A stretch of 64,000 bases of DNA from Candidatus Nomurabacteria bacterium. GTDB taxonomy: Bacteria > Patescibacteriota > Minisyncoccia > Phycocordibacterales > UBA918. Within the stretch, counting starts at the first letter, position 1. Each line of letters begins with the position of its first letter. Positions 1 to 64,000 of this stretch are shown here, one piece after another. Below the pieces are notes generated by a model. That model was given only the letters and a program-made list of their open reading frames with translations. It made no database searches and was not told the origin of the DNA. Position numbers and translations under genes: made by a program. Where the stretch lies: assembly GCA_020632135.1 (NCBI GenBank), contig JACKGC010000002.1, positions 3,325 through 67,324 of the forward strand, in the 5' to 3' direction.

Positions 1-598
1 CAACGATAGCTGCAATGACCTCTAGGCCACGCTCACCGCCGAAGAGAGCGAGATACGGTTCATGTGTCACAACAGACTCTTCAATACGGTCGAGGGCGGG
101 GTCGACATAGGGTGGGTTGCTCAGGATGTAGTCGTACTTGTCGACTACTGTTGAAAAGAGGTTACTGTGGAAAATGTGGTAGCGCGTTGCGTCGATCTGG
201 TTTTCCTTTAGGTTTTTCTCAATGGTGGAGAGGTGGGTTTGGTCAATTTCGGCGAAGTCGACGAGGGTGTTTTGTAGTGCCTTCGCTACGGCGATGCCGA
301 TGCAGCCGCTGCCGGCACACAGGTCGAGAACTCGCACTGGCTTGGCGGCAAACCCGAGAGGGAGAGTGGCACCGCCGCGGATGGTAGTAATGGCTTCTTC
401 GGTCCAGTACTCAGTCTCGGGGCGGGGAATGAGTGGTCTGGAATCGAGCCAGATCTTGCAGTTGAGAAATGGTGTGTGGCCAATGAGGTAGGCGAGTGGT
501 TCGCCGAGGGCGAGGCGTTTGCAGTCGGCGAAAAAAGCTACGCTTTTTTCGCCGTCGTATTTTTCCTGCAGTAACCACGCCATCTCTTGACTTTGCAT
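1..598 (-). CDS. prmC: Release-factor glutamine N5-methyltransferase (PrmC/HemK family); C-terminus cut by the window edge
   Basis: Absent from the ORF track because it runs off the left edge. Hand translation from ATG (complement of 596-598): MQSQEMAWLLQEKYDGEK...RVLDLCAGSGCIGIAVAKAL...YILSNPPYVDPALDRIEESVVTHEPYLALFGGERGLEV. The NPPY catalytic motif is encoded at 107-118. Confidence 0.8.
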   Translation of the reverse strand, partial: MQSQEMAWLLQEKYDGEKSVAFFADCKRLALGEPLAYLIGHTPFLNCKIWLDSRPLIPRPETEYWTEEAITTIRGGATLPLGFAAKPVRVLDLCAGSGCIGIAVAKALQNTLVDFAEIDQTHLSTIEKNLKENQIDATRYHIFHSNLFSTVVDKYDYILSNPPYVDPALDRIEESVVTHEPYLALFGGERGLEVIAAIV

Positions 599-663
599 AC
601 GTACTTAGTACTATGCGATACAGTAACGTGTTCGTCAATAAATTACCTGTAGGAGAAATCCGT

Positions 664-1098
664 ATGGACAGAATGGTGGTGAATAATCACGGCATCCAGT
701 ATGTGCCAATTGATGCATTGGAGGAACAAATAATCGCTGAGATCAAGAAACACGGCCGGTCACTCGGCGTCTTACATCGACTGTGTCAGGATGTTCAGTT
801 TACCCTGACGTGCCGACTCACTGCACCAGGTGGCACACTGCTGACGGCCGACGAATTTCGTACATTCTGGCGGTCTATCTTTCAAATGAACCTCATCTCG
901 GTCGAGAAGCAGGCTGAACTGTTCGGGATCCCAGAGGCAAGTATGTGGAATTGGCTTTCTCTACTGATGAGTACCAAAGCGGCACTGGTACCGATCGTGC
1001 CATCAGCCTTCAAAGAGGTACTCCAAAGTGCCTTGCGGCTCATGCGTGATACGATTGCGGAACAATCGGCGAAAGAAGGATCGGTACACCAGCTATGA
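664..1098 (+). CDS. Hypothetical protein with a possible HTH segment (ISVEKQAELFGIPEASMWNWL)
   Basis: The ORF-track ORF 496..1098 overlaps prmC. The internal ATG at 664 has an AGGAG 8 nt upstream; ATG 613 is an alternative start. A terminator follows. Confidence 0.45.
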   Translation: MDRMVVNNHGIQYVPIDALEEQIIAEIKKHGRSLGVLHRLCQDVQFTLTCRLTAPGGTLLTADEFRTFWRSIFQMNLISVEKQAELFGIPEASMWNWLSLLMSTKAALVPIVPSAFKEVLQSALRLMRDTIAEQSAKEGSVHQL

Positions 1099-1114
1099 TT
1101 TGCTTTGGTGTGAA

Positions 1115-1147
1115 GGCCGGCGCGCTTCGCGCGCCGGCCTTTTTATT
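1115..1147 (+). terminator. Rho-independent terminator
   Basis: GGCCGGCGCG-cttc-CGCGCCGGCC hairpin followed by TTTTTATTTT. Confidence 0.7.
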
Positions 1148-1164
1148 TTGTTATACTTACCCGC

Positions 1165-1920
1165 ATGTCGGAGTATATTCTCAAGATCAAAAACCTCACT
1201 AAGGTGTATCGCGACCGCAAGCAGGAAAAGTTGGCGGTCAATGACATCTCGCTATCGGTCCGCCGTGGGAGTTTCTTTGGGCTCCTTGGCCCTAATGGTG
1301 CGGGTAAGAGCACGACCATTCACTGTATCACCGGCATTGCGCAGCCTACTTCAGGAACCATAACGATTGACGGGGTCGATGTGGTGAAGGACTACAAGCT
1401 GGCTCGAACGAAAGTGGGGCTCTCACCGCAGGAGTTTAACGTCAACATTTTTAATACTACCGAGCAACTGATGGACTACATGGGTGGGTACTACGGTATT
1501 AAGAAGGCCGCCCGAAAGGCAAAGATCGACCAGCTTGTAGAGCGGTTTGACCTCACTGAGCATCGCCAGGTAGTCTTTCAGCGCCTTTCGGGCGGTCTCA
1601 AGCGCCGGGCCATTCTTGGTCGCGCGCTCATTCACACACCCGACCTACTTATCCTTGATGAGCCTACGGCCGGAGTGGATGTCGAGCAGCGGCACGACTT
1701 GTGGGGTTACTTGCGCGAGCTAAACGAAATGGGTAAGACGATCATTCTCACCTCACACTACCTCGAGGAGATTCAGGCGCTGTGTGACGATATTGCCATT
1801 ATCAACCGTGGCCAGATCGTCGCGCACGGCACCAAGGCCGAATTTATGAAAGACGGCAAGAGCGTCGAAGAGGCGTACTTAGAGATCACCCGCGCGGCTA
1901 ATAACAACTCTGCAGTATGA
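1165..1920 (+). CDS. ABC transporter ATP-binding protein (ABC-2/DrrA-like exporter type)
   Basis: Walker A GPNGAGKST, ABC signature LSGGLKRR, Walker B LLILDEPTAGVD. Its stop overlaps the permease start by 4 nt. Confidence 0.95.
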   Translation: MSEYILKIKNLTKVYRDRKQEKLAVNDISLSVRRGSFFGLLGPNGAGKSTTIHCITGIAQPTSGTITIDGVDVVKDYKLARTKVGLSPQEFNVNIFNTTEQLMDYMGGYYGIKKAARKAKIDQLVERFDLTEHRQVVFQRLSGGLKRRAILGRALIHTPDLLILDEPTAGVDVEQRHDLWGYLRELNEMGKTIILTSHYLEEIQALCDDIAIINRGQIVAHGTKAEFMKDGKSVEEAYLEITRAANNNSAV

Positions 1921-2678
1921 ATTGGATCGGACTCTATACGCTCATAAGACGGGAAGTGGAGCGTACCTTTGCGGTAGTCATTCAGACGCTCGTGGCGCCA
2001 CTTATCTCGGCGACACTCTACCTGTTCATCTTTGGGGTGGTGATTGGCAGTCGGATCGAGGATTTCGCTGGCGTGCCCTTCATCTCGTTCGTCTTTCCGG
2101 GCGTGCTGTTGCTTTCAATTATTAATGCGTCATTCGCGAGCGCTTCCTCAGGACTCTACTTCATGCGCTTCTCACGTGCGATCGAGGAGCTATTAATCGC
2201 GCCACTGTCGTACTTTGAGATGCTGATTGGTTTTGTGGGGAGTGCAGTGGCTCGGGCGCTTATAGTAGGGACGCTCATTTTGGGTGTTGGTGTACTGTTT
2301 GGTGCGGTCACGCTAGTTGATCCCTTTGGCTTCTTTTTCTATGTCACCGCCATTGCAGCGATCTTTGCGATGCTTGGTATCATTGTGGCACTCTGGGCAG
2401 AAGATTTTGAGCAGCTGCAGGTACTCAATACTTTTGTGATCACACCGTTGACTTACCTCGGCGGCATTTTCTACTCCATTACGTTCCTACCAGAGCTTGC
2501 GGCCACTATTACACGCGCCAACCCCTTCTTTTACTTTGCTGATGGAATTAGAAGTAGCATGATCGGCTACAGTGAAGCAGATACTGCTGTTGGGCTTGTG
2601 ATCATTCTTGGCCTGGTCGTTGGTTTGGGAGTACTGGTGACTGAGCTTTTCCGGCGGGGGTGGAAGATCCGCGGGTAA
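1917..2678 (+). CDS. ABC-2 type transporter permease
   Basis: 253-aa polytopic hydrophobic protein, translationally coupled to the ATPase (ATGA overlap). Confidence 0.85.
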   Translation: MNWIGLYTLIRREVERTFAVVIQTLVAPLISATLYLFIFGVVIGSRIEDFAGVPFISFVFPGVLLLSIINASFASASSGLYFMRFSRAIEELLIAPLSYFEMLIGFVGSAVARALIVGTLILGVGVLFGAVTLVDPFGFFFYVTAIAAIFAMLGIIVALWAEDFEQLQVLNTFVITPLTYLGGIFYSITFLPELAATITRANPFFYFADGIRSSMIGYSEADTAVGLVIILGLVVGLGVLVTELFRRGWKIRG

Positions 2679-2735
2679 GTTGCCCACAGAGGCGCGGACC
2701 CTTCGGGTCCCCGCCTCTGGTACACTATCCATAGT

Positions 2736-3737
2736 ATGAAAAAGAACACCAAACTATATGAGACCGCAACCGCCCTGCTCGAACCCGGCAAAGGTATCTT
2801 AGCGGCGGATGAAAGCGATGCGACTGCAGGGAAGCGCCTTGATATGGTGCATCTTCCTAACGAGCCAGAGCACCGACGTGATTTTCGTGAGATCCTCTTC
2901 ACCGCTCCTGATATCGAGAAGTATGTCTCAGGTGTCATCATGTATGACTCCTCCATTCGTAATAGCACCAAAGACGGCATGCCATTCGCTGACGTGCTTA
3001 CTGCGAAAGGGATCGTGCCTGGCATCAAGGTTGACCTCGGCGTGCGCGACCTTGAGGGTTTTAAGGGTGAGGTAGTAACTCAAGGACTCGACAATCTCGC
3101 TGAGCGCTTTGCTGAGTACTACGATCTGGGTGCGCGCTTTGCGAAGTGGCGTTCGGTCATTACGATCGATGAAGACGAAACTCCGACTGAACAATCACTG
3201 AAAATTAACGCCATCATGCTCGCGCGGTATGCACAGATCGCGCAGGCAGCTGATATCGTACCGATCGTCGAGCCGGAAGTGATCCATGCCGGTGACCACT
3301 CACTTGAGAGGGCTGAGCTGGTGACCACCAAGGCCTTGCAGATCCTGTTCCAGACGCTCCTGGAGTATCGTGTTGATCTCTCAGGACTCATTTTAAAATC
3401 ATCGATGGTGCTTGCGGGCGACAGCTACTCCGACCAGACTTCACCTGAGGAAGTAGCGCAAGCAACCCTGCGCACTTTCCACATGAGCGTGCCGCATGCG
3501 TGTGCTGGCATCGTATTCCTTTCAGGCGGTCAGTCGCCAGAGCGCTCCACCCAAAATCTCAATGCCATCGCCAAGATGGGCGAACAGCCATGGCCGATCA
3601 CGTTTTCGTTCTCACGAGCGATCGAAGAGCCAATGCTCAAGGCGTGGGGTGGTAAGCCAGAAAATGTCCAGGCTGCCCAGGAGGCATTGGTGAAGACGTG
3701 CGAGCAGAATAGTTTGGCGAGCTTAGGGAAGCTGTAA
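2736..3737 (+). CDS. Fructose-bisphosphate aldolase, class I
   Basis: N-terminal GKGILAADESDATAGKRL motif typical of class I FBA. Length 333 aa. Confidence 0.9.
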   Translation: MKKNTKLYETATALLEPGKGILAADESDATAGKRLDMVHLPNEPEHRRDFREILFTAPDIEKYVSGVIMYDSSIRNSTKDGMPFADVLTAKGIVPGIKVDLGVRDLEGFKGEVVTQGLDNLAERFAEYYDLGARFAKWRSVITIDEDETPTEQSLKINAIMLARYAQIAQAADIVPIVEPEVIHAGDHSLERAELVTTKALQILFQTLLEYRVDLSGLILKSSMVLAGDSYSDQTSPEEVAQATLRTFHMSVPHACAGIVFLSGGQSPERSTQNLNAIAKMGEQPWPITFSFSRAIEEPMLKAWGGKPENVQAAQEALVKTCEQNSLASLGKL

Positions 3738-3753
3738 ACTAGTAGCGGCCACT

Positions 3754-3890
3754 TTCACACACTACCTTGGCGAGCATTTGCAGGCGCCGAGCTTGTTTTT
3801 ATCCGTTAGGTGGTAGCAGGATAAAAGTTGGCGTCGAAACCGAAGTAAAATTCTGCTGAGAATTGTACGGTCGCCAAGGTAGTGTGTGAA
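3754..3890. other. 137-nt rod-like inverted-repeat element: candidate structured ncRNA or MITE-like element
   Basis: TTCACACACTACCTTGGCGA (3754-3773) is the perfect reverse complement of 3871-3890. Inner helices are possible: GGCGCC 3783-3788 with GGCGTC 3830-3835, and TTATCC 3800-3805 with GGATAA 3820-3825. No ORF. Confidence 0.3.
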
Positions 3891-3925
3891 GCTTGGTTTT
3901 GGTGAAGTTTGTAGGTGAATAAAAA

Positions 3926-3950
3926 TGGCCGGCCCCGAAGGGGCCGGCCA
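3926..3950. terminator. Bidirectional rho-independent terminator (fba side and rpmG side)
   Basis: TGGCCGGCCCC-gaa-GGGGCCGGCCA with an A-run on the left and a T-run on the right. Confidence 0.7.
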
Positions 3951-3955
3951 TTTAA

Positions 3956-4135
3956 TTATTTTTTCTGCTTGTATACCGTGTGCTTTTTAGCGATCGGGTT
4001 GAATTTGGTGGTCTCGTACTTCTTACTCGGGTCCTTCTTGTTCTTGTTGTTAAACCGAGTGTAGTACACATGACCTTTACCAACGCCATTTTCGTCGCCC
4101 GCAGACACTAATTTGACAAGTAAATCTTGTGACAT
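3956..4135 (-). CDS. rpmG: 50S ribosomal protein L33
   Basis: 59-aa ORF below the ORF-track cutoff. Hand translation: MSQDLLVKLVSAGDENGVGKGHVYYTRFNNKNKKDPSKKYETTKFNPIAKKHTVYKQKK, which fits the L33 pattern (basic, KK..L.L.KFNP..KKH..YKE.K). Confidence 0.8.
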   Translation of the reverse strand: MSQDLLVKLVSAGDENGVGKGHVYYTRFNNKNKKDPSKKYETTKFNPIAKKHTVYKQKK

Positions 4136-4298
4136 AGTTGCACGATGATAGCAAAAGGAACCAAAAAGGTCAATCTGTCAATTTTGGCGCTATTAATCAA
4201 CAGTTTATGCACTCTTTAGAGTCGGGTTCGGCAGGCCCCTCGTGGTACCATGAGGATAACTACAGCCGAGTGGTGCAGTAGGTGTGGTGCAAGTCGTC

Positions 4299-5522
4299 AT
4301 GAGAGTACTTACTTTTGGTTGGGAATTTCCACCTGCAAAAAATGGCGGGCTCGGAGTTGCTTGCTACGGACTCACAAGAGAGCTTCTACAAAGCGGTGTA
4401 GAGGTCATTTTTGTGCTTCCTAAAACTCAAGAAACGCGCGGCAATGCACGCTTTTTGTTTGCTGACCACGAGCGACTTCTCAAAGTCCGCCACACTGACA
4501 TCTCACTGAAGCCGTATCAGCAGGCAGACAGTCTTATCCGCACTATTATTGGGTACGACAAACAAGGTCATCCGATCATCCGTTCACGCACCATCATTGA
4601 AGAGGCACATCGCTTTGCCCACCAAGCTGCACTGATCGCTCAAGAAGAGGAATTTGATGTGATTCACGCGCACGATTGGACCTCCTACCTGGCAGGCGTT
4701 GCAGCCAAGATTGCAAGCGGGAAGCCGCTTATCCTTCATGTCCACGCCACCTCATACGATCAAGCTGCGAGTGAGAATGTCGATCCGTCCATCTTTAAGA
4801 TCGAGCAAGAATCATTCACATTTGCAGACAAAGTAGTAACAGTGAGTGGTTACACGAAGAATATCTTGGTCCAAAAGCATGGCGTACCCGCCGCGAAAGT
4901 TGAGGTGGTACACAACGGTTGTGATACGAACGAGCCTCCACGTCTCCCGCAAACTCTCACCGAGCTCAAACGCCAAGGTAAGAAGATCGTGCTGTATCAT
5001 GGACGCATCAGCATCCAAAAGGGTGTTGACCACTTCATCCGTGCTGCGCGGCGGGTGGTTGATGTCGATCCCACTGTCATCTTTGTGGTTTCAGGTTGGG
5101 GTGATATGACCAACCAGATCATCGAGCAAGTCGGCGCGATGAGGCTCTCAGAGCACGTGCGCTTCGCGGGTGCGCTTTGGGAAGAAGAACGAGACCGCAT
5201 GTATCAGAGCGCCGACCTGGTGGTCATGCCGTCCGTCTCTGAACCATTTGGTCTCGTACCGTTGGAAGCTCTCCAGCACGGCACTCCAGCGATCATCAGT
5301 AAGCAATCAGGGGTCTCTGAAGTCCTTTCACATGTACTGAAGGTAGATTTCTGGGATATCGATGAGATGGCCAATCAGATTCTCTCGGCACTCCGCTACC
5401 CGGTCATACGTGAGCAGATGGTCAAGGAAGGAAAGTGGCAAATGCAAGGCATGTCATGGCGCTTCGCAGCGGAAAAGATCAAGCGTCTTTATCAGAGTCT
5501 GGTACAATACGTTACACCATAG
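4299..5522 (+). CDS. Glycosyltransferase, GT4/GT5 glycogen-synthase-like
   Basis: MRVLTFGWEFPPAKNGGLGVA N-terminus and the C-terminal EPFGLVPLEA motif of retaining GT-B enzymes. ATG 4299 is preferred over GTG 4284. Sits in an operon with GH57 and GH15. Confidence 0.8.
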   Translation: MRVLTFGWEFPPAKNGGLGVACYGLTRELLQSGVEVIFVLPKTQETRGNARFLFADHERLLKVRHTDISLKPYQQADSLIRTIIGYDKQGHPIIRSRTIIEEAHRFAHQAALIAQEEEFDVIHAHDWTSYLAGVAAKIASGKPLILHVHATSYDQAASENVDPSIFKIEQESFTFADKVVTVSGYTKNILVQKHGVPAAKVEVVHNGCDTNEPPRLPQTLTELKRQGKKIVLYHGRISIQKGVDHFIRAARRVVDVDPTVIFVVSGWGDMTNQIIEQVGAMRLSEHVRFAGALWEEERDRMYQSADLVVMPSVSEPFGLVPLEALQHGTPAIISKQSGVSEVLSHVLKVDFWDIDEMANQILSALRYPVIREQMVKEGKWQMQGMSWRFAAEKIKRLYQSLVQYVTP

Positions 5523-5525
5523 GTT

Positions 5526-6932
5526 ATGCTTACTGTTTGCCCATATTTCCACGTTCATCAGCCCTTCCGAGTGAAGCGATATCGAGTGTTCGATATCGGA
5601 AATGACACTGAATATTTCAATGATATGAGTGGCACCGATCTCGACAATCGTTTCATTGTTGAAAAGGTAGCCAATAAATCATATCGTCCCACTAATCGCG
5701 TTTTGAAGGAACTTCTCGATCGTCATCCTGAATTCCGTTTTAATCTTTCTTTCTCAGGTACGGTACTCGATCAATTTGAGGCCTACGCACCAGATGTACT
5801 CGAATCATTCCAGGAGTTAGTCGCGACGGGCCGCGTCGAGATTCTCGCAGACACATACCATCACTCACTCGCGTTCTTCTACTCTGTGCCGGAGTTCAAA
5901 CGGCAGGTAGAACAGCATGAACGCAAGATCAAAAAACTCTTTGGGGTGAAACCGCGCGTCTTCCGCAACACTGAGCTTTCGTATCGTAACGATCTTGCGA
6001 AGTGGTGCGAAGACAATGGCTACCTCGGCATTATGGCGGAAGGTTGGGACAAGTACCTTGGATGGCGGAGCCCTAATTATCTGTACCGCCCAACGGGGTG
6101 TAGCAAGATCAAGGTACTTCTGAAGAACTACAAGCTCTCTGATGACATTGCGTTTCGGTTTGGTAATAAGCAGTGGGAAAGTTGGCCGTTGTCGGCTGAC
6201 ACCTACGCCAACTGGATCCATGCCCACCATGGTGACGGACAAACGGTTAACCTTTTCATGGACTACGAGAGTTTCGGAGAGCATCAGTGGGAAGATACTG
6301 GCATCTTCGATTTTCTTCGTGCTATGCCTGAGATGGTCATGCGTCATCCGGACACCAGCTTTAAGACTGCAACCGAAACCGTACAGTCGTACGATGTCGC
6401 TGGCGAGTATGATGTGCCGGACGTGCTCACCTGGGCCGATACCGACCGCGACCTCACTGCCTGGAACGGTAATGATATCCAGCGCGACGCGATCGCTGCC
6501 ACATACCGTCTTGAGGAAGACATCATGAAAACGCGCAAACGCGATCTCATTGAAACCTGGCGTAAGCTGCAGACCTCTGACCACTTCTACTACATGTGTA
6601 CCAAGTGGGCGAATGATGGTGATGTACACGCGTACTTCTCTCCGTACCAATCCCCATATGATGCATATATTGCTTTCATGAATGCGCTTAGTGATTTACA
6701 ATTACGAGTAAGCCATGCGGTGGCTGAACGTGAAGCAAAGGAAGTGGCGGTTGCCACTGCCGAGCCTGCTTCGGTGGAAGAGGAAGTGGTGGAGCTTGAG
6801 CCGATGCCGGAACGGTCACAGGTGCCTGCGCCTGAACCTGAACCGGCTCTGTCACCACGACGGTGGTGGGAGAAGATCCTGGATGCAATACCGTTCTTTA
6901 GTCGTCCTCGACGTGAGGGAATAAGTTCTTAA
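5526..6932 (+). CDS. Glycoside hydrolase family 57 (alpha-amylase/branching-enzyme type) with an acidic, Pro-rich C-terminal tail
   Basis: N-terminal CPYFHVHQPFR GH57 signature and an FRNTELSY region. The C-terminal ~70 aa are E/P/V-rich. Confidence 0.85.
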   Translation: MLTVCPYFHVHQPFRVKRYRVFDIGNDTEYFNDMSGTDLDNRFIVEKVANKSYRPTNRVLKELLDRHPEFRFNLSFSGTVLDQFEAYAPDVLESFQELVATGRVEILADTYHHSLAFFYSVPEFKRQVEQHERKIKKLFGVKPRVFRNTELSYRNDLAKWCEDNGYLGIMAEGWDKYLGWRSPNYLYRPTGCSKIKVLLKNYKLSDDIAFRFGNKQWESWPLSADTYANWIHAHHGDGQTVNLFMDYESFGEHQWEDTGIFDFLRAMPEMVMRHPDTSFKTATETVQSYDVAGEYDVPDVLTWADTDRDLTAWNGNDIQRDAIAATYRLEEDIMKTRKRDLIETWRKLQTSDHFYYMCTKWANDGDVHAYFSPYQSPYDAYIAFMNALSDLQLRVSHAVAEREAKEVAVATAEPASVEEEVVELEPMPERSQVPAPEPEPALSPRRWWEKILDAIPFFSRPRREGISS

Positions 6933-6938
6933 TATTTT

Positions 6939-7331
6939 ATGCCAACCAAAACAACTAAGAAGCCCGTAGCTAAGAAAGCTACCAAAACAGTGACCAAGAA
7001 AGTCTCTAAGAAAGTTGTGAAAAAAGCAGCGCCAAAAAAGCAAGGTGCAAAAGTAGCTAGTAAGAAAGAGCTGGTGTACGCTGATAATCAGAAGTCATTT
7101 TGGGTGACCAACGGCCAAATCCTCAATAGTCTTGTGGCGTTGCGAGATGCGCTTGATGAAATGGAGAAGGAGGTCTACAGCTACCACGCGGGAACGGCGC
7201 ACAACGATTTCGCTAATTGGGTGTCTGATGTCCTCTGTGACCAGGCGTGTGCGGTGGATCTCGAAAAAGCCAAGACACCAAAGTCGGCAAAGACAGTGGT
7301 GGTGCGGCACCTTAAGACATACACAGTGTAA
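6939..7331 (+). CDS. Small protein with a Lys-rich (histone H1-like) N-terminus and a conserved C-terminal domain
   Basis: MPTKTTKKPVAKKATKTVTKKVSKKVVKKAAPKK... followed by FWVTNGQILNSLVALRDALDEMEKEVYSYHAGTAHNDFANWV. Tightly packed between GH57 and GH15. Confidence 0.6.
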   Translation: MPTKTTKKPVAKKATKTVTKKVSKKVVKKAAPKKQGAKVASKKELVYADNQKSFWVTNGQILNSLVALRDALDEMEKEVYSYHAGTAHNDFANWVSDVLCDQACAVDLEKAKTPKSAKTVVVRHLKTYTV

Positions 7332-9314
7332 TTGCCTATGGCTCGTTCGGTCACGATCGGAAACGGCAACTTGCTTGTCGGCCTCGATGCGCGAGGCCAG
7401 GTTCGTGATATGTACTATCCGTACGTGGGCGAGGCAAACCACGTCAGTGGTGCGAGCGGTAATTTCGTTCATCGTATCGGCGTGTTTGTTGACGGAGAGA
7501 TATCATGGCTGGATGACCCTGGTTGGCGGGTCACCAGCGGACTGGAGGAGGATTCTTGTCTTGGCAGCGTCTTTGCGGAGCACGCAAAACTCGGTATTGC
7601 CATATCGACACGCGACGTGGTTCATAATGAGCACGACGTCTTTTTGCGACACTTCACCATTCATAATCAGCGTGAGGAAACACGCACTATCAAACTATTC
7701 CTCTCTCAGCAGTTTCGCATTTATGAGTCTCGTCGTGGTGATACGGGCTTCTATGATCCGCGCGTGAATGCGATCATTCACTACAAGGGAGACATGACAA
7801 TTCTGGTCAACGCAGTGAGTGGTAAGCAATCATTTCAGGAGTACAACATCGGCTTGTTTGGTATTGAAGGAAAGGAGGGCACGTATCTTGATGCGGTTGA
7901 TGGTGTGCTCGAACAAAACCCCATCGAGCATGGATCAGTTGATTCAGTATTGGGGTTATCGTTTACTATTTCTGGCCACGCATCTAACGATGCACATTAC
8001 TGGGTAGTATGTGGCTCGTCTATCGCCGAAGTGCACACGATGGACCAGTTGGTGCTGAGTGAAGGACCAGATCGGCTCATAGGTTCGACCGCTGGTTACT
8101 GGCATGCGTGGTTGGACAAGGAAGAGACAGATCTTTCCTTGCTGCCGGCAGAGCTCCAGACACTGTATCGACGTTCGCTCATGGTTATGCGGGTCCATAC
8201 CGACAATCGTGGCGGGATCATTGCCTCCAGCGATACGGACATGCTTCACCATGGTCGCGATACCTACAGCTACGTCTGGCCTCGTGACGCCGCCATGATC
8301 GCGCATGCGTTTGATCGCACTGGTTACCGTGACGTGTCCGTACGTTTTTTTAAACTAATGGCCGATCTGCTCGACCCGAGTGGGTATCTGATGCACAAGT
8401 ATCGCGCGGATGGGGTCTTGGGTAGTTCATGGCATCCGTGGATCATTAATGGAGAGGCACATTTGCCAATCCAGGAAGACGAGACTGCCACTGTGCTCTT
8501 TATGTTGTGGGAGCATTTTGAGCGCTATCGTGACATTGAGCTCGTGGAGTCGCTGTATAACACTTTTATTGAACCGGCCGCTGAATTCATGTGCGAGTAC
8601 ATCGAGTCACTGACCGGCTTACCGCAAGCATCATTCGACCTTTGGGAAGAGAAGTATGGCACTTCTACATATACCGCCGCCTCAGTCTATGGTGGCCTCA
8701 TGGCTGCAGCAAAGTTTGCCAATTTACTTGGAAAGGATGACGCATCGCGGATTTACCAAGCGGTGGCACAACGAATGCAGACCGCAATCGGTGAAGTGCT
8801 TTACGACAAAGAAGCAGGCGTGTTTGTGAAGCATGTACTTCATACATCTGATGGAGAGCTTGAGTACGATCGCACGGTTGATTCCAGCAGTCTCTACGGA
8901 TTGTTACTGTTCCGGGTGTTTGAGGTAGATGACCCACGTGTGACCAAGATGTTTGAGGTAGTTAAGGAGCGTCTGGAGGTAACAGGGAACAGTAAGGGTT
9001 TTGTGCGGTATGAGGGGGATCGATACTACCGCCGCCAGGAGGCTGGCTCACCGAACCCGTGGGTGATCTGTACGCTCTGGATCGCGCGCTATCATATTGA
9101 AAAAGCTCAGTCACTCAAAGATCTGAAGTATCCGCTGGAACTCCTTGAGTGGACTGCTTCGCATGCTACGACCGGTGGTGTCCTGGCAGAGCAAATGCAT
9201 CCTGATACCCGCGAGCAACTCTCCACTGCACCACTCGTGTGGAGTCATGCCGAATTTGTCTTAGCGGTCCAGGCATACATAGAAAAAGTGGCCGAGCTGA
9301 AAGATCAGAAATAA
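7332..9314 (+). CDS. Glycoside hydrolase family 15 (glucoamylase/glucodextranase-like)
   Basis: GGIIASSDTD and YSYVWPRDAA motifs typical of prokaryotic GH15. Length 660 aa. Confidence 0.9.
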   Translation: MPMARSVTIGNGNLLVGLDARGQVRDMYYPYVGEANHVSGASGNFVHRIGVFVDGEISWLDDPGWRVTSGLEEDSCLGSVFAEHAKLGIAISTRDVVHNEHDVFLRHFTIHNQREETRTIKLFLSQQFRIYESRRGDTGFYDPRVNAIIHYKGDMTILVNAVSGKQSFQEYNIGLFGIEGKEGTYLDAVDGVLEQNPIEHGSVDSVLGLSFTISGHASNDAHYWVVCGSSIAEVHTMDQLVLSEGPDRLIGSTAGYWHAWLDKEETDLSLLPAELQTLYRRSLMVMRVHTDNRGGIIASSDTDMLHHGRDTYSYVWPRDAAMIAHAFDRTGYRDVSVRFFKLMADLLDPSGYLMHKYRADGVLGSSWHPWIINGEAHLPIQEDETATVLFMLWEHFERYRDIELVESLYNTFIEPAAEFMCEYIESLTGLPQASFDLWEEKYGTSTYTAASVYGGLMAAAKFANLLGKDDASRIYQAVAQRMQTAIGEVLYDKEAGVFVKHVLHTSDGELEYDRTVDSSSLYGLLLFRVFEVDDPRVTKMFEVVKERLEVTGNSKGFVRYEGDRYYRRQEAGSPNPWVICTLWIARYHIEKAQSLKDLKYPLELLEWTASHATTGGVLAEQMHPDTREQLSTAPLVWSHAEFVLAVQAYIEKVAELKDQK

Positions 9315-9316
9315 GA

Positions 9317-9340
9317 AAACCGCGCCTGTAGGCGCGGTTT
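9317..9340. terminator. Bidirectional terminator
   Basis: AAACCGCGCC-tgta-GGCGCGGTTT between convergent genes. Confidence 0.7.
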
Positions 9341-9343
9341 GTA

Positions 9344-9574
9344 TTAGCGGCACATGCCAGTGAAATTAAGCTCCGCCCAGAGTCGAGCAGATCGGTGTGA
9401 GCGCTGTTCAGCCTGAAGCCGGTCAAGCTCAGAGTGCTCGCTTGGTAGAGTTATACCAAACGTGGTGTGTACCGGGTTGTCGTCACAAGAGACACGACCG
9501 TAGCAGGTTAGGCTTCCGTCTGGTTTGAATCGAATACAGTGTACGACCGTGATTCGAGTTGGTGTGTGTGGCAC
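9344..9574 (-). CDS. Hypothetical small Cys-containing protein (76 aa)
   Basis: In frame with ORF-track 9344..9751, which overlaps truB. An internal GTG at 9574 is preceded by GGAGGA (complement of 9581-9586). Confidence 0.35.
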   Translation of the reverse strand: MPHTPTRITVVHCIRFKPDGSLTCYGRVSCDDNPVHTTFGITLPSEHSELDRLQAEQRSHRSARLWAELNFTGMCR

Positions 9575-9669
9575 GCTGCGTCCTCCCCGTGCAAAGCAGC
9601 AACTATAAAGAACATTTGTGCAGAAAATAGCGTGTTGTATATCGTGTGTCAATGCGCCTGTCCACGGGT

Positions 9670-10584
9670 CTAAAATACTTGCTTCCAGGTGGCAGTTATT
9701 GGGTCGAACGTTCCGATCTTGGTGCGGTGAATGTGCCAGGCGAGGCCACAAGTACCAAGACGTTCACCAATGAGGTGCGCGAGTGAGCGCATGTAGGTGC
9801 CGGAAGAGGCGGTGCAGCGGAAATGGGCGATGGTGTAGGAGTCGGGGAGGTGGACTGGGCCCGAATTGTTCTGCGTAAAATTGTTTTGGGCAATTTCGGC
9901 CCAGTCCTTCCGCACATCAACCCGCCTGAAATCATTGCCAAGGGCCTTGCGTGGGTCGGTCACTGGCGGAATAGTGTCTATTTTGTCGCGCGCTTCGCGC
10001 GCCACTTCTTCGCGCGACTTTGTTTCAACACCAGTCAACTCGAGCTCATAGATGGTCGATTCGTTGGTCGGGATCTCGATCTCATCCAACCGCCCTTCGA
10101 GTGTCCAAGTATGAAGCGGCTTGCCCTTAACTGTCTTAGAAGAAAATAGTGGATAAGGAATTGCGATGTCCCCGACCAAATCAAGTACTAACCGTTTCAG
10201 CACTTCATCTGAAAGGACCGGTGAGCCAATATCTCGTGAGGTTGTTAGACTTGGCCTAGCGGCCCGGAGCGCAACCGAAGGAGATGTTGGCTCACCGGTC
10301 ATTTCTAGACATACCTCTAGTCTTCCCAACACATCATGCGTATCTGACGAAATACCAAACAGCACCGAAAACTCATATTCCTTATCAAGTCCATGGTACT
10401 GCTCTTGTTTCTTGCACTCTTCTCCGATCAGTACGAGCAGCTTCCCTGACGCCATTGGGTCGAGGCGACCGGCGTAGGCGAGGGGAACATCTGTATAGGC
10501 GGGCGGCTGCGCCGCCCGCCACGCCTCTGCACACGCAAGCGGCGTTTCACCAACTTGCTTTTCTAAGACGATGTATTTCTCCAC
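9670..10584 (-). CDS. truB: tRNA pseudouridine synthase B-like (TruB family)
   Basis: GRLDPMASGKLLVLIG catalytic-Asp motif and the SSGTYMRSLA motif. GTG start. Confidence 0.85.
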   Translation of the reverse strand: MEKYIVLEKQVGETPLACAEAWRAAQPPAYTDVPLAYAGRLDPMASGKLLVLIGEECKKQEQYHGLDKEYEFSVLFGISSDTHDVLGRLEVCLEMTGEPTSPSVALRAARPSLTTSRDIGSPVLSDEVLKRLVLDLVGDIAIPYPLFSSKTVKGKPLHTWTLEGRLDEIEIPTNESTIYELELTGVETKSREEVAREARDKIDTIPPVTDPRKALGNDFRRVDVRKDWAEIAQNNFTQNNSGPVHLPDSYTIAHFRCTASSGTYMRSLAHLIGERLGTCGLAWHIHRTKIGTFDPITATWKQVF

Positions 10585-10753
10585 CTCGTGAGTCTACTAT
10601 CCAAACGGATTCCCGCCAAGGAATTTATTGACGATGGCGAGCAGGACAAACAAACCAATGGCGATAAGGATCACTTGCATGATCTTAGTATAACAAACCT
10701 TGCATCATATATTTGACTAATTCCAGAAAATCAACAGAATCACAGCTATCCCC

Positions 10754-10781
10754 TTGACTCTACAAAACAAAGTAGTAGTAT
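10754..10781 (+). promoter_or_regulatory. Candidate sigma70-type promoter of the V-ATPase operon
   Basis: TTGACT (10754-10759), 16-nt spacer, TAGTAT (10776-10781). Confidence 0.35.
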
Positions 10782-10837
10782 GCAGTCGCAAGACCGGCCG
10801 GGAACACTGGCGGAACTCTCAATACTCTTGCGCGCTC

Positions 10838-10893
10838 GCCAACACGCATTGTAACGTTGGCATCTACTAACGATATCAACGTTTTTTTATTTT
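10838..10893 (+). promoter_or_regulatory. Candidate leader attenuator (alternative hairpins plus a U-tract) directly upstream of the first V-ATPase gene
   Basis: Terminator-like AACGTTG (10853-10859) / CAACGTT (10877-10883) followed by TTTTTTTATTTT. It competes with GCCAAC (10838-10843) / GTTGGC (10856-10861). Confidence 0.35.
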
Positions 10894-11196
10894 ATGACCG
10901 CATTCAATGATGTCATGACCGCTGAAGCTGCTGCAGTGCAGATGATCACTAGTGCTAAGGAAGAGGTGGCTGTGGCTATTGCGACTGCTCGCAGCGCAGC
11001 AAAGACCCGAATAGAAGAAGAGAACGCCGCACTCGCTGCCGCAGCTGAAGCTGCGCGTGACGCTCATCAAAGTAAGCTCAATGGCACCATCGGTCAGTTC
11101 AAGACTGATACCGAGGCTCAGGTGGCAGCGGTCAAACAGCGGTTTGCCAGTAAGCGTGCAGAGTTTGAGAAACTCATTCTCACACGCTTTCAGTAG
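10894..11196 (+). CDS. V/A-type ATPase peripheral-stalk subunit (G/H-like), coiled-coil
   Basis: 100-aa Ala/Glu-rich helical protein in the first position of the operon, as in other prokaryotic V-type operons. Confidence 0.55.
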   Translation: MTAFNDVMTAEAAAVQMITSAKEEVAVAIATARSAAKTRIEEENAALAAAAEAARDAHQSKLNGTIGQFKTDTEAQVAAVKQRFASKRAEFEKLILTRFQ

Positions 11197-11213
11197 CATT
11201 TCATAATTTAGGT

Positions 11214-13184
11214 ATGGCAGTTGTCCCGATGCATAAAGTGAAATTGGTAGTACATACATCTGATGTAGATGCTGCCTTAGATGTGGTCCAGAAAGTCGGG
11301 GCAGTTGAATTTAAACCAACCGAACGAATTGAGGTAGTCGAGCCAGAGGTACTGTTTCCGCACGCGCAACTTTTGCCGCGTGTCCTGCACGCGGTGCAGT
11401 TTCTCGCGCCGTATGCACCGGAGCGTGGCCTGTGGCAAACCCTACGTGAAGGATCGCGAGCCGAACTGACTGAGTCGGAAGTGGTCAAGAAAATGCAGGA
11501 CGTCGATGCTGTGCGCTTGATAGTTGAAGATCTCGAGCGGTTGCAGGTGGAACACGCCGAACTCACCGAGCGGGTGCGTGAGCTCACTGAGCAGCATGAA
11601 CTATTGGCTGAGTGGAAAGGTTTACCGATTGCGCTCTCGAAACTCAATACACCACGCACCAAAACGCTCCTGGTGGAGGGTCGGGCAGCTGCTGAAGGGG
11701 AGTCGGTGGCTACTCAGCTTGAACGTGAACTGGCAGCAGCTGCAGTACCAAGTGCGCTCACTGAAGTATCAGCGACCGCCGTGGCTTTGACCATTGCAAA
11801 CGACTCCTCAGCACGAAGTGCCGCTGAGGAGGTCTGTAGTACAGTGGGTGTCAACATCGTGACTCCGCCAGCTGGTGTGGAAACCCCAGAAGTAGAGTTT
11901 ATTGCGATCTCAGAACAGCTTGCTAAGGCGAAAGGTGACCTCGCACTCTGGCTAGACCAAGCAGAACATTTTGCCATTACGCATTTTCATAATTTGCAAG
12001 TAGCTGGTGAAGTGCTCTCGTGGCAGCGCGACCGATACGCTGTTGTAGATGCTGCGGGCGCCACGAAGTACACAGTAGTTTTTGATGGTTGGCTCAATGG
12101 CAATCGAAAGGTCGCGATCGAAGCCGAGTTTCAAAAGCTTGGCCTGGCAGCGGTTTTCACCGAGGTCGAGTTGGCTGAAGATGAGGAGCCGCCAGTCGAG
12201 ATCGAAAACAGCAATTTTGTCCGACCATTTGAAGCGGTGACTCGTCTGTATGGCATGCCGGGCTACAAAGACCTCGACCCCACGGTATTCCTCGCCGGAT
12301 TCTTTTTCCTCTTCTTTGGCCTCTCGCTCACCGACGTTGGGTATGGTCTCTTTCTGATGGTGGCATCAGTCATTATTCTCACGCTCTTTAAGGTCGCGAA
12401 GCCGATCCGCCAGTTTGCGAAACTGTTGCTCTTTGTTGGTTTTGCGACTGTACTCGTCGGTGCACTCTTTGGTGGGTACTTTGGTTTGGCGCCAGAGCAA
12501 TTGCCTGAAGCACTGCAGAAGCTGGCGGTATTTGATCCGATCGGTAATCCACTACCGGTGTTCTATCTTGCGCTTGGACTCGGCGTTTTCCAGGTTATGG
12601 TCGGCCTTATGGTGAAGATCTACAGTGAATACAAAAACAATCGTCTCATGGACGGCGTGCTCGATCAGGGGCCGTGGCTCTTCCTTTTTGGTATCGGTAT
12701 CTTGTATGTGCTACAGATGGTGGAGTATGTTGACTTACTATCGACCAAGCAAATTATCAATCTTGCCTATGTTGGTGTTGCGATGGTAGCGATCTTCAGT
12801 GCACGTCACGGCAGCGGTATCTTCGGTAAGATCCAGTCTGCTGCCGGTGCGCTCTATGGCAGTATTGGCTACTTCTCAGATATTCTGTCGTACTCACGTT
12901 TGTTGGCGCTGGGTCTCGCGACCACCGCACTCGCGTTTGCGGTCAACCTCATCGCCAGCATGATATTTGATAAGGAATCCATTATCACTTGGATCTTTGC
13001 TGGCCTCGTGCTCCTTATTGGTCACGTCTTCACCCTCGCAGTGAACACGCTTGGCGCTTTTATTCACAGTGCACGTCTGCAGTTCGTGGAGTTCTTCGGG
13101 AAGTTCATTGTCGGGACTGGTCGCGAATTTAAGCCGCTCATGCGCAGCGAAAGGCATGTGATCGTCGTCGACGACACAAAATAG
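11214..13184 (+). CDS. ntpI: V-type ATPase subunit I (a-subunit)
   Basis: 656 aa: soluble coiled-coil N-terminal half plus a polytopic C-terminal half, with the SYSRLLALGLAT motif containing the conserved Arg. Confidence 0.9.
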   Translation: MAVVPMHKVKLVVHTSDVDAALDVVQKVGAVEFKPTERIEVVEPEVLFPHAQLLPRVLHAVQFLAPYAPERGLWQTLREGSRAELTESEVVKKMQDVDAVRLIVEDLERLQVEHAELTERVRELTEQHELLAEWKGLPIALSKLNTPRTKTLLVEGRAAAEGESVATQLERELAAAAVPSALTEVSATAVALTIANDSSARSAAEEVCSTVGVNIVTPPAGVETPEVEFIAISEQLAKAKGDLALWLDQAEHFAITHFHNLQVAGEVLSWQRDRYAVVDAAGATKYTVVFDGWLNGNRKVAIEAEFQKLGLAAVFTEVELAEDEEPPVEIENSNFVRPFEAVTRLYGMPGYKDLDPTVFLAGFFFLFFGLSLTDVGYGLFLMVASVIILTLFKVAKPIRQFAKLLLFVGFATVLVGALFGGYFGLAPEQLPEALQKLAVFDPIGNPLPVFYLALGLGVFQVMVGLMVKIYSEYKNNRLMDGVLDQGPWLFLFGIGILYVLQMVEYVDLLSTKQIINLAYVGVAMVAIFSARHGSGIFGKIQSAAGALYGSIGYFSDILSYSRLLALGLATTALAFAVNLIASMIFDKESIITWIFAGLVLLIGHVFTLAVNTLGAFIHSARLQFVEFFGKFIVGTGREFKPLMRSERHVIVVDDTK

Positions 13185-13197
13185 TCGAGCGCGCCGC

Positions 13198-13250
13198 AAG
13201 GCATCTCACTGCGCATATCAGTTAAGTAGATCTGAGCAGTGAGATGCCTT
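13198..13250 (+). other. Intra-operon hairpin (perfect 15-bp stem) between ntpI and ntpK
   Basis: AAGGCATCTCACTGC (13198-13212) pairs with GCAGTGAGATGCCTT (13236-13250). Confidence 0.5.
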
Positions 13251-13289
13251 CCAGGCAGGGGGAATCATTAACGAAATTAATACATTTAA

Positions 13290-13778
<489 letters not shown>

Positions 13779-13790
13779 AGTCACTATTTC

Positions 13791-14366
13791 GTGCCTATGT
13801 CACACAACACCTTACTAGAAAAGATCCAAACTGACGTTGCTGCAGAAATTGATGCTATCAAGGCTGCTGGTGCGGCAGAGGTGGCCAAGATCGAAGCAGA
13901 GACCGAACAGGCGATCCAAACACTGCGGGTGACGCATACCGTTGCGCTTGAGAAGGAGCTGGCACAGCAGGAACTCGTTGTTATTTCTAAAGCCAAGCAA
14001 GCGGGCAAGATTGCCCTGCAGAGCGCGAAGCGCGCTGAGATTGACGACCTATTCGTGACCATTGAGAAGGAGCTGGCGGGACAAGCGGCTGAGGGCTACG
14101 TGCATCTCTTTAGCAAGTATGCTTCGAGCATCATTCCAGCCGGTGTCGTGGTTACCAAAGTTGTCGCGCCGGAGTCTCGTGTCAGTGAAACGGCAGAGAT
14201 ACTTAAGGCAGCCGGCGTGGTAGCAGAGGTGACTCCCGATGCACGCATTGGTGCAGGCTTCATCCTGTACACTGCTGATGGTGTCTACGATGTGACGCTG
14301 GCACGCATCATGAGTGAAGCTCGAGTGGAGATCGAGATGGAAGTGGTCCAAACCGTAATGGCGTAA
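13791..14366 (+). CDS. ntpE: V-type ATPase subunit E
   Basis: 191 aa with an N-terminal long helix (AEIDAIKAAGAAEVAKIEAETEQ). Operon position fits. Confidence 0.8.
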   Translation: MPMSHNTLLEKIQTDVAAEIDAIKAAGAAEVAKIEAETEQAIQTLRVTHTVALEKELAQQELVVISKAKQAGKIALQSAKRAEIDDLFVTIEKELAGQAAEGYVHLFSKYASSIIPAGVVVTKVVAPESRVSETAEILKAAGVVAEVTPDARIGAGFILYTADGVYDVTLARIMSEARVEIEMEVVQTVMA

Positions 14367-14375
14367 TACAGCAGT

Positions 14376-15362
14376 ATGCAAACCTCGTACATCTACAGTG
14401 CTAGCCGCGTGAATGCGCTTACCCAATTCTTGCTCAGCAAGACGGATATTGAGCGGCTACTCGTTGCTGACCCTGGCGAGGAGCTCCAGTCTGCATTGAA
14501 AGAAACGTACCTGGCGCCGTACGTGGTGCGGGTGCCTGATGAGAGCGTGCCGCTCGCGATCGAGCAGACACTCATCGATGCGAAGCGGTTGATTCACCGC
14601 ATCACCCCACAAGGGGACATGTTCCGGATCATGTGGGTACAGTATGACATTCACAATCTCCGTGTGTTCGCCAAAGCTCGTGTCGCCGGACTCACCTATG
14701 AAGCGTGTGATCCATACCTCTCAAAGCGTGGTATCTACGAACCCGACTATCTCTTTAAGCATGTTGAGAATGATTCCCTCGATTTCTTGCAACCTGAGTG
14801 GCAGGCTGGTTTCGCTCGCGCGGTTGAGTCGGCCAAAGACGGTGACCTCGGCCGAATCGATAGTGTACTCGATGACCTGTACTTCATCACCGCAAAGCGC
14901 ATTGTCGCCACTCTTGGTGACGACTTTATGAAGCGGTATCTTGCTACCCTCATTGACCTCTATAATCTCAAAAGTCGACTACGGCACCTCACCAATACTG
15001 AAGTGAGTTTCACTCCGGCGTTTGTGGAAGGAGGTTCGTTCGTGGCTGAGCATATTGAAACACTCGAAGATACGCTCGCACTCTTTCATCGCTTTGGTGG
15101 TGAAGGTTTCTGGAAGGATGCATTGCAGTATTTCACTGAAACTGGCAATTTTACTCGCATCGACGCTCGGGCAGCTGAGTATCTACTTATCACGGCGAAG
15201 GAAGGGAGTTACGATATGTTCTCCTCAGCCTCGCTGGTACTCTACTACCTCAAGTGCCGCCAGGCAGCTGCCAATGTGCGCACGATCGTAGTCGGGAAGA
15301 ACAACGGACTCAGTCTGGAAGATATTCGCACTAATTTACGCATGGCCTATGTCAACGACTAA
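14376..15362 (+). CDS. ntpC: V-type ATPase subunit C (d-subunit)
   Basis: 328 aa; operon position; YDIHNLRVFAKA-type motif. Confidence 0.85.
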   Translation: MQTSYIYSASRVNALTQFLLSKTDIERLLVADPGEELQSALKETYLAPYVVRVPDESVPLAIEQTLIDAKRLIHRITPQGDMFRIMWVQYDIHNLRVFAKARVAGLTYEACDPYLSKRGIYEPDYLFKHVENDSLDFLQPEWQAGFARAVESAKDGDLGRIDSVLDDLYFITAKRIVATLGDDFMKRYLATLIDLYNLKSRLRHLTNTEVSFTPAFVEGGSFVAEHIETLEDTLALFHRFGGEGFWKDALQYFTETGNFTRIDARAAEYLLITAKEGSYDMFSSASLVLYYLKCRQAAANVRTIVVGKNNGLSLEDIRTNLRMAYVND

Positions 15363-15702
15363 CAACGAGTATAGAATCGCAATTGTTGGACCGGCCGACA
15401 CGGTATCTGGCTTCAAGGCGCTTGGAGTGGAGCCGTTTGCGGCTGCTGATGCTGAAGAGGCGCTTGAGCAACTCCGTCACATCAAGCAGCAAACACTCGA
15501 CCCTGAATCAAAGCAGAAGTATGCGATCGTGTGCATTATTGAAGACTTGGTGGCACTTGTTGATCAGGCTGAGTATGCGAAGGTAGTGGCGGGTGCGCTG
15601 CCGGCAGTCGTACTCTTGCCCGGACCTGAGGGCAGTAGCGGCTTTGCGATCGAGCGCTTGCGACGATTGGCGGAGCAGGCGGTTGGGTCGGCCATTATTT
15701 AG
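15349..15702 (+). CDS. V-type ATPase subunit F
   Basis: 117 aa with the IAIVGPADTVSGFKALGV N-terminus typical of subunit F. Overlaps ntpC by 14 nt. Confidence 0.85.
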   Translation: MSTTNNEYRIAIVGPADTVSGFKALGVEPFAAADAEEALEQLRHIKQQTLDPESKQKYAIVCIIEDLVALVDQAEYAKVVAGALPAVVLLPGPEGSSGFAIERLRRLAEQAVGSAII

Positions 15703-15706
15703 AGGT

Positions 15707-15731
15707 TGCGGCGGGCCGAAGGCCCGCCGCA
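15707..15731 (+). other. GC-rich intra-operon hairpin without a U-tract
   Basis: TGCGGCGGGCC-gaa-GGCCCGCCGCA immediately after the subunit F stop. A 137-nt gap follows before ntpA. Confidence 0.5.
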
Positions 15732-15838
15732 GAGACACATGCAGTAAGCATGTGATGAGCGTATCTCATTGAGATTCATTCATCACATTCTTTCTGGGAA
15801 GATCGAATGATTATTAAACTTAGAAGAAATTATTATTT

Positions 15839-17620
15839 ATGACGAACGAAACGAAAGACATCAAAGCGGGAGTGATCGAACGAGTCACAGGCCCTTTGGT
15901 GCGCGCCAACGGTATGAGTGAAGCCAAGCTCTACGAGGTGGTGAAAGTATCAGACGAGAAATTGCTCGGTGAGATCATCGAACTCCATGGTGACGTGGCG
16001 GCGATTCAGGTCTACGAAGAGACGGCAGGCATTGGCCCAGGAGACGTGGTCTATCGTACCGGACGCACGATGTCAGCTGCATTGGCGCCAGGACTCTTGG
16101 AGTCTATCTATGACGGTGTGCAACGACCGCTGAAAGATATTCAGGCTGCGTCTGGTGACTGCTACATCAAGCGCGGCATTGAAGCGCAGCCGATCGATCT
16201 TGAAAAGAAGTGGAGCTTCAAGCCAACTGTGAAAGTGGGTGACAAGGTACAGGAAGGTGACGTGCTCGGTGAAGTACAAGAAACCACACTCATCATGCAC
16301 AAGGTTATGGTGCCGCCAGGCGAAGGGGGAGTAGTTGCAACCATTCAAAGTGGTGATTTCAACGTCACGGAAATGATCGCTACGCTCACTCGTGATGACG
16401 ATTCAGTAGCGTCAATTGCGATGCTGCAATACTGGCCGATTCGTGCCGCTCGTCCAAAGACCAGTAAGATCTTCCCAGCGGAACCACTCCGCACTGGTGG
16501 TCGTTCGATCGACACTTTCTTCCCGATCGCAAAGGGTGGTGCCGGGTGTATTCCTGGTCCATTTGGTGCAGGCAAGACGGTAACGCAGCAGTCGATCGCG
16601 AAATTCTGTGACGCGGAGATCATCGTGTATATCGGGTGTGGTGAGCGCGGAAACGAGATGACAGAAGTGCTCGATGAATTCCCGCACCTCATCGACCCAA
16701 ACAGTGGTGAACCGCTCATGAAGCGAACGATCCTCATTGCGAACACCTCAAATATGCCAGTAGCAGCGCGTGAGGCATCGGTTTACACTGGCATCACCAT
16801 CGCCGAGTACTACCGTGACATGGGATACAACGTGGCGCTCATGGCTGACTCAACCTCACGTTGGGCTGAGGCGATGCGAGAAATTTCAGGCCGCCTAGAA
16901 GAAATGCCGGGTGAGGAAGGCTACCCAGCGTACCTCTCATCACGTACTGCAGAATTCTACGAGCGCGCTGGTATCGTGAAGGCACTCGGTAGTGATGATC
17001 GTGTTGGATCACTCACGGTGATCGGTGCGGTATCGCCACCAGGTGGAGACCTCTCTGAGCCAGTATCGCAGGCAACACTCCGCGTCACGAAGACCTTCTG
17101 GTCACTTGATGCTGACCTCGCATACAAGAAGCACTTCCCATCGATCAACTGGCTCAACTCATACTCACTTTACGCCCAGAACTTTGAGGGGTATTGGAAA
17201 GAGCAGATCGCTGAAGATTTTGCTGAGGTTCGCACTACCGCGATGACCCTGCTTGAAAAGGAATCGAAGCTCCTTGAGATCGTTCGGCTCGTGGGTATGG
17301 AGTCTCTCAGTAACGGTGACCGTCTTATTCTCGAAGTGGCGCGTATGATCCGGGAAGACTTCCTGTTCCAAAACGCCTTTGACAAGGATGATGCGTATAC
17401 ACCACTTGAGCGGCAGTATGGCATTCTTAGATCGATCGTGAGCATATTTGAGGTAGCACAGGAAGTGATCGACCAACCTGAGTTTGAGTTTGCGACTCTG
17501 ACCGCTATCCCAAGCTTTGCAGAAATTGCTCGCCTCAAAGACAAACTCCAGTGGACAAAGGATGATTATCAGAAATTCCAAGATACGCTCCGCGCCGAGA
17601 TCAGCGCTCTAATCGCGTAA
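15839..17620 (+). CDS. ntpA: V-type ATPase catalytic subunit A
   Basis: Walker [10 protein letters not shown] and the V/A-type non-homologous insert. Length 593 aa. Confidence 0.97.
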
Positions 17621-17634
17621 GTAACGTACGAAAT

Positions 17635-19029
17635 ATGAGTAACAAAGAATACACAGACATTTCTTCGATTGCCGGACCGCTCATGGTGGTGGAAGGGGTT
17701 GAGGGAGTGAAGTATGAAGAGCTGGTTGAGGTGAATGTGGCTGGTGAGAATGTGCCACGCTTCGGCAAGGTGCTCGATATTGCTAAAGACAAAGCGGTAG
17801 TGCAGATGTTTGCCTCAACTACGGGTATGACCGCAGAGGGAACCCGCGCACGTTTCCGTGGCGAAACCCTCAAGCTTGGTGTGTCTGAGGACATGCTGGG
17901 TCGCGTGTTCAACGGTGCTGGTGAGGTAGCTGACGGTGGTCCGGAGATCGTGCCGGAGCAACGACGCGACATTGCCGGTGAGCCGATCAATCCATACTCA
18001 CGTGAGTTCCCAAACGACTTCATCCAAACGGGGGTATCATCGATCGACGTCATGAACACGCTCGTACGTGGCCAGAAGCTTCCAATTTTCTCCGGAGCTG
18101 GTCTCCCACACTCACGACTCGCGGCACAGATCGCGCGACAGGCTTCGGTAAAGGACGGAAGCGACTTCGCGATCGTCTTTGCAACCCTGGGTGTGTCCTT
18201 TGAGGAAGCTGAATACTTCCGCCGAGAATTCGAAGAGGCAGGCGCACTTGAGCGTTCAGTACTCTTCATCAACACTGCCGCCGACCCAGTGGTTGAGCGT
18301 GTGTCGACGCCGCGCATGGCGCTCACAACCGCAGAGTACCTTGCCTTTGAAAAGGGTAAGCACGTGCTCGTGATCCTTACCGACCTCACCAACTACTGTG
18401 AAGCACTTCGTGAAGTGTCTTCAGCTCGTAAGGAGGTGCCAGGTCGTCGTGGCTACCCAGGGTATCTCTACACCGACCTTTCAACTATTTACGAGCGAGC
18501 TGGTCGTGTGAAAGGCAAGCAGGGAACCATCACGCAGATCCCGATCCTCACCATGCCGGACGATGACAAGACCCACCCAGTGCCGGACCTTACCGGCTAC
18601 ATCACTGAAGGGCAGTTCGTGGTATCGCGCGAACTCTACCGCAAGGGCGTTTTTCCGCCGGTAGATGTACAGGGTTCACTCTCACGCCTCTGGTCTGCCG
18701 GAGTGGGTGAAGGGAAGACTCGCGCCGATCACTCGGCCCTCAAGGACCAGCTCTTTGCATCATACGCAACTGGTCGTGAAGTGCGTGAGCTCGCGGTGGT
18801 GCTCGGTGAAGCGTCGCTCGACGATACTGACCGTGCTCACCTTAAGTTCGCTGATGCGTTCGAACGAGAGTTTGTAGGGCAGGGAGAGTTTGAAAATCGC
18901 TCGGTGGAGGAATCTCTCGACCTTGGCTGGAAGCTCCTCACTATGCTCCCACGCACCTCACTAAAGCGTGTGAAGCCAGAGCAAATTGATAAGCATATGT
19001 CATCTGTAAGCTCGGAAGAAAAGATATAG
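17635..19029 (+). CDS. ntpB: V-type ATPase subunit B
   Basis: 464 aa with the typical B-subunit motifs SGAGLPH and YPGYLYTDL. Confidence 0.97.
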
Positions 19030-19169
19030 TATTTATTGGAGCGTTCCAGGAATTTGCGGCGGGGAAAAGCCTGAGCTTTGCATACAGAAAATACATTCGC
19101 AAGCTCATTATTTTCCAGCAAAATTCGGAACTAAATTCATAATATGCCCTTCAGGCATTTATTCATTCA

Positions 19170-19805
19170 ATGGCAATCCTCAAAGTCAACCCAACCCGAG
19201 TCTCACTCCTTCGTCTCAAGAAGGAATTAAAGACTGCGCAAAAGGGACATAAACTTCTCAAAGACAAGCGAGACGGACTCGTGAAGAAGTTCATGGCGAT
19301 CATTCACGAGACCAAGGCTTTGCGTGAGAGCGTGGAGGAGCGGCTCGGTTCAGCGTTTGATTCATATGCTCGAGCGAGTGGTATGGCTTCAGCGGCAGCA
19401 CTCAACACCGCCTTCATGGTGCCAAACGCCAAGATCGACCTGGGAGTCAAGATCAACAGTGTCATGTCAGTCAAGATCCCTGAATTTGAGATTGAAAAGA
19501 AAGGGTCTGCTTTTTCGTACGGTATGCTCGAAACGACCGGTGACCTCGATAACGCCATGGTGAAGTTCGATGCGGTGTTTGTTGATATTTTGAAACTGGC
19601 AGAGTTGGAAAAGACCGCCGAAAACTTGGCAGCGGAAATTGAAAAGACCCGTCGGCGCGTGTCTGCTCTTGAGAACGTACGTATTCCAAACCTCAATGAC
19701 ACGATCAAGTTCATCACCATGCAGCTCGATGAACGCAACCGCGACGCGGTAGTCTCTACTATGCGCGTGAAGGCGATGATCGTGGCGAAGGAGACCTCTG
19801 AGTAG
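19170..19805 (+). CDS. ntpD: V-type ATPase subunit D
   Basis: MAILKVNPTRVSLLRLKKELKTAQKGHKLLKDKRD is the canonical subunit D N-terminus. Confidence 0.95.
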   Translation: MAILKVNPTRVSLLRLKKELKTAQKGHKLLKDKRDGLVKKFMAIIHETKALRESVEERLGSAFDSYARASGMASAAALNTAFMVPNAKIDLGVKINSVMSVKIPEFEIEKKGSAFSYGMLETTGDLDNAMVKFDAVFVDILKLAELEKTAENLAAEIEKTRRRVSALENVRIPNLNDTIKFITMQLDERNRDAVVSTMRVKAMIVAKETSE

Positions 19806-19840
19806 ACAACCGAAAGTAGTAAACTGAGAGGAGTAAAAAG

Positions 19841-19868
19841 ACAGCCCGACGTATGTCGGGCTGTGTTT
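19841..19868. terminator. Bidirectional terminator
   Basis: ACAGCCCGAC-gtat-GTCGGGCTGT. A-run upstream and GTTT downstream. Confidence 0.7.
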
Positions 19869-19873
19869 GGATA

Positions 19874-20140
19874 CTACAAGTTGTCTGCATTACTGATTGT
19901 CGCACGTGTCAGTGCTCGTACTGTAAAACCGTAACAGTACTCGTTGGTCGGGTCGGGTGTGACTGACCCGGCTTCAAACAGGTACAGATCGCAGCCGTTA
20001 ATGGTGATCAAGCCAGGGAACGACCAGTCGATCTCCTGCGCTGGTCCAGGGAACTTGATCAGCTGGTTGTTGATGGTGAGCTCAGCCGTCTGAGCTATAC
20101 CGGCAATGCAGAGAGAAAGAACAAGTAGGACAGATCTCAT
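19874..20140 (-). CDS. Small secreted hypothetical protein
   Basis: Signal-peptide-like MRSVLLVLSLCIAGIAQTA. AGGAGG lies 8 nt upstream of ATG 20140. Confidence 0.5.
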   Translation of the reverse strand: MRSVLLVLSLCIAGIAQTAELTINNQLIKFPGPAQEIDWSFPGLITINGCDLYLFEAGSVTPDPTNEYCYGFTVRALTRATISNADNL

Positions 20141-20192
20141 GTGTAGCACCTCCTGTAGTGCCTCTTTGTCATCTCATATTTGTGAGTAAAAA

Positions 20193-21062
20193 TCAACTGA
20201 ATTCTTTTGTGTGCCAGAGTTGGTTGGTGGCGGGGGTGAAGCGCGCGACGCTAAAGCTTTCGGTCTTGGCGAGCTGTTGGAGTTCGGCTTCAGAGAGCAT
20301 GAGCGCGGTGGTGGCAAAAGCATCAGCGTCGCGCGCTGAGTCGGCTTTAATAAATGACGCTACTCGCGGCGCTGTGTCATTGGTCACGATGTGCGTGTAC
20401 GTTTGCTCGTGGCTCTGCCAAATGCGCTTAAACGGGCTGGAAGCAGCAAAGCCTTGATTGAGGAGGGTGGTGCGATGAATAAAATGTCGTGCTTTAGTCG
20501 GGTGCTCGAGGTAGATCTCGATCGGCTCCTCTTGCTCGCTTGTGGCGTACATATCGCCGCCGCCGTTGATAAGAAAGTACTTAAGCGCAAATTCTGTCTG
20601 CAGAATTCGCGCAAGTTCGTCGATCAAGTATCCTTTCCCAAAGCCACCAATGTCGACATTGCCATGAAGCAGTTCGATCTTTTCTTCAGAGATGAGGAGG
20701 TCAGTAATTGGGTTCCCAGGGGTTTCGTTTTCTGGTTCGCGAGATTCGAATGAGTACGTAGCGTCGTAGCCGCGCGCTTCGAGGATGTGGCCAGTGAGAA
20801 GGTTGAAGTGGGTGTTAGTGCGCAAATACAGCCCTTTGCCGTACTGCAGAAGCGCGCGGCAAGCGTCATCGGGCTGGTGTAGTGCACGCTCACGATTAAG
20901 AGTTGAGATGAGTGAGTCAGGTAAAAAACGTGAGTACTTTGCTTCGTATTCACGCGTAAAACCCTCGAGGCGGCCGAAGGCCGCCTCGAGGGTTGCTGTC
21001 GAAGCTTTATCAAAAATGGTGATCCACCATTTGGTACCAAGTGCTTCGAATTCAGTTTGCAT
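20193..21062 (-). CDS. apbE: FAD:protein FMN transferase (ApbE family)
   Basis: ApbE-like sequence (MQTEFEALGTKWWITIF..., GGFGKGYLIDE, INGGGDMY). The start is trimmed to ATG 21062 because the longer ORF overlaps the upstream gene. Confidence 0.85.
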   Translation of the reverse strand: MQTEFEALGTKWWITIFDKASTATLEAAFGRLEGFTREYEAKYSRFLPDSLISTLNRERALHQPDDACRALLQYGKGLYLRTNTHFNLLTGHILEARGYDATYSFESREPENETPGNPITDLLISEEKIELLHGNVDIGGFGKGYLIDELARILQTEFALKYFLINGGGDMYATSEQEEPIEIYLEHPTKARHFIHRTTLLNQGFAASSPFKRIWQSHEQTYTHIVTNDTAPRVASFIKADSARDADAFATTALMLSEAELQQLAKTESFSVARFTPATNQLWHTKEFS

Positions 21063-21069
21063 GTAGCTA

Positions 21070-21543
21070 CTAGGCGCTTTCCGCGAGAATGTTTTCAATG
21101 GCTCGGTTGAATGCACCGGTGGTAAGTGAAGCACCGCCAACTCGTGAGAGATCAAGCTCATCGATCTGCTTGCCAATGATCGCTTCCTTGTATGCTCCTT
21201 CAAAACGTTGCGCATTAGGATCTACTTCAGCACCTTGACTGTACACAATATTGGCATCGGTGATCACTCCATTATTTGTGGTGAGAGTGACGTTGAGTAG
21301 GTACTCATTATTCGCCGGAGTCAGGTAGGTCACCGAAGTGGTGTGTGCTCCGTCGGGAATTGTTGAAGCGCTAACCACCTCTGTGTTCACTTCGGTATCG
21401 CCCGCAACGAGAATGTCCGTTGAGGCTTCTGGAGAGTTGGTCTCTTCCTGGGCCATGGTCGGCTCTGGTGCGTCTTCCGACTTCATGAGTGCAAAGCCAA
21501 CTGCAACAAGGACCACAACAATAATGCCAATAATGTATGCCAT
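21070..21543 (-). CDS. Membrane-anchored FMN-binding-domain protein (probable ApbE substrate)
   Basis: N-terminal TM helix. C-terminal VGGASLTTGAFNRAIENI resembles the FMN_bind flavinylation region ([ST]GA[ST]-like). Confidence 0.75.
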   Translation of the reverse strand: MAYIIGIIVVVLVAVGFALMKSEDAPEPTMAQEETNSPEASTDILVAGDTEVNTEVVSASTIPDGAHTTSVTYLTPANNEYLLNVTLTTNNGVITDANIVYSQGAEVDPNAQRFEGAYKEAIIGKQIDELDLSRVGGASLTTGAFNRAIENILAESA

Positions 21544-21620
21544 ACAGCTAGATTACTTTATTTTTTAAACTTAATGTTCTCATGATAATATACCTGGCTT
21601 GTATTGCAAGCGGTGGGTGG

Positions 21621-22304
21621 TTATACCGCAGCTTGAGCTTCAATGGTGTCGAGGGCTTTGTTGAATGCTTTTGTGGTGAGTGATGCGCCGCCAATGCGCG
21701 AAGTCTGTATTCCATCCAGGGCTTCTCCCACGACGTAACTCGCGTATGCTTTATCGAAGCGTCGAGTATACGAATCCTTCGCTGTTCGTGAATCATATGT
21801 CACATTGACTGCGGTGATCATGTCGTCTGTGATGGTCACGGATACACCCATGGTGTAGTTGTGGCTTGGGACTCGGTAGTCGACAGAGGTGGTGTAGGTA
21901 CCGTTTGCAAAAGTATTCGCTGGTACTGTCGGTGCCGGAGTAGGTGTGGGAGTAGGGGATGGGGCTGGAGTTGGCTCTGGGGAAGAAGATGGTGTTTGTT
22001 CAGGGGTCGGGTTTTGTACTGATGTGCGGATCGGAGTATTGGAAACTGACAGTTCGTTTTCAATCACCATTGGTTCAGGTGTTGTCACTGGTTCTGTGTC
22101 TGTTTCAATCATCACGAGCTCCGCCTCCTGGTGTGGCGTAGTGCTTGGGTGTGCTTCGCTTAATTCAGTACTGACGACATCTTTCAGTTCCGTCAGGGTC
22201 GGGCTGGCGGAAGTAAGGCGCTGGTCTTTGGTGTTGCTAGGTTCATACAAAGTGAAACCGACGGCAACCACAACGAGAGTAAGAACGGCAATGATATACG
22301 GCAT
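21621..22304 (-). CDS. Membrane-anchored FMN-binding-domain protein with a Pro/Thr-rich linker (paralog)
   Basis: TM helix, PEPTPAPSPTPTPTPAPT linker, C-terminal IGGASLTTKAFNKALDTI. Start at ATG 22304 (22358 is an alternative). Confidence 0.7.
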   Translation of the reverse strand: MPYIIAVLTLVVVAVGFTLYEPSNTKDQRLTSASPTLTELKDVVSTELSEAHPSTTPHQEAELVMIETDTEPVTTPEPMVIENELSVSNTPIRTSVQNPTPEQTPSSSPEPTPAPSPTPTPTPAPTVPANTFANGTYTTSVDYRVPSHNYTMGVSVTITDDMITAVNVTYDSRTAKDSYTRRFDKAYASYVVGEALDGIQTSRIGGASLTTKAFNKALDTIEAQAAV

Positions 22305-22398
22305 ACAAGTGAAATTATTTAGAGCAATGTAACGTAACATATTGGATGTAATGGTCAATTCTCATAGGGTATATGGGGTGATACACTACATACGTTAC

Positions 22399-23931
22399 AT
22401 GGTGCATTTACTTTCAAAACCATTTCATTCACTACAACAATTCGTTGACCGCATCGGTATGTACCGATTAGTACTTGGGTCTCTGTTTGTACTGGCGTTC
22501 TGTTCCGTTCTGGCTGGCTTTACTGGTGACCTTGCATACAGTGGCCTTAGTCAGATCTTTGCGCTCGCGCTCGCGCTCTTGGTAGCGCTGTCGCTCAACT
22601 GGGTCATCGCGCTTATTACCAAAATACCGGCCAATCACGAGTCGGCCGCCATCACAGCGTTGATCTTATTTTTCTTAACCATTCCAGAGGAGAATATTTT
22701 TGCAAACTGGCCCTTGGTGCTGGCTGTTGTGATTGCTATCCTCTCTAAATTTCTCATCACTACCAGGAGGCAACATTTCCTCAACCCGGCTGCGTTTGGT
22801 GCAGCCGCGCTGAGCCTCACAGGGGTGTACATTTTTAATTGGTGGGTGGGAAACCCGACATTGTTCATTCCGCTGATTATCTTCGGCACACTGGTGGTCA
22901 TGAAAGTCCGTAAGTGGGTACCGGTTCTGGCATTTCTGGGAGTTAGTTTGATTGTGTATCTGGCTGAGTCGTTCAGTAATGATGTCTTCCTACATGAGGC
23001 GACCCAAACATTCTTTCTGTCTGGGCCAGCGCTCTTCCTGGCATTCTATATGCTGACTGAACCTTTCACCATGCCCGCCATGAAAGGACCGCAGTTCCTG
23101 TATGGAGGGTTGGTCGGGTTTCTTTCCAGCACCTCGATGTTTTCTGCTTGGCTCTACATCTCACCAGAACTTGCGCTGGTTATGGCGAACATGCTTATGC
23201 TCCCGTGGCGCCTGCGACAAAAACTGTTTCTTGAGTTTATGGAAAAGCGTCAGATCGCGCAGGATACCTGGGAATTCATTTTCAAGAAACCAAAGGGATT
23301 TTCGTTTCAGGCTGGTCAATACTTAGAATGGATGCTGCCGCACGAAGCGGTGGACAGCCGGGGCCCGCGGCGGTATTTCACTATCGCCTCGGCACCGACA
23401 GAAAATACGGTCCGTTTGGCATTCAAGTTGGTTGAGCAAGGGAGTTCATACAAGCGAGAGCTCATGAAACTTGATGTTGGAGAGAAGATCATTGCCAGTC
23501 AGTTAGCCGGCGACTTTGTGTTGCCGTCAGATTCCGGAGTCAAACTTGGCTTCATCGCTGGCGGCATCGGGGTGACGCCGTTCCGGAGTCATATCCAGTT
23601 CATGGCGGACAGTGGACAAGTGCATGATACGAAGCTTTTATACTGTTGCAATACGATGGCGGAGCTGGCCTATAACAATGAGTTCGCCGCTGCCGCGACT
23701 GCGTTTCCTCTCGAGGTGATTCCGGTCATTGCCAAGGAGGAAGTGGCAGCGCCGCTGGAGCGCGGGTATGTGACAGTCGATATGCTCACGCGGCGGGTAC
23801 CCGACTATCTCGAGCGTGTTTGGTATCTTTCAGGTCCACCACCAATGGTCAATGCGTACACGAAATTGCTCCATGATGCAGGGGTGCCGAGCGCCCACAT
23901 CATCTGCGATTTCTTCCCTGGTTTGGCATAA
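22399..23931 (+). CDS. Fusion protein: RnfD/NqrB-like polytopic membrane domain plus an FNR-like FAD/NAD(P)H-binding reductase domain
   Basis: The N-terminal half is hydrophobic, with the RnfD-like segments PANHESAAITALILFF and FLNPAAFGAAAL. The C-terminal half has RRYFTIAS (RxY[ST] FAD motif) and GGIGVTPF (NAD(P)H motif). Confidence 0.75.
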   Translation: MVHLLSKPFHSLQQFVDRIGMYRLVLGSLFVLAFCSVLAGFTGDLAYSGLSQIFALALALLVALSLNWVIALITKIPANHESAAITALILFFLTIPEENIFANWPLVLAVVIAILSKFLITTRRQHFLNPAAFGAAALSLTGVYIFNWWVGNPTLFIPLIIFGTLVVMKVRKWVPVLAFLGVSLIVYLAESFSNDVFLHEATQTFFLSGPALFLAFYMLTEPFTMPAMKGPQFLYGGLVGFLSSTSMFSAWLYISPELALVMANMLMLPWRLRQKLFLEFMEKRQIAQDTWEFIFKKPKGFSFQAGQYLEWMLPHEAVDSRGPRRYFTIASAPTENTVRLAFKLVEQGSSYKRELMKLDVGEKIIASQLAGDFVLPSDSGVKLGFIAGGIGVTPFRSHIQFMADSGQVHDTKLLYCCNTMAELAYNNEFAAAATAFPLEVIPVIAKEEVAAPLERGYVTVDMLTRRVPDYLERVWYLSGPPPMVNAYTKLLHDAGVPSAHIICDFFPGLA

Positions 23932-23985
23932 GAGTTGTGCGTAGCCACACGAAACCCGACCACACTTACTGATACAATAGAATTG

Positions 23986-26982
23986 ATGAAACGAACGAAC
24001 GCGTTGGTCGCGATAGCATTTTTATTTGGGAGTCTCACTTCGCCGTTGGTGGCATTAGCAGCAGATGGTCAGGGTTTTTGGTGCTCACTTTTTGGCTGGG
24101 CAGTGCGTCCGTTTGGTTGGTGTGAGATCACTGAAGTGGTTGAGGTGGTGATAGACAAGAACACGCAAGTGGCGGCAGTGATCGGCCATCAGCCATTTGT
24201 GAGTGGTGTGTCAACCAACTCAGATGATGCTCAATTGATTGCATTTGCCAGTACATCGCAGCCAATTACGTACGAGACCGTAACCAATGAATACATCACT
24301 ATCGAGCAGACTGGCGTGACCCCTGAAATGTTAGACCGGCGTACCACTGAGCTGCTCATGTACATCAATTCGCTGTCACATGGCCAGGCGACCGTGGTGG
24401 CAACTACCAGCGAAGGATTATCTACCCGTGAGTACGTACTGAAGTCGGTCGATCGGGTGTATGAAGTGACTAGTGATGCGCGCCGGGACATTCTTGTGCA
24501 GGCGGAATTCACCAGCCCAACATTGTCTGACGCAGTCTTAAGCGGCACCACGTACGCATCGGGCTGGTTCGGGGTTGGCACCAGCTCACCCTCTGATGTG
24601 TTGTCGGTCAGTGGCGCGATCTATTTAGGCTCAGCGGCACCAAGCAACATTACTAACCGCCTCTATAATGTGAGCGGGGATCTCTATTGGAATGGTTCTA
24701 TCCTCTCTGGATCCAGCACTGCTAATTGGTCAGCGGTCGCGGGTGATGTATTTCGTCTCACGGGCAATGTGGGGATCGGCACAAGTACGCCAGGAGATAC
24801 GCTCACCATTGCCGGCACGCTATCGGCTGGAACCACTACCGCGCGCATCGTCGACACGGGTGGTGAGGTGTGTAATGTTGAAGCGTATGGTGCGGTGGGT
24901 GATAATGCAACGCTCAACGACGCCGCGATCGCGGCCGCGATCGCGGCGTGTGGTGATGGCGGTACAGTTTATTTCCCTATGGGTCAGTACCGCATTGCCA
25001 ATCCAATTGTGCTGGATCGACCAATTACCTTGCGTGGTGCATACTCACCGCGCTGGTCATATTCCAGCACACCACGCAGTTCTATTCGAGCCGACTTCGG
25101 TTCATTTTCTGGCGCAGCACTCATCCATGTACGGGATCGAACTATCTCTGGTGAGGTTGATCACAATAATGGTGGTCGCATAGAGTACTTGAGCCTAGAC
25201 GGCGGTTCGGCCAGTACCGACGTCGATGGTATTTACTTTGAGGGTCTAGTGCGCGACTGGAAGCTCACCGATGTCGACATTTCGCAGGTGACGGGCAATG
25301 GCTTTGAGGCCGCGGTGGGTGCCGGTAGTGGCAACCCACGAGGTTTTACCATTCGTGGCCTCTCGATCTACAGTTCCGATGGGCACGGCTTTAGAGCCAC
25401 CGCACTGAATGATTCCTACGTGGAAGACCTCTTGTCAGTCGGCAATGCGTTGCGCGGGATCTACCTGTCCTCAATTGGTGAGACTAAGTTCAACAACTCG
25501 CGTGCGGTGTTTAACGGCCTTACCGGTCTCTATATTGATGGGTCGTCAGCCAATGGTGGGTTGATGTTCACTGATTTTTCCACCGACCGCAACGACCGGC
25601 ACGGCGTTCGCATTTCGCTCACTGGTACGACCACCGTCACTTTTAATGGACTCTTAACACGTCGTGATGGTGCCAACACAAGCGCTGGTACGGAAACTCC
25701 GTACGCGGGCCTGGCTGTCATTGGTACGTCAAGCGCACAAGTAGCTCCGGTGTTTGTGAATGGTCTGACGCAGATCGTGGGGGTTGATGATGCGGGTGCA
25801 CCGCCACTAGCACCGCTTGTGGGAGTGCGGGTGACCAACGCTTCATATGTGAAAGTGGACGGGCAGCTGTGGGGTGTGACGGCACCATATCAGGATGATG
25901 GTGGTAATGGCCACTTTATTATCGCGGAGGATTCTATTCTCAAGACGGGGATAGTTGGTATTACCGAAGCGGTGCCAACGTTGTTTCATGACAAATTCAT
26001 TGCTACCACCTCGGGACTGTATTACGACGGTCGAGTCAGTATTGGCAGTACGACCGGTAGTCGGTTGTTTAACATCACTGCACCGGCGCAGGCTGGCGCA
26101 CGGTTCCATGACACGACCAATGATGTTATTTTCGATATGCGAGCTGAAGACTACCAAGGTTTCTTTGGTACGTTCTCCAACCATCAGCTACGTTTTCAGA
26201 CCAACAACCTCTCTCGTCTGACGATTGATACTGATGGTGATATTGGAATTGGTACTACTAGTCCAGACAGTGAGCTGGATGTTATTGGTACGATCCAGTC
26301 GTCAGACCTCTTGGGTGGTGCGACGACGCTCACGACAGACGCCAATGGAAATATTATCCGGAATCCTTCAGACAGACGGCTCAAGACAAATATTACTGAC
26401 ATCGGTGGAGCGCTCGAGATGACACTCGCCCTGCGCGGTGTGCGCTATCAGTGGCTTGATGAAGAGCGATTTGGCGAGCAGATGGAGATCGGTTTTATTG
26501 CGCAGGAGGTAGATAAGGTTGTTCCGGAAGCGGTCCGTAAAGGGGGTGACTATTGGTCGCTCAATACCCAGAATCTCATTGCGGTGGTGGTCGAAGGGAT
26601 GAAGGAAATGTGGCAGACGGTGACCGGCAACCAAGCGAAGATCGCAGAGCTTGAGGAGCGGTTGGCAGAAGTAGAGGCGGAACTTGGGCTGGAGCAGCCG
26701 GTGGTGGAGCTAGAGCTACCGAGTGGCACTGAAATAGAAACGATGTCACCCTCAAGTGAGGTGGCGACTACAACCATATCGAGTACGGAAGAACTGGTTG
26801 CGCCAGCAGCAACCACGACCGAGTCGGCAGCTGGTTTGGAGCCAGTAGTTAGTGAGCCAGAATTAGAAGCAGGGTCGCTTGATGCTGCTGTAGTGCCGAC
26901 CGCGGAACCAACTCCGGCGGAACCAGTGGTAGGGGAGGACGAAGCCGAGGAAGACACGGCGGTAATTGATCCGAGTGAGTAA
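23986..26982 (+). CDS. Large surface protein: tail-fibre-like repeats, right-handed beta-helix (pectate-lyase/tailspike-like) and a C-terminal S74 intramolecular chaperone domain
   Basis: N-terminal TM/signal. GVGTSSPSDVLSVSG, GIGTSTPGDTLTIAG and IGIGTTSPDSELDVIG tail-fibre motifs. VEAYGAVGDNATLNDAAIAAAIAACGDGGTVYFPMGQYRI (from ~24871). SDRRLKTNI...GFIAQEV...NLIAVVVEGMKE (26368-26690), followed by an acidic tail. Confidence 0.8.
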   Translation: MKRTNALVAIAFLFGSLTSPLVALAADGQGFWCSLFGWAVRPFGWCEITEVVEVVIDKNTQVAAVIGHQPFVSGVSTNSDDAQLIAFASTSQPITYETVTNEYITIEQTGVTPEMLDRRTTELLMYINSLSHGQATVVATTSEGLSTREYVLKSVDRVYEVTSDARRDILVQAEFTSPTLSDAVLSGTTYASGWFGVGTSSPSDVLSVSGAIYLGSAAPSNITNRLYNVSGDLYWNGSILSGSSTANWSAVAGDVFRLTGNVGIGTSTPGDTLTIAGTLSAGTTTARIVDTGGEVCNVEAYGAVGDNATLNDAAIAAAIAACGDGGTVYFPMGQYRIANPIVLDRPITLRGAYSPRWSYSSTPRSSIRADFGSFSGAALIHVRDRTISGEVDHNNGGRIEYLSLDGGSASTDVDGIYFEGLVRDWKLTDVDISQVTGNGFEAAVGAGSGNPRGFTIRGLSIYSSDGHGFRATALNDSYVEDLLSVGNALRGIYLSSIGETKFNNSRAVFNGLTGLYIDGSSANGGLMFTDFSTDRNDRHGVRISLTGTTTVTFNGLLTRRDGANTSAGTETPYAGLAVIGTSSAQVAPVFVNGLTQIVGVDDAGAPPLAPLVGVRVTNASYVKVDGQLWGVTAPYQDDGGNGHFIIAEDSILKTGIVGITEAVPTLFHDKFIATTSGLYYDGRVSIGSTTGSRLFNITAPAQAGARFHDTTNDVIFDMRAEDYQGFFGTFSNHQLRFQTNNLSRLTIDTDGDIGIGTTSPDSELDVIGTIQSSDLLGGATTLTTDANGNIIRNPSDRRLKTNITDIGGALEMTLALRGVRYQWLDEERFGEQMEIGFIAQEVDKVVPEAVRKGGDYWSLNTQNLIAVVVEGMKEMWQTVTGNQAKIAELEERLAEVEAELGLEQPVVELELPSGTEIETMSPSSEVATTTISSTEELVAPAATTTESAAGLEPVVSEPELEAGSLDAAVVPTAEPTPAEPVVGEDEAEEDTAVIDPSE

Positions 26983-27024
26983 ATTTACAAAACACACATT
27001 TTGTGTTATGGTATGAAACAGGTA

Positions 27025-27045
27025 GGCCGGCGCTTCGCGCCGGCC
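27025..27045 (+). terminator. Rho-independent terminator
   Basis: GGCCGGCGC-ttc-GCGCCGGCC then GATTCTTTC. Confidence 0.6.
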
Positions 27046-27083
27046 GATTCTTTCATTGCTCTTTGAAAAGAGGAGGATAACAC

Positions 27084-28532
27084 ATGGTAACCGCAAGAAT
27101 GTGGTACGCCTTGCTTGTGGCTGCAATGCTGCATGTCGGGGTCGCACAATCAGCTGTAACACAAGCGTGTTTGGCGAAGGACGCGGAGTGGGATGCAGCC
27201 ATGCATACTGCTCGTATGCGGGAGCTCGGCATTACTTGTGCCACGGTCTACTACAGCCTAATGTCCAAAGATAATCGCAAACATCCCTATGAGTGGGTGC
27301 GCAAGCACTACCTCGACGCTGGGTATCGGGTTGTGTTGGTACTAAAGCTTGATGCCGGTAACAGCACTACCGAATCGCGTTCAGTAGGAAATTTACAGGC
27401 AGTGGTAGGAGGGTACTATGACACCGCACTTGATGAGCTAATTGCGAGGATCAAACGAGATGGTCGGCCGATCGTAGTGCGTCCATTTCATGAGATCGAT
27501 GGGGATTGGCATCCATGGGGTATGTATACCTCAGGTAACTCACCACAGCTTGCTGTGGCAGCAGTGGAACATATTGCAGCGCGCTTTCGTGATGCGAATG
27601 CTCCGGTGATGATCGAGATCAACTTCAACCGGCGTGATGGCAAAGGTAAGGTGCTTGGTGACGCCGAGTACTACATACCGCGCTTCAACGAGTTTGTTGA
27701 TGCCTATTCGATCTCTACCTACAACCGCTGCGGGACCGCGAAGCGGTACACGACCGAACAATCGTTCGCGACAGAATTTAAACCTGCCTACGATCGACTG
27801 CTCGGACTCACTACTAAGCCAATCAATGTCGCTGAGACATCGACTTCAGGGTTGTGTGGTGCTCGTCTACCGTGGTTCCGTGAACTGTTTCGAACTATCG
27901 ACTCATCATTTACTCAGGTGGAGTCCGTGACGTTCGTATTTGGTACGGTGCCAGTCGGTGCAGTGTCAAACGACCGCCCTATTCAATGGGGTTTTTCATC
28001 GACTGCTGAACGAGCGCAATTCAAAGCGTTCTTGCAGCAGTCATGGCCGCAGCTACCGCTCGTACCAAGTAAGGGTAGGGAAACCAGACCCTCGCTTGAC
28101 TTTCGGGCGCCCTGGAGTGCGTTCGCTCAACTCACGTATCCCTTTGAGGAAACGTCTAATCCAGCTCTAAACCCGGTCACGGGTACTGAGTTCGGCAAGC
28201 AAGAGCTCGTCTTGCGTTCGCAGTTCAAACAGCGGTTGCTGTTTGACGCTGGGAACGACTTCGAGGTCGGGCCTGGCGTATACGTGGGGTTGGTCGAGTC
28301 GACCAACGATGATCAGTGGTGGAATAACCATGGCACCTTAGGTGCCACACTCGGGCTCTACCGGGAGGTTGAACGCTCAGGTGCGGTCGATTGGGGTGGT
28401 TGGTCGGTGGAGCTGTATGTCGAACGACGACAGTTCACCACCGACGCACCATCTCGCTACCGTGGCGACGGAGAAACCCAAGCTGGCATACGTGCTGGTC
28501 TCAACATCGGCGGCGATTGGACTCGCCACTAG
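27084..28532 (+). CDS. Secreted GH26-like glycoside hydrolase domain protein with a beta-strand-rich C-terminal region
   Basis: Signal peptide MVTARMWYALLVAAMLHVGVAQSA. VVRPFHEIDGDWHPWG resembles the GH26 RPxHEMNGxWFWWG motif. AGGAGG RBS. Confidence 0.55.
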   Translation: MVTARMWYALLVAAMLHVGVAQSAVTQACLAKDAEWDAAMHTARMRELGITCATVYYSLMSKDNRKHPYEWVRKHYLDAGYRVVLVLKLDAGNSTTESRSVGNLQAVVGGYYDTALDELIARIKRDGRPIVVRPFHEIDGDWHPWGMYTSGNSPQLAVAAVEHIAARFRDANAPVMIEINFNRRDGKGKVLGDAEYYIPRFNEFVDAYSISTYNRCGTAKRYTTEQSFATEFKPAYDRLLGLTTKPINVAETSTSGLCGARLPWFRELFRTIDSSFTQVESVTFVFGTVPVGAVSNDRPIQWGFSSTAERAQFKAFLQQSWPQLPLVPSKGRETRPSLDFRAPWSAFAQLTYPFEETSNPALNPVTGTEFGKQELVLRSQFKQRLLFDAGNDFEVGPGVYVGLVESTNDDQWWNNHGTLGATLGLYREVERSGAVDWGGWSVELYVERRQFTTDAPSRYRGDGETQAGIRAGLNIGGDWTRH

Positions 28533-28540
28533 GAGGTCTT

Positions 28541-30100
28541 ATGATCGAGTTTTGGCGCCAGTATGTGTCAGTCACCGTACTGACCGGCGCGTGGTCGCAT
28601 TTTCAGATCTACGTGATGTACGCGTGGACAGTAATGTTGCCACGCGCCCTCGGGGCCGGAGTATTCTATAGCTTCCGGCCAGCCAAACCAACCAAGCTTA
28701 CCGTGCAATACGGGCTCGCACTTATCCTGGCGCTGGTGTTGTTCATTGTCCCAACGGTATTTTGGGCCAAAGAGCTGATCAGTGGCTGGTATGTACTTGC
28801 TGGGGTGGTTGTGGGCATGTTGCTGGTGGCACCACCGGTCCGACGTCGGATCATTCGGTTTACCTTCCAGTCAACCTACTACGCCAAGCATGTGCGGATC
28901 GTGCCGCAGGAAGGCCCGGTCTGTGCTCAGAGAATGGTGGCTATGATGACGATCTTTGATGAAGATCCAGATTTTTTGGATCGGAGTCTGAGAAATATTC
29001 GGCGTTCGCTTGGAGCGGCACCGGGTGACTTCGTGCTCATAGCGATCATCGATGGCTACGGCAACTTTCAGCACGCTGAAGCAGCGATTCCGGTGGCCAA
29101 GCGTCACTGTGATATCGTGATGACCACCAATGCTCAGAAAAAACGGGCTGGTCTTGAAGCTATGGGGCTTGAAGCATACAGTCGAGGGTTGATCACGACC
29201 GGGGAGGAGATCATTCATCTGATCGACTCTGACACCAAACCGGCAAGTGATCAAGTGGCCTCTGAGTTAAACCGTCCGTTCGCAGATCAGACTATTGGAG
29301 GAGTGACCACGGCACAGTATATCGATAACCCGCAATCATTTGCACAGCATGTGATGCAGATATTTGAGACGATCAGGAACTTCGGTTCACAGGCATTCAT
29401 GAGCCTGTTTGGTTCGATCGGGTGTCTGCCGGGTCGTTGGTATGCAGTACGAGCAAAGTATCTCACTAAGGAGGTGTTCCACGATCTCAACTCTCACTCG
29501 TTCAGCTGGTTTGGATTATTCCGGCACATTAGTAAAGCAGGCGATGATCGTCATATTACCGAGGCTGTTTTAAAAGCTGGAGGCAAGACGATCCTAGCGC
29601 CTGACGCGGTTGTGTTTACCGGTGCACCGTATCACTTCAACGATATGCGGAAGATGGTGACTCGGTGGGCTCGTTCGTCAAACGGCTACACGTTTCGGGC
29701 GTGGTGGCTATTTCGGCCAGCGCATTGGGCGACTGCGTTTGTCTACTGGGGGAACATTGGATTGGCATTCGGGACCGTGTACATTGTGTTTCCGTATCTG
29801 CTCTACCAGTTCTTCTTCGGTGATCGGGATATCTTGCTCATCGAAGCTGCGCTGTTCATGTTCCTGAGTATGGCGATGACCATGACATTCAGGTTTATAC
29901 CAGTGTGGAGTCGGCAGTTGTATTACCTGCTCTACATGCCTGTCATGGGCTTTGTCGGGATCTTCATGCAGGTGATCCAAGTGGTCGGTATTGTCACGCA
30001 TGTGCACAAGATCGGGAACTGGGATACGCGCGGTGCTGATGTTGGGGCGAAGGATATCAAGCCAATGTGTAAGGTGATCTACGTACGACCGACGACTTGA
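28541..30100 (+). CDS. Processive family-2 glycosyltransferase (hyaluronan/chitin/NodC-synthase-like), integral membrane
   Basis: AGGAGG RBS before ATG 28541; the ORF-track start 28391 overlaps the upstream gene. Motifs DSDT, GDDRHIT and RKMVTRWARS (QxxRW-like), with flanking TM helices. Confidence 0.8.
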   Translation: MIEFWRQYVSVTVLTGAWSHFQIYVMYAWTVMLPRALGAGVFYSFRPAKPTKLTVQYGLALILALVLFIVPTVFWAKELISGWYVLAGVVVGMLLVAPPVRRRIIRFTFQSTYYAKHVRIVPQEGPVCAQRMVAMMTIFDEDPDFLDRSLRNIRRSLGAAPGDFVLIAIIDGYGNFQHAEAAIPVAKRHCDIVMTTNAQKKRAGLEAMGLEAYSRGLITTGEEIIHLIDSDTKPASDQVASELNRPFADQTIGGVTTAQYIDNPQSFAQHVMQIFETIRNFGSQAFMSLFGSIGCLPGRWYAVRAKYLTKEVFHDLNSHSFSWFGLFRHISKAGDDRHITEAVLKAGGKTILAPDAVVFTGAPYHFNDMRKMVTRWARSSNGYTFRAWWLFRPAHWATAFVYWGNIGLAFGTVYIVFPYLLYQFFFGDRDILLIEAALFMFLSMAMTMTFRFIPVWSRQLYYLLYMPVMGFVGIFMQVIQVVGIVTHVHKIGNWDTRGADVGAKDIKPMCKVIYVRPTT

Positions 30101-30187
30101 CAGGAAATCGCGACGTGACAGAATGAAGGACAGGAAGCGTAGTAGTTCGTGTGTAACACAGTTCTTAAGAAATTAGGAGGTGTCAAA

Positions 30188-30460
30188 ATGACACAAAATG
30201 TTTTGGGCTCAGCCCAAAAAGTACCCTGGTGGTACGGTCTCACTCGTGAGGCACGGCTGATCCGTCGCTTCCATGCACTGAAGGCAGCGGGGCAGACCCC
30301 GGCTATTCGCCTCAAAGGCGAGCAGCTTGCTGCGGAAGCATTGGAAGCTCCGGCTCGTCCGGGTGGTTCCTGGAAAGTGTTCCAGGAACATCGAGAAGTT
30401 CCGGTTACGACCGCCACGATCGACAAGCTCGATTGGTCTCGGAGCCTCTACAACGACTGA
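30188..30460 (+). CDS. Hypothetical protein
   Basis: AGGAGG 7 nt upstream of ATG 30188. A terminator follows. Confidence 0.5.
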   Translation: MTQNVLGSAQKVPWWYGLTREARLIRRFHALKAAGQTPAIRLKGEQLAAEALEAPARPGGSWKVFQEHREVPVTTATIDKLDWSRSLYND

Positions 30461-30490
30461 TCCTCTCTCGCTCCTTGCGGAGCAATAACC

Positions 30491-30518
30491 AAAGCGGTGT
30501 CTACGGACACCGCTTTTT
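30491..30518 (+). terminator. Rho-independent terminator
   Basis: AAAGCGGTGTC-tacg-GACACCGCTTTTT. Confidence 0.75.
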
Positions 30519-30627
30519 CTATGGGATATATTATGTGCACCATTGACTATTGACAAAAAATGTGGTGGGAGTATGATTATTGTGTAGGGTGAATTTCCGC
30601 ATGACCCTAAATGAGGAGGGGAGTCCT

Positions 30628-30894
30628 ATGAACATTTGTACAGCAAACACGGCACAATGTGTGACTTGGTTGTTGGCAGCTAGTGCTTTCATTCATGGAT
30701 GGATGCTCAGGTGGCAGTACCGCTCTAACGGTGGTGGGAATCACTGTATGGCAAAAGTTGGCCTTCATCACTACCCGGTGATTGATAAGGTTGACGAAGA
30801 TCACTACAAGCTGCATGAGATCTCTTATGGTACACAGGTAGTGCCTGCAAACAAGATCAGTCGGATCGACGGTATTGACTCGACGGTTATCTGA
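30628..30894 (+). CDS. Hypothetical small protein
   Basis: GAGGAGGGG RBS upstream of ATG 30628. A terminator follows. Confidence 0.45.
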   Translation: MNICTANTAQCVTWLLAASAFIHGWMLRWQYRSNGGGNHCMAKVGLHHYPVIDKVDEDHYKLHEISYGTQVVPANKISRIDGIDSTVI

Positions 30895-30900
30895 ATACCC

Positions 30901-30926
30901 ATGACGGCGAGCTTCGCTCGCCGTCA
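30901..30926. terminator. Bidirectional terminator
   Basis: ATGACGGCGAG-cttc-GCTCGCCGTCAT followed by ATTCTTTTT. Confidence 0.7.
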
Positions 30927-30934
30927 TATTCTTT

Positions 30935-31597
30935 TTACCACTCAATTGGCGACAATTGGTGGTTTTTTAAATATGTATTGGTCTTCGAAAAATGTTTGCA
31001 GCCCAAGAAACCCCGATGTGCTGATAGTGGGGAAGGGTGCGGTGCTTCAAGGATGAGGTGCCTACTAGTGTCGATCAGTGCGGCCTTTGAGCGAGCGTAG
31101 CTCCCCCAGAGCAAAAAGACTACGCATTCTTTCTGGTCGGAGATGGTTTTAATCACGGCATCAGTAAACAACTCCCAGCCAAGACCTTGGTGGCTGCCGG
31201 CATTGCCAGCTTCGACGGTGAGTGTGGCATTGAGAAGTAGTACGCCCTGTTTGGCCCACCGTTCGAGGTTGCCGCTAGCTGGAACTTCGATTCCTAGATC
31301 TGCTTTGATCTCCTTGTAGATGTTTTGGAGAGATGGTGGCGTGCGTACACCGTCTGGCACTGAGAAGGAAAGTCCATGAGCCTGGCTCGGGCCGTGGTAC
31401 GGATCTTGCCCGAGGATCACTACTTTCACTTGATCAAATGGACAGAGCGTAAACGCACTGAAAACATTTTTAGGAGCGGGGTAGACAACTTTCGAGAGAT
31501 ACGCTGCTTTCACTTTGGCAGAGAGATCAGCGAAATAGTCTTTCTCAAATTCTGCAGCTAACGCAGCTTTCCACGACGGCTCAATTTTTACTTCCAT
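30935..31597 (-). CDS. ung: Uracil-DNA glycosylase, family 1
   Basis: GQDPYHGPSQAHGLSFSV and HPSPLSA motifs. Confidence 0.95.
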   Translation of the reverse strand: MEVKIEPSWKAALAAEFEKDYFADLSAKVKAAYLSKVVYPAPKNVFSAFTLCPFDQVKVVILGQDPYHGPSQAHGLSFSVPDGVRTPPSLQNIYKEIKADLGIEVPASGNLERWAKQGVLLLNATLTVEAGNAGSHQGLGWELFTDAVIKTISDQKECVVFLLWGSYARSKAALIDTSRHLILEAPHPSPLSAHRGFLGCKHFSKTNTYLKNHQLSPIEW

Positions 31598-31617
31598 GAG
31601 GGGATTATACTAAAGCT

Positions 31618-31842
31618 ATGAAAGATTCACGAATTCGAAGTTTTGTAAAAGGGATCACCTGGCGCTTCATAGCGACTGCTACTGGTGCCGGTATTACGTA
31701 CTTCCTTACCGGCAGCCACGAGTTAGCCGCGTCATTTATTTTGTTTGACATTGTCCTCAAGCTACTTTTCTACTACGGCCACGAGCGCGCCTGGGGAAGA
31801 GTGACGTGGGGAAGAGCAGTGGTGCCAGTAAAGACCAAGTGA
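31618..31842 (+). CDS. DUF2061-like small membrane protein
   Basis: RSFVKGITWRFIAT...YYGHERAWGRV pattern, recalled for DUF2061. Confidence 0.65.
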   Translation: MKDSRIRSFVKGITWRFIATATGAGITYFLTGSHELAASFILFDIVLKLLFYYGHERAWGRVTWGRAVVPVKTK

Positions 31843-31861
31843 CAAGTCTGCGAAGGAAAGT

Positions 31862-31907
31862 GCGAAGGAAAGGCCTCCGCAAAAATTTGCGGAGGCCTTT
31901 CCTTCGC
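31862..31907. repeat. 46-nt perfect palindrome built from a REP-like unit GCGAAGGAAAGGCCTCCGCAAA; probably also a bidirectional terminator
   Basis: 31862-31883 is the reverse complement of 31886-31907. The same unit recurs at 62585-62608 and 62623-62645. Confidence 0.7.
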
Positions 31908-31910
31908 TAG

Positions 31911-32774
31911 CTATTTTTGACAGCCTGGACAGTAGTGGGTCCCGCGTCCGGCGCAGCGGATCTTTTTAATGGTTCCACCACAGCGCGGGCACTTGGTGCC
32001 GTGTTGACCAAAGACTTTCAGGTAGTCGGTGAAGTTACCGTTTTCACCACCAGTGTCTTTGAAATGCTGGAACGTTGTGCCGCCAACGGCGATGGATTCT
32101 TTCATGACGTCTCCGGCGGCGGCGCACAGCGCCGCCGCCTCTTTCTTGGTGACCCGATCAGCCCGCCTGGTCGGACGCACGCCCGCACGCCAAAGTGCTT
32201 CATCCACATAAATATTTCCGAGCCCTGCAATGAATGACTGGTCCAAGAGGGCTGCTTTCACTGGAGTTTTTCTCTTCCGGAGCCGATCAGCGAACCACTC
32301 ACAATCAAAATTGTCGCTGATCGGCTCCGGCCCAAACCCAGCTTTTGCTTGTTCCATCTCAGAGCGATTCACTACCTTAGTGTATCCAAACAGCCGCATG
32401 TCATTGAAGTACAGCGTGGTGTGGTCGGTAAAGTGAAACGCAACGCGGGTGTGCTTCATTGGTAGGTCCATATCGGCGGCGGTCATAGAATGACCGCCGC
32501 CCGTCACCTCCGTATCAGCCCCAACATAGAAAAACTGCCCAGTCATCTTGAGGTGTGCTAAGAGAAACAGATCATCTTCACTCTCAAAACAAAAGATCAT
32601 CAGCTTCCCGACACGGTCTATATCAGCGATCGTCTTATCTCGTAATTTCTCTTCAATCACTTCGTCATGAGCGACTGTTTTATTATGAAAAACCTCGACG
32701 GAGTCAATAGTTTTACCAATTACTTTACGCAAGAGTTGCAGTCGTACAGTCTCTACTTCTGGGAGTTCTGGCAT
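31911..32774 (-). CDS. mutM: Formamidopyrimidine-DNA glycosylase
   Basis: MPELPEVETV N-terminus and the C-terminal zinc finger CPRCGGTIKKIRCAGRGTHYCPGCQ. Confidence 0.93.
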   Translation of the reverse strand: MPELPEVETVRLQLLRKVIGKTIDSVEVFHNKTVAHDEVIEEKLRDKTIADIDRVGKLMIFCFESEDDLFLLAHLKMTGQFFYVGADTEVTGGGHSMTAADMDLPMKHTRVAFHFTDHTTLYFNDMRLFGYTKVVNRSEMEQAKAGFGPEPISDNFDCEWFADRLRKRKTPVKAALLDQSFIAGLGNIYVDEALWRAGVRPTRRADRVTKKEAAALCAAAGDVMKESIAVGGTTFQHFKDTGGENGNFTDYLKVFGQHGTKCPRCGGTIKKIRCAGRGTHYCPGCQK

Positions 32775-32833
32775 GGCGGCATTGTACCCAAGTTAGGCTA
32801 TTTTTGCGACCGGGCAGGACATATAATTTGTAC

Positions 32834-33082
32834 ATGTCTCGCAAAGTCAACAAAAAGAAACGCTATGAGGTAATGTTCGAATTTCTCCTGTTTGGTATTG
32901 TAATTGGCGTGACCGAGGATCTGCTGGCAGTTCATCTGACGACAGGAGAGACTGTTACCTGGTCGATGATCGGTATCGTGATCTTGCTGGCCATTCCGTT
33001 TGCCATTATTGGTGAACTGATCGCTGACCACGTGGACTTTGTGAAGGTCTATGAGCGAATTACAGGCCGCCGCAAGCGATGA
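32834..33082 (+). CDS. Small membrane protein, hypothetical
   Basis: Two predicted TM helices (FEFLLFGIVIGV..., MIGIVILLAIPFAIIG). Start at ATG 32834. Confidence 0.45.
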   Translation: MSRKVNKKKRYEVMFEFLLFGIVIGVTEDLLAVHLTTGETVTWSMIGIVILLAIPFAIIGELIADHVDFVKVYERITGRRKR

Positions 33083-33165
33083 ACAGTTCTTAGTTGAAAT
33101 GTGGCTAAAAATCTGTAGAATAGCGGGTACTTAGCTTTTTGCTGAGTACTAGAGCTATATATTAT

Positions 33166-33237
33166 TCCGCGGTAGCTCAGCGGTAGAGCAGTCGGCTGTT
33201 AACCGATTGGTCGCAGGTTCGAATCCTGCCCGCGGAG
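33166..33237 (+). tRNA. tRNA-Asn (anticodon GTT)
   Basis: Hand-folded cloverleaf: acceptor TCCGCGG/CCGCGGA, D-arm GCTC..GAGC, anticodon stem GTCGG/CCGAT with loop CTGTTAA, T-arm GCAGG-TTCGAAT-CCTGC, discriminator G. Confidence 0.9.
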
Positions 33238-34812
33238 CAATACAGAACTCTGAGAGTACAAATCGCTATAAAACTGTTGCCTGTCAACGGTTTTTTGCGG
33301 TTCGAACCTATCGTGAATTTGCTTTACTTCAACAGAAGCCTTTTCAATGGCTTGAAGCATATCTGGCATGATAATAAAGAGTTTTTTGTCTACAAGCTTG
33401 AGGTTCGAACCTAGCATGAACAACATCTCTTTTCTGGTTCGTAATGATCCGTTTTTAAACCTCTTGTAGGCATCCTCGGCAAAAGTGAGATATTTTTCTG
33501 CATTGTTAAACCACTCTGTCGTACGTTCATTAGTGTTTCTAACTAGAGACTCTTGTCTAGACTTCTCCTGAAGTAGTTTTGCCTTTCTAGTTTTGAACTC
33601 TTCTGCACTAATTTCTTGGCTTGCCCTAAGATCAATGAGGTTGTCTATCTTTTGCAGGAGGTCTCCTAACTTTTGCTGTTGATTAAGGATAATCTTTTTT
33701 CTTGCTTTGACCTCTCGATTGTTATCCTCTTTAAGCCGGGTCATTGCCCAATTAAAAAACTCTTCAGGTATATCAATGCTTAACATTGATTTAGCTATCT
33801 GTTTTTCAAGCTTCTTCTCCTCAATTACCTTCTGTGAACAGTTGGGGTCTTTCCGCTTCGTACAGTGATAATAAACATAATGCCTCTCTATGCCGTTTTT
33901 CTGACGCTTTACTTTGTTTTCTGCTGTAATCATGGCACCACATTCGCCACAGATGATGGGACCTTTGTATGGGAAGTTGTAAGTTTTAGGACGAGTATTG
34001 TGTTTACCACCTAAAATATCCTGTACACTCTCGAACTCCTCTCTAGTGACCATTGGGTCGTGTTTGCCTTGGTACCAATTACCACTGCCTTTTGGGTATT
34101 CAAATACGCCATAATAGAAAGGATCAGATAGTATCCTGTAAATGTTACTCTTTGAGACAGCCTTTTCTTTGCGGTTTAACAAACCCCATTCTTCAGTGGC
34201 AATTTTGAGCACTTGAGGGGGTGTATAAGCACCTGTGAGCATTAAGTCCCATATCTTTCTGACTAAGTCGTATCTTTCAGGGTCTTTGACTATCTCTTTG
34301 TCTCCTTTGTTTTTGTAAGGATTGTGCATGTATCCAATAGTAGCCCATGCCGGGTACCACCCTCTTTCTGCTTTTGCTTTCAACCCTCGCTTTGTGTCGG
34401 TGCGTAAGTCTCGGATAAATTGGTTTGCTACACCAAACTCAACCTGCATCATCAGTACGTTATCGTCTGACTTGTAGTCTCTACCGTAGGTTTGTATGTG
34501 TTCGATGACATTCTCCTGTAACATCCAGCTGATATTTCCACCATCTATGGGATTGCGGGCAAGTCGGTTAAGTTTCCAGCAGAGTATACCAGTAGCTTCA
34601 CCCGAAGAAATGCGCATTAGCATGTCATTAAAAACAGGTCGTCCGGGAGCTTTGGCTGATCGTGACTCCTCAAACACTTCTACAACGTTTAACTTTTTAT
34701 CCTTGGCTAGCTCACGTAATTCACTAACCTGAGCATCAATAGACGCCATTTGCCGGTCTTCGTTTTCTGAAGACTTTCGAGCATAGATGAAGTATTTATC
34801 TGCGGCGTTCAT
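33199..34812 (-). CDS. Large serine recombinase (resolvase/invertase N-domain, recombinase domain, zinc ribbon, coiled coil)
   Basis: YARKSSENEDRQMASIDAQ (catalytic Ser region), CGECGAMITAE...YYHC zinc ribbon and a long helical C-terminus. The last 16 codons (SSVLLRGQDSNLRPIG*) are encoded on the complement of the tRNA-Asn. Confidence 0.9.
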   Translation of the reverse strand: MNAADKYFIYARKSSENEDRQMASIDAQVSELRELAKDKKLNVVEVFEESRSAKAPGRPVFNDMLMRISSGEATGILCWKLNRLARNPIDGGNISWMLQENVIEHIQTYGRDYKSDDNVLMMQVEFGVANQFIRDLRTDTKRGLKAKAERGWYPAWATIGYMHNPYKNKGDKEIVKDPERYDLVRKIWDLMLTGAYTPPQVLKIATEEWGLLNRKEKAVSKSNIYRILSDPFYYGVFEYPKGSGNWYQGKHDPMVTREEFESVQDILGGKHNTRPKTYNFPYKGPIICGECGAMITAENKVKRQKNGIERHYVYYHCTKRKDPNCSQKVIEEKKLEKQIAKSMLSIDIPEEFFNWAMTRLKEDNNREVKARKKIILNQQQKLGDLLQKIDNLIDLRASQEISAEEFKTRKAKLLQEKSRQESLVRNTNERTTEWFNNAEKYLTFAEDAYKRFKNGSLRTRKEMLFMLGSNLKLVDKKLFIIMPDMLQAIEKASVEVKQIHDRFEPQKTVDRQQFYSDLYSQSSVLLRGQDSNLRPIG

Positions 34813-35660
34813 AAAACTATTATATCCTCTTTAAAGGGAATGATTGTTGTTGCCCTCTTTCCTAATCTTTTTTGGACTAAGCTGTTGAAAAATGCCGGAG
34901 GGTTATTTTTATGTCTTCCGTCTAATTTCTCAAACTCATCAAAAGCGTCTTCTAGTACTCCTGTTCCGTGTTTCCGGTAAACATTCAGATAAAAACCAAT
35001 CTGCGTGTCACCTACCTGCATCGCTATCTTGAGACACTTTTCTTCTTCATAAGTCTCCGGCACAAAGTGATTTGTATGAAGCTTTACTTTTTGGGGTGAA
35101 GAGGGGAGCGATCGGTTATCTTTTTCTTTTTCAGTATTAGTATCGTTATTAGGACCTCTGATTATTTCTCCGACTTGTTTGAACTTTGAACCTTTGTTTA
35201 CAATGATATTTTTGGGATGAAACCTCTGACTATGGGCATGAAACTCTACTTTGACCTCTGGCTCGATCTCTTCCTTGTTAGGTGTTAAACCTCTGCCTAT
35301 TTCATCTGTGAAGAAGTGGTTCAAGGTTTTAATCTTCCCACCAGACAATAGCCAATCTCCCATATGGACCTCAAACGAACCTCTGCGTCCGGTTCGGCTT
35401 TGATACCATATGTACCTCTTACTCTTTAGTGATAGGAGTAGTTTATTGATGTAGCTCTTGTCGACGTGTGTGTTGAAGGTGTCGTCTGCTAAGCCGTCTA
35501 GAGTCACAACAGCTACGCCATATGGGTTGCCCGATGACCTAAGGACCAACAAGAGGTTCCTTTCGGGTTTTGTGATCTTGCCATTTCTATAATCACTCAT
35601 TATGTAGCGAGGGACCGTTACGTAGTCTAGTCTCTGTTTCTCCATACTCGTCATTATCAT
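34809..35660 (-). CDS. Hypothetical protein, possible winged-helix DNA-binding (replication or regulatory) protein
   Basis: 283 aa. 4-nt overlap with the recombinase start (coupled). N-terminal region KPERNLLLVLRSSGNPYGVAVVTLDGLADD. Confidence 0.55.
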   Translation of the reverse strand: MIMTSMEKQRLDYVTVPRYIMSDYRNGKITKPERNLLLVLRSSGNPYGVAVVTLDGLADDTFNTHVDKSYINKLLLSLKSKRYIWYQSRTGRRGSFEVHMGDWLLSGGKIKTLNHFFTDEIGRGLTPNKEEIEPEVKVEFHAHSQRFHPKNIIVNKGSKFKQVGEIIRGPNNDTNTEKEKDNRSLPSSPQKVKLHTNHFVPETYEEEKCLKIAMQVGDTQIGFYLNVYRKHGTGVLEDAFDEFEKLDGRHKNNPPAFFNSLVQKRLGKRATTIIPFKEDIIVL

Positions 35661-35796
35661 TTTCTAGTAAAACAATCTCCAATAATCGACATAACCTAAG
35701 ACCCTTTTTAAGAGCTTCATCACGACCTAACACAACCCCGTATCTTTTACGGTACATCTCTATGAACTCGTCGATGTGTTGGCCTGTAAGCTTCAT
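35593..35796 (-). CDS. Hypothetical small protein
   Basis: 67-aa ORF. Overlaps the downstream ORF start by ~68 nt in another frame. Confidence 0.35.
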   Translation of the reverse strand: MKLTGQHIDEFIEMYRKRYGVVLGRDEALKKGLRLCRLLEIVLLENDNDEYGETETRLRNGPSLHNE

Positions 35797-35835
35797 GTGT
35801 GGGTGGCGTGTGAGCGAGGTTTGGTGATTTAAAAA

Positions 35836-35893
35836 ACCGTATCTCGCTTAACAGGTCCTGAACGCCTTCGGTTCCTGCTAAGCGAGATACGGT
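35836..35893 (-). terminator. Rho-independent terminator (20-bp stem, 1 mismatch)
   Basis: ACCGTATCTCGCTTAACAGG / CCTGCTAAGCGAGATACGGT. T-run on the minus strand (complement of A 35831-35836). Confidence 0.7.
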
Positions 35894-35982
35894 CTCTTTA
35901 GATAAGGTGGCGTTCGTGGGACCAAAAAGTCACACTGTCGCCAGCTTACAAAAACGCCCTGTTTAAAAATGTTCCAAACAGT

Positions 35983-36711
35983 TTATAAGGTTCGGTATAT
36001 GTCCCCTTTATTCCATTTAAAGACATCGTCGGGGAGAAATTTTTTTATATCGCCCACTCTTCTGTTTATGTGATAAATGACTTGTCTCACAGCCTCCTTA
36101 TCTTTTTTGCTGAGCTCGTCTTCGTCAATGCCCGTCAGTTCAGTAGCAATATCTTCCCATCTTACAATTTCACCAACATCCGCTTCTAACATCATAGAGA
36201 GGGCGAGATACTCTCGTTTTGATCTTTCTATTGTAAAGACTGTTATCGACCCGGAGCTCAGGACGCCAGTTTCTTTATCAAACTCCAATGGTTCGGTCAG
36301 TGGTGGAGGAAGTAAATTTGCTAACTCAATTAGTTCGTCTCTTTGTCTAGTTAGTTCTTCTAATATTTCCGCACATCGCCGCTCGCCAACTTCTGTAGGG
36401 AAGCCTAACGCACAAGCTGCGAAAGAGAAGTCTGTAGATTTAGGGTCTAGAAACTTGTTCTTTGAATATGGCCCAAAATACTCTTTGTAATAACTGACAA
36501 ACTGATATACATGTACTTTCCATACAAGGTATTTATCATGCAAGTCACAGTAAAACCTTTCTGAGGGCTTTCTGTGGCGATATCGTATTTGATCAATGAT
36601 TGCGTTACTTTGCGCAATGAGCTCATTTACTTGATCATGTGGCTTTTCGTCTGAGTCTTGTTGATCTGAAACAGATGTTGTGTCTTTGGATGGTTCACTA
36701 TTATTACTCAT
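35983..36711 (-). CDS. Hypothetical protein with a C-terminal winged-helix-like region
   Basis: 242 aa. The C-terminal FTIERSKREYLALSMMLEADVGEIVRWEDIA...VRQVIYHINRRV resembles an OmpR-type wHTH. Confidence 0.5.
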   Translation of the reverse strand: MSNNSEPSKDTTSVSDQQDSDEKPHDQVNELIAQSNAIIDQIRYRHRKPSERFYCDLHDKYLVWKVHVYQFVSYYKEYFGPYSKNKFLDPKSTDFSFAACALGFPTEVGERRCAEILEELTRQRDELIELANLLPPPLTEPLEFDKETGVLSSGSITVFTIERSKREYLALSMMLEADVGEIVRWEDIATELTGIDEDELSKKDKEAVRQVIYHINRRVGDIKKFLPDDVFKWNKGDIYRTL

Positions 36712-37042
36712 ATTGGCGTTCAGGATGAGATTGTTACAGATTACACCTAATTATCTTGTTTTGCATGGTTTTGAGGAGTCTTCGGGTAAGGAGAAAGTTT
36801 GTGTGATAGTGTTGCTTCATTATGGGGAAAGTTAGTGCTAGACTACTTAGACAACTAAATATTTCAGTGGCCTAACCCGCAGTCGTGAGATAGCGGCATG
36901 GTTTAAAACCGATCAAAGATAGAGAACCCATCATATGGGAGCACTTTGATCGGTCCTGTCGGGAAACTGGCAGTGGGTAGCTGAGCTACCGCCCATGTGG
37001 TGGGCTTTGTGTATCTCAGCTTCATAAAAACCGATCAAAATT

Positions 37043-37978
37043 ATGGATACTAAAAAAAGTCCTCGTGATGAGGCGATAAAACATGAAGCTGAACATTATG
37101 ATGAGGTTCCGCTTTGGAAGTCATTCCGTGGTTACGCTGTACTAGGGATTGGTCTGTTGGGTGGGATAATGAGTGTACATCAGATATACCTGCAAGAGTA
37201 TGTATATGTTGTAATTTTTATCTCAGTACTCGCTATGCTTTTGTATTTTGTAGCTAAAGGACACTTGTGGTCTGTGTTTGTGCTGATGCTGCTCATTGTT
37301 TTCCACTCGATTAGTAACTGGATATACTTCGGAGTTATTGAACAAAAGTCAGGTGCGTGGATGGCGCTATTTTTTGGTTTTGTGATCCTGTCTTACTTTA
37401 TGATGCCGGTATTACGAGTCGAGCAGAAGAGAAGGTTTTTACAGAAGCAAGCAAAGGAAGGTCGGGTGATTGACACTTCTGTACTGAATAATAATCATGA
37501 AGATAAGGAGTCTGTGAAGACAGGAAGTGTTGACTCTGGTCATTTAAACTTGAGCAACGTTGTTATTGCTGTTCTCCTAGGGGCTCTCTTGATAGTTTTT
37601 GTCCTTATTTGGCAGAACGATGGAGGTGAAAGGGTGGGGTCTGGGCAAAGTGGTGGCACGACTCTAGTTACCGCACAAGAGTTGGTCGATATAGAGCTTA
37701 GTCATTACAGACTTCCTTACAAAATTGACAATGGTTTTTATGTTTTTGATGTACATGCGGTAAGTCGTTCAGAAATAGCGTATTCGATCCAAGCCACGAA
37801 TTATGCTGTGAGTGATATTGACTGGACCGAGTTCGGACCCGTTCTAAAAGGGGTGATGACGTCAGATTATTGCAAAACAGATGCTAAAGACAGCGACATT
37901 ATCTTTACTTACAAGTACTTCGATAAGGTAAAGGAGCATATTGGTAGTTACTCCATCACCCCGAGGGATTGTTTTTAA
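37043..37978 (+). CDS. Hypothetical membrane protein (4-5 TM plus a C-terminal soluble domain)
   Basis: 311-aa ORF, first gene of a tightly packed four-gene plus-strand block. Confidence 0.6.
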   Translation: MDTKKSPRDEAIKHEAEHYDEVPLWKSFRGYAVLGIGLLGGIMSVHQIYLQEYVYVVIFISVLAMLLYFVAKGHLWSVFVLMLLIVFHSISNWIYFGVIEQKSGAWMALFFGFVILSYFMMPVLRVEQKRRFLQKQAKEGRVIDTSVLNNNHEDKESVKTGSVDSGHLNLSNVVIAVLLGALLIVFVLIWQNDGGERVGSGQSGGTTLVTAQELVDIELSHYRLPYKIDNGFYVFDVHAVSRSEIAYSIQATNYAVSDIDWTEFGPVLKGVMTSDYCKTDAKDSDIIFTYKYFDKVKEHIGSYSITPRDCF

Positions 37979-37987
37979 TGGTTATTT

Positions 37988-38551
37988 ATGAGCAAAGAAC
38001 ATACTTTTGCATCTTTAGGTAACCAAAAAACACCCTTGTTTTACAAGGAAGTTGTTTTCCCAGAAGGGGAAAGGCATTTCGGTATAGATGTTTCTAAAAA
38101 ATACTTTTTAGACCCATGGAGTGATAGTAAACACTCTCCTGCACAATATTATTATCAACGTGTATTTGACCTAGTGTATGAAGATGAGCCTTGGTGTTAT
38201 GAAGGAACTGTCTACAAAATACGCATAGCTACTGACTCTGGTGTTCCAGAGGTCAGCGAGTGGGGGACTGTAGAAAGCTATATCAAAACCCATCATGGAC
38301 TATGGAAGGAAGAGGCTGAGAGGCGAAAGCAGATTGTTTGGGCAATGGGAGTACCTTTAGTTGTTTCCGTAATTGGATTAAATGAGACATGGTACATACC
38401 TATTATGTTATTAGCAGGGGCTATTGGTTTTTTTGCGGTGGGGGAATGGCGGCAAGGTCGTAGTAAAAGGAAGATCAAAAAACTTTTCAGGCTAACTGAA
38501 AAAACAAGAAATGGAGGAGATAAGGCAAGTTTTGCTGATAAAACTATATAA
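37988..38551 (+). CDS. Hypothetical protein with C-terminal TM helices
   Basis: 187-aa ORF, 9-nt spacing to the previous gene. Confidence 0.55.
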   Translation: MSKEHTFASLGNQKTPLFYKEVVFPEGERHFGIDVSKKYFLDPWSDSKHSPAQYYYQRVFDLVYEDEPWCYEGTVYKIRIATDSGVPEVSEWGTVESYIKTHHGLWKEEAERRKQIVWAMGVPLVVSVIGLNETWYIPIMLLAGAIGFFAVGEWRQGRSKRKIKKLFRLTEKTRNGGDKASFADKTI

Positions 38552-38563
38552 CCAGATGGATAT

Positions 38564-39052
38564 ATGAATGATATGTTTTGTCTTAGTCAGAATGAAAGAA
38601 AGTGTTCGGAAGGTGCTGAAGCTAGGCCGGTATTGCTATCGGACTGGTTTAACAAATTGGATGCATTTCAGGCAGAGGGTTATGAGTGGGCACAGAACGT
38701 GTTGGGCATCTGTGGACCGCTTACAGGCCACAGGAGCGACTTGGTGCCGTGTGCACTTACGTGGATGGTAGATGATTACCTTAGTCATGTTCTGGGCTAT
38801 GGAGGGCAAGATTGGGAGAGTCTGCTGGATGAGTATTATGTAAACCAGGATGAGATATGGGACCGGGTGTGGAAGATTAGAGGTGAGATTGCAAAAAGGC
38901 TTCTGAGCAAGGTCGATGGTGAGGAAGTTTGTCGTTCATTAGAGAAACTTACAGAACATGAAGTTGAAGACGAGCCGGGTGTATTTCGTAACCAACTAAG
39001 CTTCACTCAACAGTTGGAGTTACGAAGCTTTGTGTCGAATGGGTTGATGTAA
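38564..39052 (+). CDS. Hypothetical protein
   Basis: 162-aa ORF in the same block. Confidence 0.5.
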   Translation: MNDMFCLSQNERKCSEGAEARPVLLSDWFNKLDAFQAEGYEWAQNVLGICGPLTGHRSDLVPCALTWMVDDYLSHVLGYGGQDWESLLDEYYVNQDEIWDRVWKIRGEIAKRLLSKVDGEEVCRSLEKLTEHEVEDEPGVFRNQLSFTQQLELRSFVSNGLM

Positions 39053-39063
39053 TAGATTAGGGT

Positions 39064-40134
39064 ATGAGTCAGATGCTTTGTTGTAATGAGTGTGGCAGGG
39101 AAGTAAGGGATGTTTTTCCGTTTCCTGGCTTTATTACTGAGGATGGTGAGGTCGAAGTGTATGACGACTGGCGAACGGCGGGTTTCTTTGACGACGAAGA
39201 CAATGTAAGTGCTGTGTCCAGAAGTGTTAGGTGGTGCATGAACTGCAAAAAAGAGGTTTATTCCTATGTTAGTCATGTTAATTGGGACTTTTGGTGGCAG
39301 GTGGTCCAAAGCTTAAGGAAGCTAGAGTATTTGACTGAAAGGCAGTATGCAAAGCTTGTAAAAAAAGAGCTTAAAGCAAATGGATATGAAGATGGTGTGC
39401 CGCTGGTTGAGGGTGCTGACTGTAAACACGAAAACATTTCTGAACAAGACATATTTAAATACCTACAGGAAAAGAAGCTCATAGGTCCAAAAGAAAAACA
39501 TCTGTTTTTCTTTGAAAGACATAAGGTCCTCATACCAACTGATCTGAAGCAAAAAGATCTTGTGCCGTACGCAAAAGTATCTCTAAATGGTTCTTGTGAA
39601 GAGTGTGGTAAACATAATCTCGCAGAAGTGGGTGGTTCGTGTCCAATCTGCGAAAAAGGTATTTTGGAGCATGTTGGGTCTTGTGAGCCTACTGAGTCAA
39701 GAGGGAAAAAAGAGTTTGTGCTCGCTGGAGAGAGTTTAGATAAAGAGCTGTATAGCGACTTATTTTCTCATTACATTCAAGGTCAGTTGTCGCTTGAGAG
39801 AGACGTGAGAAAGACGGCAAGAGACCTCTTTGATGGTGACATACGAAAAGCGGTAGCCGAGCATGAGGACTTCTTTGCAGACGCTTTTAGGCGTTTTAGA
39901 GAAGGTTTTACCATTAAAGGAGAAGTTTATAGTAAGGATACATACCCCTGCCTTTTCATTGCTTACTGTGACTTCAAGATTGAAACGGTGGCACTGGTGG
40001 TTGATATTGCAGAGAAACAGTTCGGAGGAGATATTAAGCTAGCTGTGGAGGCAGAAGATAGAAGACTGCGTGATCAAGGCTTGTGTTCTAGTCGGATTAG
40101 TAGAGTAACCAGCAAAAGGTGTGGTATTTGTTGA
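39064..40134 (+). CDS. Hypothetical protein with multiple CxxC zinc-ribbon motifs
   Basis: CCNECGREV...CMNCKKEV and CEECGKHNLAEVGGSCPICEKG. Confidence 0.55.
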   Translation: MSQMLCCNECGREVRDVFPFPGFITEDGEVEVYDDWRTAGFFDDEDNVSAVSRSVRWCMNCKKEVYSYVSHVNWDFWWQVVQSLRKLEYLTERQYAKLVKKELKANGYEDGVPLVEGADCKHENISEQDIFKYLQEKKLIGPKEKHLFFFERHKVLIPTDLKQKDLVPYAKVSLNGSCEECGKHNLAEVGGSCPICEKGILEHVGSCEPTESRGKKEFVLAGESLDKELYSDLFSHYIQGQLSLERDVRKTARDLFDGDIRKAVAEHEDFFADAFRRFREGFTIKGEVYSKDTYPCLFIAYCDFKIETVALVVDIAEKQFGGDIKLAVEAEDRRLRDQGLCSSRISRVTSKRCGIC

Positions 40135-40680
40135 GGTTTTGTCGAGTTTGTCCGCTAGATCGTAAATCTCCTTGATCAAGGCTCTGTTTTTAGTCTTATT
40201 ATCTTGTTTTTCGGCCCCGTATCCGTGGTTTGCTTTTAGTAAGAAGACCGCAAAGGTTGTATTACAACGTCCACTGAGGCTCATATTTATCAAGTACTCG
40301 TGTTGCATACTTTTAATCAGCTCTATGCCGTGTTCAAATTGAGGGTGACGCTTTGTCCAATTTCTGAATGTGTTCTTGTGAATGACCACTCCGTATTTTT
40401 TCCAGAGGAAGTTTAGATAACCGGCGATGCTTGGCATCAAAGGTTGTTTAGAAGGAGTTTGTCTTTTAATAGGCTGTCTTTCTGCTGTATTAAGTTCGCA
40501 TTGTATTAAGTACTCCCAAATATCATTGTCAGCGTAGCGTTTTTTGTATAGAGAACTCCGACCACCTCTTTTGCCTGGCGTAAGGGTTCTGTTTTTACAC
40601 TCATACGAACAAAAGTGCTTTTGCCGAGGTTTGAGTACTTTGTCGCATCGTGAGTGTTCACACGTGCGGTTTTTGATCAT
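40039..40680 (-). CDS. Terminase small subunit-like HTH protein with an N-terminal Cys cluster
   Basis: PSIAGYLNFL...NTFRNWTKRHPQFEHGIELIKSMQHEYLINMSL...TFAVFLLKANHGYG matches the recalled terS pattern (PS..GLA.YLG...T...W....F...I......E..L.......IF.LKN..GW.D). Confidence 0.45.
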   Translation of the reverse strand: MIKNRTCEHSRCDKVLKPRQKHFCSYECKNRTLTPGKRGGRSSLYKKRYADNDIWEYLIQCELNTAERQPIKRQTPSKQPLMPSIAGYLNFLWKKYGVVIHKNTFRNWTKRHPQFEHGIELIKSMQHEYLINMSLSGRCNTTFAVFLLKANHGYGAEKQDNKTKNRALIKEIYDLADKLDKTSTNTTPFAGYSTNPTRTQALITQSSIFCLHS

Positions 40681-40928
40681 GTTTACACTAAACTTATCAC
40701 AGAAAGCCCCTTACGTGCACAAAAACTCAAAAGCACTCTAGAAATGCAGTGATTTTCATGCGGTATGCAGATTTTTGGTCGGTAACATGTTCTTAACTCG
40801 TAAGTATCTTAAACAGCACAGGTTCGAACGTCCTCTATCCAGCGGAGCCAATAAAATCTTAAGTCGCACCCACTGGTGCGGCTTTTGATTTTACGGCTCC
40901 GCGGGAGTGACAGTCTGGGAGACTGTCA

Positions 40929-41032
40929 CATCAGGATTCGAAGACCTTGCCAGCTATTTTGGAGTCTGGAAGACGAACAAAATAGCGACAAGGTGTACTG
41001 AAGCTGTAAGCTTCGAATCCTGCCCGCGGAGC
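40929..41032. repeat. 104-bp repeat, copy 1, ending in att core copy 2
   Basis: Identical to 45461-45564 except for one position (GTCTGGAAG versus GTCTGAAAG). Confidence 0.9.
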
Positions 41033-41139
41033 TTTCATAAGAATACCCTTGTTTATAAGGGTATTTTTGTGCATGGTCGATCACAGAGAAACCGATTATA
41101 GCTTGTTGTATTATCTATTAAAAACACCACCCAGGTATA

Positions 41140-41733
41140 CTAGGTGGCGTTTAGCTGCATAATAATCTCGTCGTAGAAGCAGCCCTTTCTTCTATGGACT
41201 TTTGGGTACCTGTACACTTCATTGAAACCGCAATGTCTGTAGCATGCTATAGCGGCGGTGTTGTGCTCGAGAACCCGCAATACAATCCCTCTCAACTCAA
41301 GATGGGTAAAACCAAATGTACAGAGACTTGAAACAATCTTTCTTCCATACTTATTACCACGAGAATGATTGTCACCCAGGAAAATTTCAAGCTCACAATA
41401 CCCTTGCACTGCATGAACTTTGTTTAAAGCGCAGAAGCCGATTGGTACGCCTTGTTTTTTTACAACAAAGGTCCAATCCGTATCCACTTTTTCCCGTAGA
41501 TCATGTAAACGTCTAGCAGTTTTTTCAATCGTCTCGTGTGAACCACTAAGAAACTCTATAATCTCAGGACTGTTTACCCAGCGATTATATAGAGGTACGT
41601 ACTTGTTGATCTGACTGATCTGCAAGGAGTTAAGTCTGCATAGGTCGATTTCTCCCACATGCAGTACAGTGCCTACCTTTGCCATTTTCATTGTAACCTC
41701 CTCGGAACTTAGTCTTCGTATTATCTGTGACAT
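41140..41733 (-). CDS. GNAT family N-acetyltransferase (RimJ/RimL-like)
   Basis: GFCALNKV...LEIFLGDNHSRGNKYGRKIVSSLCTFGF...RVLEHNTAAIACYRHCGFNEV (acetyl-CoA-binding motif A region). Confidence 0.85.
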   Translation of the reverse strand: MSQIIRRLSSEEVTMKMAKVGTVLHVGEIDLCRLNSLQISQINKYVPLYNRWVNSPEIIEFLSGSHETIEKTARRLHDLREKVDTDWTFVVKKQGVPIGFCALNKVHAVQGYCELEIFLGDNHSRGNKYGRKIVSSLCTFGFTHLELRGIVLRVLEHNTAAIACYRHCGFNEVYRYPKVHRRKGCFYDEIIMQLNAT

Positions 41734-41861
41734 TTATACTACAAAAATTTATAATGACAATACGGGACAAATTCAATCGTTAGAACTATTGAAATAAAAT
41801 TTTTTGTGGTATCGTCGTGTTATCAGTCAATCCTGGCTGTGTTCTTTAAAAGGAGACAGAT

Positions 41862-41993
41862 ATGTCAATTCTCCGCCGTATCTTCGGAAGGTCGAAGAAA
41901 CACGTCGAAAAGTTCAGTACCCGGGCCGGTGGTCCGAGTATGAACTTGGTGGCCACATCCAGCCAATGCGCAGGCATGTGCAAGTGTAACTAA
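41862..41993 (+). CDS. Candidate RiPP precursor peptide (43 aa, Cys-rich C-terminus)
   Basis: Not in the ORF track (<60 aa). AAAGGAG RBS at 41849-41855. Hand translation: MSILRRIFGRSKKHVEKFSTRAGGPSMNLVATSSQCAGMCKCN*. Lies 78 nt upstream of the radical SAM gene. Confidence 0.5.
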   Translation: MSILRRIFGRSKKHVEKFSTRAGGPSMNLVATSSQCAGMCKCN

Positions 41994-42017
41994 GGGCATC
42001 GATTGGTGCCTAAACAT

Positions 42018-42047
42018 AAATTGCCTGGGTAGTCACTCAGGCAATTT
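42018..42047 (+). promoter_or_regulatory. Hairpin between the precursor ORF and the maturase gene (possible partial terminator)
   Basis: AAATTGCCTG (42018-42027) / CAGGCAATTT (42038-42047), followed by CTCT. Confidence 0.4.
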
Positions 42048-42071
42048 CTCTACGTAATTGAGGAGGGGTAA

Positions 42072-43451
42072 ATGCAAGTTAATCAACTTACTAGTGTTAG
42101 CGCACCAATATCGGTTAATCTAGAAGTAACAGATAAGTGCAACTTGAGCTGTAGTTTTTGTTTCAATGCTGCACCTAGCTATGAAGCCATGATGCAGTCT
42201 CAGGAGAAACAGGATCGTGCTGAAAAAGCGCAAAACGAACTATTAATTTCAGTTCGAAAAAAGCGCATTCTGAAAACACTCGACAGACTTCACGAGACAG
42301 GGGTTTTGGAGATACGTCTTTTTGGAGGCGAGTTTACTATCTTTAAGAGCTGGAGAGAAATACTCGAATATGCATCAACAAAAGGATTCTTAATTTCTTT
42401 TGTTTCCAATGGATATCTTATCGATGGAGATGCGGCTGACGCGTTAGCCAGAAATGGGGTCGCTGAATGCACGATATCTATTCACGGTCCAAGAGATGTT
42501 CATGATGCAGTCGTCAAGCGTATTGGCAGCTTTGATAGAGCGATGGCTGCGATTAAGTACTTGAGGGAATCAGGTGTGGTGCCAACTGTGGCATATACAC
42601 CAAACCGTGAAAATATCGACACGCTGGAGGCTTTTATTCGAGAGATGTGTGAAGAATATGATGTTATGTCATTTTCGATTAGCAGACTATTCTCTGATGA
42701 TCGCTACAGCAATCTGACGCTCGATGATTATTATCGAATTCTTGAAGTAATCGATCGTTGTCATCGTGATCTGGGTGTGGAGATAATGCTTGCGGATTCG
42801 TTTCCAAGGTGTCAGGTGCCAATCAAATATTGGCGCTATCTTGGATACTGTTCACAAGGTGTAACCTTTGCACAAGTCGACTTCAACGGTAATATCAAAA
42901 ACTGTTCAGCCACTTCAAAAATTCTTGGTAACGTGCTCGAGGAAGATGTTACAAAGTTGTGGCCTGAAAAGCTTTCTGGAATGTGGAGACTCGATCATCT
43001 GCCAAAATCCTGCAAAATTTGCCCGATTTTTTGTGGAGGTGGGTGTACTGTCTCTCGCGGAGTTGAGAATCAATTTGCTCCTGATGAGTTCATTCCATGG
43101 CCAAGTGACGAAAGCTGGCTGCAGGCAATAGCAAAGACTGTCTACAATCGGGTGAGGAAAATCGGTCATCGAATTTTCTATGCTCAACACTACGCTAAAC
43201 CAGAATCCGTAAAAGAACTGAGCAACACTCCTGTGGTGGTCGAGTATAACTCGCGACCTGAAGGAGAAGGTCATGTCGTCATGTTTAAAAATTTTGGCGT
43301 CAGACAGCTCACTGATCAAGCGTACGAGGTGCTCAGATACATCGATGGCAAAAGAAGTATCAGTGAAATAACTGCAATAGTTCAAAAAAAGTACAATGGT
43401 ACTTCTGAAGCTGAAGTTGTTGAAATACTTAAAAGCCTGCCATTAAGGTAA
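42072..43451 (+). CDS. Radical SAM enzyme with a SPASM auxiliary-cluster domain and a C-terminal PqqD-like (RRE-type) domain
   Basis: GAGGAGGGG RBS. CNLSCSFC (CX3CX2C, aa 23-30). GGEFTIF. SPASM-like CSQGVTFAQVDFNGNIKNC...CKICPIFCGGGC. C-terminal LTDQAYEVLRYIDGKRSISEITAIVQKKYNGTSEAEVVEILKSL. Confidence 0.88.
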   Translation: MQVNQLTSVSAPISVNLEVTDKCNLSCSFCFNAAPSYEAMMQSQEKQDRAEKAQNELLISVRKKRILKTLDRLHETGVLEIRLFGGEFTIFKSWREILEYASTKGFLISFVSNGYLIDGDAADALARNGVAECTISIHGPRDVHDAVVKRIGSFDRAMAAIKYLRESGVVPTVAYTPNRENIDTLEAFIREMCEEYDVMSFSISRLFSDDRYSNLTLDDYYRILEVIDRCHRDLGVEIMLADSFPRCQVPIKYWRYLGYCSQGVTFAQVDFNGNIKNCSATSKILGNVLEEDVTKLWPEKLSGMWRLDHLPKSCKICPIFCGGGCTVSRGVENQFAPDEFIPWPSDESWLQAIAKTVYNRVRKIGHRIFYAQHYAKPESVKELSNTPVVVEYNSRPEGEGHVVMFKNFGVRQLTDQAYEVLRYIDGKRSISEITAIVQKKYNGTSEAEVVEILKSLPLR

Positions 43452-43454
43452 GGT

Positions 43455-43483
43455 AAAGAGAGGGGTGTACCCTCTCTTTTTTT
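43455..43483 (+). terminator. Rho-independent terminator
   Basis: AGAGAGGG-gtgta-CCCTCTCT followed by TTTTTT. Confidence 0.75.
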
Positions 43484-43499
43484 ATACTATACTTTGTTT

Positions 43500-44024
43500 A
43501 TGAAACATAAGCCCGATATTACATTCATCAACGACGTCAAAGACGTCTTAAGAAGTAAAGAAATTGTTGAAGAATTTGTACCTTTTCTTGAACGTAACGG
43601 TTATGAATTTTATTACCCATTTACAGAAAGCACTGATGCAGAGGAAGTGGCCAGGCAAATTGAGCTCGACGTAGACAAATTCGAGCTTAATGTGGCTAGT
43701 GAAAAGCTGCAGACCTTATGGAATTCCTTAAATAACGACTCAGTAGAGGGAGATTCTCTTTATGCTAAAGATTATATCTGTGTTGTTACCATGTATGGAC
43801 CGCGTGGTTTTTTTTACACCCCAAACACTATTTACGTGAATGTCACTTTTGATTCAGAACGGGACTGGGTTCAGACGATGTTGCATGAAATGCTTCACCT
43901 GGCACATTTTGAAGAGACTAAAGAGCTGGCTCATGCTGAAAGGGAAGGTTTCATAGATAAAAAATTTATAGAGCTCTGGGGTGATACTTTTCCTGAGTAT
44001 TCCAAGCAAAAAATATCAAAGTAG
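43500..44024 (+). CDS. Hypothetical HExxH-motif protein (putative zinc metallopeptidase)
   Basis: WVQTMLHEMLHLAHFEE contains HEMLH. Start at ATG 43500. Confidence 0.55.
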   Translation: MKHKPDITFINDVKDVLRSKEIVEEFVPFLERNGYEFYYPFTESTDAEEVARQIELDVDKFELNVASEKLQTLWNSLNNDSVEGDSLYAKDYICVVTMYGPRGFFYTPNTIYVNVTFDSERDWVQTMLHEMLHLAHFEETKELAHAEREGFIDKKFIELWGDTFPEYSKQKISK

Positions 44025-44228
44025 TCACAATATCAAAGTTCCGCCCCTTAGGGTGTTATGAAGGGAGTGACAGGGAATTGGGAATAAAAAACTTTACATC
44101 TTCAAACACTTTATTCCAATCAACTGTTCGAAACGCATCCAACTGGCGGAGCAAAGAAAAGTATCCCTAGAAACAGGGATATTTTTTGTTCAGAGTTGAT
44201 ACCCTGAGAAGACAGTTCGAAAAAGGTA

Positions 44229-44277
44229 CCTGACACCATTTACCATTTACTCACCATTTACCCTGACACCATTTACC
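44229..44277. repeat. Iteron-like cluster: four CCATTTAC units, including a 16-nt direct repeat CCTGACACCATTTACC (two copies)
   Basis: CCTGACACCATTTACC at 44229-44244 and 44262-44277. CCATTTAC also at 44243-44250 and 44254-44261. Confidence 0.8.
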
Positions 44278-44410
44278 ATGAGCTAGTCTATGTGCCATCT
44301 GAAGACCTGGTTACGTGAGTTCGAACGTTATCCCATAGGTGAGCAAACGAGTCTAATTATATTTATCAACGAAAGTTGGTTCGGATCCTGTAAACAGGTA
44401 TACTTTGTGT

Positions 44411-44740
44411 ATGCATTTTTCAAGATTATTTAAAGTAAAAGAGGGAAAATTGGATGACATAAAAAGTTGGTTTAAAGTTTTGAGTGGTGACCGAAAAGAA
44501 GAAGCAATTGCGACTTTCGAATACGAAAATGTATCAAGAGAGGTTTTTGTTTTATTTAGTGGTCATAATGGAAATAGTTACGTGGTTGGGTTAAACGAAA
44601 CGACTGGTGAGCATAGAGGTGGTGATCCGGATGTCAAAATAAATCAAGAACATACTAAAATCCTAAAAGAATGTTTAGAGCCAGTTTCAGACAATGGTAG
44701 TGTTTTGCTAGATTTACAGATTCACAAGGATGAAGCCTAA
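44411..44740 (+). CDS. Hypothetical small protein (DUF6176-like by recalled pattern)
   Basis: FSRLFKVKEGKLDDIKSWFKVL...INQEHTKILKECLEP. Confidence 0.45.
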   Translation: MHFSRLFKVKEGKLDDIKSWFKVLSGDRKEEAIATFEYENVSREVFVLFSGHNGNSYVVGLNETTGEHRGGDPDVKINQEHTKILKECLEPVSDNGSVLLDLQIHKDEA

Positions 44741-44848
44741 CTGTGGTGTGTACGTTTTGTTTGGATTGAGTTTAATATTAACTTGTGATACTTTTCAGAA
44801 AGCTAGATGACGATCTAGCTTTTGTTCTGTATCAACTGGAGAACTCCT

Positions 44849-45382
44849 ATGAAAAGTTTGTGTCTTACTGCAATTCACGCAGGCATTATGCCCGTGCATC
44901 AAGAACGACTTGCCTATATCGATTCGTGCGACTTCAGTCGCTACTTCGACAAGGCAGTTGAACTCGATCTGATAAGTGGTAACGTCGATCGTGAAGCAAT
45001 AATCTTCGCTCTCAAGCAGTACTATGCCATCGCCATGCTCGACCCGGCAAACGGGCATGCGGTGTCTGATGTCGTTGATCCTCTCTGGCATGCACACATG
45101 CTGTTTAGTGAGGAGTATGCTCAGTTTTGCAGCATAGTGGTTGGCGAGTATATGCATCACACGCCTCTGCTTAAGAACGATGATGCGATGCGCATGAAGG
45201 TGCGAGCGCTGTACGACTACACCCTGCTTCGCTTGCGCGAGTGTTTCAGTCACGTCGACGAACGTATGTGGCCGGCGCTTCTAGACGAGCGCCTGATCTG
45301 TATGCATAAGGGTAATCAGTCGATCTACATTGACATGCAGGCAGCTCGTCTTTTTCCTGCGAATCTGGCTTTAGCCACCTAA
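44849..45382 (+). CDS. DUF1399/glycine-rich-domain-protein-like hypothetical
   Basis: VDPLWHAHMLFSEEYAQFCSIVVGEYMHHTP motif. GGAGA RBS before ATG 44849. Confidence 0.55.
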   Translation: MKSLCLTAIHAGIMPVHQERLAYIDSCDFSRYFDKAVELDLISGNVDREAIIFALKQYYAIAMLDPANGHAVSDVVDPLWHAHMLFSEEYAQFCSIVVGEYMHHTPLLKNDDAMRMKVRALYDYTLLRLRECFSHVDERMWPALLDERLICMHKGNQSIYIDMQAARLFPANLALAT

Positions 45383-45460
45383 TTAGGTAGTTTGTTGTAA
45401 CTCTGTCCCTGTACTATGTACTGGGACTTTTATTTTTTATAAAAAGTTCGAACACCATCC

Positions 45461-45564
45461 CATCAGGATTCGAAGACCTTGCCAGCTATTTTGGAGTCTG
45501 AAAGACGAACAAAATAGCGACAAGGTGTACTGAAGCTGTAAGCTTCGAATCCTGCCCGCGGAGC
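45461..45564. repeat. 104-bp repeat, copy 2, ending in att core copy 3
   Basis: See copy 1. Confidence 0.9.
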
Positions 45565-45614
45565 AGATCAAGTACGCTGAGAAATGGGGTGTGCTTTTTG
45601 GTATACTCAAACTA

Positions 45615-45878
45615 ATGAAACAATACAAACAGTGTCAGAGCTGTGGCTTCCCACTCAAGCAGGATAAAAAAGGTGGTGGCACCAATGCAGATGGTACTGT
45701 GAGCGAGAAGTACTGCTCTATGTGTTATGAGAATGGCCAATTCCTCAGTCCGCCAGAAGTTGATACGGCTGAAAAATTTCAGCAGTACTGTATGAAAGAG
45801 ATGAAAAAAGATGGCTGGAATGGAATTCTGGCCTGGTTCTTAACGCGGGGCATTCCGCGACTTGAGCGTTGGAAATGA
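45615..45878 (+). CDS. Zinc-ribbon domain protein
   Basis: CQSCGFPL...GTNADGTVSEKYCSMCYENGQF pattern. Confidence 0.6.
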   Translation: MKQYKQCQSCGFPLKQDKKGGGTNADGTVSEKYCSMCYENGQFLSPPEVDTAEKFQQYCMKEMKKDGWNGILAWFLTRGIPRLERWK

Positions 45879-45957
45879 GCAACAACCCCACCTATAAACT
45901 ATATGACGTTGTCTCGAAAGCGACACAAGATGCCTGAATGAATGCCTCACAGAAATT

Positions 45958-46299
45958 ATGAATGAATGGAATGAGTACTTACAAAAACTAGAGACAGAAC
46001 CAAGGTTGGCTGTGGAGTTTGTGTTATCTACCGCCATCAGATTGGCTCCCAATGCAATCAAGGCAATGCCATACGGGGTTCCGGGGCTAAAACGTAACGG
46101 CAAACCACTCATCGCTGTGGCGGCTCATAAAAATCACTATGGTGTGTATCCATTTAGTCCTAATGTTATTGAGGGTCTCAAACCTCTTTTGGGAGATTTG
46201 GAAACCGCAAAAGGAACAATTCGCTTTCCATATGACAAGAAACCATCAAAACGCCTCATTAGTGAATTGTTGAAGTTGCGAACCAGCGAAATTTTGTAG
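45958..46299 (+). CDS. DUF1801 (YdhG-like) domain protein
   Basis: PYGVPGLKRNGKPLIAVAAHKNHYGVYPFS...AKGTIRFPYDKKPS pattern. Confidence 0.6.
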   Translation: MNEWNEYLQKLETEPRLAVEFVLSTAIRLAPNAIKAMPYGVPGLKRNGKPLIAVAAHKNHYGVYPFSPNVIEGLKPLLGDLETAKGTIRFPYDKKPSKRLISELLKLRTSEIL

Positions 46300-46517
46300 T
46301 TCATCTTCCACATCCTTTCAATCAATCGTTATGGACGTGCTTAGGCCGCGGTGAAAGGTACCCCTTTCTTTGCACACCGTTTCCTAGCGTTTATCAGTAA
46401 GGAACTAACTGTGGCAAAGTAAGGACGTAGAATTGCGAAAAATAACGGACGAGCATCAGTACGCTACAGAAAGAATGTCTGTAGAATGACGTGCAGTTTC
46501 AGGTCAGTTTGGATGTG

Positions 46518-49500
46518 TCAAAAGATAGGAATAACGAAGTAAGTAATGCCGAGCTCATATTCACCTGACTCTTGTAGAGAGGTGACTTCAATTTTATAGA
46601 CGATATCAACTGAGTCATTCGCGATAGGTATGGAGCTGTGAATTATTTCTGCGGGGACAGTATCAAATCCAGCATAGGAATCGTCGGGAGCGAAACGAGT
46701 CGAACCGTTAGCAAGAATATCGTCGCCAGTATGGTAACCAATACACCCCGAACTATCGACTTGGCAAGCAGTATTCCACCCGGAGGGACTGGCGTTTGTG
46801 CTGACGATATTTGGGATGGGGTTATTGTAGGAATTGACCATGTCACCATCAGTTGCCAGCAATACTTGATATCCTTGTGTTGCGTTTGTGTTCACGTTTA
46901 GTCTCTGTGCCGCTTCAATCACTGTATCGGGTAGAAGCGAACCAAAATTGATTTCTGTAGGGGTCGTCAATACGTCAGTGGTTATGCCCTCAGTGGTTAT
47001 TGCTGCACCAACTCCCTGGACTCCAAAGACGAGCGTGGCTCCTTCGGTAACAAGGCTCGGATATGTGCTACTAGCAGCTACGGCAGCACCAGCATTTAGA
47101 TCAAATAGTCTGAAATAGTAGACTCCGTTTGCTCGTGCTCCGGCATGTTGGATAACAAACTCATACTCACGAGTAGCGTTTGCGCTGTGTGTATCACCAG
47201 CCACAAAAATTCCGTCTTCGTTGTGAGTGCCACAGCCAACTCCAACACTGCTGATACAGGAGTCAGAAGTGGTGAGAGTTGTGGTGCTGATAAGTGCGTT
47301 ATTTACACCGCCTCCTTCGGCATAACACCAGGTAGAAGACGCTGTGCAGCTTGAACTGGCTTGCACATCGTGCACATCGCTGAAATCAGGGAACTGGGAA
47401 TACTGTAATTTGAACTTAGTATTATTGCCTTCGACCCCCTTTATTTCTGACACGTTAACACGCAAGCTAGTAGATGAGGCAAACGCAATCTCGATTGGAG
47501 CTACGTTTTCACCTGCCAATGCGGCAGAGGGTGTCTCGTTTTCTGGGTCTCCAAACCAGCGCCAGTGGTTAAGTACTGGTGTAAAACCAGCGGTGCGAAG
47601 TTGCGGGTAATTATTGTAGCCGTCCAGAGTTTCTCCGTTGCTGTTTACAACTCTAAAACAATAAAAGGTAGAACCATTTGCTCCATTGTGTTCTATCACA
47701 AAGTCGTACTCGAAATCTTGATCTTCCTGTACATCGTATGGGTTGGCGAGACTCGGGTTTTGCTCCACGAAACGTCCTCCCACTTCAGATACTGAGTCTA
47801 TGTTGAGCTCGCCGGCTAGTGCTGGATACTCTGATACCGCAATGCCGTCTGCGACACTCGTGTCATATCCACGCCAAATTTCACCACTACCAATAGCTCC
47901 GACATCCGTCCAATCTTCTATTGCCGTACACGTCGATGTGCGGGCGCCATACTGTAGTTTATGTGTACGTAAGCCAGCAGGAAGATCTGCATTCCTCACT
48001 TCTAGTGTTACTCGTAAGCGGATTATCTCTCCTTCAGCGATAGGTTCATCAAGCGCGGTAATAACCGTATTTTCTCCAACGTCGGCAGCACCAAGTGGCC
48101 AGGGGTCGGTGGGATCAAGTGCGTCATTGTTCGCATACCAACGATAGTAATTTTGTCGAATTGATAGGCCGGTAGTGGGCCATTCAACAATCTCGGTGCG
48201 GTAGAAAAAAGGAATTGATGTAACGATATCGCTGTTGTATATCTCAAACGCGGTAGTAGAAGCAAGTGTCACTCCACCGAGTACTCGTGGGTAGTTGGTG
48301 GTATTTTGTTCAAATGCAGACATCGCAAACACTGATGTATTGTTCATGGCATCTACCTCGGTGATGGATATCGAGGCAGTTCGCGGCTCAGTACCTCCGG
48401 TTACAGAACCAGCCTTTTGTTGCACCTTCATTTTACCTTCTGAGGTCTGGGTGTTCTCGATCACCCATGCCACAGACACTTGACCGCTAGAAGTAGCGGC
48501 GTTTGGTGACAGTTTAAAAGAGATCGCGCCAATGCTTGATATCCATACTTCATGTCCAAAGTTTGCCTGCTGGGTTAACGCCCCCATGCGCTTTTGTGTA
48601 TGGAGAAATGTTTGACTGATGCTCGTTACGACATCAATAAGTTCAATTTCAGCTGAGTTAGCCTCTTGATACTCATGTTCAATGCGTTGGACTTGCCAAT
48701 TGACACCGGTGAATTCAACCACGGCATAACTTACCTGAGCATTTGAGCCAGCACCGATGCGTTCAAAAACCGGTTCATTGGTATCACTATTCCACCGCGA
48801 TGTAACTTGGCTGTTGTAATAGCCGTTGGCTGAAGTATTGGCATTTCCCAAACCAGTGATAAATACAACAACATCGCTATCATCACTGATGCCTGAGACC
48901 GCAGTACCAGTCGCTGTGGTATTTGCGCCAGTGAGCGTCACCGTGCCCACATCTCGAACACGCATCTCATTGTCGGTACTCAGCTCACCAATGAATTCAA
49001 TGATCTCCCAAGATACCACTGCTTCTTGTGTCGAATTATTGCGAGCGAGGGTGAATCCACTGGTGAGATCAGACGAATCTGAAATGTATACGGTGGCACG
49101 ATGTGGTTCGACTGTATTGTCAGCGATTGTTCTACCGCCACCTGTATGGTGCATGTTGGTTATGCGCACAAATGCGAGTGAGGTTGAAGCGGGTGCTGTA
49201 TAGGTGGTTGGACCAGGAAGTATCGTGAGTGTACCGACTGCATTCAATATGCTCGTTCCACGCTGGATCCGAAAGTCACGCTTGGCGGCAGTAGAAAGTT
49301 CAGCATATTGACTGTAGGTGGGGAGCGGTGTACCAGCATCAGTAACTCTAAAACAGTAGTTAGTGGCATAGGAAGTAGTGGCTGTTGACGTGATGCTGTA
49401 TTCTAGTTCGACAAACTCGGTGTTAGTGAGTGTGATGTCGTCGCTTTCTGAGTCAGTAGTGAGGACACCTCCATTAGAACTAAGAAAAGTTTTGCCACCG

Positions 49501-52500
49501 GGATTTGAGACTTCACCAAAACCGGCTCCGGTCACGTCTGTGGTGTTCATGCCATGAGTTAGATTGGGTGAATCATACATATCCCATGCGTCTGGAGTAG
49601 CCCCGACATCGGTCCAGACTGAGATGTTCTCACAGGTCGAAAGTTTTACCCCGTATTCAAGGCGAAAAGCACTAGGCACACTGGTTGTTGGCCCAGTATT
49701 TTCTAGACCAAAACGTAATCTAATTTGACTCTCGGCTGGAAACTCAGTTTCAGGCGTGTCTTCTGTGCCGACTGAAGACGAAGCTGTCACTTCTGTGCCG
49801 TTGTCACTGCGCCAGTGGTAATGATTTTGTGTCATAACTGCGCCAGCAAGTGTGGTTGAGCCAGTTATATCAAGTGTCGTAGCTGGCGCCACCGATCCAC
49901 CGCCGCTCACCACCACATCACTCGAACCACTTTGAATGATAATGTCAATTGTCTCACTGTGTTGAGCTGATGCTGTAATGTCTAGAACCGGGTAGACACA
50001 GAGCGCTGACGTGGTTGCGATACCTATTACGTCAGTGAAAGTCGACGTACCGTTAGCGCTACTAAACCCGCTGGTACTGGTGGCGCCGAATTGGAGTTCG
50101 TTACCATCGTAGCTTTCTCCGGTACAGTCGTAGGGTGCTGACGTATCATGGTCGTAGTAGAGACGTACATTGCTGACTCCTGTCGATCCATCGACGGTTC
50201 CATTCTCGGTAAGAGTGATACTAGTGACATTGCGTGAATTTGAGTTTTCGATGATTGCAAAACCACCACCAATATAGAAGTCTGTAGTTGGAATATCAGT
50301 CGTCGCAATTTGCGTACTTGTCGCGCGAACTCTCACGTCAGCAGAAATTGTCACCTCTGGATACTGGTCGTATGACTCGATCGGGACACCGTTATCTGAG
50401 AGTCGGAAACAGTAATTTTGACCTTCAGTAGCGCTGACCGTGGGGATGATTGAAAACTCAGCTTCAGTCCAGTTGGTAGGTAAAAAGGTTAGAGAATCGA
50501 TAGATGAAGTTGTGTCACGTAAACCACCGTTTGGACTGAGAAAGACAGAGTTTTCATTATCAACACCTCCAATACCGACACTTATGTCGGTGCTATTAGT
50601 TCCGTCGTTAATGAAAGTGGAATCATTCATGTCCCAGTCGTCGCTGGTAGCGTCAACGTCAATCCAGTTTAAATCGACAGAACAACTTCCGGAGCTTGTG
50701 GCATAGTCAAGACGAAGTGTGGTCGGAAAGGTTGAGGTCGAGCCTTCGTTTGAGATCCCAAAGCGAATACGCACTGGAGTCTCTTGTTGTAAGGCAGTGA
50801 GGCTGGTGTCTTGAATACCACTCGTGCGTGAAGTTGACGTACCCTCTCCGCCGATGTCGTTGCGGAAGTGAAAGTGGGTTTGTGTTAAAACATCGTCTAC
50901 AATGTTTGTGGTGCCTGAGAGCTCTATAGCTGTGCTTGGTACAGCTGCTTGACCACTTGAGAGCACAACGTCTGAGGCAGGATCCGCAATTGCAACTTCA
51001 AGCGTAGTAGCGTCAGGAGCCGCTTTGACAACTTCAACCACCGGGTAGACACAGAGAGCTTGGGTTGGAGTAATGGTGACAGCATCGGTGAAATTAGACA
51101 CACCATCGGCGCCAGAAAAGCCGTTGGTGTCAGTAGTGCCGTATTGCTCTTCGTTACCATTGAATGAATGTTCGCTACAGTCATATGGGGTGGTGGTGGA
51201 TAGATCATAGTAGAGTGCAATATCACCAACCCCGGTTGCACCATCAATGGTGCCAGTTTCGGTGATTTCGATACTGTTCACAAATCGACTGGCTTGAAAC
51301 TCTTGAATCACAAACGCGCCGCCAATGTGTTGTGCTGATGAACTAGCACGGACAGTACTCACTTGCGAACCCGTAGCGCTCACTTTTGTCTGTGGACTGA
51401 TGTCGGCTAGGGTGTCTCCAAACATATCGTCCGACGTGATCCCGTACCAGCTAACATAAATACGTTCATCGTTACGGTGGTTTAAATCGACACCATACAA
51501 ATCGTCCGCTGCGGAGTTCACTGGTCCTTGTTGGCTACTCCACGTACTCATGGCGCTCGTTGAGGTCGCCCAATACACATTCGCTGTGTTAGCTGTGTTA
51601 ATAGTGGTGCGACCGGTAAAGGCCACATACACATCACCAGTATTTTCATCTAACGAAATGGCGACTCCGGTTATACCCTTAGCGTCGTCGGTGGTCACAT
51701 TGGTGGTATTTGCCCAACTACCGGTGTATTTTGCGGTACGGATATCGTGATTAGCGGTGGTGTAGTTGGCGGCATCAGCATAGACCAGATAAATATTAAA
51801 ATCATCATCGACAACAGCTGACATGGCGGCATCTGATGTAGTGTTTTCGACCGCGTTACTGTCGATAGTTGACCAACTGGTCGGACCGGGCCAGCTACTA
51901 TTATTCCAAATCTGATACTGAATATCGTTTAAGCTGAGGTCACGACGAATGAGCATGATGTTGCCACCGCTTTGTGGCTGCATCAGGATGTAGTCATTTT
52001 GGTTATCAAGTGGCGTAGTGCCCGTTTCGGTCCAATTTCCGGCAGTTTGGCACGTGTTGGTACACTCGATGATCAGAGAGTCTGTAGCATCTGATACTCC
52101 TGCGTACAAAGTGCCATCGGTACCTTTCGTGATAGCAGCGGTATTACCACCCGCGCTCAGTGACCCGAGATACCCTAAGCCGGTTGTGACATTTACCGGT
52201 GTAGTGCCCAGAAGCAGTGTATCGGTGGACGTATCGAGGCGGTTGTACCACAGATCGTCCTCGTTTGTATCCATGGTTAAAATGTGGATATACGAACCAG
52301 TATCTCCAGGTGTCCACTGATCGTACCAGACAATCGGTGAGAAACAATCAGTTTGCGTATCAACTATGCTCGCGCCACCCCAACTTACACCTCCGTTTGT
52401 GGTTTTGGCGTACACACATCTTCCCGTGCTGTCAACATAAAATTTATACCCGGTCTGATCAGAGATAAATACGGTAGCTGCACCTGCGATCATATGCTCC

Positions 52501-52655
52501 GTTTGAGTTGTGCTGACTGAAGCATCAATTTGTACTTGTGCTGCAAAAGCGCGCGGTATCCCTTTAAACAGGAAGACAGCATCGCTCATAATTAGCGAGA
52601 ATAGCAACAAGAAAACACAGCATTTGTAAAAAATGTTTAACTGCTCGCGATACAT
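46518..52655 (-). CDS. Giant (2045 aa) secreted/cell-surface protein with a possible N-terminal beta-propeller, tandem ~350-aa modules and a C-terminal beta-rich domain
   Basis: N-terminal hydrophobic signal/anchor. One BNR-like TTNGGVSW motif. aa 419-772 and 773-1123 are clear paralogous modules. Four copies of a domain starting [HY]x[HYW][FW]R and ending Y[CY]FR[LV]..YP. Confidence 0.85.
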   Translation of the reverse strand: MYREQLNIFYKCCVFLLLFSLIMSDAVFLFKGIPRAFAAQVQIDASVSTTQTEHMIAGAATVFISDQTGYKFYVDSTGRCVYAKTTNGGVSWGGASIVDTQTDCFSPIVWYDQWTPGDTGSYIHILTMDTNEDDLWYNRLDTSTDTLLLGTTPVNVTTGLGYLGSLSAGGNTAAITKGTDGTLYAGVSDATDSLIIECTNTCQTAGNWTETGTTPLDNQNDYILMQPQSGGNIMLIRRDLSLNDIQYQIWNNSSWPGPTSWSTIDSNAVENTTSDAAMSAVVDDDFNIYLVYADAANYTTANHDIRTAKYTGSWANTTNVTTDDAKGITGVAISLDENTGDVYVAFTGRTTINTANTANVYWATSTSAMSTWSSQQGPVNSAADDLYGVDLNHRNDERIYVSWYGITSDDMFGDTLADISPQTKVSATGSQVSTVRASSSAQHIGGAFVIQEFQASRFVNSIEITETGTIDGATGVGDIALYYDLSTTTPYDCSEHSFNGNEEQYGTTDTNGFSGADGVSNFTDAVTITPTQALCVYPVVEVVKAAPDATTLEVAIADPASDVVLSSGQAAVPSTAIELSGTTNIVDDVLTQTHFHFRNDIGGEGTSTSRTSGIQDTSLTALQQETPVRIRFGISNEGSTSTFPTTLRLDYATSSGSCSVDLNWIDVDATSDDWDMNDSTFINDGTNSTDISVGIGGVDNENSVFLSPNGGLRDTTSSIDSLTFLPTNWTEAEFSIIPTVSATEGQNYCFRLSDNGVPIESYDQYPEVTISADVRVRATSTQIATTDIPTTDFYIGGGFAIIENSNSRNVTSITLTENGTVDGSTGVSNVRLYYDHDTSAPYDCTGESYDGNELQFGATSTSGFSSANGTSTFTDVIGIATTSALCVYPVLDITASAQHSETIDIIIQSGSSDVVVSGGGSVAPATTLDITGSTTLAGAVMTQNHYHWRSDNGTEVTASSSVGTEDTPETEFPAESQIRLRFGLENTGPTTSVPSAFRLEYGVKLSTCENISVWTDVGATPDAWDMYDSPNLTHGMNTTDVTGAGFGEVSNPGGKTFLSSNGGVLTTDSESDDITLTNTEFVELEYSITSTATTSYATNYCFRVTDAGTPLPTYSQYAELSTAAKRDFRIQRGTSILNAVGTLTILPGPTTYTAPASTSLAFVRITNMHHTGGGRTIADNTVEPHRATVYISDSSDLTSGFTLARNNSTQEAVVSWEIIEFIGELSTDNEMRVRDVGTVTLTGANTTATGTAVSGISDDSDVVVFITGLGNANTSANGYYNSQVTSRWNSDTNEPVFERIGAGSNAQVSYAVVEFTGVNWQVQRIEHEYQEANSAEIELIDVVTSISQTFLHTQKRMGALTQQANFGHEVWISSIGAISFKLSPNAATSSGQVSVAWVIENTQTSEGKMKVQQKAGSVTGGTEPRTASISITEVDAMNNTSVFAMSAFEQNTTNYPRVLGGVTLASTTAFEIYNSDIVTSIPFFYRTEIVEWPTTGLSIRQNYYRWYANNDALDPTDPWPLGAADVGENTVITALDEPIAEGEIIRLRVTLEVRNADLPAGLRTHKLQYGARTSTCTAIEDWTDVGAIGSGEIWRGYDTSVADGIAVSEYPALAGELNIDSVSEVGGRFVEQNPSLANPYDVQEDQDFEYDFVIEHNGANGSTFYCFRVVNSNGETLDGYNNYPQLRTAGFTPVLNHWRWFGDPENETPSAALAGENVAPIEIAFASSTSLRVNVSEIKGVEGNNTKFKLQYSQFPDFSDVHDVQASSSCTASSTWCYAEGGGVNNALISTTTLTTSDSCISSVGVGCGTHNEDGIFVAGDTHSANATREYEFVIQHAGARANGVYYFRLFDLNAGAAVAASSTYPSLVTEGATLVFGVQGVGAAITTEGITTDVLTTPTEINFGSLLPDTVIEAAQRLNVNTNATQGYQVLLATDGDMVNSYNNPIPNIVSTNASPSGWNTACQVDSSGCIGYHTGDDILANGSTRFAPDDSYAGFDTVPAEIIHSSIPIANDSVDIVYKIEVTSLQESGEYELGITYFVIPIF
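49287..50339 (-). repeat. Protein-level tandem module A2 of the giant protein (aa 773-1123)
   Basis: See A1. Confidence 0.8.
50340..51401 (-). repeat. Protein-level tandem module A1 of the giant protein (aa 419-772)
   Basis: Aligns by eye with A2: IGGAFVIQE/IGGGFAIIE, ALCVYPV in both, HFHFRND/HYHWRSD, IRFGISNEG/LRFGLENTG, NYCFRLSDNG/NYCFRVTDAG. Confidence 0.8.
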
Positions 52656-52930
52656 ACCCCACCTTTGGGGTAGGTGTGAAGTAGCGATATGTGAGCCACA
52701 AATGAATGCATCTCGTACTTTATATTACCCTGTCGGTACTTCTATTATGACACATGAAAATGAGGTGAAAATACAATAGTAAATAACAATTGTGAGCTGT
52801 CGCTGCGGTGAGCTGCCAAGCAGCCAAGTGGCGGGTGGTGTAGTGGTGCTTGACTGGCGGTCCCAGCATATATTGACATACTGAGCTCGCTGGGTACCAT
52901 GTCCGTAGGATCTATGACAGGAGGTGTGCA

Positions 52931-53323
52931 GTGAAAGAAAAAGCGATGTCCTTTGTGAAGGCGGCCTTGATCTTCTATGCGATAGGAGTGGGGCTGCTGT
53001 TCTACTACAAGGATTCGGTGACGCAGCATATGCAGCAGTTTTTCACCGAAAAGTACTACGAGATGGCCTACCAATCGGTCGCGGATGGCAAGTTTGACGA
53101 ACGATACAAGCACCAGTACGCGAAAGGAGTCGCCAATTGCTTCGTGAAGCGTCTGTTCAATGGGGTGAGCGATACAGAGGTGGTCGTGATGATCGCCACG
53201 CTTGGTAAGATGAAGCCTAAGGAGATGCCCGGTCAGGAGGACTACGAAGAGTGCGAGCTATGGGCCATGGCAGGAGTTGGTCTGCAGGGGTTGGCTGATT
53301 GGTTAAGTAGACCCACGCGCTAG
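52931..53323 (+). CDS. Hypothetical membrane-anchored protein
   Basis: AGGAGG 6 nt upstream of GTG 52931. N-terminal TM helix. A terminator follows. Confidence 0.5.
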   Translation: MKEKAMSFVKAALIFYAIGVGLLFYYKDSVTQHMQQFFTEKYYEMAYQSVADGKFDERYKHQYAKGVANCFVKRLFNGVSDTEVVVMIATLGKMKPKEMPGQEDYEECELWAMAGVGLQGLADWLSRPTR

Positions 53324-53330
53324 CTCTACC

Positions 53331-53365
53331 AAGAGCATACTATTTTCAGTATGCTCTTTCTTTTC
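53331..53365 (+). terminator. Rho-independent terminator
   Basis: AAGAGCATACT-attttc-AGTATGCTCTT followed by TCTTTTC. Confidence 0.7.
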
Positions 53366-53433
53366 TCGTTGTCGGCTCGGTGTGGCTATGGTAGGGTGGC
53401 GAAGGAATCATTTGGTACTACAGGAGGACTGAG

Positions 53434-54084
53434 ATGTGGGATGATGATGAGTTCTTTAAGCATCAGGTGTCACGCGCAACCGGCACAGACATAGGTGGGG
53501 CGTGGGGAGCGATCGGTGCGCAGGAGCACCAAAACGAAAAAACACGCCAGGAAGCTTTTAATCAGCCCCGTGACTTGCGTACCCCGAAACGGTCTAGGCC
53601 GCTAGAGACCGAGCGGCCGCAACTAACAAAACAGCAGCGTGCCGAGTTGCGGGCTCGTGCGGCAGCCGCCGAGCAGAGACGCAAGCGGTTTTGGCACGTT
53701 ATACGTTCGGTCATATACTTTGGTGTGGTTAGCCTGTGTGCGTTGATCGCAATCGGTATCATCGGCGAGCAGGCACCAACTACGCCTGATTGGATCACTA
53801 CGTTAGACTGTATGGCGATCGGGGGTGCTGTGGCGGCGATGGTCTTGTTGTATGCCGCGTTCAATGCAAAGTCGTATGTACAACGATTTGGAGTGTTAGT
53901 GCGGAGCATGTTGTTCCACCTGATACCGTTTGGGATCGCTGTGGCATACTCTGCAGTACGTTCGGGGGCCACTGATCGTGCGTCCGAGATAGCTCACGTC
54001 CTGCTTTGGTGGACCTACGGGTATTTGGTGGTATTGCTGCCGGCTGTACTGCTCGTGTGGTTGTTCACGACGCGTGCGAAATGA
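53434..54084 (+). CDS. Hypothetical membrane protein (basic N-terminal region plus 4 TM)
   Basis: AGGAGG RBS. 216-aa ORF. Confidence 0.55.
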   Translation: MWDDDEFFKHQVSRATGTDIGGAWGAIGAQEHQNEKTRQEAFNQPRDLRTPKRSRPLETERPQLTKQQRAELRARAAAAEQRRKRFWHVIRSVIYFGVVSLCALIAIGIIGEQAPTTPDWITTLDCMAIGGAVAAMVLLYAAFNAKSYVQRFGVLVRSMLFHLIPFGIAVAYSAVRSGATDRASEIAHVLLWWTYGYLVVLLPAVLLVWLFTTRAK

Positions 54085-54100
54085 AGCGTGGTAATACAAG

Positions 54101-54130
54101 GCCAGCTCCCGAAGGGAGCTGGCCATTTTA
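54101..54130. terminator. Bidirectional terminator
   Basis: GGCCAGCTCCC-gaa-GGGAGCTGGCC followed by ATTTT. Confidence 0.7.
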
Positions 54131-54151
54131 TTATTCGCAATTTCAGGCTTT

Positions 54152-54955
54152 CTATTCTCGTGGGCGAGTGAAGTTGGCGGTGGCGTACACAGTGTCGCCC
54201 GTACGGGCGACGCCGATACCTTCATGGGTGAAATTATCGCTGAGAATATTGTGTCGGTGGCCTGAACTGTCCATCCAGTTCTCCATAAACTCAGCCGCGA
54301 GGGTCTCCGCATCAGGTAGGGTAGAAGCACTTATCCAGGCAATATTTTCACCCCACGCCAAGGCCACGTAGTTGGCTTGCCGCAATCGACAGCCAACGTC
54401 ACATCCCCCTGGTGATGTGTGTGAGAAGTAGTTGCGTTGAGCCATGTCTTCGCTGTGGGCAGTGGCGACGGCAGCCAGGTTCTCGTCAAATGTGAGCGGT
54501 GCGACACCCGCTGCTGTTCGTTCGAGGTTAGTGAGCCGATGCAGCTCCGTCTGTACCCGTATCACGTACGTATCAAAAGGTATTGGTGATTCTGGTACTG
54601 GTTCTGGAGTGGGTTCAGTCGGAATTATGTGTGGCTCTGGTGCATCGGTCTGTGGCTGGGTCGGTGTCACCGGCGCTGGCGCCGGTTCAACTGCCGTCGT
54701 CACAACCGGTGGGGTAGTGTCCGCTACCTCCACTACTGTGCTGTTGATCGTCGTGGGTTTGTTGGTAGTTGGTACTACTGCGGCCGGTTGTTGTTCTGCT
54801 GTGCGCGTGGCAGAGCGTTCGCTTCGTTGCTCTTCACGATGTTGATACCGGTCTGTGTCTGGGGTGCGGTAACGCGCTTCAGCAGCGTGTAGTACTGGCA
54901 AAGTCACCGCCACCACCATGAGAGCGAATAAGAGTGTAATGGTTGATCCTTTCAT
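54152..54955 (-). CDS. Secreted CAP/SCP (YkwD-like) domain protein with a Pro/Thr-rich linker
   Basis: Signal peptide MKGSTITLLFALMVVAVTLPVLHA. CAP motifs HSEDMAQRNYFSHTSP and SSGHRHNILS. Confidence 0.8.
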   Translation of the reverse strand: MKGSTITLLFALMVVAVTLPVLHAAEARYRTPDTDRYQHREEQRSERSATRTAEQQPAAVVPTTNKPTTINSTVVEVADTTPPVVTTAVEPAPAPVTPTQPQTDAPEPHIIPTEPTPEPVPESPIPFDTYVIRVQTELHRLTNLERTAAGVAPLTFDENLAAVATAHSEDMAQRNYFSHTSPGGCDVGCRLRQANYVALAWGENIAWISASTLPDAETLAAEFMENWMDSSGHRHNILSDNFTHEGIGVARTGDTVYATANFTRPRE

Positions 54956-55162
54956 TTTTTATGTTTAGTTCTTTACTTTCCCCGCTAAAGCTCTAAAGAA
55001 CAAGAAAGAACGATCGACTCCATTGTCGCGTGTTCTAATACCTCTGGAAATGGTACTTGTCCCGGTTTTGCACACAGCCCTCCTGGCTTGTGAAGTAAGA
55101 CCCATTTCTCTTGTTGACATTCACCTCACAATACAAAGCATTGTTTGTAAATGGTGTCCGGC

Positions 55163-57241
55163 CTATGAATTGGATCCTGTGTTTCGTTGGACAAAGAAAG
55201 CATGTGCAGCACCAGTACGAAGCTGGGCGGCCCAGTAGGCGCGAGTGCCTTCGATGGCGTACAGAAGACTCTTGAGGGTAATAAACGAGAGAGCCAAGCG
55301 ATAGAACAAGCGTTGGACTGGTATCAAAGGCAGGTAGGCAAGTTTGCGTGGTTCCCGCATGAGTCCAAATGCGTGGTAGGCTAGATCTACGAGTAAGAAG
55401 ATAGCTGCGACTTGCATCGGCAGCTCCCAGGTGTCAGTCAAGATGGCGTAGAGGAGTGTGCCGTCAATGATCGGTATCAAGAGGGGAGTGAGGAAGGAAA
55501 AAATGAGGCCGTACGGGAGAATAATGAAGCTAAGCTGGGGGTGCCGAGGGTTGCCTAGTTTATGTTTGTACTTCCACAGACACTGAAGGGTGCCGAACAT
55601 CCAGCGGAAGCGCTGTTTCATGAACGCGCTCACTGTAGAGGGGACTTCGGTATAGGCAACCGCACAACGGTCGTAGGTCACACGAAAGTTGTGAGCGTGC
55701 ATGGCCAGGGTGAGATCTTGATCTTCGACTTGCGTGTCGTCACTGTAGCCTCCAGCGGCAAGGACAGCTTGCTTACGCCACGCTCCGATTGCACCTGGGA
55801 TGACACTGATACTGCCGTAGAGAGTGTTGAAGGCGGTTTTTTCAATGTTCTGACTAACTGTATATTCAATATCTTGAAACCAACCCAACCATGATCGGTT
55901 GGTGATAGCTGAGACCCGCCCTGCCACCGCGCCAACTCGCGGGTCATTGAAGTGTGAGGCAAGGTGGCTGATCGCATCAGGGTGAATGATCGTATCGCCA
56001 TCAATTGCCACCACGACTTCGTGGCGGGCTTTGTCAAGGCCAACAGTAAGTGCGCTCGCTTTACCCCCGTTACTTTTGTAGAGGTAATGTACAGGGGTGG
56101 TTGTGTGTGCGGCGGCGGCCAACACAGCAGCCTTCGTGGCATCGGTCGAGCCATCGTCTATCACTACGATTTCCACTCGCTCGTGTGTACTGGCCGCCGC
56201 CGACGCTATGGTGGCGGCTATATTACTTGCTTCATTGTAGGCGGGGATGAGTACGGACACTCCACCATGGTACGCGGCTGGTTTGCGTGGGCAGGGAGCT
56301 AGTCGTACCACTCCGATCACCACGAGGCGTGCAATACTGACGATCAACACAAAGGCCGTTGCTCCCACGAATAATTGTAAGAGTCGTGCGTAGAGGGTGC
56401 CCAAGACCGAAACACTTAAATTTGAGGCATTGCTGTTGATATTAGACACAGTGGCGTACGCATCAATTCCTGAGAGTGTGCTTAGCGAGACGAACTCATA
56501 CCCTTGTGCATGCAATTCATCGATAATGAACGGAAGTGCCTCAAGCGTGACCTGTCGCTGTACCCCGCCGTCATGAAGCAAGATAACGCTGCCGTGCTCG
56601 GTACGGCTAATGACCCGATTAAAGAGAGTGCCGGTATTCTGGAGGTCCCAATCTTGTGGATCAATGTAGGCACTCACACCAACATAGCCGAGTTCAGTGA
56701 TCCAGTTGAGCGGATGTTCTGGTGGTAAGTTAGTGTTGGTAATGAACTCAGTCTGTGCCCCTGCAAAATCAAGCAAGTAGGGTGATCGGTAGAAGCGTGG
56801 TCGCTTACCGGTTAGTTGCTCAATGATATGGTTCGTGGTTTCGAGCTCAAAGCGCATACGCTCTTTACTCTGGTGTACGTTTTGGGAGTGAGAGAAGGTG
56901 TGGTTGCCTATCTCGTGTCCGGCTGCGTATACTTTTTTTACAATGTCAGGATGTTCTAACATTTCTTTACCAATGAAGAAAAACGCTGCCGGTACGCCTT
57001 TTTCTTCGAGTACTGCAAGGATCGGCAGGGTGTAGTCTGGGTGTGGGCCATCGTCGAAGGTGAGTACGATCTGCTTGTCGTGGGCTGTCTCTTCGGGTAC
57101 TGAGTGGGCACTTACCGGGATTGGTTCATCGTGGATACTCCTGATCAGGATACCAAACAAGCCAAGTAGCACCACCACCAATAGCCCCGCGCCAGTGCGA
57201 ATGAAGTACTTCCTGTGTTGTGTGCGGTCGTAAAAGATCAT
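55163..57241 (-). CDS. Bifunctional polysaccharide deacetylase (CE4/NodB) and processive GT2 synthase (PgaC/IcaA-like) fusion
   Basis: N-terminal TFDDGPHPDYT and NodB His motifs. The GT2 part has LIPAYNE, DGDT, EDQDLT and QRFRW. TM helices at the N-terminus, between the domains and at the C-terminus. Confidence 0.88.
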   Translation of the reverse strand: MIFYDRTQHRKYFIRTGAGLLVVVLLGLFGILIRSIHDEPIPVSAHSVPEETAHDKQIVLTFDDGPHPDYTLPILAVLEEKGVPAAFFFIGKEMLEHPDIVKKVYAAGHEIGNHTFSHSQNVHQSKERMRFELETTNHIIEQLTGKRPRFYRSPYLLDFAGAQTEFITNTNLPPEHPLNWITELGYVGVSAYIDPQDWDLQNTGTLFNRVISRTEHGSVILLHDGGVQRQVTLEALPFIIDELHAQGYEFVSLSTLSGIDAYATVSNINSNASNLSVSVLGTLYARLLQLFVGATAFVLIVSIARLVVIGVVRLAPCPRKPAAYHGGVSVLIPAYNEASNIAATIASAAASTHERVEIVVIDDGSTDATKAAVLAAAAHTTTPVHYLYKSNGGKASALTVGLDKARHEVVVAIDGDTIIHPDAISHLASHFNDPRVGAVAGRVSAITNRSWLGWFQDIEYTVSQNIEKTAFNTLYGSISVIPGAIGAWRKQAVLAAGGYSDDTQVEDQDLTLAMHAHNFRVTYDRCAVAYTEVPSTVSAFMKQRFRWMFGTLQCLWKYKHKLGNPRHPQLSFIILPYGLIFSFLTPLLIPIIDGTLLYAILTDTWELPMQVAAIFLLVDLAYHAFGLMREPRKLAYLPLIPVQRLFYRLALSFITLKSLLYAIEGTRAYWAAQLRTGAAHAFFVQRNTGSNS

Positions 57242-57473
57242 ACAAAGATGAAAACGAAACGACCCACGATCCTCCCCAAGACGTGAGCTACTTTGGGTGT
57301 TGGTAAATAGAGTGTCAGACAGACGGGATTCTGATCAGAGGAGTGTAGTACTGCTGCGCGTAGTGTACCGTTCTTCTTACGCCTTGGCTAGTAGCGGTCC
57401 ACTGCACAGTACTAACGTTGGCGTCCAGTGTAGAGTATGGTAAAAATTGTAATAACTTCCTAACAACTACTCG

Positions 57474-57854
57474 ATGGAAAACAATCCCAAACGGATCATG
57501 ATTATTGAAGATGAGGTGATGCTCCTTGAAGCGTTGGTTGAAGACCTGTCTGATATGGGGTACATCGTTGATGCGTGCACAGATGTTGATTGTGCGTTTG
57601 AACAGATCCAAGAAGCGCGCCCTGATCTCATCCTCACTGATCTCGTAATGGCGAAGGTGGATGGATTTGATTTTATTCGTATCCTCAAAGAAAATATCCA
57701 TCTTAAGAGCATTCCGGTGGTGGTTCTCTCAAACCTGGCCGAAGAGGGTAATGTCACGCGTGCCAAAAATCTAGGCGCAGTTGACTACTGGGTCAAAGCC
57801 GAGATGTCGCTGGCTGATATCGTAAAAGGTGTACAGAAACTCCTGGGTGGGTAG
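57474..57854 (+). CDS. Single-domain response regulator (CheY-like receiver)
   Basis: IMIIEDE...PDLILTDLVMAKVDGFDFIRILK...PVVVLSN...K. Confidence 0.85.
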   Translation: MENNPKRIMIIEDEVMLLEALVEDLSDMGYIVDACTDVDCAFEQIQEARPDLILTDLVMAKVDGFDFIRILKENIHLKSIPVVVLSNLAEEGNVTRAKNLGAVDYWVKAEMSLADIVKGVQKLLGG

Positions 57855-57951
57855 TGACGTGCTGTGTATGAGTGTTGACTGAAGGCAATATGGCTTGTAT
57901 CATATTGTTATCTTGGATTGATACTTCACCACCAAGATAAGGAGGTTCAAG

Positions 57952-58128
57952 ATGGACATGAAGTTTGCCATCGCTGTTATTTATTTTGCTTTCGCATTTC
58001 TGGTCTGGAAAAGCCTCTACTCAAGGCAATTCTGGCACAGCGTTTTCTGTTTCGTTGCTCACTGCGAGCAACGACTGCTGCGATTTGTGCACCAGCACTG
58101 GCAATCACGAAGCAAGATCATCCCTTGA
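57952..58128 (+). CDS. Possible small membrane protein (58 aa)
   Basis: Below the ORF-track cutoff. AAGGAGG 6 nt upstream. MDMKFAIAVIYFAFAFLVWKSLYSRQFWHSVFCFVAHCEQRLLRFVHQHWQSRSKIIP. Confidence 0.3.
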   Translation: MDMKFAIAVIYFAFAFLVWKSLYSRQFWHSVFCFVAHCEQRLLRFVHQHWQSRSKIIP

Positions 58129-58317
58129 GCCCATCGTAGAGCCCATAGACGGTCCCACAACCCGCCGCCGGCGTGCGCTCAAAGAGCGTTACGCCACGGC
58201 GGGATTTGTTTTGTCTTGGTGGAGTTGGTTGACACTGTTCTAAATTGTTTCACATTAGCTTGCAGCGCATGGTTCTTGCTTCATGTGCGTAGTATACTAA
58301 AGAGAGGTTACTAAGTA

Positions 58318-58644
58318 ATGAAGAATGAGATCATGCTAACACTTTACATGCGTTCAACGTGCCCGTTTTGTCAGCGAGTGATACAAATGGCCGAAAATCT
58401 CAACGTGGCGCTTGAACTGAAAGATGTCGATGAGGATACTGCGGCATTGGCAGAATTGGAGGTAAAGACCAGCGGGTCACAAGTGCCGTATTTGGTAGAT
58501 AGTGAGAAAGAGGTAGCGATGTTCGAATCGAGCGATATCATTGAGTATCTCCGGGAAAACTACGCGAATACCGGTGCGACCATGGCAGTGGCTAAGTCAC
58601 GTGTCCATGTGGGCGGTTCGGTATGTGAATCGTGTGAGGGTTAA
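58318..58644 (+). CDS. Glutaredoxin-like protein
   Basis: CPFC active-site motif in a thioredoxin-fold context (LTLYMRSTCPFCQRV...VPYLVD). Confidence 0.7.
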   Translation: MKNEIMLTLYMRSTCPFCQRVIQMAENLNVALELKDVDEDTAALAELEVKTSGSQVPYLVDSEKEVAMFESSDIIEYLRENYANTGATMAVAKSRVHVGGSVCESCEG

Positions 58645-58666
58645 TAGTCTAAGCGAATACATTTCC

Positions 58667-59035
58667 ATGACAATTCCAACCATCAATTACAAATTCAATG
58701 ATCTGCCTGAAGCGCAGGCGCTGACCGAGCTGGTAGAGCATAAGTGTGAGGCATTTGCGAAGTATTTACACGACGGAGAGTCAGTGACGTGCGAGGTTGA
58801 ATTTCAGAAAGTCGCACCACAACAGAATGGAGAAGTGCACCAGGTGGAGGTCAATCTTACCGTAGAGGGTACGCTGTACCGAGCGGTAGCGACCGAAGAG
58901 AGTTTTGAAAAAGCGATCGATAAAGTGCGCGCTGAGCTTGATCATGAGCTGCGTAAGGCGAAAGAGAAGCAAGAGACCAAAGACAAACAGGCTGGCCGAG
59001 CGGCCAAGGAGCAGATGCTGGAGGCTGGGGTGTAG
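58667..59035 (+). CDS. hpf: Ribosome hibernation-promoting factor / RaiA family (short form)
   Basis: The internal ATG 58667 of ORF 58541..59035 removes the overlap with the previous gene. Beta-alpha-beta-beta-beta-alpha-like sequence with a basic C-terminal tail (CEVEFQKV...VEVNLTVEGTLYRAVATEESFEKAIDKVRAELDHELRK). Confidence 0.75.
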   Translation: MTIPTINYKFNDLPEAQALTELVEHKCEAFAKYLHDGESVTCEVEFQKVAPQQNGEVHQVEVNLTVEGTLYRAVATEESFEKAIDKVRAELDHELRKAKEKQETKDKQAGRAAKEQMLEAGV

Positions 59036-59044
59036 GGAGGATTA

Positions 59045-59077
59045 AAAACGGGCGGGGCCAAAGGCCCCGCCCGTTTT
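59045..59077. terminator. Bidirectional terminator
   Basis: AAAACGGGCGGGGCC-aaa-GGCCCCGCCCGTTTT. Confidence 0.8.
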
Positions 59078-59078
59078 C

Positions 59079-59957
59079 CTATGAAATACTCTGCAAGTAG
59101 TCAGTAAAGTCCATTTCCTGCTTGCCTTCAGGAACGACACGCAGCAGGCGAAGCTGGCCCTCGGCCAGCTGCGCCTGCTTGATCTTTACCCGCTTGCCTT
59201 CGTGCATGAAGAAAGTGTCACCGATGCCGGCAAAAGCGTTGATGGTGAGCCAGGCGTGCCGGGCGGCTTCTCCGCCCGGCAAATTGCGAGGATCGATCAG
59301 GAGTTCATTTTCGCCTTTTTTAAAGCGGCCACAGTAGGTGGCAGCGCCGTGTTCTTGTTCTTGGGGCGCCAGTTCTCCTGCTACCCAAGCCGGTATAACA
59401 TCAGCCAGCAGGGCGCCACCCATGTGCGCTAGGGCGGTATCAAGCTCAGGGCCAGGCACGGGCCAGTGCTCGTCGGCTATCGGCATGGCCATTTGGTCAA
59501 GAATTGGCCCTTGGTCCATCTCCTTATCCATCAGCATTATGGTTACGCCAATATCTTCTCGTAAGTCGTCGCGAATGGCACTGCGGATCGGGCTCGCACC
59601 CCGCAGCTTGGGTAACAGGGAAGGGTGGACATTTATGACCTGATGCTTCGGCAGCTTAATAAGCCACTCTGGGAGAATGAAATTATAGGCAACGACCACA
59701 AATAGGTCCCAGTCCTCTGCAGCAAGCCGCTCTTGAGCACTGCCGTCTTTGTAGTTCTCTGGTTGGTAGACCTCGATACCATTTTCCGCTGCCCACACTT
59801 TTACCGGCGGAGGAGTGAGCTTCTGGCCGCGACCAGCCGGACGGTCGGGGTTGCAGATGATGAGCGCCGGCCGGAGGCCGGCGCTCTTGAGTTCCTCCAA
59901 AACTGGCACACCCAAAGGCTCGCCACCAAAGTATGCAAATCTGATTTCGTTATTCAT
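59079..59957 (-). CDS. fmt: Methionyl-tRNA formyltransferase
   Basis: Formyltransferase motifs (VINVHPSLLPKLRGASPI). Overlaps the def stop by 8 nt. Confidence 0.92.
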   Translation of the reverse strand: MNNEIRFAYFGGEPLGVPVLEELKSAGLRPALIICNPDRPAGRGQKLTPPPVKVWAAENGIEVYQPENYKDGSAQERLAAEDWDLFVVVAYNFILPEWLIKLPKHQVINVHPSLLPKLRGASPIRSAIRDDLREDIGVTIMLMDKEMDQGPILDQMAMPIADEHWPVPGPELDTALAHMGGALLADVIPAWVAGELAPQEQEHGAATYCGRFKKGENELLIDPRNLPGGEAARHAWLTINAFAGIGDTFFMHEGKRVKIKQAQLAEGQLRLLRVVPEGKQEMDFTDYLQSIS

Positions 59958-60483
59958 TATGTGCTTCAGTTAACTCCTTTGGTCGATCATCTTTGTCCCA
60001 CACCTGCTCGGCACGGTCGATGAAGAGGGTGCCGTCGAGGTGGTCGCACTCATGCTGAATGATCTGCGCCAAGAGGCCGCCAGCGCCGCGGCAGTAGGGT
60101 TCGCCGTGTTCATCTAGGGCTTCAAAGGTGACATTTTTGTGGCGTACCACCATACCGTATTTGTTTGGTACTGACAGACAACCCTCACCGACTTCATGAC
60201 ACTTTTTTGAGGTCCTGATGATGTGTGGATTGATCGCTACCAGAGTGGGTAGCGCATCCTCACGTTCTTGGTTTTGATCTTCTACCAGGAACATCCGCTT
60301 CGCAACTCCTACCTGTGGTGCAGCAATAGCCACTGCTGCATAGCCATCGACATTGTACGTTTTAATTGCTTTTCGCATACCCTTAAGGATCTTTGCTACT
60401 GTACCGTCAGCAAATTCCTCAGGAGTGATCTCCTCAGCGATACTGTGCAGGGCTGGGTGGTTTTGGGGCACAAGTTTGTTCAT
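59950..60483 (-). CDS. def: Peptide deformylase
   Basis: EGCLSVP and HECDHLDG motifs. Confidence 0.95.
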   Translation of the reverse strand: MNKLVPQNHPALHSIAEEITPEEFADGTVAKILKGMRKAIKTYNVDGYAAVAIAAPQVGVAKRMFLVEDQNQEREDALPTLVAINPHIIRTSKKCHEVGEGCLSVPNKYGMVVRHKNVTFEALDEHGEPYCRGAGGLLAQIIQHECDHLDGTLFIDRAEQVWDKDDRPKELTEAHNE

Positions 60484-60628
60484 AGGGCTACTATATAAAG
60501 AAGAATTGTAAAAGTAAATTCCTTACAGCTCGGTACCGTCAGATTCAGGATTAGGACTAAAGTCCTGAATCATGGCGAAGCGCCTGTATTAGCAAAATAT
60601 AGTCGTCGCTACACTCCTCTTGATTTTG

Positions 60629-62521
60629 CTACACAATCCGCTCCGGATCGATCTCAACCTTTACGTACGGCGGCAAGTTGCGGAGTTTCTGCAAGGCTGC
60701 CTCATAGAGAGTGGTGTCGGCACTTGGAATACGGATCAGTCCATGTCGCTGTGCCTTACCAGTACTTGAATTGGGGCTGTTATAGAACTGCACGGGAAGG
60801 TCAGTTAGTGCGACTTTGATCGGTTGTTCAAGCTCCACGACCGATGTGCTGGTGCCGACCCAGGTGAGGAGTATGAACGTGCTAAATGGTGGATATTGTA
60901 GCATTTGTCGCAAGGCGATCTCATCATCATAGAAGCGCTCCACGGCACCGCGGGTGGCGTGAATGAGCAAATTGTCACTCTCAGAGCGGGTCTGCACGAT
61001 CACTTCTTTGGCAGTACATTCCCGTAGGCGCAAGAGTAGTCGAAAGAGAGACTCATCAGCTCGCCAAGTTGGAATCGAGCGTGCGGCATCGAGTGAGATA
61101 ATACTGCTCACCGCCACACCGGCACTCAAAAACGGCAAGGCCAACTGTGTGCCAATAAGCACACCAGAGCGTTGTGTAAAAAATTCCTTCGCCAACGTGG
61201 CAGCTTGCTTGGGAGTGGTGGCGGTTTCGCTATCAAGGAGTGTAACGGGTGTATCGGGTCGCAGCTTCGTCCATTCGTCATACACCTGCTGGATACCAAT
61301 CCCGCGCTCTCGCAGTCGCCAGGAGCCACAATCAACGCAGACATCAGCCGCTTTCACCCGCCGGCCAGACGTACTGGAAACAAACCAACGCTCTTCCTCA
61401 CCACTTTTCTTCGTACGTATGAGAGAATACGGTGTATTGGAATCTGGACAACGAAAAATGTGCCCGCAGTCAATACAGGCCACGACCGGCGCGAGGCCTC
61501 GCCTGGCAGCATAAAAAAAGACGTGGCCTCGCGCCTCTAACGCCCGATCAACACTAGTGAGCAACTCTCGTGAAAACAACTGAAACGGCACGTCCGGTTT
61601 CGGCTTGTCTTTCTGAGTGATGATACTCAGCGGCGCGGTGAAGGCGATCCGCTTGGCTTCTTCGCCGTAGGTAAGGTAGCGCTCGTCACGGCGCTTCACC
61701 TCATCTTCAGTGCGTGGCACCACATCGCCGAGCAAGACCGCTCGGCCGCTATGTTTCGCGTAGGCAATGAGTGCGGTGCGGTGGTCGAGATATGGACGCT
61801 GGCGTGTGACATAGTGTCCGCTCGCTGATTGTTCAATGATAATGGCGAGTAGGTCGATGCGCTCCAAGTACGCGTGTGATGGGGTGGTGATAATGAGCTT
61901 GGCAGTGGTGGTATCAGCCAGCTGATTATAAGCTTTTTCGCGCTGTTTTTTGGTCTGGTTGGGGGAAAAGATGATCACGCGGTCTTCGATGCCTTGCTGG
62001 AGTTCGGCGACTGCAGGCTCGATCTCAGCGGCGGTTGGAACCACGATCATGATCGACCCACGATGAGCAAAGGTGCTCCGAATGAAGCTCTGATACGCGG
62101 TGAAACGGTCGTCGATACGCGCGGTAAGTAGTTGTGGATTGGTTTCTTCGGTTTGTACTACGCTTTCTGTACGTGGGTACGGGTGAGTGCCGTTACGAAT
62201 ATCCGGTGGCAAGAGCGCAAAGAGGAGTGCGCCGAGCGAGGTGGGGTAGTGGGTGCTCAGTGTGGCAGCAGTGGCTTGAATGCTTGGTGGGATGACCACC
62301 GGGTCTGGTTGTTGTGGCAGCTTGCGTAGTGAAAAGGTGGCGGCTTTGAGAGCCGTCTTGGTACTGCTGACCGGGCGTGCGTCGGTCACGATGGCGCGTT
62401 GCTTCTTGCCACGGATGGGAACTTCGAGAAATGCTCCCACAGGATATTCAATACTGGAGAAGTAGGAAAGTGATTCAAGTTGGGTGCCACGGACGAGGGG
62501 GATGACTTGGATCACAAACAT
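60629..62521 (-). CDS. priA: Primosomal protein N' (PriA)-like, with degenerate helicase motifs
   Basis: PriA-like N-terminus (VIPLVRG...LSYFSS...GAFLEVPIRGKKQRAIV), Cys-rich insert (CIDCGH...CVDCGS) and C-terminal LQYPPFS. No GxGKT/S Walker A; IIIEQS sits where DEEH is expected. Conserved priA-def-fmt order. Start at ATG 62521. Confidence 0.75.
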   Translation of the reverse strand: MFVIQVIPLVRGTQLESLSYFSSIEYPVGAFLEVPIRGKKQRAIVTDARPVSSTKTALKAATFSLRKLPQQPDPVVIPPSIQATAATLSTHYPTSLGALLFALLPPDIRNGTHPYPRTESVVQTEETNPQLLTARIDDRFTAYQSFIRSTFAHRGSIMIVVPTAAEIEPAVAELQQGIEDRVIIFSPNQTKKQREKAYNQLADTTTAKLIITTPSHAYLERIDLLAIIIEQSASGHYVTRQRPYLDHRTALIAYAKHSGRAVLLGDVVPRTEDEVKRRDERYLTYGEEAKRIAFTAPLSIITQKDKPKPDVPFQLFSRELLTSVDRALEARGHVFFYAARRGLAPVVACIDCGHIFRCPDSNTPYSLIRTKKSGEEERWFVSSTSGRRVKAADVCVDCGSWRLRERGIGIQQVYDEWTKLRPDTPVTLLDSETATTPKQAATLAKEFFTQRSGVLIGTQLALPFLSAGVAVSSIISLDAARSIPTWRADESLFRLLLRLRECTAKEVIVQTRSESDNLLIHATRGAVERFYDDEIALRQMLQYPPFSTFILLTWVGTSTSVVELEQPIKVALTDLPVQFYNSPNSSTGKAQRHGLIRIPSADTTLYEAALQKLRNLPPYVKVEIDPERIV

Positions 62522-62584
62522 AGGTAGATGACAGTATAGCAAAACCTGGCTAATTACTAGCAACACGGCTGCTCAGCCAACAAC

Positions 62585-62645
62585 CTGCGAAGGAAAGGCC
62601 TCCGCAAACACAAATACGACAGTTGCGGAGGAAAGGCCTCCGCAA
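62585..62645. repeat. Two direct copies of the REP-like unit GCGRAGGAAAGGCCTCCGCAA
   Basis: CTGCGAAGGAAAGGCCTCCGCAAA at 62585-62608 and TTGCGGAGGAAAGGCCTCCGCAA at 62623-62645. Same unit as at 31862-31907. Confidence 0.8.
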
Positions 62646-62717
62646 CCAGATCTGAGGTACTGATATTGCGGGATAACTATTAAAATCGTCTGCTGAGCGC
62701 GTGCTATCATTAACTTC

Positions 62718-64000
62718 ATGATAGGTACTCGGTACCGAACGTTTGTGGTGGTAGGAGCCGTCCTCCTCGCGCTTTTCGCTATGTACTGGAGCGGCTTCTT
62801 CACTACCACCCATTCCATCACCACCGACCTCGCCCAGTTCGACCTCGTCGGAGAGCGAGTTGAGGACGACTTCACCCAGTACCCACTGGTATCATTAAAC
62901 GACGAGTACACCCTCACCGATACCCTCAAGGACGGCGTCGAGATCACCTATGGCAGCCAAGCCAGTACTACCTTCGCTTCACCTGACCAGAGTGGATCCC
63001 TCACCCTCCAGTTCCCAAAGTCTCTCTCAGAACCCCTCACCATCACGCTCCCGGGTAATCGCACCTTCACTGTCACCCACAACGTGGAAGGTCACTACCA
63101 GAGTGAGCTCCTCACCAACGGCGCGGCAGATCTGCCTCAGACAGAGACCGCTCTGGGCCACTTGGCCGATCCTAAGTCTCTGCTAGAGGCAGAGACTGCC
63201 GCGCCTAACGACACCCCCACCTACCTCAAGTACACCTCCCCCAACTCCCGCACCCACACGTACTACGCCTACCAGAAGGACCAAGCCGCCGGCTACCGCA
63301 ACTTAAAGCACTGGACCATCTACCAAAGCGGCACCGGCCAAGAGACCGCCTCATACACCTTCGCTAACGCCCACCTCAAGACCAACGACCGGGGGGAAGT
63401 GGAAGTCCGCTATCTAGGGACTTACGAGGTCCCTAGATCGGGGGAAGAGGGAGGAGGAGTGGTCGAAGCAGACCTCTGGGCAAGAGCCCAGCGGGTCATT
63501 GCCGAAGACCAACTGGCTAACATCGAGAACCAACCCCCTGATCTCACCATCCCCGCGCCATACACCATTGATGCTAATGGTACCCACACTACCCACGAGT
63601 GGGTGGTCACTCCGCAAAGTGCTATCGACCCGAGTGACACCTCTGGTGATTACGTGCTCTCCGTGACCTTCACTGTGCCACTCCTTGGGTACCCAATTGC
63701 CCTTGACCCGACGTTGCAGTTTACGGCGCCGGGTACCTCTAACTCGGGGGATGTGATCACGGGGGAGGCACAGGTGAGCGACTTTGGCATCAGTATGACC
63801 ACCGGTGATTGGAATGGGGATGGCAAGACTGACTTGGCGGTGGGGGCGAGTGGCTACGATGTCACCACGAACTCTGGCGAAGGTAGGGTGTATATCTTCT
63901 GGTCATCGGAGCGACCGTCTGATTCTGCTGAAGCTGATGTGATCATTACTGGGGAGACCACATTGAGTACCTTCGGCGGCTCCCTCGCGACTGGTGACTT
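62718..64000 (+). CDS. Membrane-anchored FG-GAP (integrin-alpha-like) repeat protein; 3' end beyond the window
   Basis: Not in the ORF track (no stop within the window). Hand translation is open from ATG 62718 to 64000: MIGTRYRTFVVVGAVLLALFAMYW... then ...FGISMTTGDWNGDGKTDLAVGASGYD...GRVYIF...FGGSLATGD (FG-GAP repeats). Confidence 0.75.
   Translation, partial: MIGTRYRTFVVVGAVLLALFAMYWSGFFTTTHSITTDLAQFDLVGERVEDDFTQYPLVSLNDEYTLTDTLKDGVEITYGSQASTTFASPDQSGSLTLQFPKSLSEPLTITLPGNRTFTVTHNVEGHYQSELLTNGAADLPQTETALGHLADPKSLLEAETAAPNDTPTYLKYTSPNSRTHTYYAYQKDQAAGYRNLKHWTIYQSGTGQETASYTFANAHLKTNDRGEVEVRYLGTYEVPRSGEEGGGVVEADLWARAQRVIAEDQLANIENQPPDLTIPAPYTIDANGTHTTHEWVVTPQSAIDPSDTSGDYVLSVTFTVPLLGYPIALDPTLQFTAPGTSNSGDVITGEAQVSDFGISMTTGDWNGDGKTDLAVGASGYDVTTNSGEGRVYIFWSSERPSDSAEADVIITGETTLSTFGGSLATGD

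What the first reader, a model, noticed from the sequence alone, without database searches (positions are those of the whole stretch)
33218..45564. Tandem accretion at one tRNA: three copies of the 21-bp tRNA 3' core delimit an integrase-bearing element and an integrase-less module
- TTCGAATCCTGCCCGCGGAGC occurs at 33218-33238 (the functional tRNA), 41012-41032 and 45544-45564, all in the same orientation.
- The first interval carries the serine recombinase. The second interval has no recombinase but carries the RiPP-like cluster.
- This resembles the element-plus-cis-mobilizable-element (CIME) arrangement described for streptococcal ICEs, in which the neighbour's recombinase can mobilise either part or both together.
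- The island is visibly more AT-rich than its flanks.
Basis: partly seen in the sequence, partly recalled or inferred. Interest (0 to 1): 0.6.

Follow-up and report, generated by a model that had tools for sequence, protein, structure and literature searches.

The report
Mobile-element pile-up at one tRNA gene

Summary
The 21-mer occurs exactly three times in the same orientation (0 expected), copy 1 is the 3' end of tRNA-Asn(GTT), and the island has 0.42 GC against 0.52 in the flank.

- **E1 boundaries.** The recombinase element E1 spans 33239-40848 and does not end at copy 2. Metagenome contigs from one sample show both the empty site (tRNA joined directly to 40849...) and the occupied right junction. 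E1's right arm is a tRNA-like sequence with 5 extra bases, which is the attP/attB spacing rule described for large serine recombinases (LSRs).
- **Copies 2 and 3.** They are the last 21 nt of a 105-107-nt repeat (98% identical). This repeat belongs to a very stable hairpin structure (HS) that also lies downstream of related elements in three other lineages.
- **Module 2.** Module 2 (41033-45564) has no recombinase and is compositionally foreign. It carries a genuine RiPP (ribosomally made, modified peptide) cassette and is precisely absent in one contig from another sample.

E1's recombinase probably cannot move module 2 by the canonical rules, because both module-2 flanks are attB-type arms.

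The closest known analogue is the set of tandem serine-recombinase islands at ssrA in Dehalococcoides. I rate this a new variant of a known kind, of moderate interest.

The parts
33166..33238 (+). tRNA-Asn(GTT). Its last 23 nt (GGTTCGAATCCTGCCCGCGGAGC) form the attB left half-site (B arm). The probable crossover dinucleotide is GC at 33237-33238.
   Evidence: ARAGORN. Rfam tRNA, 73.6 bits. The core shared by attL, attR and attB is GCGGAGC, narrowed to CGGAGC by L020.
33199..34812 (-). Large serine recombinase of E1, 537 aa. The ORF crosses attL, and its last 13 codons plus the stop codon are the reverse complement of the tRNA.
   Evidence: Pfam Resolvase 1e-20, Recombinase, Zn_ribbon_recom. 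Homologues at 61-78% identity end in ...QDSNLRPID, the same read-through into a tRNA. More than 4500 relatives have E<=1e-30.
33239..40848 (.). E1: an intact 7610-bp integrative element of a Patescibacteria serine-recombinase family.
   Evidence: The empty-site contig L001 joins the tRNA directly to 40849.... The occupied attR contig L019 comes from the same sample and ends at the same 30-mer node. GC is 0.416.
34809..35660 (-). Conserved core gene of the element family: 283 aa, with an N-terminal winged-helix domain. The adjacent 67-aa ORF (35593-35796, - strand) is also conserved.
   Evidence: 48-51% identical in the L021, L030 and L031 elements. AlphaFold model with wHTH-like PDB matches only, none significant.
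36869..36990 (+). LOOT RNA (Rfam RF03000), at the 5' end of the rightward operon of E1.
   Evidence: 68 bits against a gathering score of 46.4. The same family sits in related elements L024, L056, L057, L004, L005 and L033.
40039..40680 (-). Terminase-small-subunit-like gene, E1-specific cargo. The four upstream ORFs (37043-40134, + strand) have no family match.
   Evidence: Pfam GP3_package 1.4e-10. PHROG 3064 terminase 9.8e-12. Not conserved in sister elements.
40817..40848 (+). attP-type right arm (P arm) of E1: CACAGGTTCGAACGTCCTCTATCCAGCGGAGC. It is a tRNA-like sequence in which GGTTCGAA sits 18 nt from the GC, against 13 nt in the tRNA.
   Evidence: The identical arm occurs in L015 and L030, and homologous arms in L024, L021 and L031. 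The +5-bp shift holds in 5 of 5 elements. The rule is described in PMC3783163.
40849..41032 (+). 184-nt 'mini' unit: a terminator hairpin (40861-40884) followed by the hairpin structure HS (40896-41032). HS ends in 21-mer copy 2 (41012-41032).
   Evidence: Terminator scan. HS minimum free energy is -73 to -76 kcal/mol. HS homologues lie downstream of attR in L030, L021 and L031, with compensatory changes in the stems.
40926..41032 (+). Left copy of the 107-nt direct repeat. Effective identity starts at 40928. There is one internal SNP: G at 40969 against A at 45501.
   Evidence: the repeat finder family D1, 98% identity. Alignment.
41033..45564 (.). Module 2: a 4532-bp recombinase-less, compositionally foreign segment that ends in the right copy of the 107-nt repeat (45458-45564) and 21-mer copy 3 (45544-45564).
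   Evidence: GC 0.417 and tetranucleotide correlation 0.18. Precisely absent in L015, which jumps from 41032 to 45565. Present at 100% identity in L002 and L016-L018.
41140..41733 (-). GNAT acetyltransferase (module 2 cargo).
   Evidence: Pfam Acetyltransf_3 7e-17.
41862..44024 (+). RiPP cassette. It comprises a 43-aa precursor (41862-41993, ...SSQCAGMCKCN), a radical-SAM/SPASM maturase with a C-terminal PqqD-like region (42072-43451), and a 176-aa protein with an HExxH motif (43494-44024).
   Evidence: Pfam Radical_SAM 2.8e-22, with SPASM and PqqD below their cut-offs. The precursor is conserved upstream of rSAM homologues in two other lineages. Homologous cassettes lie at unrelated chromosomal sites.
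44126..44152 (+). Probable fossil P arm, GTTCGAAACGCATCCAACTGGCGGAGC, followed by a hairpin. Weaker P-like sites lie at 44319-44344 and 45446-45472.
   Evidence: 19 of 27 matches to E1's P arm, with 0.1 such matches expected per window. Five of the six GTTCGAAC sites in the window lie inside the island.
44405..45382 (+). DUF6176 gene (44405-44740) and a 186-aa gene (44822-45382), both module 2 cargo.
   Evidence: Pfam DUF6176 4.5e-9. L002 annotation gives PF27765 for the 186-aa gene.
45565..45615 (+). Flank to the right of copy 3, possibly the native sequence downstream of the tRNA (B' arm). It precedes the Zn_ribbon_2 gene.
   Evidence: Similar by eye, 13 of 17 positions with one gap and not tested for significance, to the flank after attR in the syntenic relative L024. 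L024 shares UDG-Fpg-tRNA-Asn...S30AE synteny with the window.

Best explanation
The 3' end of tRNA-Asn in this Patescibacteria genome is a site-specific integration hot spot. It holds a tandem array of three units.

**Unit 1, E1 (33239-40848).** E1 is an intact element of a very large family of Patescibacteria serine-recombinase elements.
- Its recombinase binds the T-loop-to-3'-end of the tRNA as the attB left arm, and a tRNA-like arm with 5 extra bases as the attP arm.
- It exchanges strands at the terminal GC of the tRNA gene.
- E1 is mobile today: filled and empty sites coexist in one sample.

**Units 2 and 3, the 184-nt 'mini' and the 4.5-kb module 2.**
- Both end in the same hairpin-rich sequence (HS) followed by a perfect 21-nt copy of the tRNA 3' end.
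- I infer they are relics of a second kind of tRNA-integrating element. That element would cross over at the T-loop, bring its own copy of the tRNA 3' end plus a terminator, and push the older copy outward. This is classical accretion, with the newest unit nearest the tRNA.
- Both relics have lost their recombinase.
- Module 2 also contains fossil E-type arms and a stranded RiPP cassette.
- Its present-day gain or loss most likely happens by recombination between the 105-nt repeats. Homologous recombination would be enough.

**Shown:** the E1 boundaries, the attB/attP spacing, the empty site, the module-2-less allele, the foreign composition, and the conservation of HS.

**Inferred:** the T-loop crossover for HS-type units, the order of arrival, and the mechanism of module-2 loss.
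For: **E1 boundaries and mobility**
- L001 shows the tRNA followed by 40849...; L019 shows E1's right end followed by the same sequence. Both come from sample SRR14234115 and both end at the same 30-mer, as expected at a k=31 graph branch.
- The P arm equals the B arm plus 5 bp in 5 of 5 related elements, matching the published rule.
- The recombinase abuts and reads into a tRNA 3' end throughout the family: Asn, Gln, Asp and Ser.

**Module 2 and the repeat**
- The 107-nt repeat.
- L015 lacks module 2 precisely.
- E1 and module 2 are compositionally foreign, whereas 'mini' is not.

**HS**
- HS homologues lie just downstream of attR in L030, L021 and L031.
- Their 3' ends match the local tRNA, Asn or Gln, as expected for an attR made of an element end plus a displaced host tRNA 3' end.
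- Copies 1 and 2 are each followed by a terminator-like hairpin.

**Other**
- Fossil P arm inside module 2.
- Known precedent: tandem serine-recombinase islands bounded by 20-bp repeats of the ssrA 3' end, including islands without a recombinase.
Against: - No intact HS-type element with its own recombinase was found, so the second element class is inferred from its ends only.
- The 105-nt identity between the two HS copies stops abruptly on the left. That fits insertion or deletion of a circle by recombination within the repeat better than two independent insertions of related elements.
- The single internal SNP (L015 carries the copy-3 allele) argues against a site-specific crossover inside the 21-mer, unless it is strain variation.
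- L015 is one short contig (1239 bp) from a different strain. If that strain's two repeats were identical, an assembler using k below 105 could have collapsed them.
- Apparent remnants of a recombinase gene 3' end next to copy 2 were not significant (z=0.9).
- In the closest syntenic relative, L024, HS is absent. HS is therefore not a universal feature.
Confidence: 0.6

Rival explanations
1. One reading: the three 21-bp cores are the att sites of one recombinase, E1's. That enzyme can excise E1, module 2, or both together.
For: - The 21-mer is exactly the B half-site that the E-type recombinase recognises.
- Module 2 is missing precisely between the repeats in L015.
- An attP-like junction joining another element's P-type arm to E1's left end (L020) shows that non-canonical tandem joints do arise in this family.
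- The Dehalococcoides precedent proposes cis-mobilizable elements (CIMEs) for a serine-recombinase system.
Against: - E1's true attR is the P arm at 40817-40848, not a 21-mer copy.
- Copies 2 and 3 both have B-type spacing, so module 2 is flanked by two B-x sites rather than an attL/attR pair.
- Large serine recombinases are reported not to recombine such pairings (PMC3783163).
- No E1-plus-module-2 excision junction was seen.
- The SNP pattern in L015 places the exchange left of the 21-mer.
Confidence: 0.15
2. HS is a host-encoded structured RNA or DNA element that normally sits downstream of the tRNA, not an element end. Module 2 is foreign DNA that entered or left by homologous recombination through a partial HS copy it carried. 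Under this reading there is no 'accretion' beyond E1.
For: - HS lies outside the mobile unit E1 and is conserved in position, with compensatory stem changes, in L030 and L021.
- 'Mini' has host-like GC, 0.505.
- Only the 3' 105 nt of HS is duplicated, and homology ends abruptly.
- L015 carries the copy-3 SNP allele.
Against: - HS also occurs near a tRNA-Gln in L031, about 5 kb from the tRNA. Its 3' end there is adapted to that tRNA, which points to mobility.
- HS is absent in the syntenic relative L024.
- It has no Rfam match.
- Relative to L024, 'mini' looks like an insertion between the tRNA 3' end and the native flank, bounded by 21-nt direct repeats.
Confidence: 0.2
3. Assembly artefact: the repeats and the tandem layout come from mis-joined contigs of different strains.
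For: - The window is probably from a metagenome-assembled genome.
- Several strain variants of this locus coexist in the source samples.
Against: Independent contigs from several samples reproduce the E1 right junction, both ends of module 2 and the right flank at 100% identity: L019, L002, L003 and L016-L018. Only the E1 attL junction (33238/33239) was not independently re-observed.
Confidence: 0.03

Closest known systems
Dehalococcoides ssrA-specific genomic islands (McMurdie et al. 2011, PMC3146451)
   Same: - Tandem islands lie downstream of a tRNA-like gene.
- Islands are bounded by a roughly 20-bp direct repeat of the gene's 3' end that starts in the T-loop.
- A roughly 540-aa serine recombinase sits on the reverse strand next to attL.
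- A conserved motif lies just upstream of each repeat.
- Many islands lack a recombinase and were proposed to be cis-mobilizable elements.
- The islands have low GC.
   Different: - The target here is a tRNA, not tmRNA.
- The intact element here does not end at a perfect repeat. It ends at an attP-type arm with a +5-bp shift, and it crosses over at the last bases of the gene.
- No second small serine recombinase (DsiA-like) is present.
- The sequence upstream of the repeat is an 86-nt part of a 136-nt hairpin structure, not a 15-bp motif.
- Homology between this recombinase and DsiB was not tested.
ICESt1/ICESt3-type accretion and CIMEs in Streptococcus (Pavlovic et al. 2004, cited in PMC3146451 and PMC5704250; not read here)
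   Same: An element sits next to a recombinase-less neighbour that is flanked by repeats of the attachment core. The units are individually present or absent among strains.
   Different: - Those systems use tyrosine recombinases, whose identical core repeats are the crossover region.
- Here the resident enzyme is a large serine recombinase, which needs attP-type and attB-type arms and only a 2-bp overlap.
- No conjugation genes are present.
Phage large serine integrases (A118/LI, Bxb1, phiC31; Rutherford et al. 2013, PMC3783163)
   Same: - The domain set is the same: Resolvase, Recombinase, zinc ribbon.
- The distal recognition motif lies 5 bp closer to the centre in attB than in attP.
   Different: - The target is the 3' end of a tRNA gene.
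- The recombinase ORF itself spans attP/attL, so its last roughly 12 codons change on integration.
- The host elements are 6-8 kb and carry no recognisable virion genes.
Phage satellites of the PICI type (from general knowledge; not checked here)
   Same: A small island with an integrase at one end and a terminase-small-subunit-like gene.
   Different: - The TerS-like gene is not conserved in sister elements.
- No repressor/primase module or capsid-remodelling genes were recognised.
- No relatives were found in IMG/VR.

Membership tests
Large serine recombinase (integrase) system | N-terminal resolvase catalytic domain, recombinase domain and zinc-ribbon domain | tested here: met
   PF00239 1e-20, PF07508 1.5e-9, PF13408 1.1e-8.
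Large serine recombinase (integrase) system | attP and attB half-sites share a distal motif that is shifted 5 bp toward the centre in attB | tested here: met
   GGTTCGAA lies 13 nt from the GC in the tRNA arm and 18 nt from it in the element arm. This holds in E1, L030, L024, L021 and L031. The rule is described in PMC3783163.
Large serine recombinase (integrase) system | Strand exchange at a 2-bp central dinucleotide, with no long identity needed | tested here: inconclusive
   The core common to attL, attR and attB is only 7 nt (GCGGAGC), or 6 nt with L020. Assigning the GC by symmetry is an inference.
Large serine recombinase (integrase) system | A recombination directionality factor for excision | not tested
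   The conserved 67-aa ORF (35593-35796) is a candidate only.
Cis-mobilizable element (CIME) / accretion | Lacks its own recombination and transfer genes | tested here: met
   No recombinase domain in any module-2 ORF.
Cis-mobilizable element (CIME) / accretion | Flanked by functional attL/attR sites of the neighbouring element's recombinase | tested here: not met
   Both flanks are identical B-type arms. The P-type arm that E1 uses is not at the module-2 boundary.
Cis-mobilizable element (CIME) / accretion | Excises alone or together with the neighbour | tested here: inconclusive
   A module-2-less allele exists (L015), but the mechanism is unknown. No composite junction (tRNA|45565) was found among the contigs available.
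Dehalococcoides-type tandem ssrA/tRNA islands | Islands bounded by roughly 20-bp direct repeats of the gene's 3' end, starting in the T-loop | tested here: met
   True for 'mini' and module 2 (copies 1-2 and 2-3). Not true for E1's own right end.
Dehalococcoides-type tandem ssrA/tRNA islands | Integration module with a large (DsiB) and a small (DsiA) serine recombinase next to attL | tested here: not met
   Only one serine recombinase is present, and the neighbouring genes have no resolvase domain.
Phage satellite (PICI-like) | Integrase plus packaging-hijack genes conserved across the family, and dependence on a helper phage | tested here: inconclusive
   The TerS-like gene is present but is E1-specific. 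Helper dependence cannot be tested with these tools.
RiPP biosynthetic cluster (radical-SAM/SPASM type) | A short precursor peptide next to a radical-SAM/SPASM maturase that has a peptide-recognition (PqqD-like) domain | tested here: met
   The precursor ...SSQCAG[MK]C[RK]C is conserved upstream of homologues. Radical_SAM scores 2.8e-22, while SPASM and PqqD fall just below their cut-offs. NCBI names the protein 'PqqD family'.

The most novel reading that the evidence does not exclude
HS plus the 21-nt tRNA mimic could be a portable, structured recombination site. It would let recombinase-less gene cassettes, such as module 2 with its RiPP genes, be captured and released next to tRNA genes by the resident serine recombinase acting in trans. 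That would be an integron-like cassette system, run by a serine recombinase, in Patescibacteria.
Probability: 0.1. Interest if true: 0.8.

Novelty: new variant of a known kind. Interest (0 to 1): 0.45.

Why it matters
Mobile DNA in Patescibacteria (the candidate phyla radiation) is poorly charted. Four points make this locus useful.
- It gives a worked example of a very large family of small serine-recombinase elements (more than 4500 relatives) that target tRNA 3' ends. Both att arms are defined and there is natural evidence of excision or vacancy.
- It shows how accessory genes, here a RiPP cassette, become stranded beside such elements.
- The att sites could serve people who mine serine integrases as genome-engineering tools.
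- Two RNA-like features gain a genomic context. One is the orphan Rfam family LOOT. The other is the unnamed hairpin structure HS.

The general architecture, tandem islands at a tRNA-like gene that use a serine recombinase, is already known from Dehalococcoides.

Tried and rejected
- **Recombinase stub next to copy 2.** I thought the flank right of copy 2 (41033-41100) was a leftover of a recombinase gene's 3' end. A global alignment against real P' flanks gave z=0.9, so I dropped it. The same test gave no support for P'-like flanks after E1's attR or after copy 3.
- **L021 right end.** I first placed it after HS. A search for the conserved arm moved it to before HS.
- **Distant relatives.** Recombinase relatives in GTDB genomes (34-39% identity) do not abut tRNAs and told me little about this subfamily.
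- **IMG/VR.** There was no recombinase relative and no HS motif, so nothing supports a viral origin.
- **HS covariance model.** I did not build one. Only three or four distinct sequences exist and MAFFT mis-aligned L031, so the compensatory changes were read by eye.
- **283-aa core protein.** Structure prediction gave only a generic winged helix, with no PDB match at E<=0.001.
- **L002 as a circle.** The 4562-bp contig L002 equals 4532 + 30 nt and looks circular. A segment flanked by a 63-nt exact repeat gives the same result, so it is not evidence for a module-2 circle.
- **L031 module.** The 5-kb module before HS in L031 holds an IS200-like transposase but no integrase.

Full report
**1.

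The 21-mer TTCGAATCCTGCCCGCGGAGC occurs at 33218, 41012 and 45544, all on the + strand. No further site appears at up to 3 mismatches, and shuffles give none. Copy 1 is the 3' end of tRNA-Asn(GTT), 33166-33238, the only tRNA in the window. GC falls from about 0.52 to 0.41-0.43 between 33 and 45 kb. By segment:

| Segment | GC | Tetranucleotide correlation to left flank |
|---|---|---|
| E1 | 0.416 | 0.06 |
| Module 2 | 0.417 | 0.18 |
| Left flank | 0.517 | - |
| Control chunks of the flank | - | 0.77-0.88 |

**2. The repeat is longer than reported**

Copies 2 and 3 are the last 21 nt of a 107-nt direct repeat, 40926-41032 and 45458-45564, 98% identical. Copy 1 shares only the 21-25 nt.

**3. 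True boundaries of the recombinase element**

- A Logan contig from SRR14234115 (L001) matches the window from 21911 to 33242 at 99.99%. After the tRNA it continues with CAATAAAATCTTAAGTCGCACCC, which is window 40849-40871.
- A second contig from the same sample (L019) runs from E1's terminase-like gene to 40871.
- Both contigs stop at the same 30-mer (40842-40871). That is what a k=31 graph does where two paths merge. Filled and empty sites therefore coexist in that sample.
- E1 is 33239-40848 (7610 bp). The core shared by attL, attR and attB is GCGGAGC.
- E1's right arm is CACAGGTTCGAACGTCCTCTATCCAGCGGAGC (40817-40848). It looks like the tRNA 3' end with 5 extra bases: GGTTCGAA lies 18 nt from the terminal GC, against 13 nt in the tRNA.
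- The same relation holds in four related elements: L030, L024, L021 and L031.
- This is the published attP/attB rule for large serine integrases, in which the zinc-ribbon motif sits 5 bp closer to the centre in attB (PMC3783163).
- By symmetry the crossover is probably the terminal GC (33237-33238). That is an inference.

**4. The recombinase family**

- The 537-aa protein has Resolvase, Recombinase and zinc-ribbon domains.
- Its ORF crosses attL: the last 13 codons and the stop codon are the reverse complement of the tRNA.
- Homologues at 61-78% identity end in the same ...QDSNLRPID tail.
- More than 4500 relatives have E<=1e-30, and those with names come from Patescibacteria.
- In every close relative with enough sequence, the gene's 3' end overlaps a tRNA 3' end. 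The tRNA is Asn in L021-L024, L028, L029 and L056; Gln in L031; Asp in L032; Ser in L034 and L035.
- L024 shares the window's synteny, UDG-Fpg-tRNA-Asn-element...S30AE.
- Only the recombinase, a 283-aa winged-helix protein and a 67-aa ORF are conserved between elements. The rest, including E1's terminase-small-subunit-like gene, is variable cargo.
- NCBI labels for identical proteins are 'candidate division WWE3' and 'Candidatus Nomurabacteria'.

**5. What copies 2 and 3 belong to**

- Region 40896-41032 folds into a three-way hairpin structure (HS) of -73 to -76 kcal/mol.
- Stem P1 pairs GCTCCGCGGG with the CCCGCGGAGC of the 21-mer. P2 is a 10-bp hairpin. P3 pairs CAGGATTCGAAG with CTTCGAATCCTG. 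P4 is a long hairpin. A small hairpin with a GTA loop precedes CGAA.
- Homologous sequences lie outside the recombinase element, downstream of its attR: 34 nt after attR in L030, about 150 nt after it in L021, and about 5 kb after it in L031.
- The stems show compensatory changes:
 - P2: GTGACAGTC/GACTGTCAC against GTAACAGTT/AACTGTTAC.
 - P4: GCTAT/ATAGC against GATAT/ATATC.
 - GTA hairpin: AAGCT/AGCTT against GTCAT/ATGAC.
- In L030 the 5' strand of P1 (GCTCCGACGG) is complementary to that lineage's tRNA-Asn 3' end (CCGTCGGAGC, read from the close relatives L025-L029), just as GCTCCGCGGG is to CCCGCGGAGC in the window. The L030 contig ends before the 3' end of its own HS, so P1 pairing there is inferred.
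- In L031 the HS 3' end resembles the local tRNA-Gln, not tRNA-Asn.
- This pattern is what an attR looks like when it is made of an element's end plus the displaced 3' end of the host tRNA. I therefore read HS as the right terminus of a second class of tRNA-integrating element that crosses over at the T-loop.
- No intact member with a recombinase was found.
- Rfam has no match to HS.

**6. Module 2**

- An ENA contig (L015) runs from 40817 to 41032 and then straight on to 45565 and the Zn_ribbon_2 gene. Module 2 and one repeat copy are absent there.
- L015 also carries a different element upstream of the same P arm, so it comes from another strain.
- Contigs L002, L003 and L016-L018 reproduce module 2 and its right junction at 100%.
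- L015 has the copy-3 allele at the one internal SNP. That places any exchange left of 40969, which fits homologous recombination better than a crossover inside the 21-mer. Strain variation cannot be excluded.
- Module 2 encodes:
 - a GNAT acetyltransferase;
 - a RiPP cassette, made up of a 43-aa precursor ...SSQCAGMCKCN, a radical-SAM/SPASM maturase with a PqqD-like tail, and an HExxH protein;
 - a DUF6176 protein;
 - a 186-aa protein.
- The precursor is conserved upstream of rSAM homologues in two other lineages. Those cassettes sit at ordinary chromosomal sites, between gyrB and grpE or between a histidine kinase and TyrRS.
- Module 2 also holds a probable fossil P arm at 44126-44152, with 19 of 27 matches and 0.1 expected per window. 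Weaker ones lie at 44319 and 45446. Five of the six GTTCGAAC sites in the window lie inside the island.

**7. Can E1's recombinase move module 2?**

- Both module-2 flanks carry the 21-mer with attB-type spacing. No P-type arm sits at its right boundary.
- Large serine integrases are reported to recombine attP with attB, and attL with attR when a directionality factor is present, but not other pairings.
- The CIME reading is therefore not supported for E1's enzyme, though it is not excluded.
- One sign that non-canonical joints do arise: contig L020, from the same sample as L001, joins E1's left 3.7 kb (100% identical, up to 33233) to an unrelated GC-rich sequence. That sequence ends in a P-type arm, GTTCGGAT followed by 17 nt and then GC. 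This is an attP-like junction, meaning either two elements in tandem or a hybrid circle. It remains unexplained.

**8. Comparison with known systems**

- The nearest precedent is the set of Dehalococcoides ssrA islands. These are tandem low-GC islands bounded by 20-bp repeats of the ssrA 3' end that start in the T-loop. A roughly 540-aa serine recombinase sits next to attL on the reverse strand. Fifteen islands lack the integration module and were proposed to be CIMEs (PMC3146451).
- The present locus differs in five ways: the target is a tRNA; the intact element's own right end is an attP-type arm rather than a perfect repeat; there is no second small recombinase; the recombinase ORF overlaps the tRNA; and the structured HS terminus is present.

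**9. Verdict**

This is a new variant of a known kind, of moderate interest.

Noticed in passing
window 36869-36990 (+); L024 4981-5109; L056 5366-5485; L057 4580-4699; L004 9658-9781; L005 9157-9273; L033 14935-15060: The orphan Rfam family LOOT RNA (RF03000) is part of these serine-recombinase elements. It scores above the gathering threshold in the window and in 6 of the 24 related loci scanned. In E1, L024 and L056 it sits at the 5' end of the operon that diverges from the recombinase core module, like a leader or promoter-proximal sRNA.
   Followed up: partly
L025 2255-2517 and L026 1905-2167; also the L027 end: In close relatives, the tRNA-Asn targeted by the same recombinase family carries a group I intron of about 260 nt in the anticodon loop (CTGT|...|TAATCAA). 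Rfam RF00028 scores 79.7 bits. ARAGORN therefore misses these tRNAs.
   Followed up: partly
L020 3696-3868 (Logan SRR14234115_658855): E1's left 3.7 kb, 100% identical, is joined at the CGGAGC core to 173 nt of unrelated GC-rich sequence. That sequence ends in an attP-type arm. The junction means either a tandem array of another element with E1 or a hybrid circle, and it gives the recombinase a different C-terminal tail (541 aa, P0001).
   Followed up: partly
window 33237-33242 versus L001 positions 19-24: The empty-site allele encodes the tRNA's CCA end (GGAG-CCA-ATAAA). With E1 inserted, the gene reads GGAG-CAA, so integration removes the encoded CCA. The 3' end would then have to be added after transcription.
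   Followed up: no
window 33299-33308 and 33402-33411: Two GGTTCGAACC palindromes 103 nt apart lie inside the 3' end of the recombinase gene (codons RFEP and GSNL). Both are conserved in all homologous genes examined. They carry the same motif as the att arms, so they may be accessory binding sites or simply conserved codons.
   Followed up: no
window 45565-58500: In the syntenic relative L024, the tRNA-Asn element is followed almost at once by NUDIX-Grx-S30AE. In the window, S30AE is at 58541. The intervening 13 kb may therefore also be lineage-specific or acquired. It holds Zn_ribbon_2, DUF1801, a 2045-aa ORF with no Pfam match (GC 0.479), a CAP-domain protein and a deacetylase/GT2 fusion.
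   Followed up: partly
window 44229-44279: An exact 18-nt tandem pair (CCTGACACCATTTACCAT, repeated 33 nt on) lies in the non-coding stretch between the two fossil arm-like sites of module 2.
   Followed up: no
L056 175-3668: A sister element at tRNA-Asn (recombinase 77% identical) carries a type I restriction-modification system (HsdM, HsdS, NucS-like nuclease) as cargo. This shows that the family ferries defence genes.
   Followed up: no

What the first reader, a model, noticed from the sequence alone, without database searches (positions are those of the whole stretch)
35983..40680. Element 1 has a terS-like gene but no capsid, tail or large-terminase genes, plus a four-gene cargo block of unknown function
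- The 213-aa minus-strand protein (40039-40680) matches the recalled small-terminase HTH pattern and has an N-terminal Cys cluster.
- Nothing else in the element looks structural.
- A recombinase, wHTH-like proteins and a lone terS together resemble phage satellites (PICI-like hijackers).
- The plus-strand block 37043-40134 encodes a polytopic membrane protein, a TM-tailed protein, a small soluble protein and a multi-zinc-ribbon protein. None has a motif I can recognise. These are candidates for superinfection exclusion, defence or host-interaction functions.
Basis: inference. Interest (0 to 1): 0.55.

Follow-up and report, generated by a model that had tools for sequence, protein, structure and literature searches.

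The report
Satellite-like CPR element with LOOT RNA
The flagged genes belong to a 7.8-kb mobile element inserted in a tRNA gene of an ultra-small (CPR) bacterium; it is one of a widespread family of small, capsid-less elements that carry phage DNA-packaging genes, and its "cargo" genes sit directly behind the LOOT RNA, an orphan structured RNA that appears to control the first of them.

Summary
All six ORFs exist. The 213-aa protein is a real small-terminase homologue (Pfam GP3_package 41.7 bits, cutoff 29.4; PHROG terminase). No structural or large-terminase gene is present. The four plus-strand proteins match no known family.

A LOOT RNA (Rfam RF03000, 68 bits) lies at 36869-36990, directly upstream of the four-gene block. 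The element spans 33215-41033, inserted in tRNA-Asn, with a large serine recombinase whose 3' end overlaps the tRNA. The host is a Parcubacteria MAG.

I surveyed 232 LOOT loci, nearly all from CPR genomes. LOOT marks a family of small elements carrying a serine recombinase plus TerL/TerS/ParB-methylase, or a lone TerS with a primase. A variable co-directional operon, often defence genes, follows LOOT. The three bounded elements (5.9-7.8 kb) have no capsid genes.

The 5' strand of LOOT helix P3 is repeated at the start codon of the first downstream gene in about 16-20% of loci, including this window, with many co-varying sequences. This suggests a translational switch.

Of the four genes, p311 and p356 recur with LOOT and the TerS-like gene in other lineages. 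p162 occurs only in close relatives and p187 is an orphan. The satellite reading is plausible but unproven: no helper phage was found.

The parts
33166..33238 (+). tRNA-Asn (GTT). This is the integration target; its 3' end is supplied by the element.
   Evidence: ARAGORN. Rfam tRNA, 73.6 bits.
33215..33239 (.). attL copy of the 25-nt tRNA 3'-end repeat.
   Evidence: Repeat family D2: 33215-33239, 41009-41033 (92%) and 45541-45565 (96%).
33199..34812 (-). Large serine recombinase (537 aa). Its last ~13 codons overlap the tRNA antisense.
   Evidence: Pfam Resolvase, Recombinase and Zn_ribbon_recom. phrog_95 integrase, 8e-65. Homologues occur in 109 of 232 LOOT loci. The same tRNA overlap is seen in 23 of 65 homologues.
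34809..35660 (-). p283. Function unknown. Conserved in related elements (L016, 26% identity; L240, 50% identity).
   Evidence: tblastn. No family hits.
35593..35796 (-). p67, a small conserved protein of LOOT elements (cluster c16).
   Evidence: Homologues in L160, L053, L048 and others, upstream of LOOT on the opposite strand.
35983..36711 (-). p242, divergent from LOOT. Lineage-specific. The C-terminal region may be a winged helix (inference only).
   Evidence: No family hits. Only weak relatives (L099, E 4e-4; a shared C-terminal motif with L189).
36869..36990 (+). LOOT RNA (Rfam RF03000), leader of the plus-strand operon.
   Evidence: cmscan 68.0 bits against a gathering score of 46.4, E 2.6e-11, full-length model 1-121. 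The fold z-score of the leader region is -3.46.
36909..36918 (+). Box1 (CCGATCAAAG), the 5' strand of LOOT helix P3.
   Evidence: Sequence. cmscan structure line.
36944..36953 (+). Anti-box (CTTTGATCGG), the 3' strand of P3. It is complementary to both Box1 and Box2.
   Evidence: Family-wide pairing counts.
36991..37012 (+). Short GC hairpin (GCCCA-TGTGG-TGGGC) followed by TTTGTGT, terminator-like.
   Evidence: Terminator scan. An equivalent feature occurs in 97 of 199 LOOT loci against 7% of control windows. It is conserved in the alignment.
37031..37040 (+). Box2 (CCGATCAAAA), a copy of Box1 lying 2 nt before the p311 start codon (37043).
   Evidence: Family-wide enrichment. A 17-nt exact repeat lies at the same place in L240.
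37043..37978 (+). p311, a polytopic membrane protein. The N-terminal domain (about residues 1-150) is conserved and the C-terminal part is variable.
   Evidence: Hydropathy. Homologues directly downstream of LOOT in L002, L127/L140 and L240/L241.
37988..38551 (+). p187, with a C-terminal TM segment. An orphan protein.
   Evidence: Exhaustive HMMER search of 1.84 billion representatives found only itself plus one marginal hit (E 4.7e-4). It is absent from L242, where p311 is followed directly by the p162 homologue.
38564..39052 (+). p162, an acidic soluble protein found only in close relatives.
   Evidence: tblastn hits only in L242 (77%) and L243 (70%).
39064..40134 (+). p356, with two Cys4 zinc-ribbon-like clusters plus a helical C-terminal part.
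   Evidence: Cys pairs. Homologues P0017 (82%), P0018 (69%) and L240/L241 (41%, full length). The N-terminal domain alone occurs in L127/L140.
40039..40680 (-). TerS-like protein (GP3_package) with an N-terminal Cys4 cluster. It converges on p356 and overlaps it by 96 nt.
40861..40884 (+). Strong hairpin plus T-tract near the right end of the element.
   Evidence: Terminator scan: 10 pairs, 6 of them GC.
40926..41033 (.). Right end of element 1. A 107-nt segment is repeated at 45458-45564 (98%) and ends in the tRNA 3'-end copy (attR1, 41009-41033).
   Evidence: Repeat families D1 and D2.

Best explanation
**What the region is (shown).** Region 35983-40680 is the right-hand two-thirds of a 7.8-kb integrative element (33215-41033). 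The element is inserted in the tRNA-Asn gene of a Parcubacteria (CPR) genome.

**The family it belongs to (shown).** It belongs to a widespread family of small CPR elements. Members combine:
- a large serine recombinase;
- phage packaging genes, either TerL + TerS + ParB-methylase or, as here, a lone TerS-like gene;
- sometimes a primase-helicase or an AAA_25 protein;
- a LOOT RNA placed at the head of a variable, co-directional accessory operon.

No capsid, portal or tail genes were found.

**How it most likely works (inferred).**
1. The recombinase integrates and excises the element at the tRNA.
2. The element is a phage satellite.
3. On infection by a helper phage, its GP3-type TerS directs the helper's packaging machinery to the element's DNA.

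**Role of LOOT (part shown, part inferred).** LOOT is the leader of the operon p311-p187-p162-p356.
- Shown: the 3' strand of its P3 helix can pair either with the 5' strand (Box1) or with an identical copy (Box2) that ends 2 nt before the p311 start codon.
- Inferred: LOOT therefore works as a cis-acting switch on p311 translation. A weak terminator-like hairpin lies between LOOT and Box2.

**Role of the four genes (inferred).** p311 (a membrane protein with a variable outer part) and p356 (zinc ribbons) are the conserved accessory pair of this sub-lineage. They most likely provide a surface or exclusion function. p162 and p187 are recent additions.
For: **Bounds and identity of the element**
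- Low GC (41-43% against about 52% in the flanks).
- tRNA-Asn plus repeats of its 3' end.
- Recombinase domains.
- Host named as Candidatus Nomurabacteria/Kaiserbacteria in NCBI records.

**TerS homology**
- Pfam and PHROG hits.
- Phage homologues sit in terS-TerL-portal modules.

**LOOT**
- 68 bits in the window.
- All 11 pattern-selected loci that were tested (plus L240/L241) pass the gathering score of 46.4, scoring 70-103 bits.
- The sense strand folds better in 196 of 207 sequences.

**Family context**
- The LOOT pattern was found in 106 stretches of GTDB genomes, nearly all CPR, and in at least 120 metagenome contigs.
- The recombinase occurs in 109 of 232 loci, and in 11 of 14 loci with at least 4 kb on both sides.
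- TerL (phrog_38, 251 bits) occurs in 38 loci. TerS-like HTH proteins, ParB-methylase and a primase are also present.
- Bounded elements without structural genes: this window (7.8 kb), L189 (5.9 kb) and L239 (about 7 kb).
- No structural hits among recurrent clusters.
- The first downstream gene is co-directional in 164 of 180 loci, at a median of about 60 nt.

**Conserved neighbours of this sub-lineage**
- TerS, LOOT and p311 are linked in L002 (38-48% protein identity).
- TerS, LOOT, p311 and p356 are linked in L240/L241, at the same UDG-Fpg-tRNA site.
- LOOT, p311 and p356 are linked in L127/L140.

**Box switch**
- Box1 is repeated downstream with at least 8 exact bases in 32 of 193 loci, against 1.9 (maximum 5) when boxes are permuted between loci, and 0 in upstream controls.
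- With at least 9 nt and at most 1 mismatch: 39 of 193 against 8.8 in the permuted control (35 distinct sequences among the 39, a few of which are likely chance). In 30 of the 39 an ATG lies within about 10 nt.
- Across 19 distinct sequences, the anti-box:Box2 helix is 93.7% paired and 8 of 10 pairs change on both sides.
- In L026, L035 and L108 the anti-box matches Box2 better than Box1.
Against: - No helper phage, cognate TerL, pac site or circular or encapsidated form was found.
- The TerS family is absent from IMG/VR.
- LOOT is rare in viral contigs: the first, looser LOOT pattern gave one true hit in 2.9 million contigs.
- No replication gene was recognised in this particular element.
- Box2 is seen in only about 16-20% of LOOT loci, so it cannot be LOOT's universal read-out.
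- The rows used were selected for Box1/Box2 similarity, so that count is partly circular.
- No sigma-70 consensus promoter is detected upstream of LOOT in the window.
- Structure prediction failed for p356 and TerS (pLDDT 38 and 36), so no fold evidence exists.
- L244 shows the recombinase/terminase core without LOOT, so LOOT is not needed for mobility.
Confidence: 0.55

Rival explanations
1. The element is an integrative genomic island that does not use phage particles. The TerS-like HTH protein acts as a DNA-binding regulator or a recombination directionality factor for the serine recombinase. Transfer, if any, occurs by other routes such as natural transformation.
For: - No helper phage or TerL was found for this element.
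- Small-terminase-like HTH proteins also resemble transposase or regulator HTH domains: cluster c3 hits Pfam HTH_Tnp_1_2.
- In several relatives the TerS-like gene sits right next to the recombinase (L053, L166).
- The cargo is island-like, made of restriction-modification, toxin-antitoxin and nuclease genes.
Against: - The protein matches the full GP3_package profile above Pfam's threshold, not just an HTH.
- Related elements carry a complete TerL with both ATPase and nuclease parts (phrog_38, 251 bits). This is hard to explain without DNA packaging.
- Phage homologues are bona fide terS genes.
Confidence: 0.2
2. The element is a decaying prophage remnant. TerS is a leftover of a packaging module and the rest is junk or host-captured genes.
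For: - No TerL, no structural genes and no recognised replication gene.
- A second, integrase-less segment lies next to it (41034-45565), which shows that decay happens at this site.
Against: - All ORFs are intact.
- The compact architecture (recombinase, LOOT, operon, packaging genes) recurs in dozens of CPR species with proteins only 25-57% identical. This implies purifying selection on the whole arrangement.
- The three bounded elements (this window, L189, L239) are 5.9-7.8 kb.
- The p356/TerS convergent overlap and both C-terminal tails are conserved.
Confidence: 0.1
3. LOOT is not a cis switch. It is a trans-acting immunity RNA of the P4 CI / P1 c4 type. It is released by the terminator-like hairpin or by processing, and it pairs through its anti-box with Box2 on read-through or newly entering transcripts to silence the operon.
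For: - The layout matches seqA-seqB-seqC of P4 and a1/b1-c4-a2/b2 of P1 (established knowledge): a direct repeat (Box1/Box2) flanks a complementary sequence inside a stable structured RNA, with the target at the ribosome-binding region.
- A terminator-like feature follows LOOT in about half of loci.
- Rfam classes LOOT as an sRNA.
Against: - In folded LOOT the anti-box is buried in an 11-bp helix.
- The genes downstream are accessory genes, not replication or lytic genes.
- LOOT does not match Rfam's C4 family or any family other than LOOT.
- Most loci have no Box2.
Confidence: 0.25
4. The four plus-strand genes form one functional anti-phage or superinfection-exclusion system.
For: - In other loci the position downstream of LOOT is filled with defence-type genes: type I restriction-modification with AAA_13, NucS/PDDEXK, SNase, OLD-like, reverse transcriptase and SocA/Gp49.
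- p311 has a conserved membrane anchor and a variable outer part.
Against: - No PADLOC hit.
- The four genes do not travel together. p187 is an orphan, p162 occurs only in near relatives, and only p311 and p356 recur.
- In L002, p311 occurs without p356.
Confidence: 0.2

Closest known systems
Phage-inducible chromosomal islands (PICI/SaPI-type satellites)
   Same: - A small integrated element with an integrase and its own small terminase.
- Sometimes a primase-type replication gene.
- Accessory or defence cargo.
- No virion structural genes.
   Different: - Uses a large serine recombinase instead of a tyrosine integrase.
- Integrates in tRNA genes, with the recombinase stop codon inside the tRNA.
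- Many relatives also carry a full TerL and a ParB-methylase.
- The host is a CPR bacterium.
- A conserved structured RNA (LOOT) heads the cargo.
- No helper or induction circuit is known.
PLE of Vibrio cholerae
   Same: A satellite that uses a large serine recombinase (PMC6002521, title and abstract seen).
   Different: - No sequence relationship was tested beyond the shared recombinase class.
- From my own knowledge, PLEs are about 18 kb and are not tRNA-integrated in this way.
Satellite phage P4 CI RNA / phage P1 c4 RNA (Rfam C4 antisense RNA family)
   Same: A structured RNA encoded in the leader of an operon of a temperate element or satellite. It holds a sequence complementary to direct repeats, one of which lies at the downstream gene's translation start.
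   Different: - No sequence or structure match: an Rfam scan of the region finds only LOOT and tRNA.
- LOOT is larger (about 121 nt, several helices).
- Its complementary strand is inside a helix.
- Downstream genes are accessory genes.
- The Box2 repeat is present in only a minority of loci.
LOOT RNA motif (Rfam RF03000; from Weinberg et al. 2017, PMC5737381; listed as 'metagenomic-based' in PMC7779021)
   Same: The window's RNA is a full-length member, 68 bits against a gathering score of 46.4.
   Different: - The library I could search gives no function or genomic context for LOOT.
- New here, as far as I could check: the link to serine-recombinase and terminase elements of CPR bacteria, and the Box1/Box2 repeat. 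The 2017 supplementary text was not available to me.
P22 gp3-type small terminase (Pfam PF16677)
   Same: Full-length match to the family profile above threshold. Phage relatives lie in terS-TerL-portal modules.
   Different: - An extra N-terminal Cys4 cluster.
- No adjacent TerL.
- Only 5 homologues among 5.8 billion proteins.
- No PDB relative by sequence.

Membership tests
Small terminase, GP3_package (PF16677) | Sequence match to the family profile above the curated threshold, over the whole domain. | tested here: met
   41.7 bits against a cutoff of 29.4; residues 41-159 match profile positions 2-103 of 105. phrog_3064 terminase, 9.8e-12.
Small terminase, GP3_package (PF16677) | Gene lies in a packaging module next to a large terminase. 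| tested here: not met
   No TerL in the element or the window. Phage homologues do have one.
Small terminase, GP3_package (PF16677) | TerS fold and ring-shaped oligomer. | tested here: inconclusive
   The AlphaFold2 model is unusable (mean pLDDT 36.4). The PDB sequence search was empty.
LOOT RNA (RF03000) | Covariance-model score at or above the gathering score over the full model. | tested here: met
   68.0 bits against 46.4, model positions 1-121 of 121.
Large serine recombinase | Resolvase catalytic domain, recombinase domain and zinc beta-ribbon. | tested here: met
   PF00239, PF07508 and PF13408, all above their cutoffs. phrog_95 integrase, 8e-65.
Phage satellite (PICI-like) | Integrated element with an integrase and defined att repeats. 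| tested here: met
   Copies of the tRNA-Asn 3' end at both ends. Recombinase domains.
Phage satellite (PICI-like) | Lacks a complete set of virion genes but has functions that redirect packaging. | tested here: met
   TerS-like gene present and no structural hits. The same holds in bounded relatives.
Phage satellite (PICI-like) | Own replication module (primase or replication initiator plus origin). | tested here: inconclusive
   None recognised in this element. Relatives have a primase-helicase (c67) or an AAA_25 protein (c11). p283 is a candidate only by position.
Phage satellite (PICI-like) | Induction by a helper phage and transfer inside its particles. | not testable with these tools
   No helper was identified; the IMG/VR scan for the TerS family was negative.
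C4 antisense RNA (P1 c4 / P4 CI) | Match to the Rfam family model. | tested here: not met
   An E-value scan of 32500-46500 lists only tRNA and LOOT.
C4 antisense RNA (P1 c4 / P4 CI) | An internal sequence complementary to direct repeats, one of them at the downstream gene's translation start. | tested here: met
   Box1 36909-36918, anti-box 36944-36953 and Box2 37031-37040. Family-wide statistics.
Known anti-phage defence systems (PADLOC-DB) | Profile match of any of the nine element proteins. | tested here: not met
   No hit at E <= 1 except one 13-bit chance-level match for p283.

The most novel reading that the evidence does not exclude
LOOT is a riboswitch-like leader that senses a conserved ligand or host factor. 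A pan-CPR family of capsid-less, terminase-bearing serine-recombinase elements, which would be the first satellite family described for CPR/Patescibacteria, uses it to gate expression of their accessory and defence cargo. Box1, anti-box and Box2 form its translational expression platform.
Probability: 0.3. Interest if true: 0.8.

Novelty: new variant of a known kind. Interest (0 to 1): 0.66.

Why it matters
- **Mobile elements of CPR bacteria.** CPR/Patescibacteria make up a large share of bacterial diversity, but almost nothing is known about their mobile elements. A compact family that is easy to recognise (LOOT plus a serine recombinase, with or without terminase genes) would give a handle on gene flow, defence-gene exchange and phage parasitism in these organisms.
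- **A context for LOOT.** LOOT is an orphan structured RNA known from metagenomes. The link found here gives it a genomic context: the head of the variable operon of these elements.
- **A testable mechanism.** The alternative pairing of the P3 3' strand with a copy of its partner at the start codon can be tested directly.
- **Possible tools.** These recombinases are a large, naturally diverse set of serine integrases that target tRNA genes, and may interest tool developers.

Tried and rejected
- **Structure prediction.** AlphaFold2 on p356 (3-sequence alignment) and on TerS (6 sequences) gave mean pLDDT 38.5 and 36.4. I therefore ran no fold searches.
- **PDB sequence search.** The TerS profile found nothing meaningful.
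- **Family libraries.** PADLOC, NCBIfam, Pfam and PHROGs found nothing for the four block proteins, p242 or p283.
- **Homologue searches.**
  - TerS: 5 homologues.
  - p356: 2.
  - p311: 1.
  - p187: none.
- **IMG/VR scans.** The scan for the TerS family was negative. The scan with a family TerL found one 7.4-kb contig (L244), which lacks LOOT.
- **LOOT as part of the recombination machinery.** Considered and rejected. L244 has the same core without LOOT. In the window, LOOT lies 2 kb from the recombinase gene.
- **Box1/Box2 as a target-site duplication.** Considered and rejected. Box1 is one strand of a covarying helix. In L026, L035 and L108 the anti-box fits Box2 better than Box1.
- **LOOT as a double-stranded DNA site (palindromes).** Considered and judged unlikely. 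The sense strand folds better in 196 of 207 sequences.
- **A longer hairpin (CUGGCGG...CCGCCAG) enclosing the T-tract.** It is present in a subset only and weakly enriched: 85 loci against 57 in shuffles. Left open.
- **p242 as a conserved gene divergent from LOOT.** Not supported.
- **Source genome.** The source genome was not among the GTDB hits. The host was identified from exact protein look-ups instead.
- **Literature.** Searches found no description of LOOT context or of such CPR elements. The supplementary text of Weinberg et al. 2017 was not available.

Full report
**1. What is in the window**

The segment 33.2-45.6 kb has 41-43% GC against about 52% in the flanks. A tRNA-Asn(GTT) gene lies at 33166-33238. 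Its last 25 nt recur at 41009-41033 (92%) and 45541-45565 (96%). These repeats define two tandem segments:
- E2, 41034-45565, which has no integrase.

E1 reads as follows:
- a large serine recombinase, 33199-34812(-), with Pfam Resolvase, Recombinase and Zn_ribbon_recom, whose last codons overlap the tRNA antisense;
- p283, p67 and p242 on the minus strand;
- a LOOT RNA at 36869-36990(+);
- p311, p187, p162 and p356 on the plus strand;
- the TerS-like gene, 40039-40680(-).

Exact-sequence look-ups place the window in an NCBI MAG named Candidatus Nomurabacteria bacterium (locus tags H6778_03610-03630, 78.6-kb contig). The flanking UDG is also recorded under Candidatus Kaiserbacteria. The host is therefore a Parcubacteria/CPR bacterium.

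**2. Check of the observation**

- The ORFs are as described.
- The 213-aa protein passes Pfam's threshold for GP3_package (41.7 against 29.4 bits, whole profile). It also hits PHROG terminase families.
- Its nearest relatives in cultured phages are Klebsiella siphophage genes annotated as terminase small subunit (or simply terminase). In the one checked (OY979427.1) the gene lies about 2 kb upstream of TerL and the portal gene.
- The N-terminal Cys4 cluster is conserved.
- Nothing in E1 hits a structural or TerL family. No TerL of the type found in related elements occurs anywhere in the window.
- The four plus-strand proteins have the stated gross features and no significant match in Pfam, PHROGs, NCBIfam or PADLOC.

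**3. The missed feature: LOOT**

Rfam finds a full-length LOOT RNA (RF03000; 68 bits against a gathering score of 46.4; E 2.6e-11) in the divergent intergenic region, 53 nt upstream of the p311 start codon. In the literature I could search, LOOT appears only as a metagenome-derived RNA of unknown role.

The first distant relative of the TerS gene is P0005 (48% identity), from a Tara Oceans MAG. It lies next to a p311 homologue (38%), and a LOOT RNA (67 bits) sits directly upstream of that homologue. The LOOT nucleotide sequence is 82-88% identical between these loci. The element proteins are only 25-57% identical.

**4. Survey of LOOT loci**

A degenerate LOOT pattern retrieved 106 stretches from GTDB species genomes. 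Nearly all are CPR lineages: Saccharibacteria, Parcubacteria, Gottesman-, Uhr-, Doudna- and Komeilibacteria and others. The first, looser version of the pattern gave only one true hit in 2.9 million IMG/VR contigs. All 11 pattern-selected loci re-tested with Rfam pass the gathering score, and so do L240/L241, which were found through a protein look-up; scores were 70-103 bits.

I oriented 232 loci (208 distinct LOOT cores) on LOOT, called ORFs and clustered them.

| Feature | Finding |
|---|---|
| Large serine recombinase (largest cluster) | 109 loci; 49 of 83 with at least 2 kb on both sides; 11 of 14 with at least 4 kb |
| TerL (phrog_38, 251 bits) | 38 loci |
| Other recurrent clusters | small TerS-like HTH proteins (c3, c66, c78), a ParB_N + N6/N4 methylase fusion, a primase-helicase, an AAA_25 protein |

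Two recurrent layouts are seen:
- tRNA, INT(-), LOOT(+), cargo(+), TerL(-), TerS(-), ParB-MTase(-);
- ParB-MTase, TerS, TerL, INT, LOOT, cargo (all +), tRNA(-).

The closest recombinase relatives of the window (L189, L053, L160, L166/L126, L104/L155, L094) have a lone TerS-like gene and/or a primase or AAA_25 protein instead of TerL.

In 23 of 65 recombinase genes whose 3' flank is visible, the stop codon lies inside a convergent tRNA gene. Twelve tRNA identities are involved. The window shows the same arrangement.

Three elements can be bounded: the window (7.8 kb), L189 (5.9 kb, with an 18-nt tRNA-His repeat) and L239 (about 7 kb). None has structural genes. None of the recurrent clusters tested is structural.

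The genes downstream of LOOT are co-directional in 164 of 180 loci, at a median of about 60 nt. They are highly variable:
- TM + OB-fold and TM + SNase proteins;
- NucS/PDDEXK nucleases and RadC;
- type I restriction-modification (with AAA_13 in L240);
- an OLD-like ATPase and a reverse transcriptase;
- SocA/Gp49-like pairs.

One IMG/VR contig (L244) has the Xis, ParB-MTase, TerS, TerL, INT, tRNA core with no LOOT or cargo. LOOT therefore belongs to the cargo cassette, not to the mobility core.

**5. Status of the four-gene block**

- p311's N-terminal membrane domain and p356 recur together downstream of LOOT:
  - in L240/L241 (57% and 41% identity; same UDG-Fpg-tRNA site; the GP3-like TerS there lies upstream of LOOT; followed by type I restriction-modification);
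  - in L127/L140 (N-terminal domains only).
- In L242/L243, short contigs that begin inside or after p311 so that LOOT is not visible, p356 lies with p162 and the convergent TerS.
- L002 has TerS, LOOT and p311 only.
- p162 is confined to the close relatives L242/L243.
- p187 has no homologue in 1.84 billion representatives and is absent from L242.
- The C-terminal part of p311 is not conserved.
- The 96-nt convergent overlap of p356 and TerS, and both C-terminal tails, are conserved.

So the block is a conserved pair (p311 and p356) plus two recent additions, not a four-gene system.

**6. How LOOT may work**

- *RNA, not a DNA site.* The sense strand folds better than the antisense in 196 of 207 sequences (mean -51.6 against -43.8 kcal/mol). 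This favours an RNA over a double-stranded DNA site.
- *Upstream.* Many loci have a TATAAT-like hexamer followed by a conserved ACAAyT box.
- *Downstream.* A short GC hairpin plus T-tract follows in 97 of 199 loci, against 7% of control windows. In the window it lies at 36991-37012.
- *The Box repeat.* The 10-12 nt after the conserved AAAA(N)C form the 5' strand of helix P3 (Box1). They are repeated 22-57 nt 3' of LOOT, with an ATG 0-10 nt beyond.
  - Exact repeats of at least 8 nt occur in 32 of 193 loci. Permuting boxes between loci gives 1.9 (maximum 5), and upstream controls give 0.
  - With at most 1 mismatch over at least 9 nt: 39 loci against 8.8, with 35 distinct sequences among the 39, a few of which are likely chance.
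- *Window coordinates.* Box1 is 36909-36918, the anti-box 36944-36953, Box2 37031-37040 and the ATG 37043. L240 has a 17-nt exact repeat at the same positions.
- *Pairing counts.* On 19 distinct sequences the anti-box:Box2 helix is 93.7% paired, with changes on both sides at 8 of 10 pairs. The rows were chosen for Box similarity, so this count is partly circular.
- *Direct evidence for pairing.* In L026, L035 and L108 the anti-box is a perfect complement of Box2 but not of Box1. Selection therefore acts on the pairing, not just on a duplication.

The simplest reading is a cis switch. Folded LOOT leaves the start region free. The alternative pairing occludes it. A trans-acting mode like P4 CI or P1 c4 is the main rival. 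Most loci (about 80%) lack Box2, so LOOT must have another or an additional read-out.

**7. Comparison with known systems**

The element works like a PICI-type satellite: an integrase, its own TerS, no virion genes and accessory cargo. Like PLE, it uses a large serine recombinase.

It differs in several ways:
- the tRNA/recombinase overlap;
- the frequent presence of a full TerL with a ParB-methylase in relatives;
- the CPR host;
- the LOOT leader.

Helper dependence, the defining property of a satellite, could not be tested. No helper, cognate TerL or particle evidence was found. LOOT resembles the c4/CI immunity RNAs in logic but is not a member of that family.

**8. Verdict**

| Claim | Confidence |
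|---|---|
| E1 is a bounded integrative element of the LOOT/serine-recombinase family | about 0.9 |
| The family is phage satellites | about 0.5 |
| LOOT gates p311 translation through Box pairing | about 0.55 |

The functions of p311 and p356 remain inferred (surface or exclusion). Structure prediction failed for p356 and TerS.

I found no prior description of the LOOT context or of this family of CPR elements in the searchable library. I could not read the 2017 supplementary notes on LOOT.

Noticed in passing
window 41034-45565: A second low-GC segment without an integrase. It is bounded by copies of the tRNA-Asn 3' end and shares a 107-nt right end (98%) with element 1. It carries a GNAT acetyltransferase, a radical SAM enzyme with a PqqD-like C-terminus, and DUF6176, which together look like a RiPP-type cassette. 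Element 1's recombinase might mobilise it in trans.
   Followed up: partly
window 46518-52655 (-): A 2045-aa repetitive protein with an N-terminal hydrophobic segment, GC 0.48, just outside the islands. Not analysed.
   Followed up: no
window 33199-33238, and 22 other loci (e.g. L189, L053, L094): The recombinase stop codon lies inside a convergent tRNA gene in 23 of 65 homologues, across 12 tRNA identities. The recombinase C-terminus is therefore encoded by the tRNA's antisense strand, and attP must lie within the gene's 3' end.
   Followed up: partly
L244 (IMGVR_UViG_3300032177_003192, 7.4 kb): It has the same Xis, ParB-MTase, TerS, TerL, recombinase core abutting tRNA-Asp, but with no LOOT or cargo between the recombinase and the tRNA. 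LOOT plus cargo therefore behaves as an optional cassette.
   Followed up: partly
window 40039-40134; L242 1864-1932; L243 1731-1796: p356 and the TerS-like gene converge and overlap by 66-96 nt. The overlap and both C-terminal tails are conserved in relatives.
   Followed up: partly
window 36851-36856, and most LOOT loci: A conserved ACAAyT box lies 8-20 nt 5' of the Rfam LOOT model, itself a few nt 3' of a TATAAT-like hexamer in many loci. The RNA probably starts upstream of the model's 5' end.
   Followed up: partly
many LOOT loci, 25-50 nt 3' of the model (e.g. L045, L016, L031): A CUGGCGG...CCGCCAG pairing encloses the T-tract that follows LOOT in a subset of loci. It is only weakly enriched over shuffles (85 against 57), and its meaning is unclear.
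   Followed up: partly
L240 5383-5592 and 6027-6236: A 210-nt direct repeat (98%) lies inside the recombinase gene and the next gene of a related element. Unexplained.
   Followed up: no
window 35593-35796 versus 34809-35660: The small conserved ORF p67 (cluster c16, found in several LOOT elements) overlaps the start of p283 by 68 nt. The true start of p283 may lie further downstream.
   Followed up: no
window 40861-40884 (+): A strong hairpin plus T-tract on the plus strand lies in the non-coding right end of element 1, upstream of the 107-nt repeat. It is unclear which transcript it ends.
   Followed up: no
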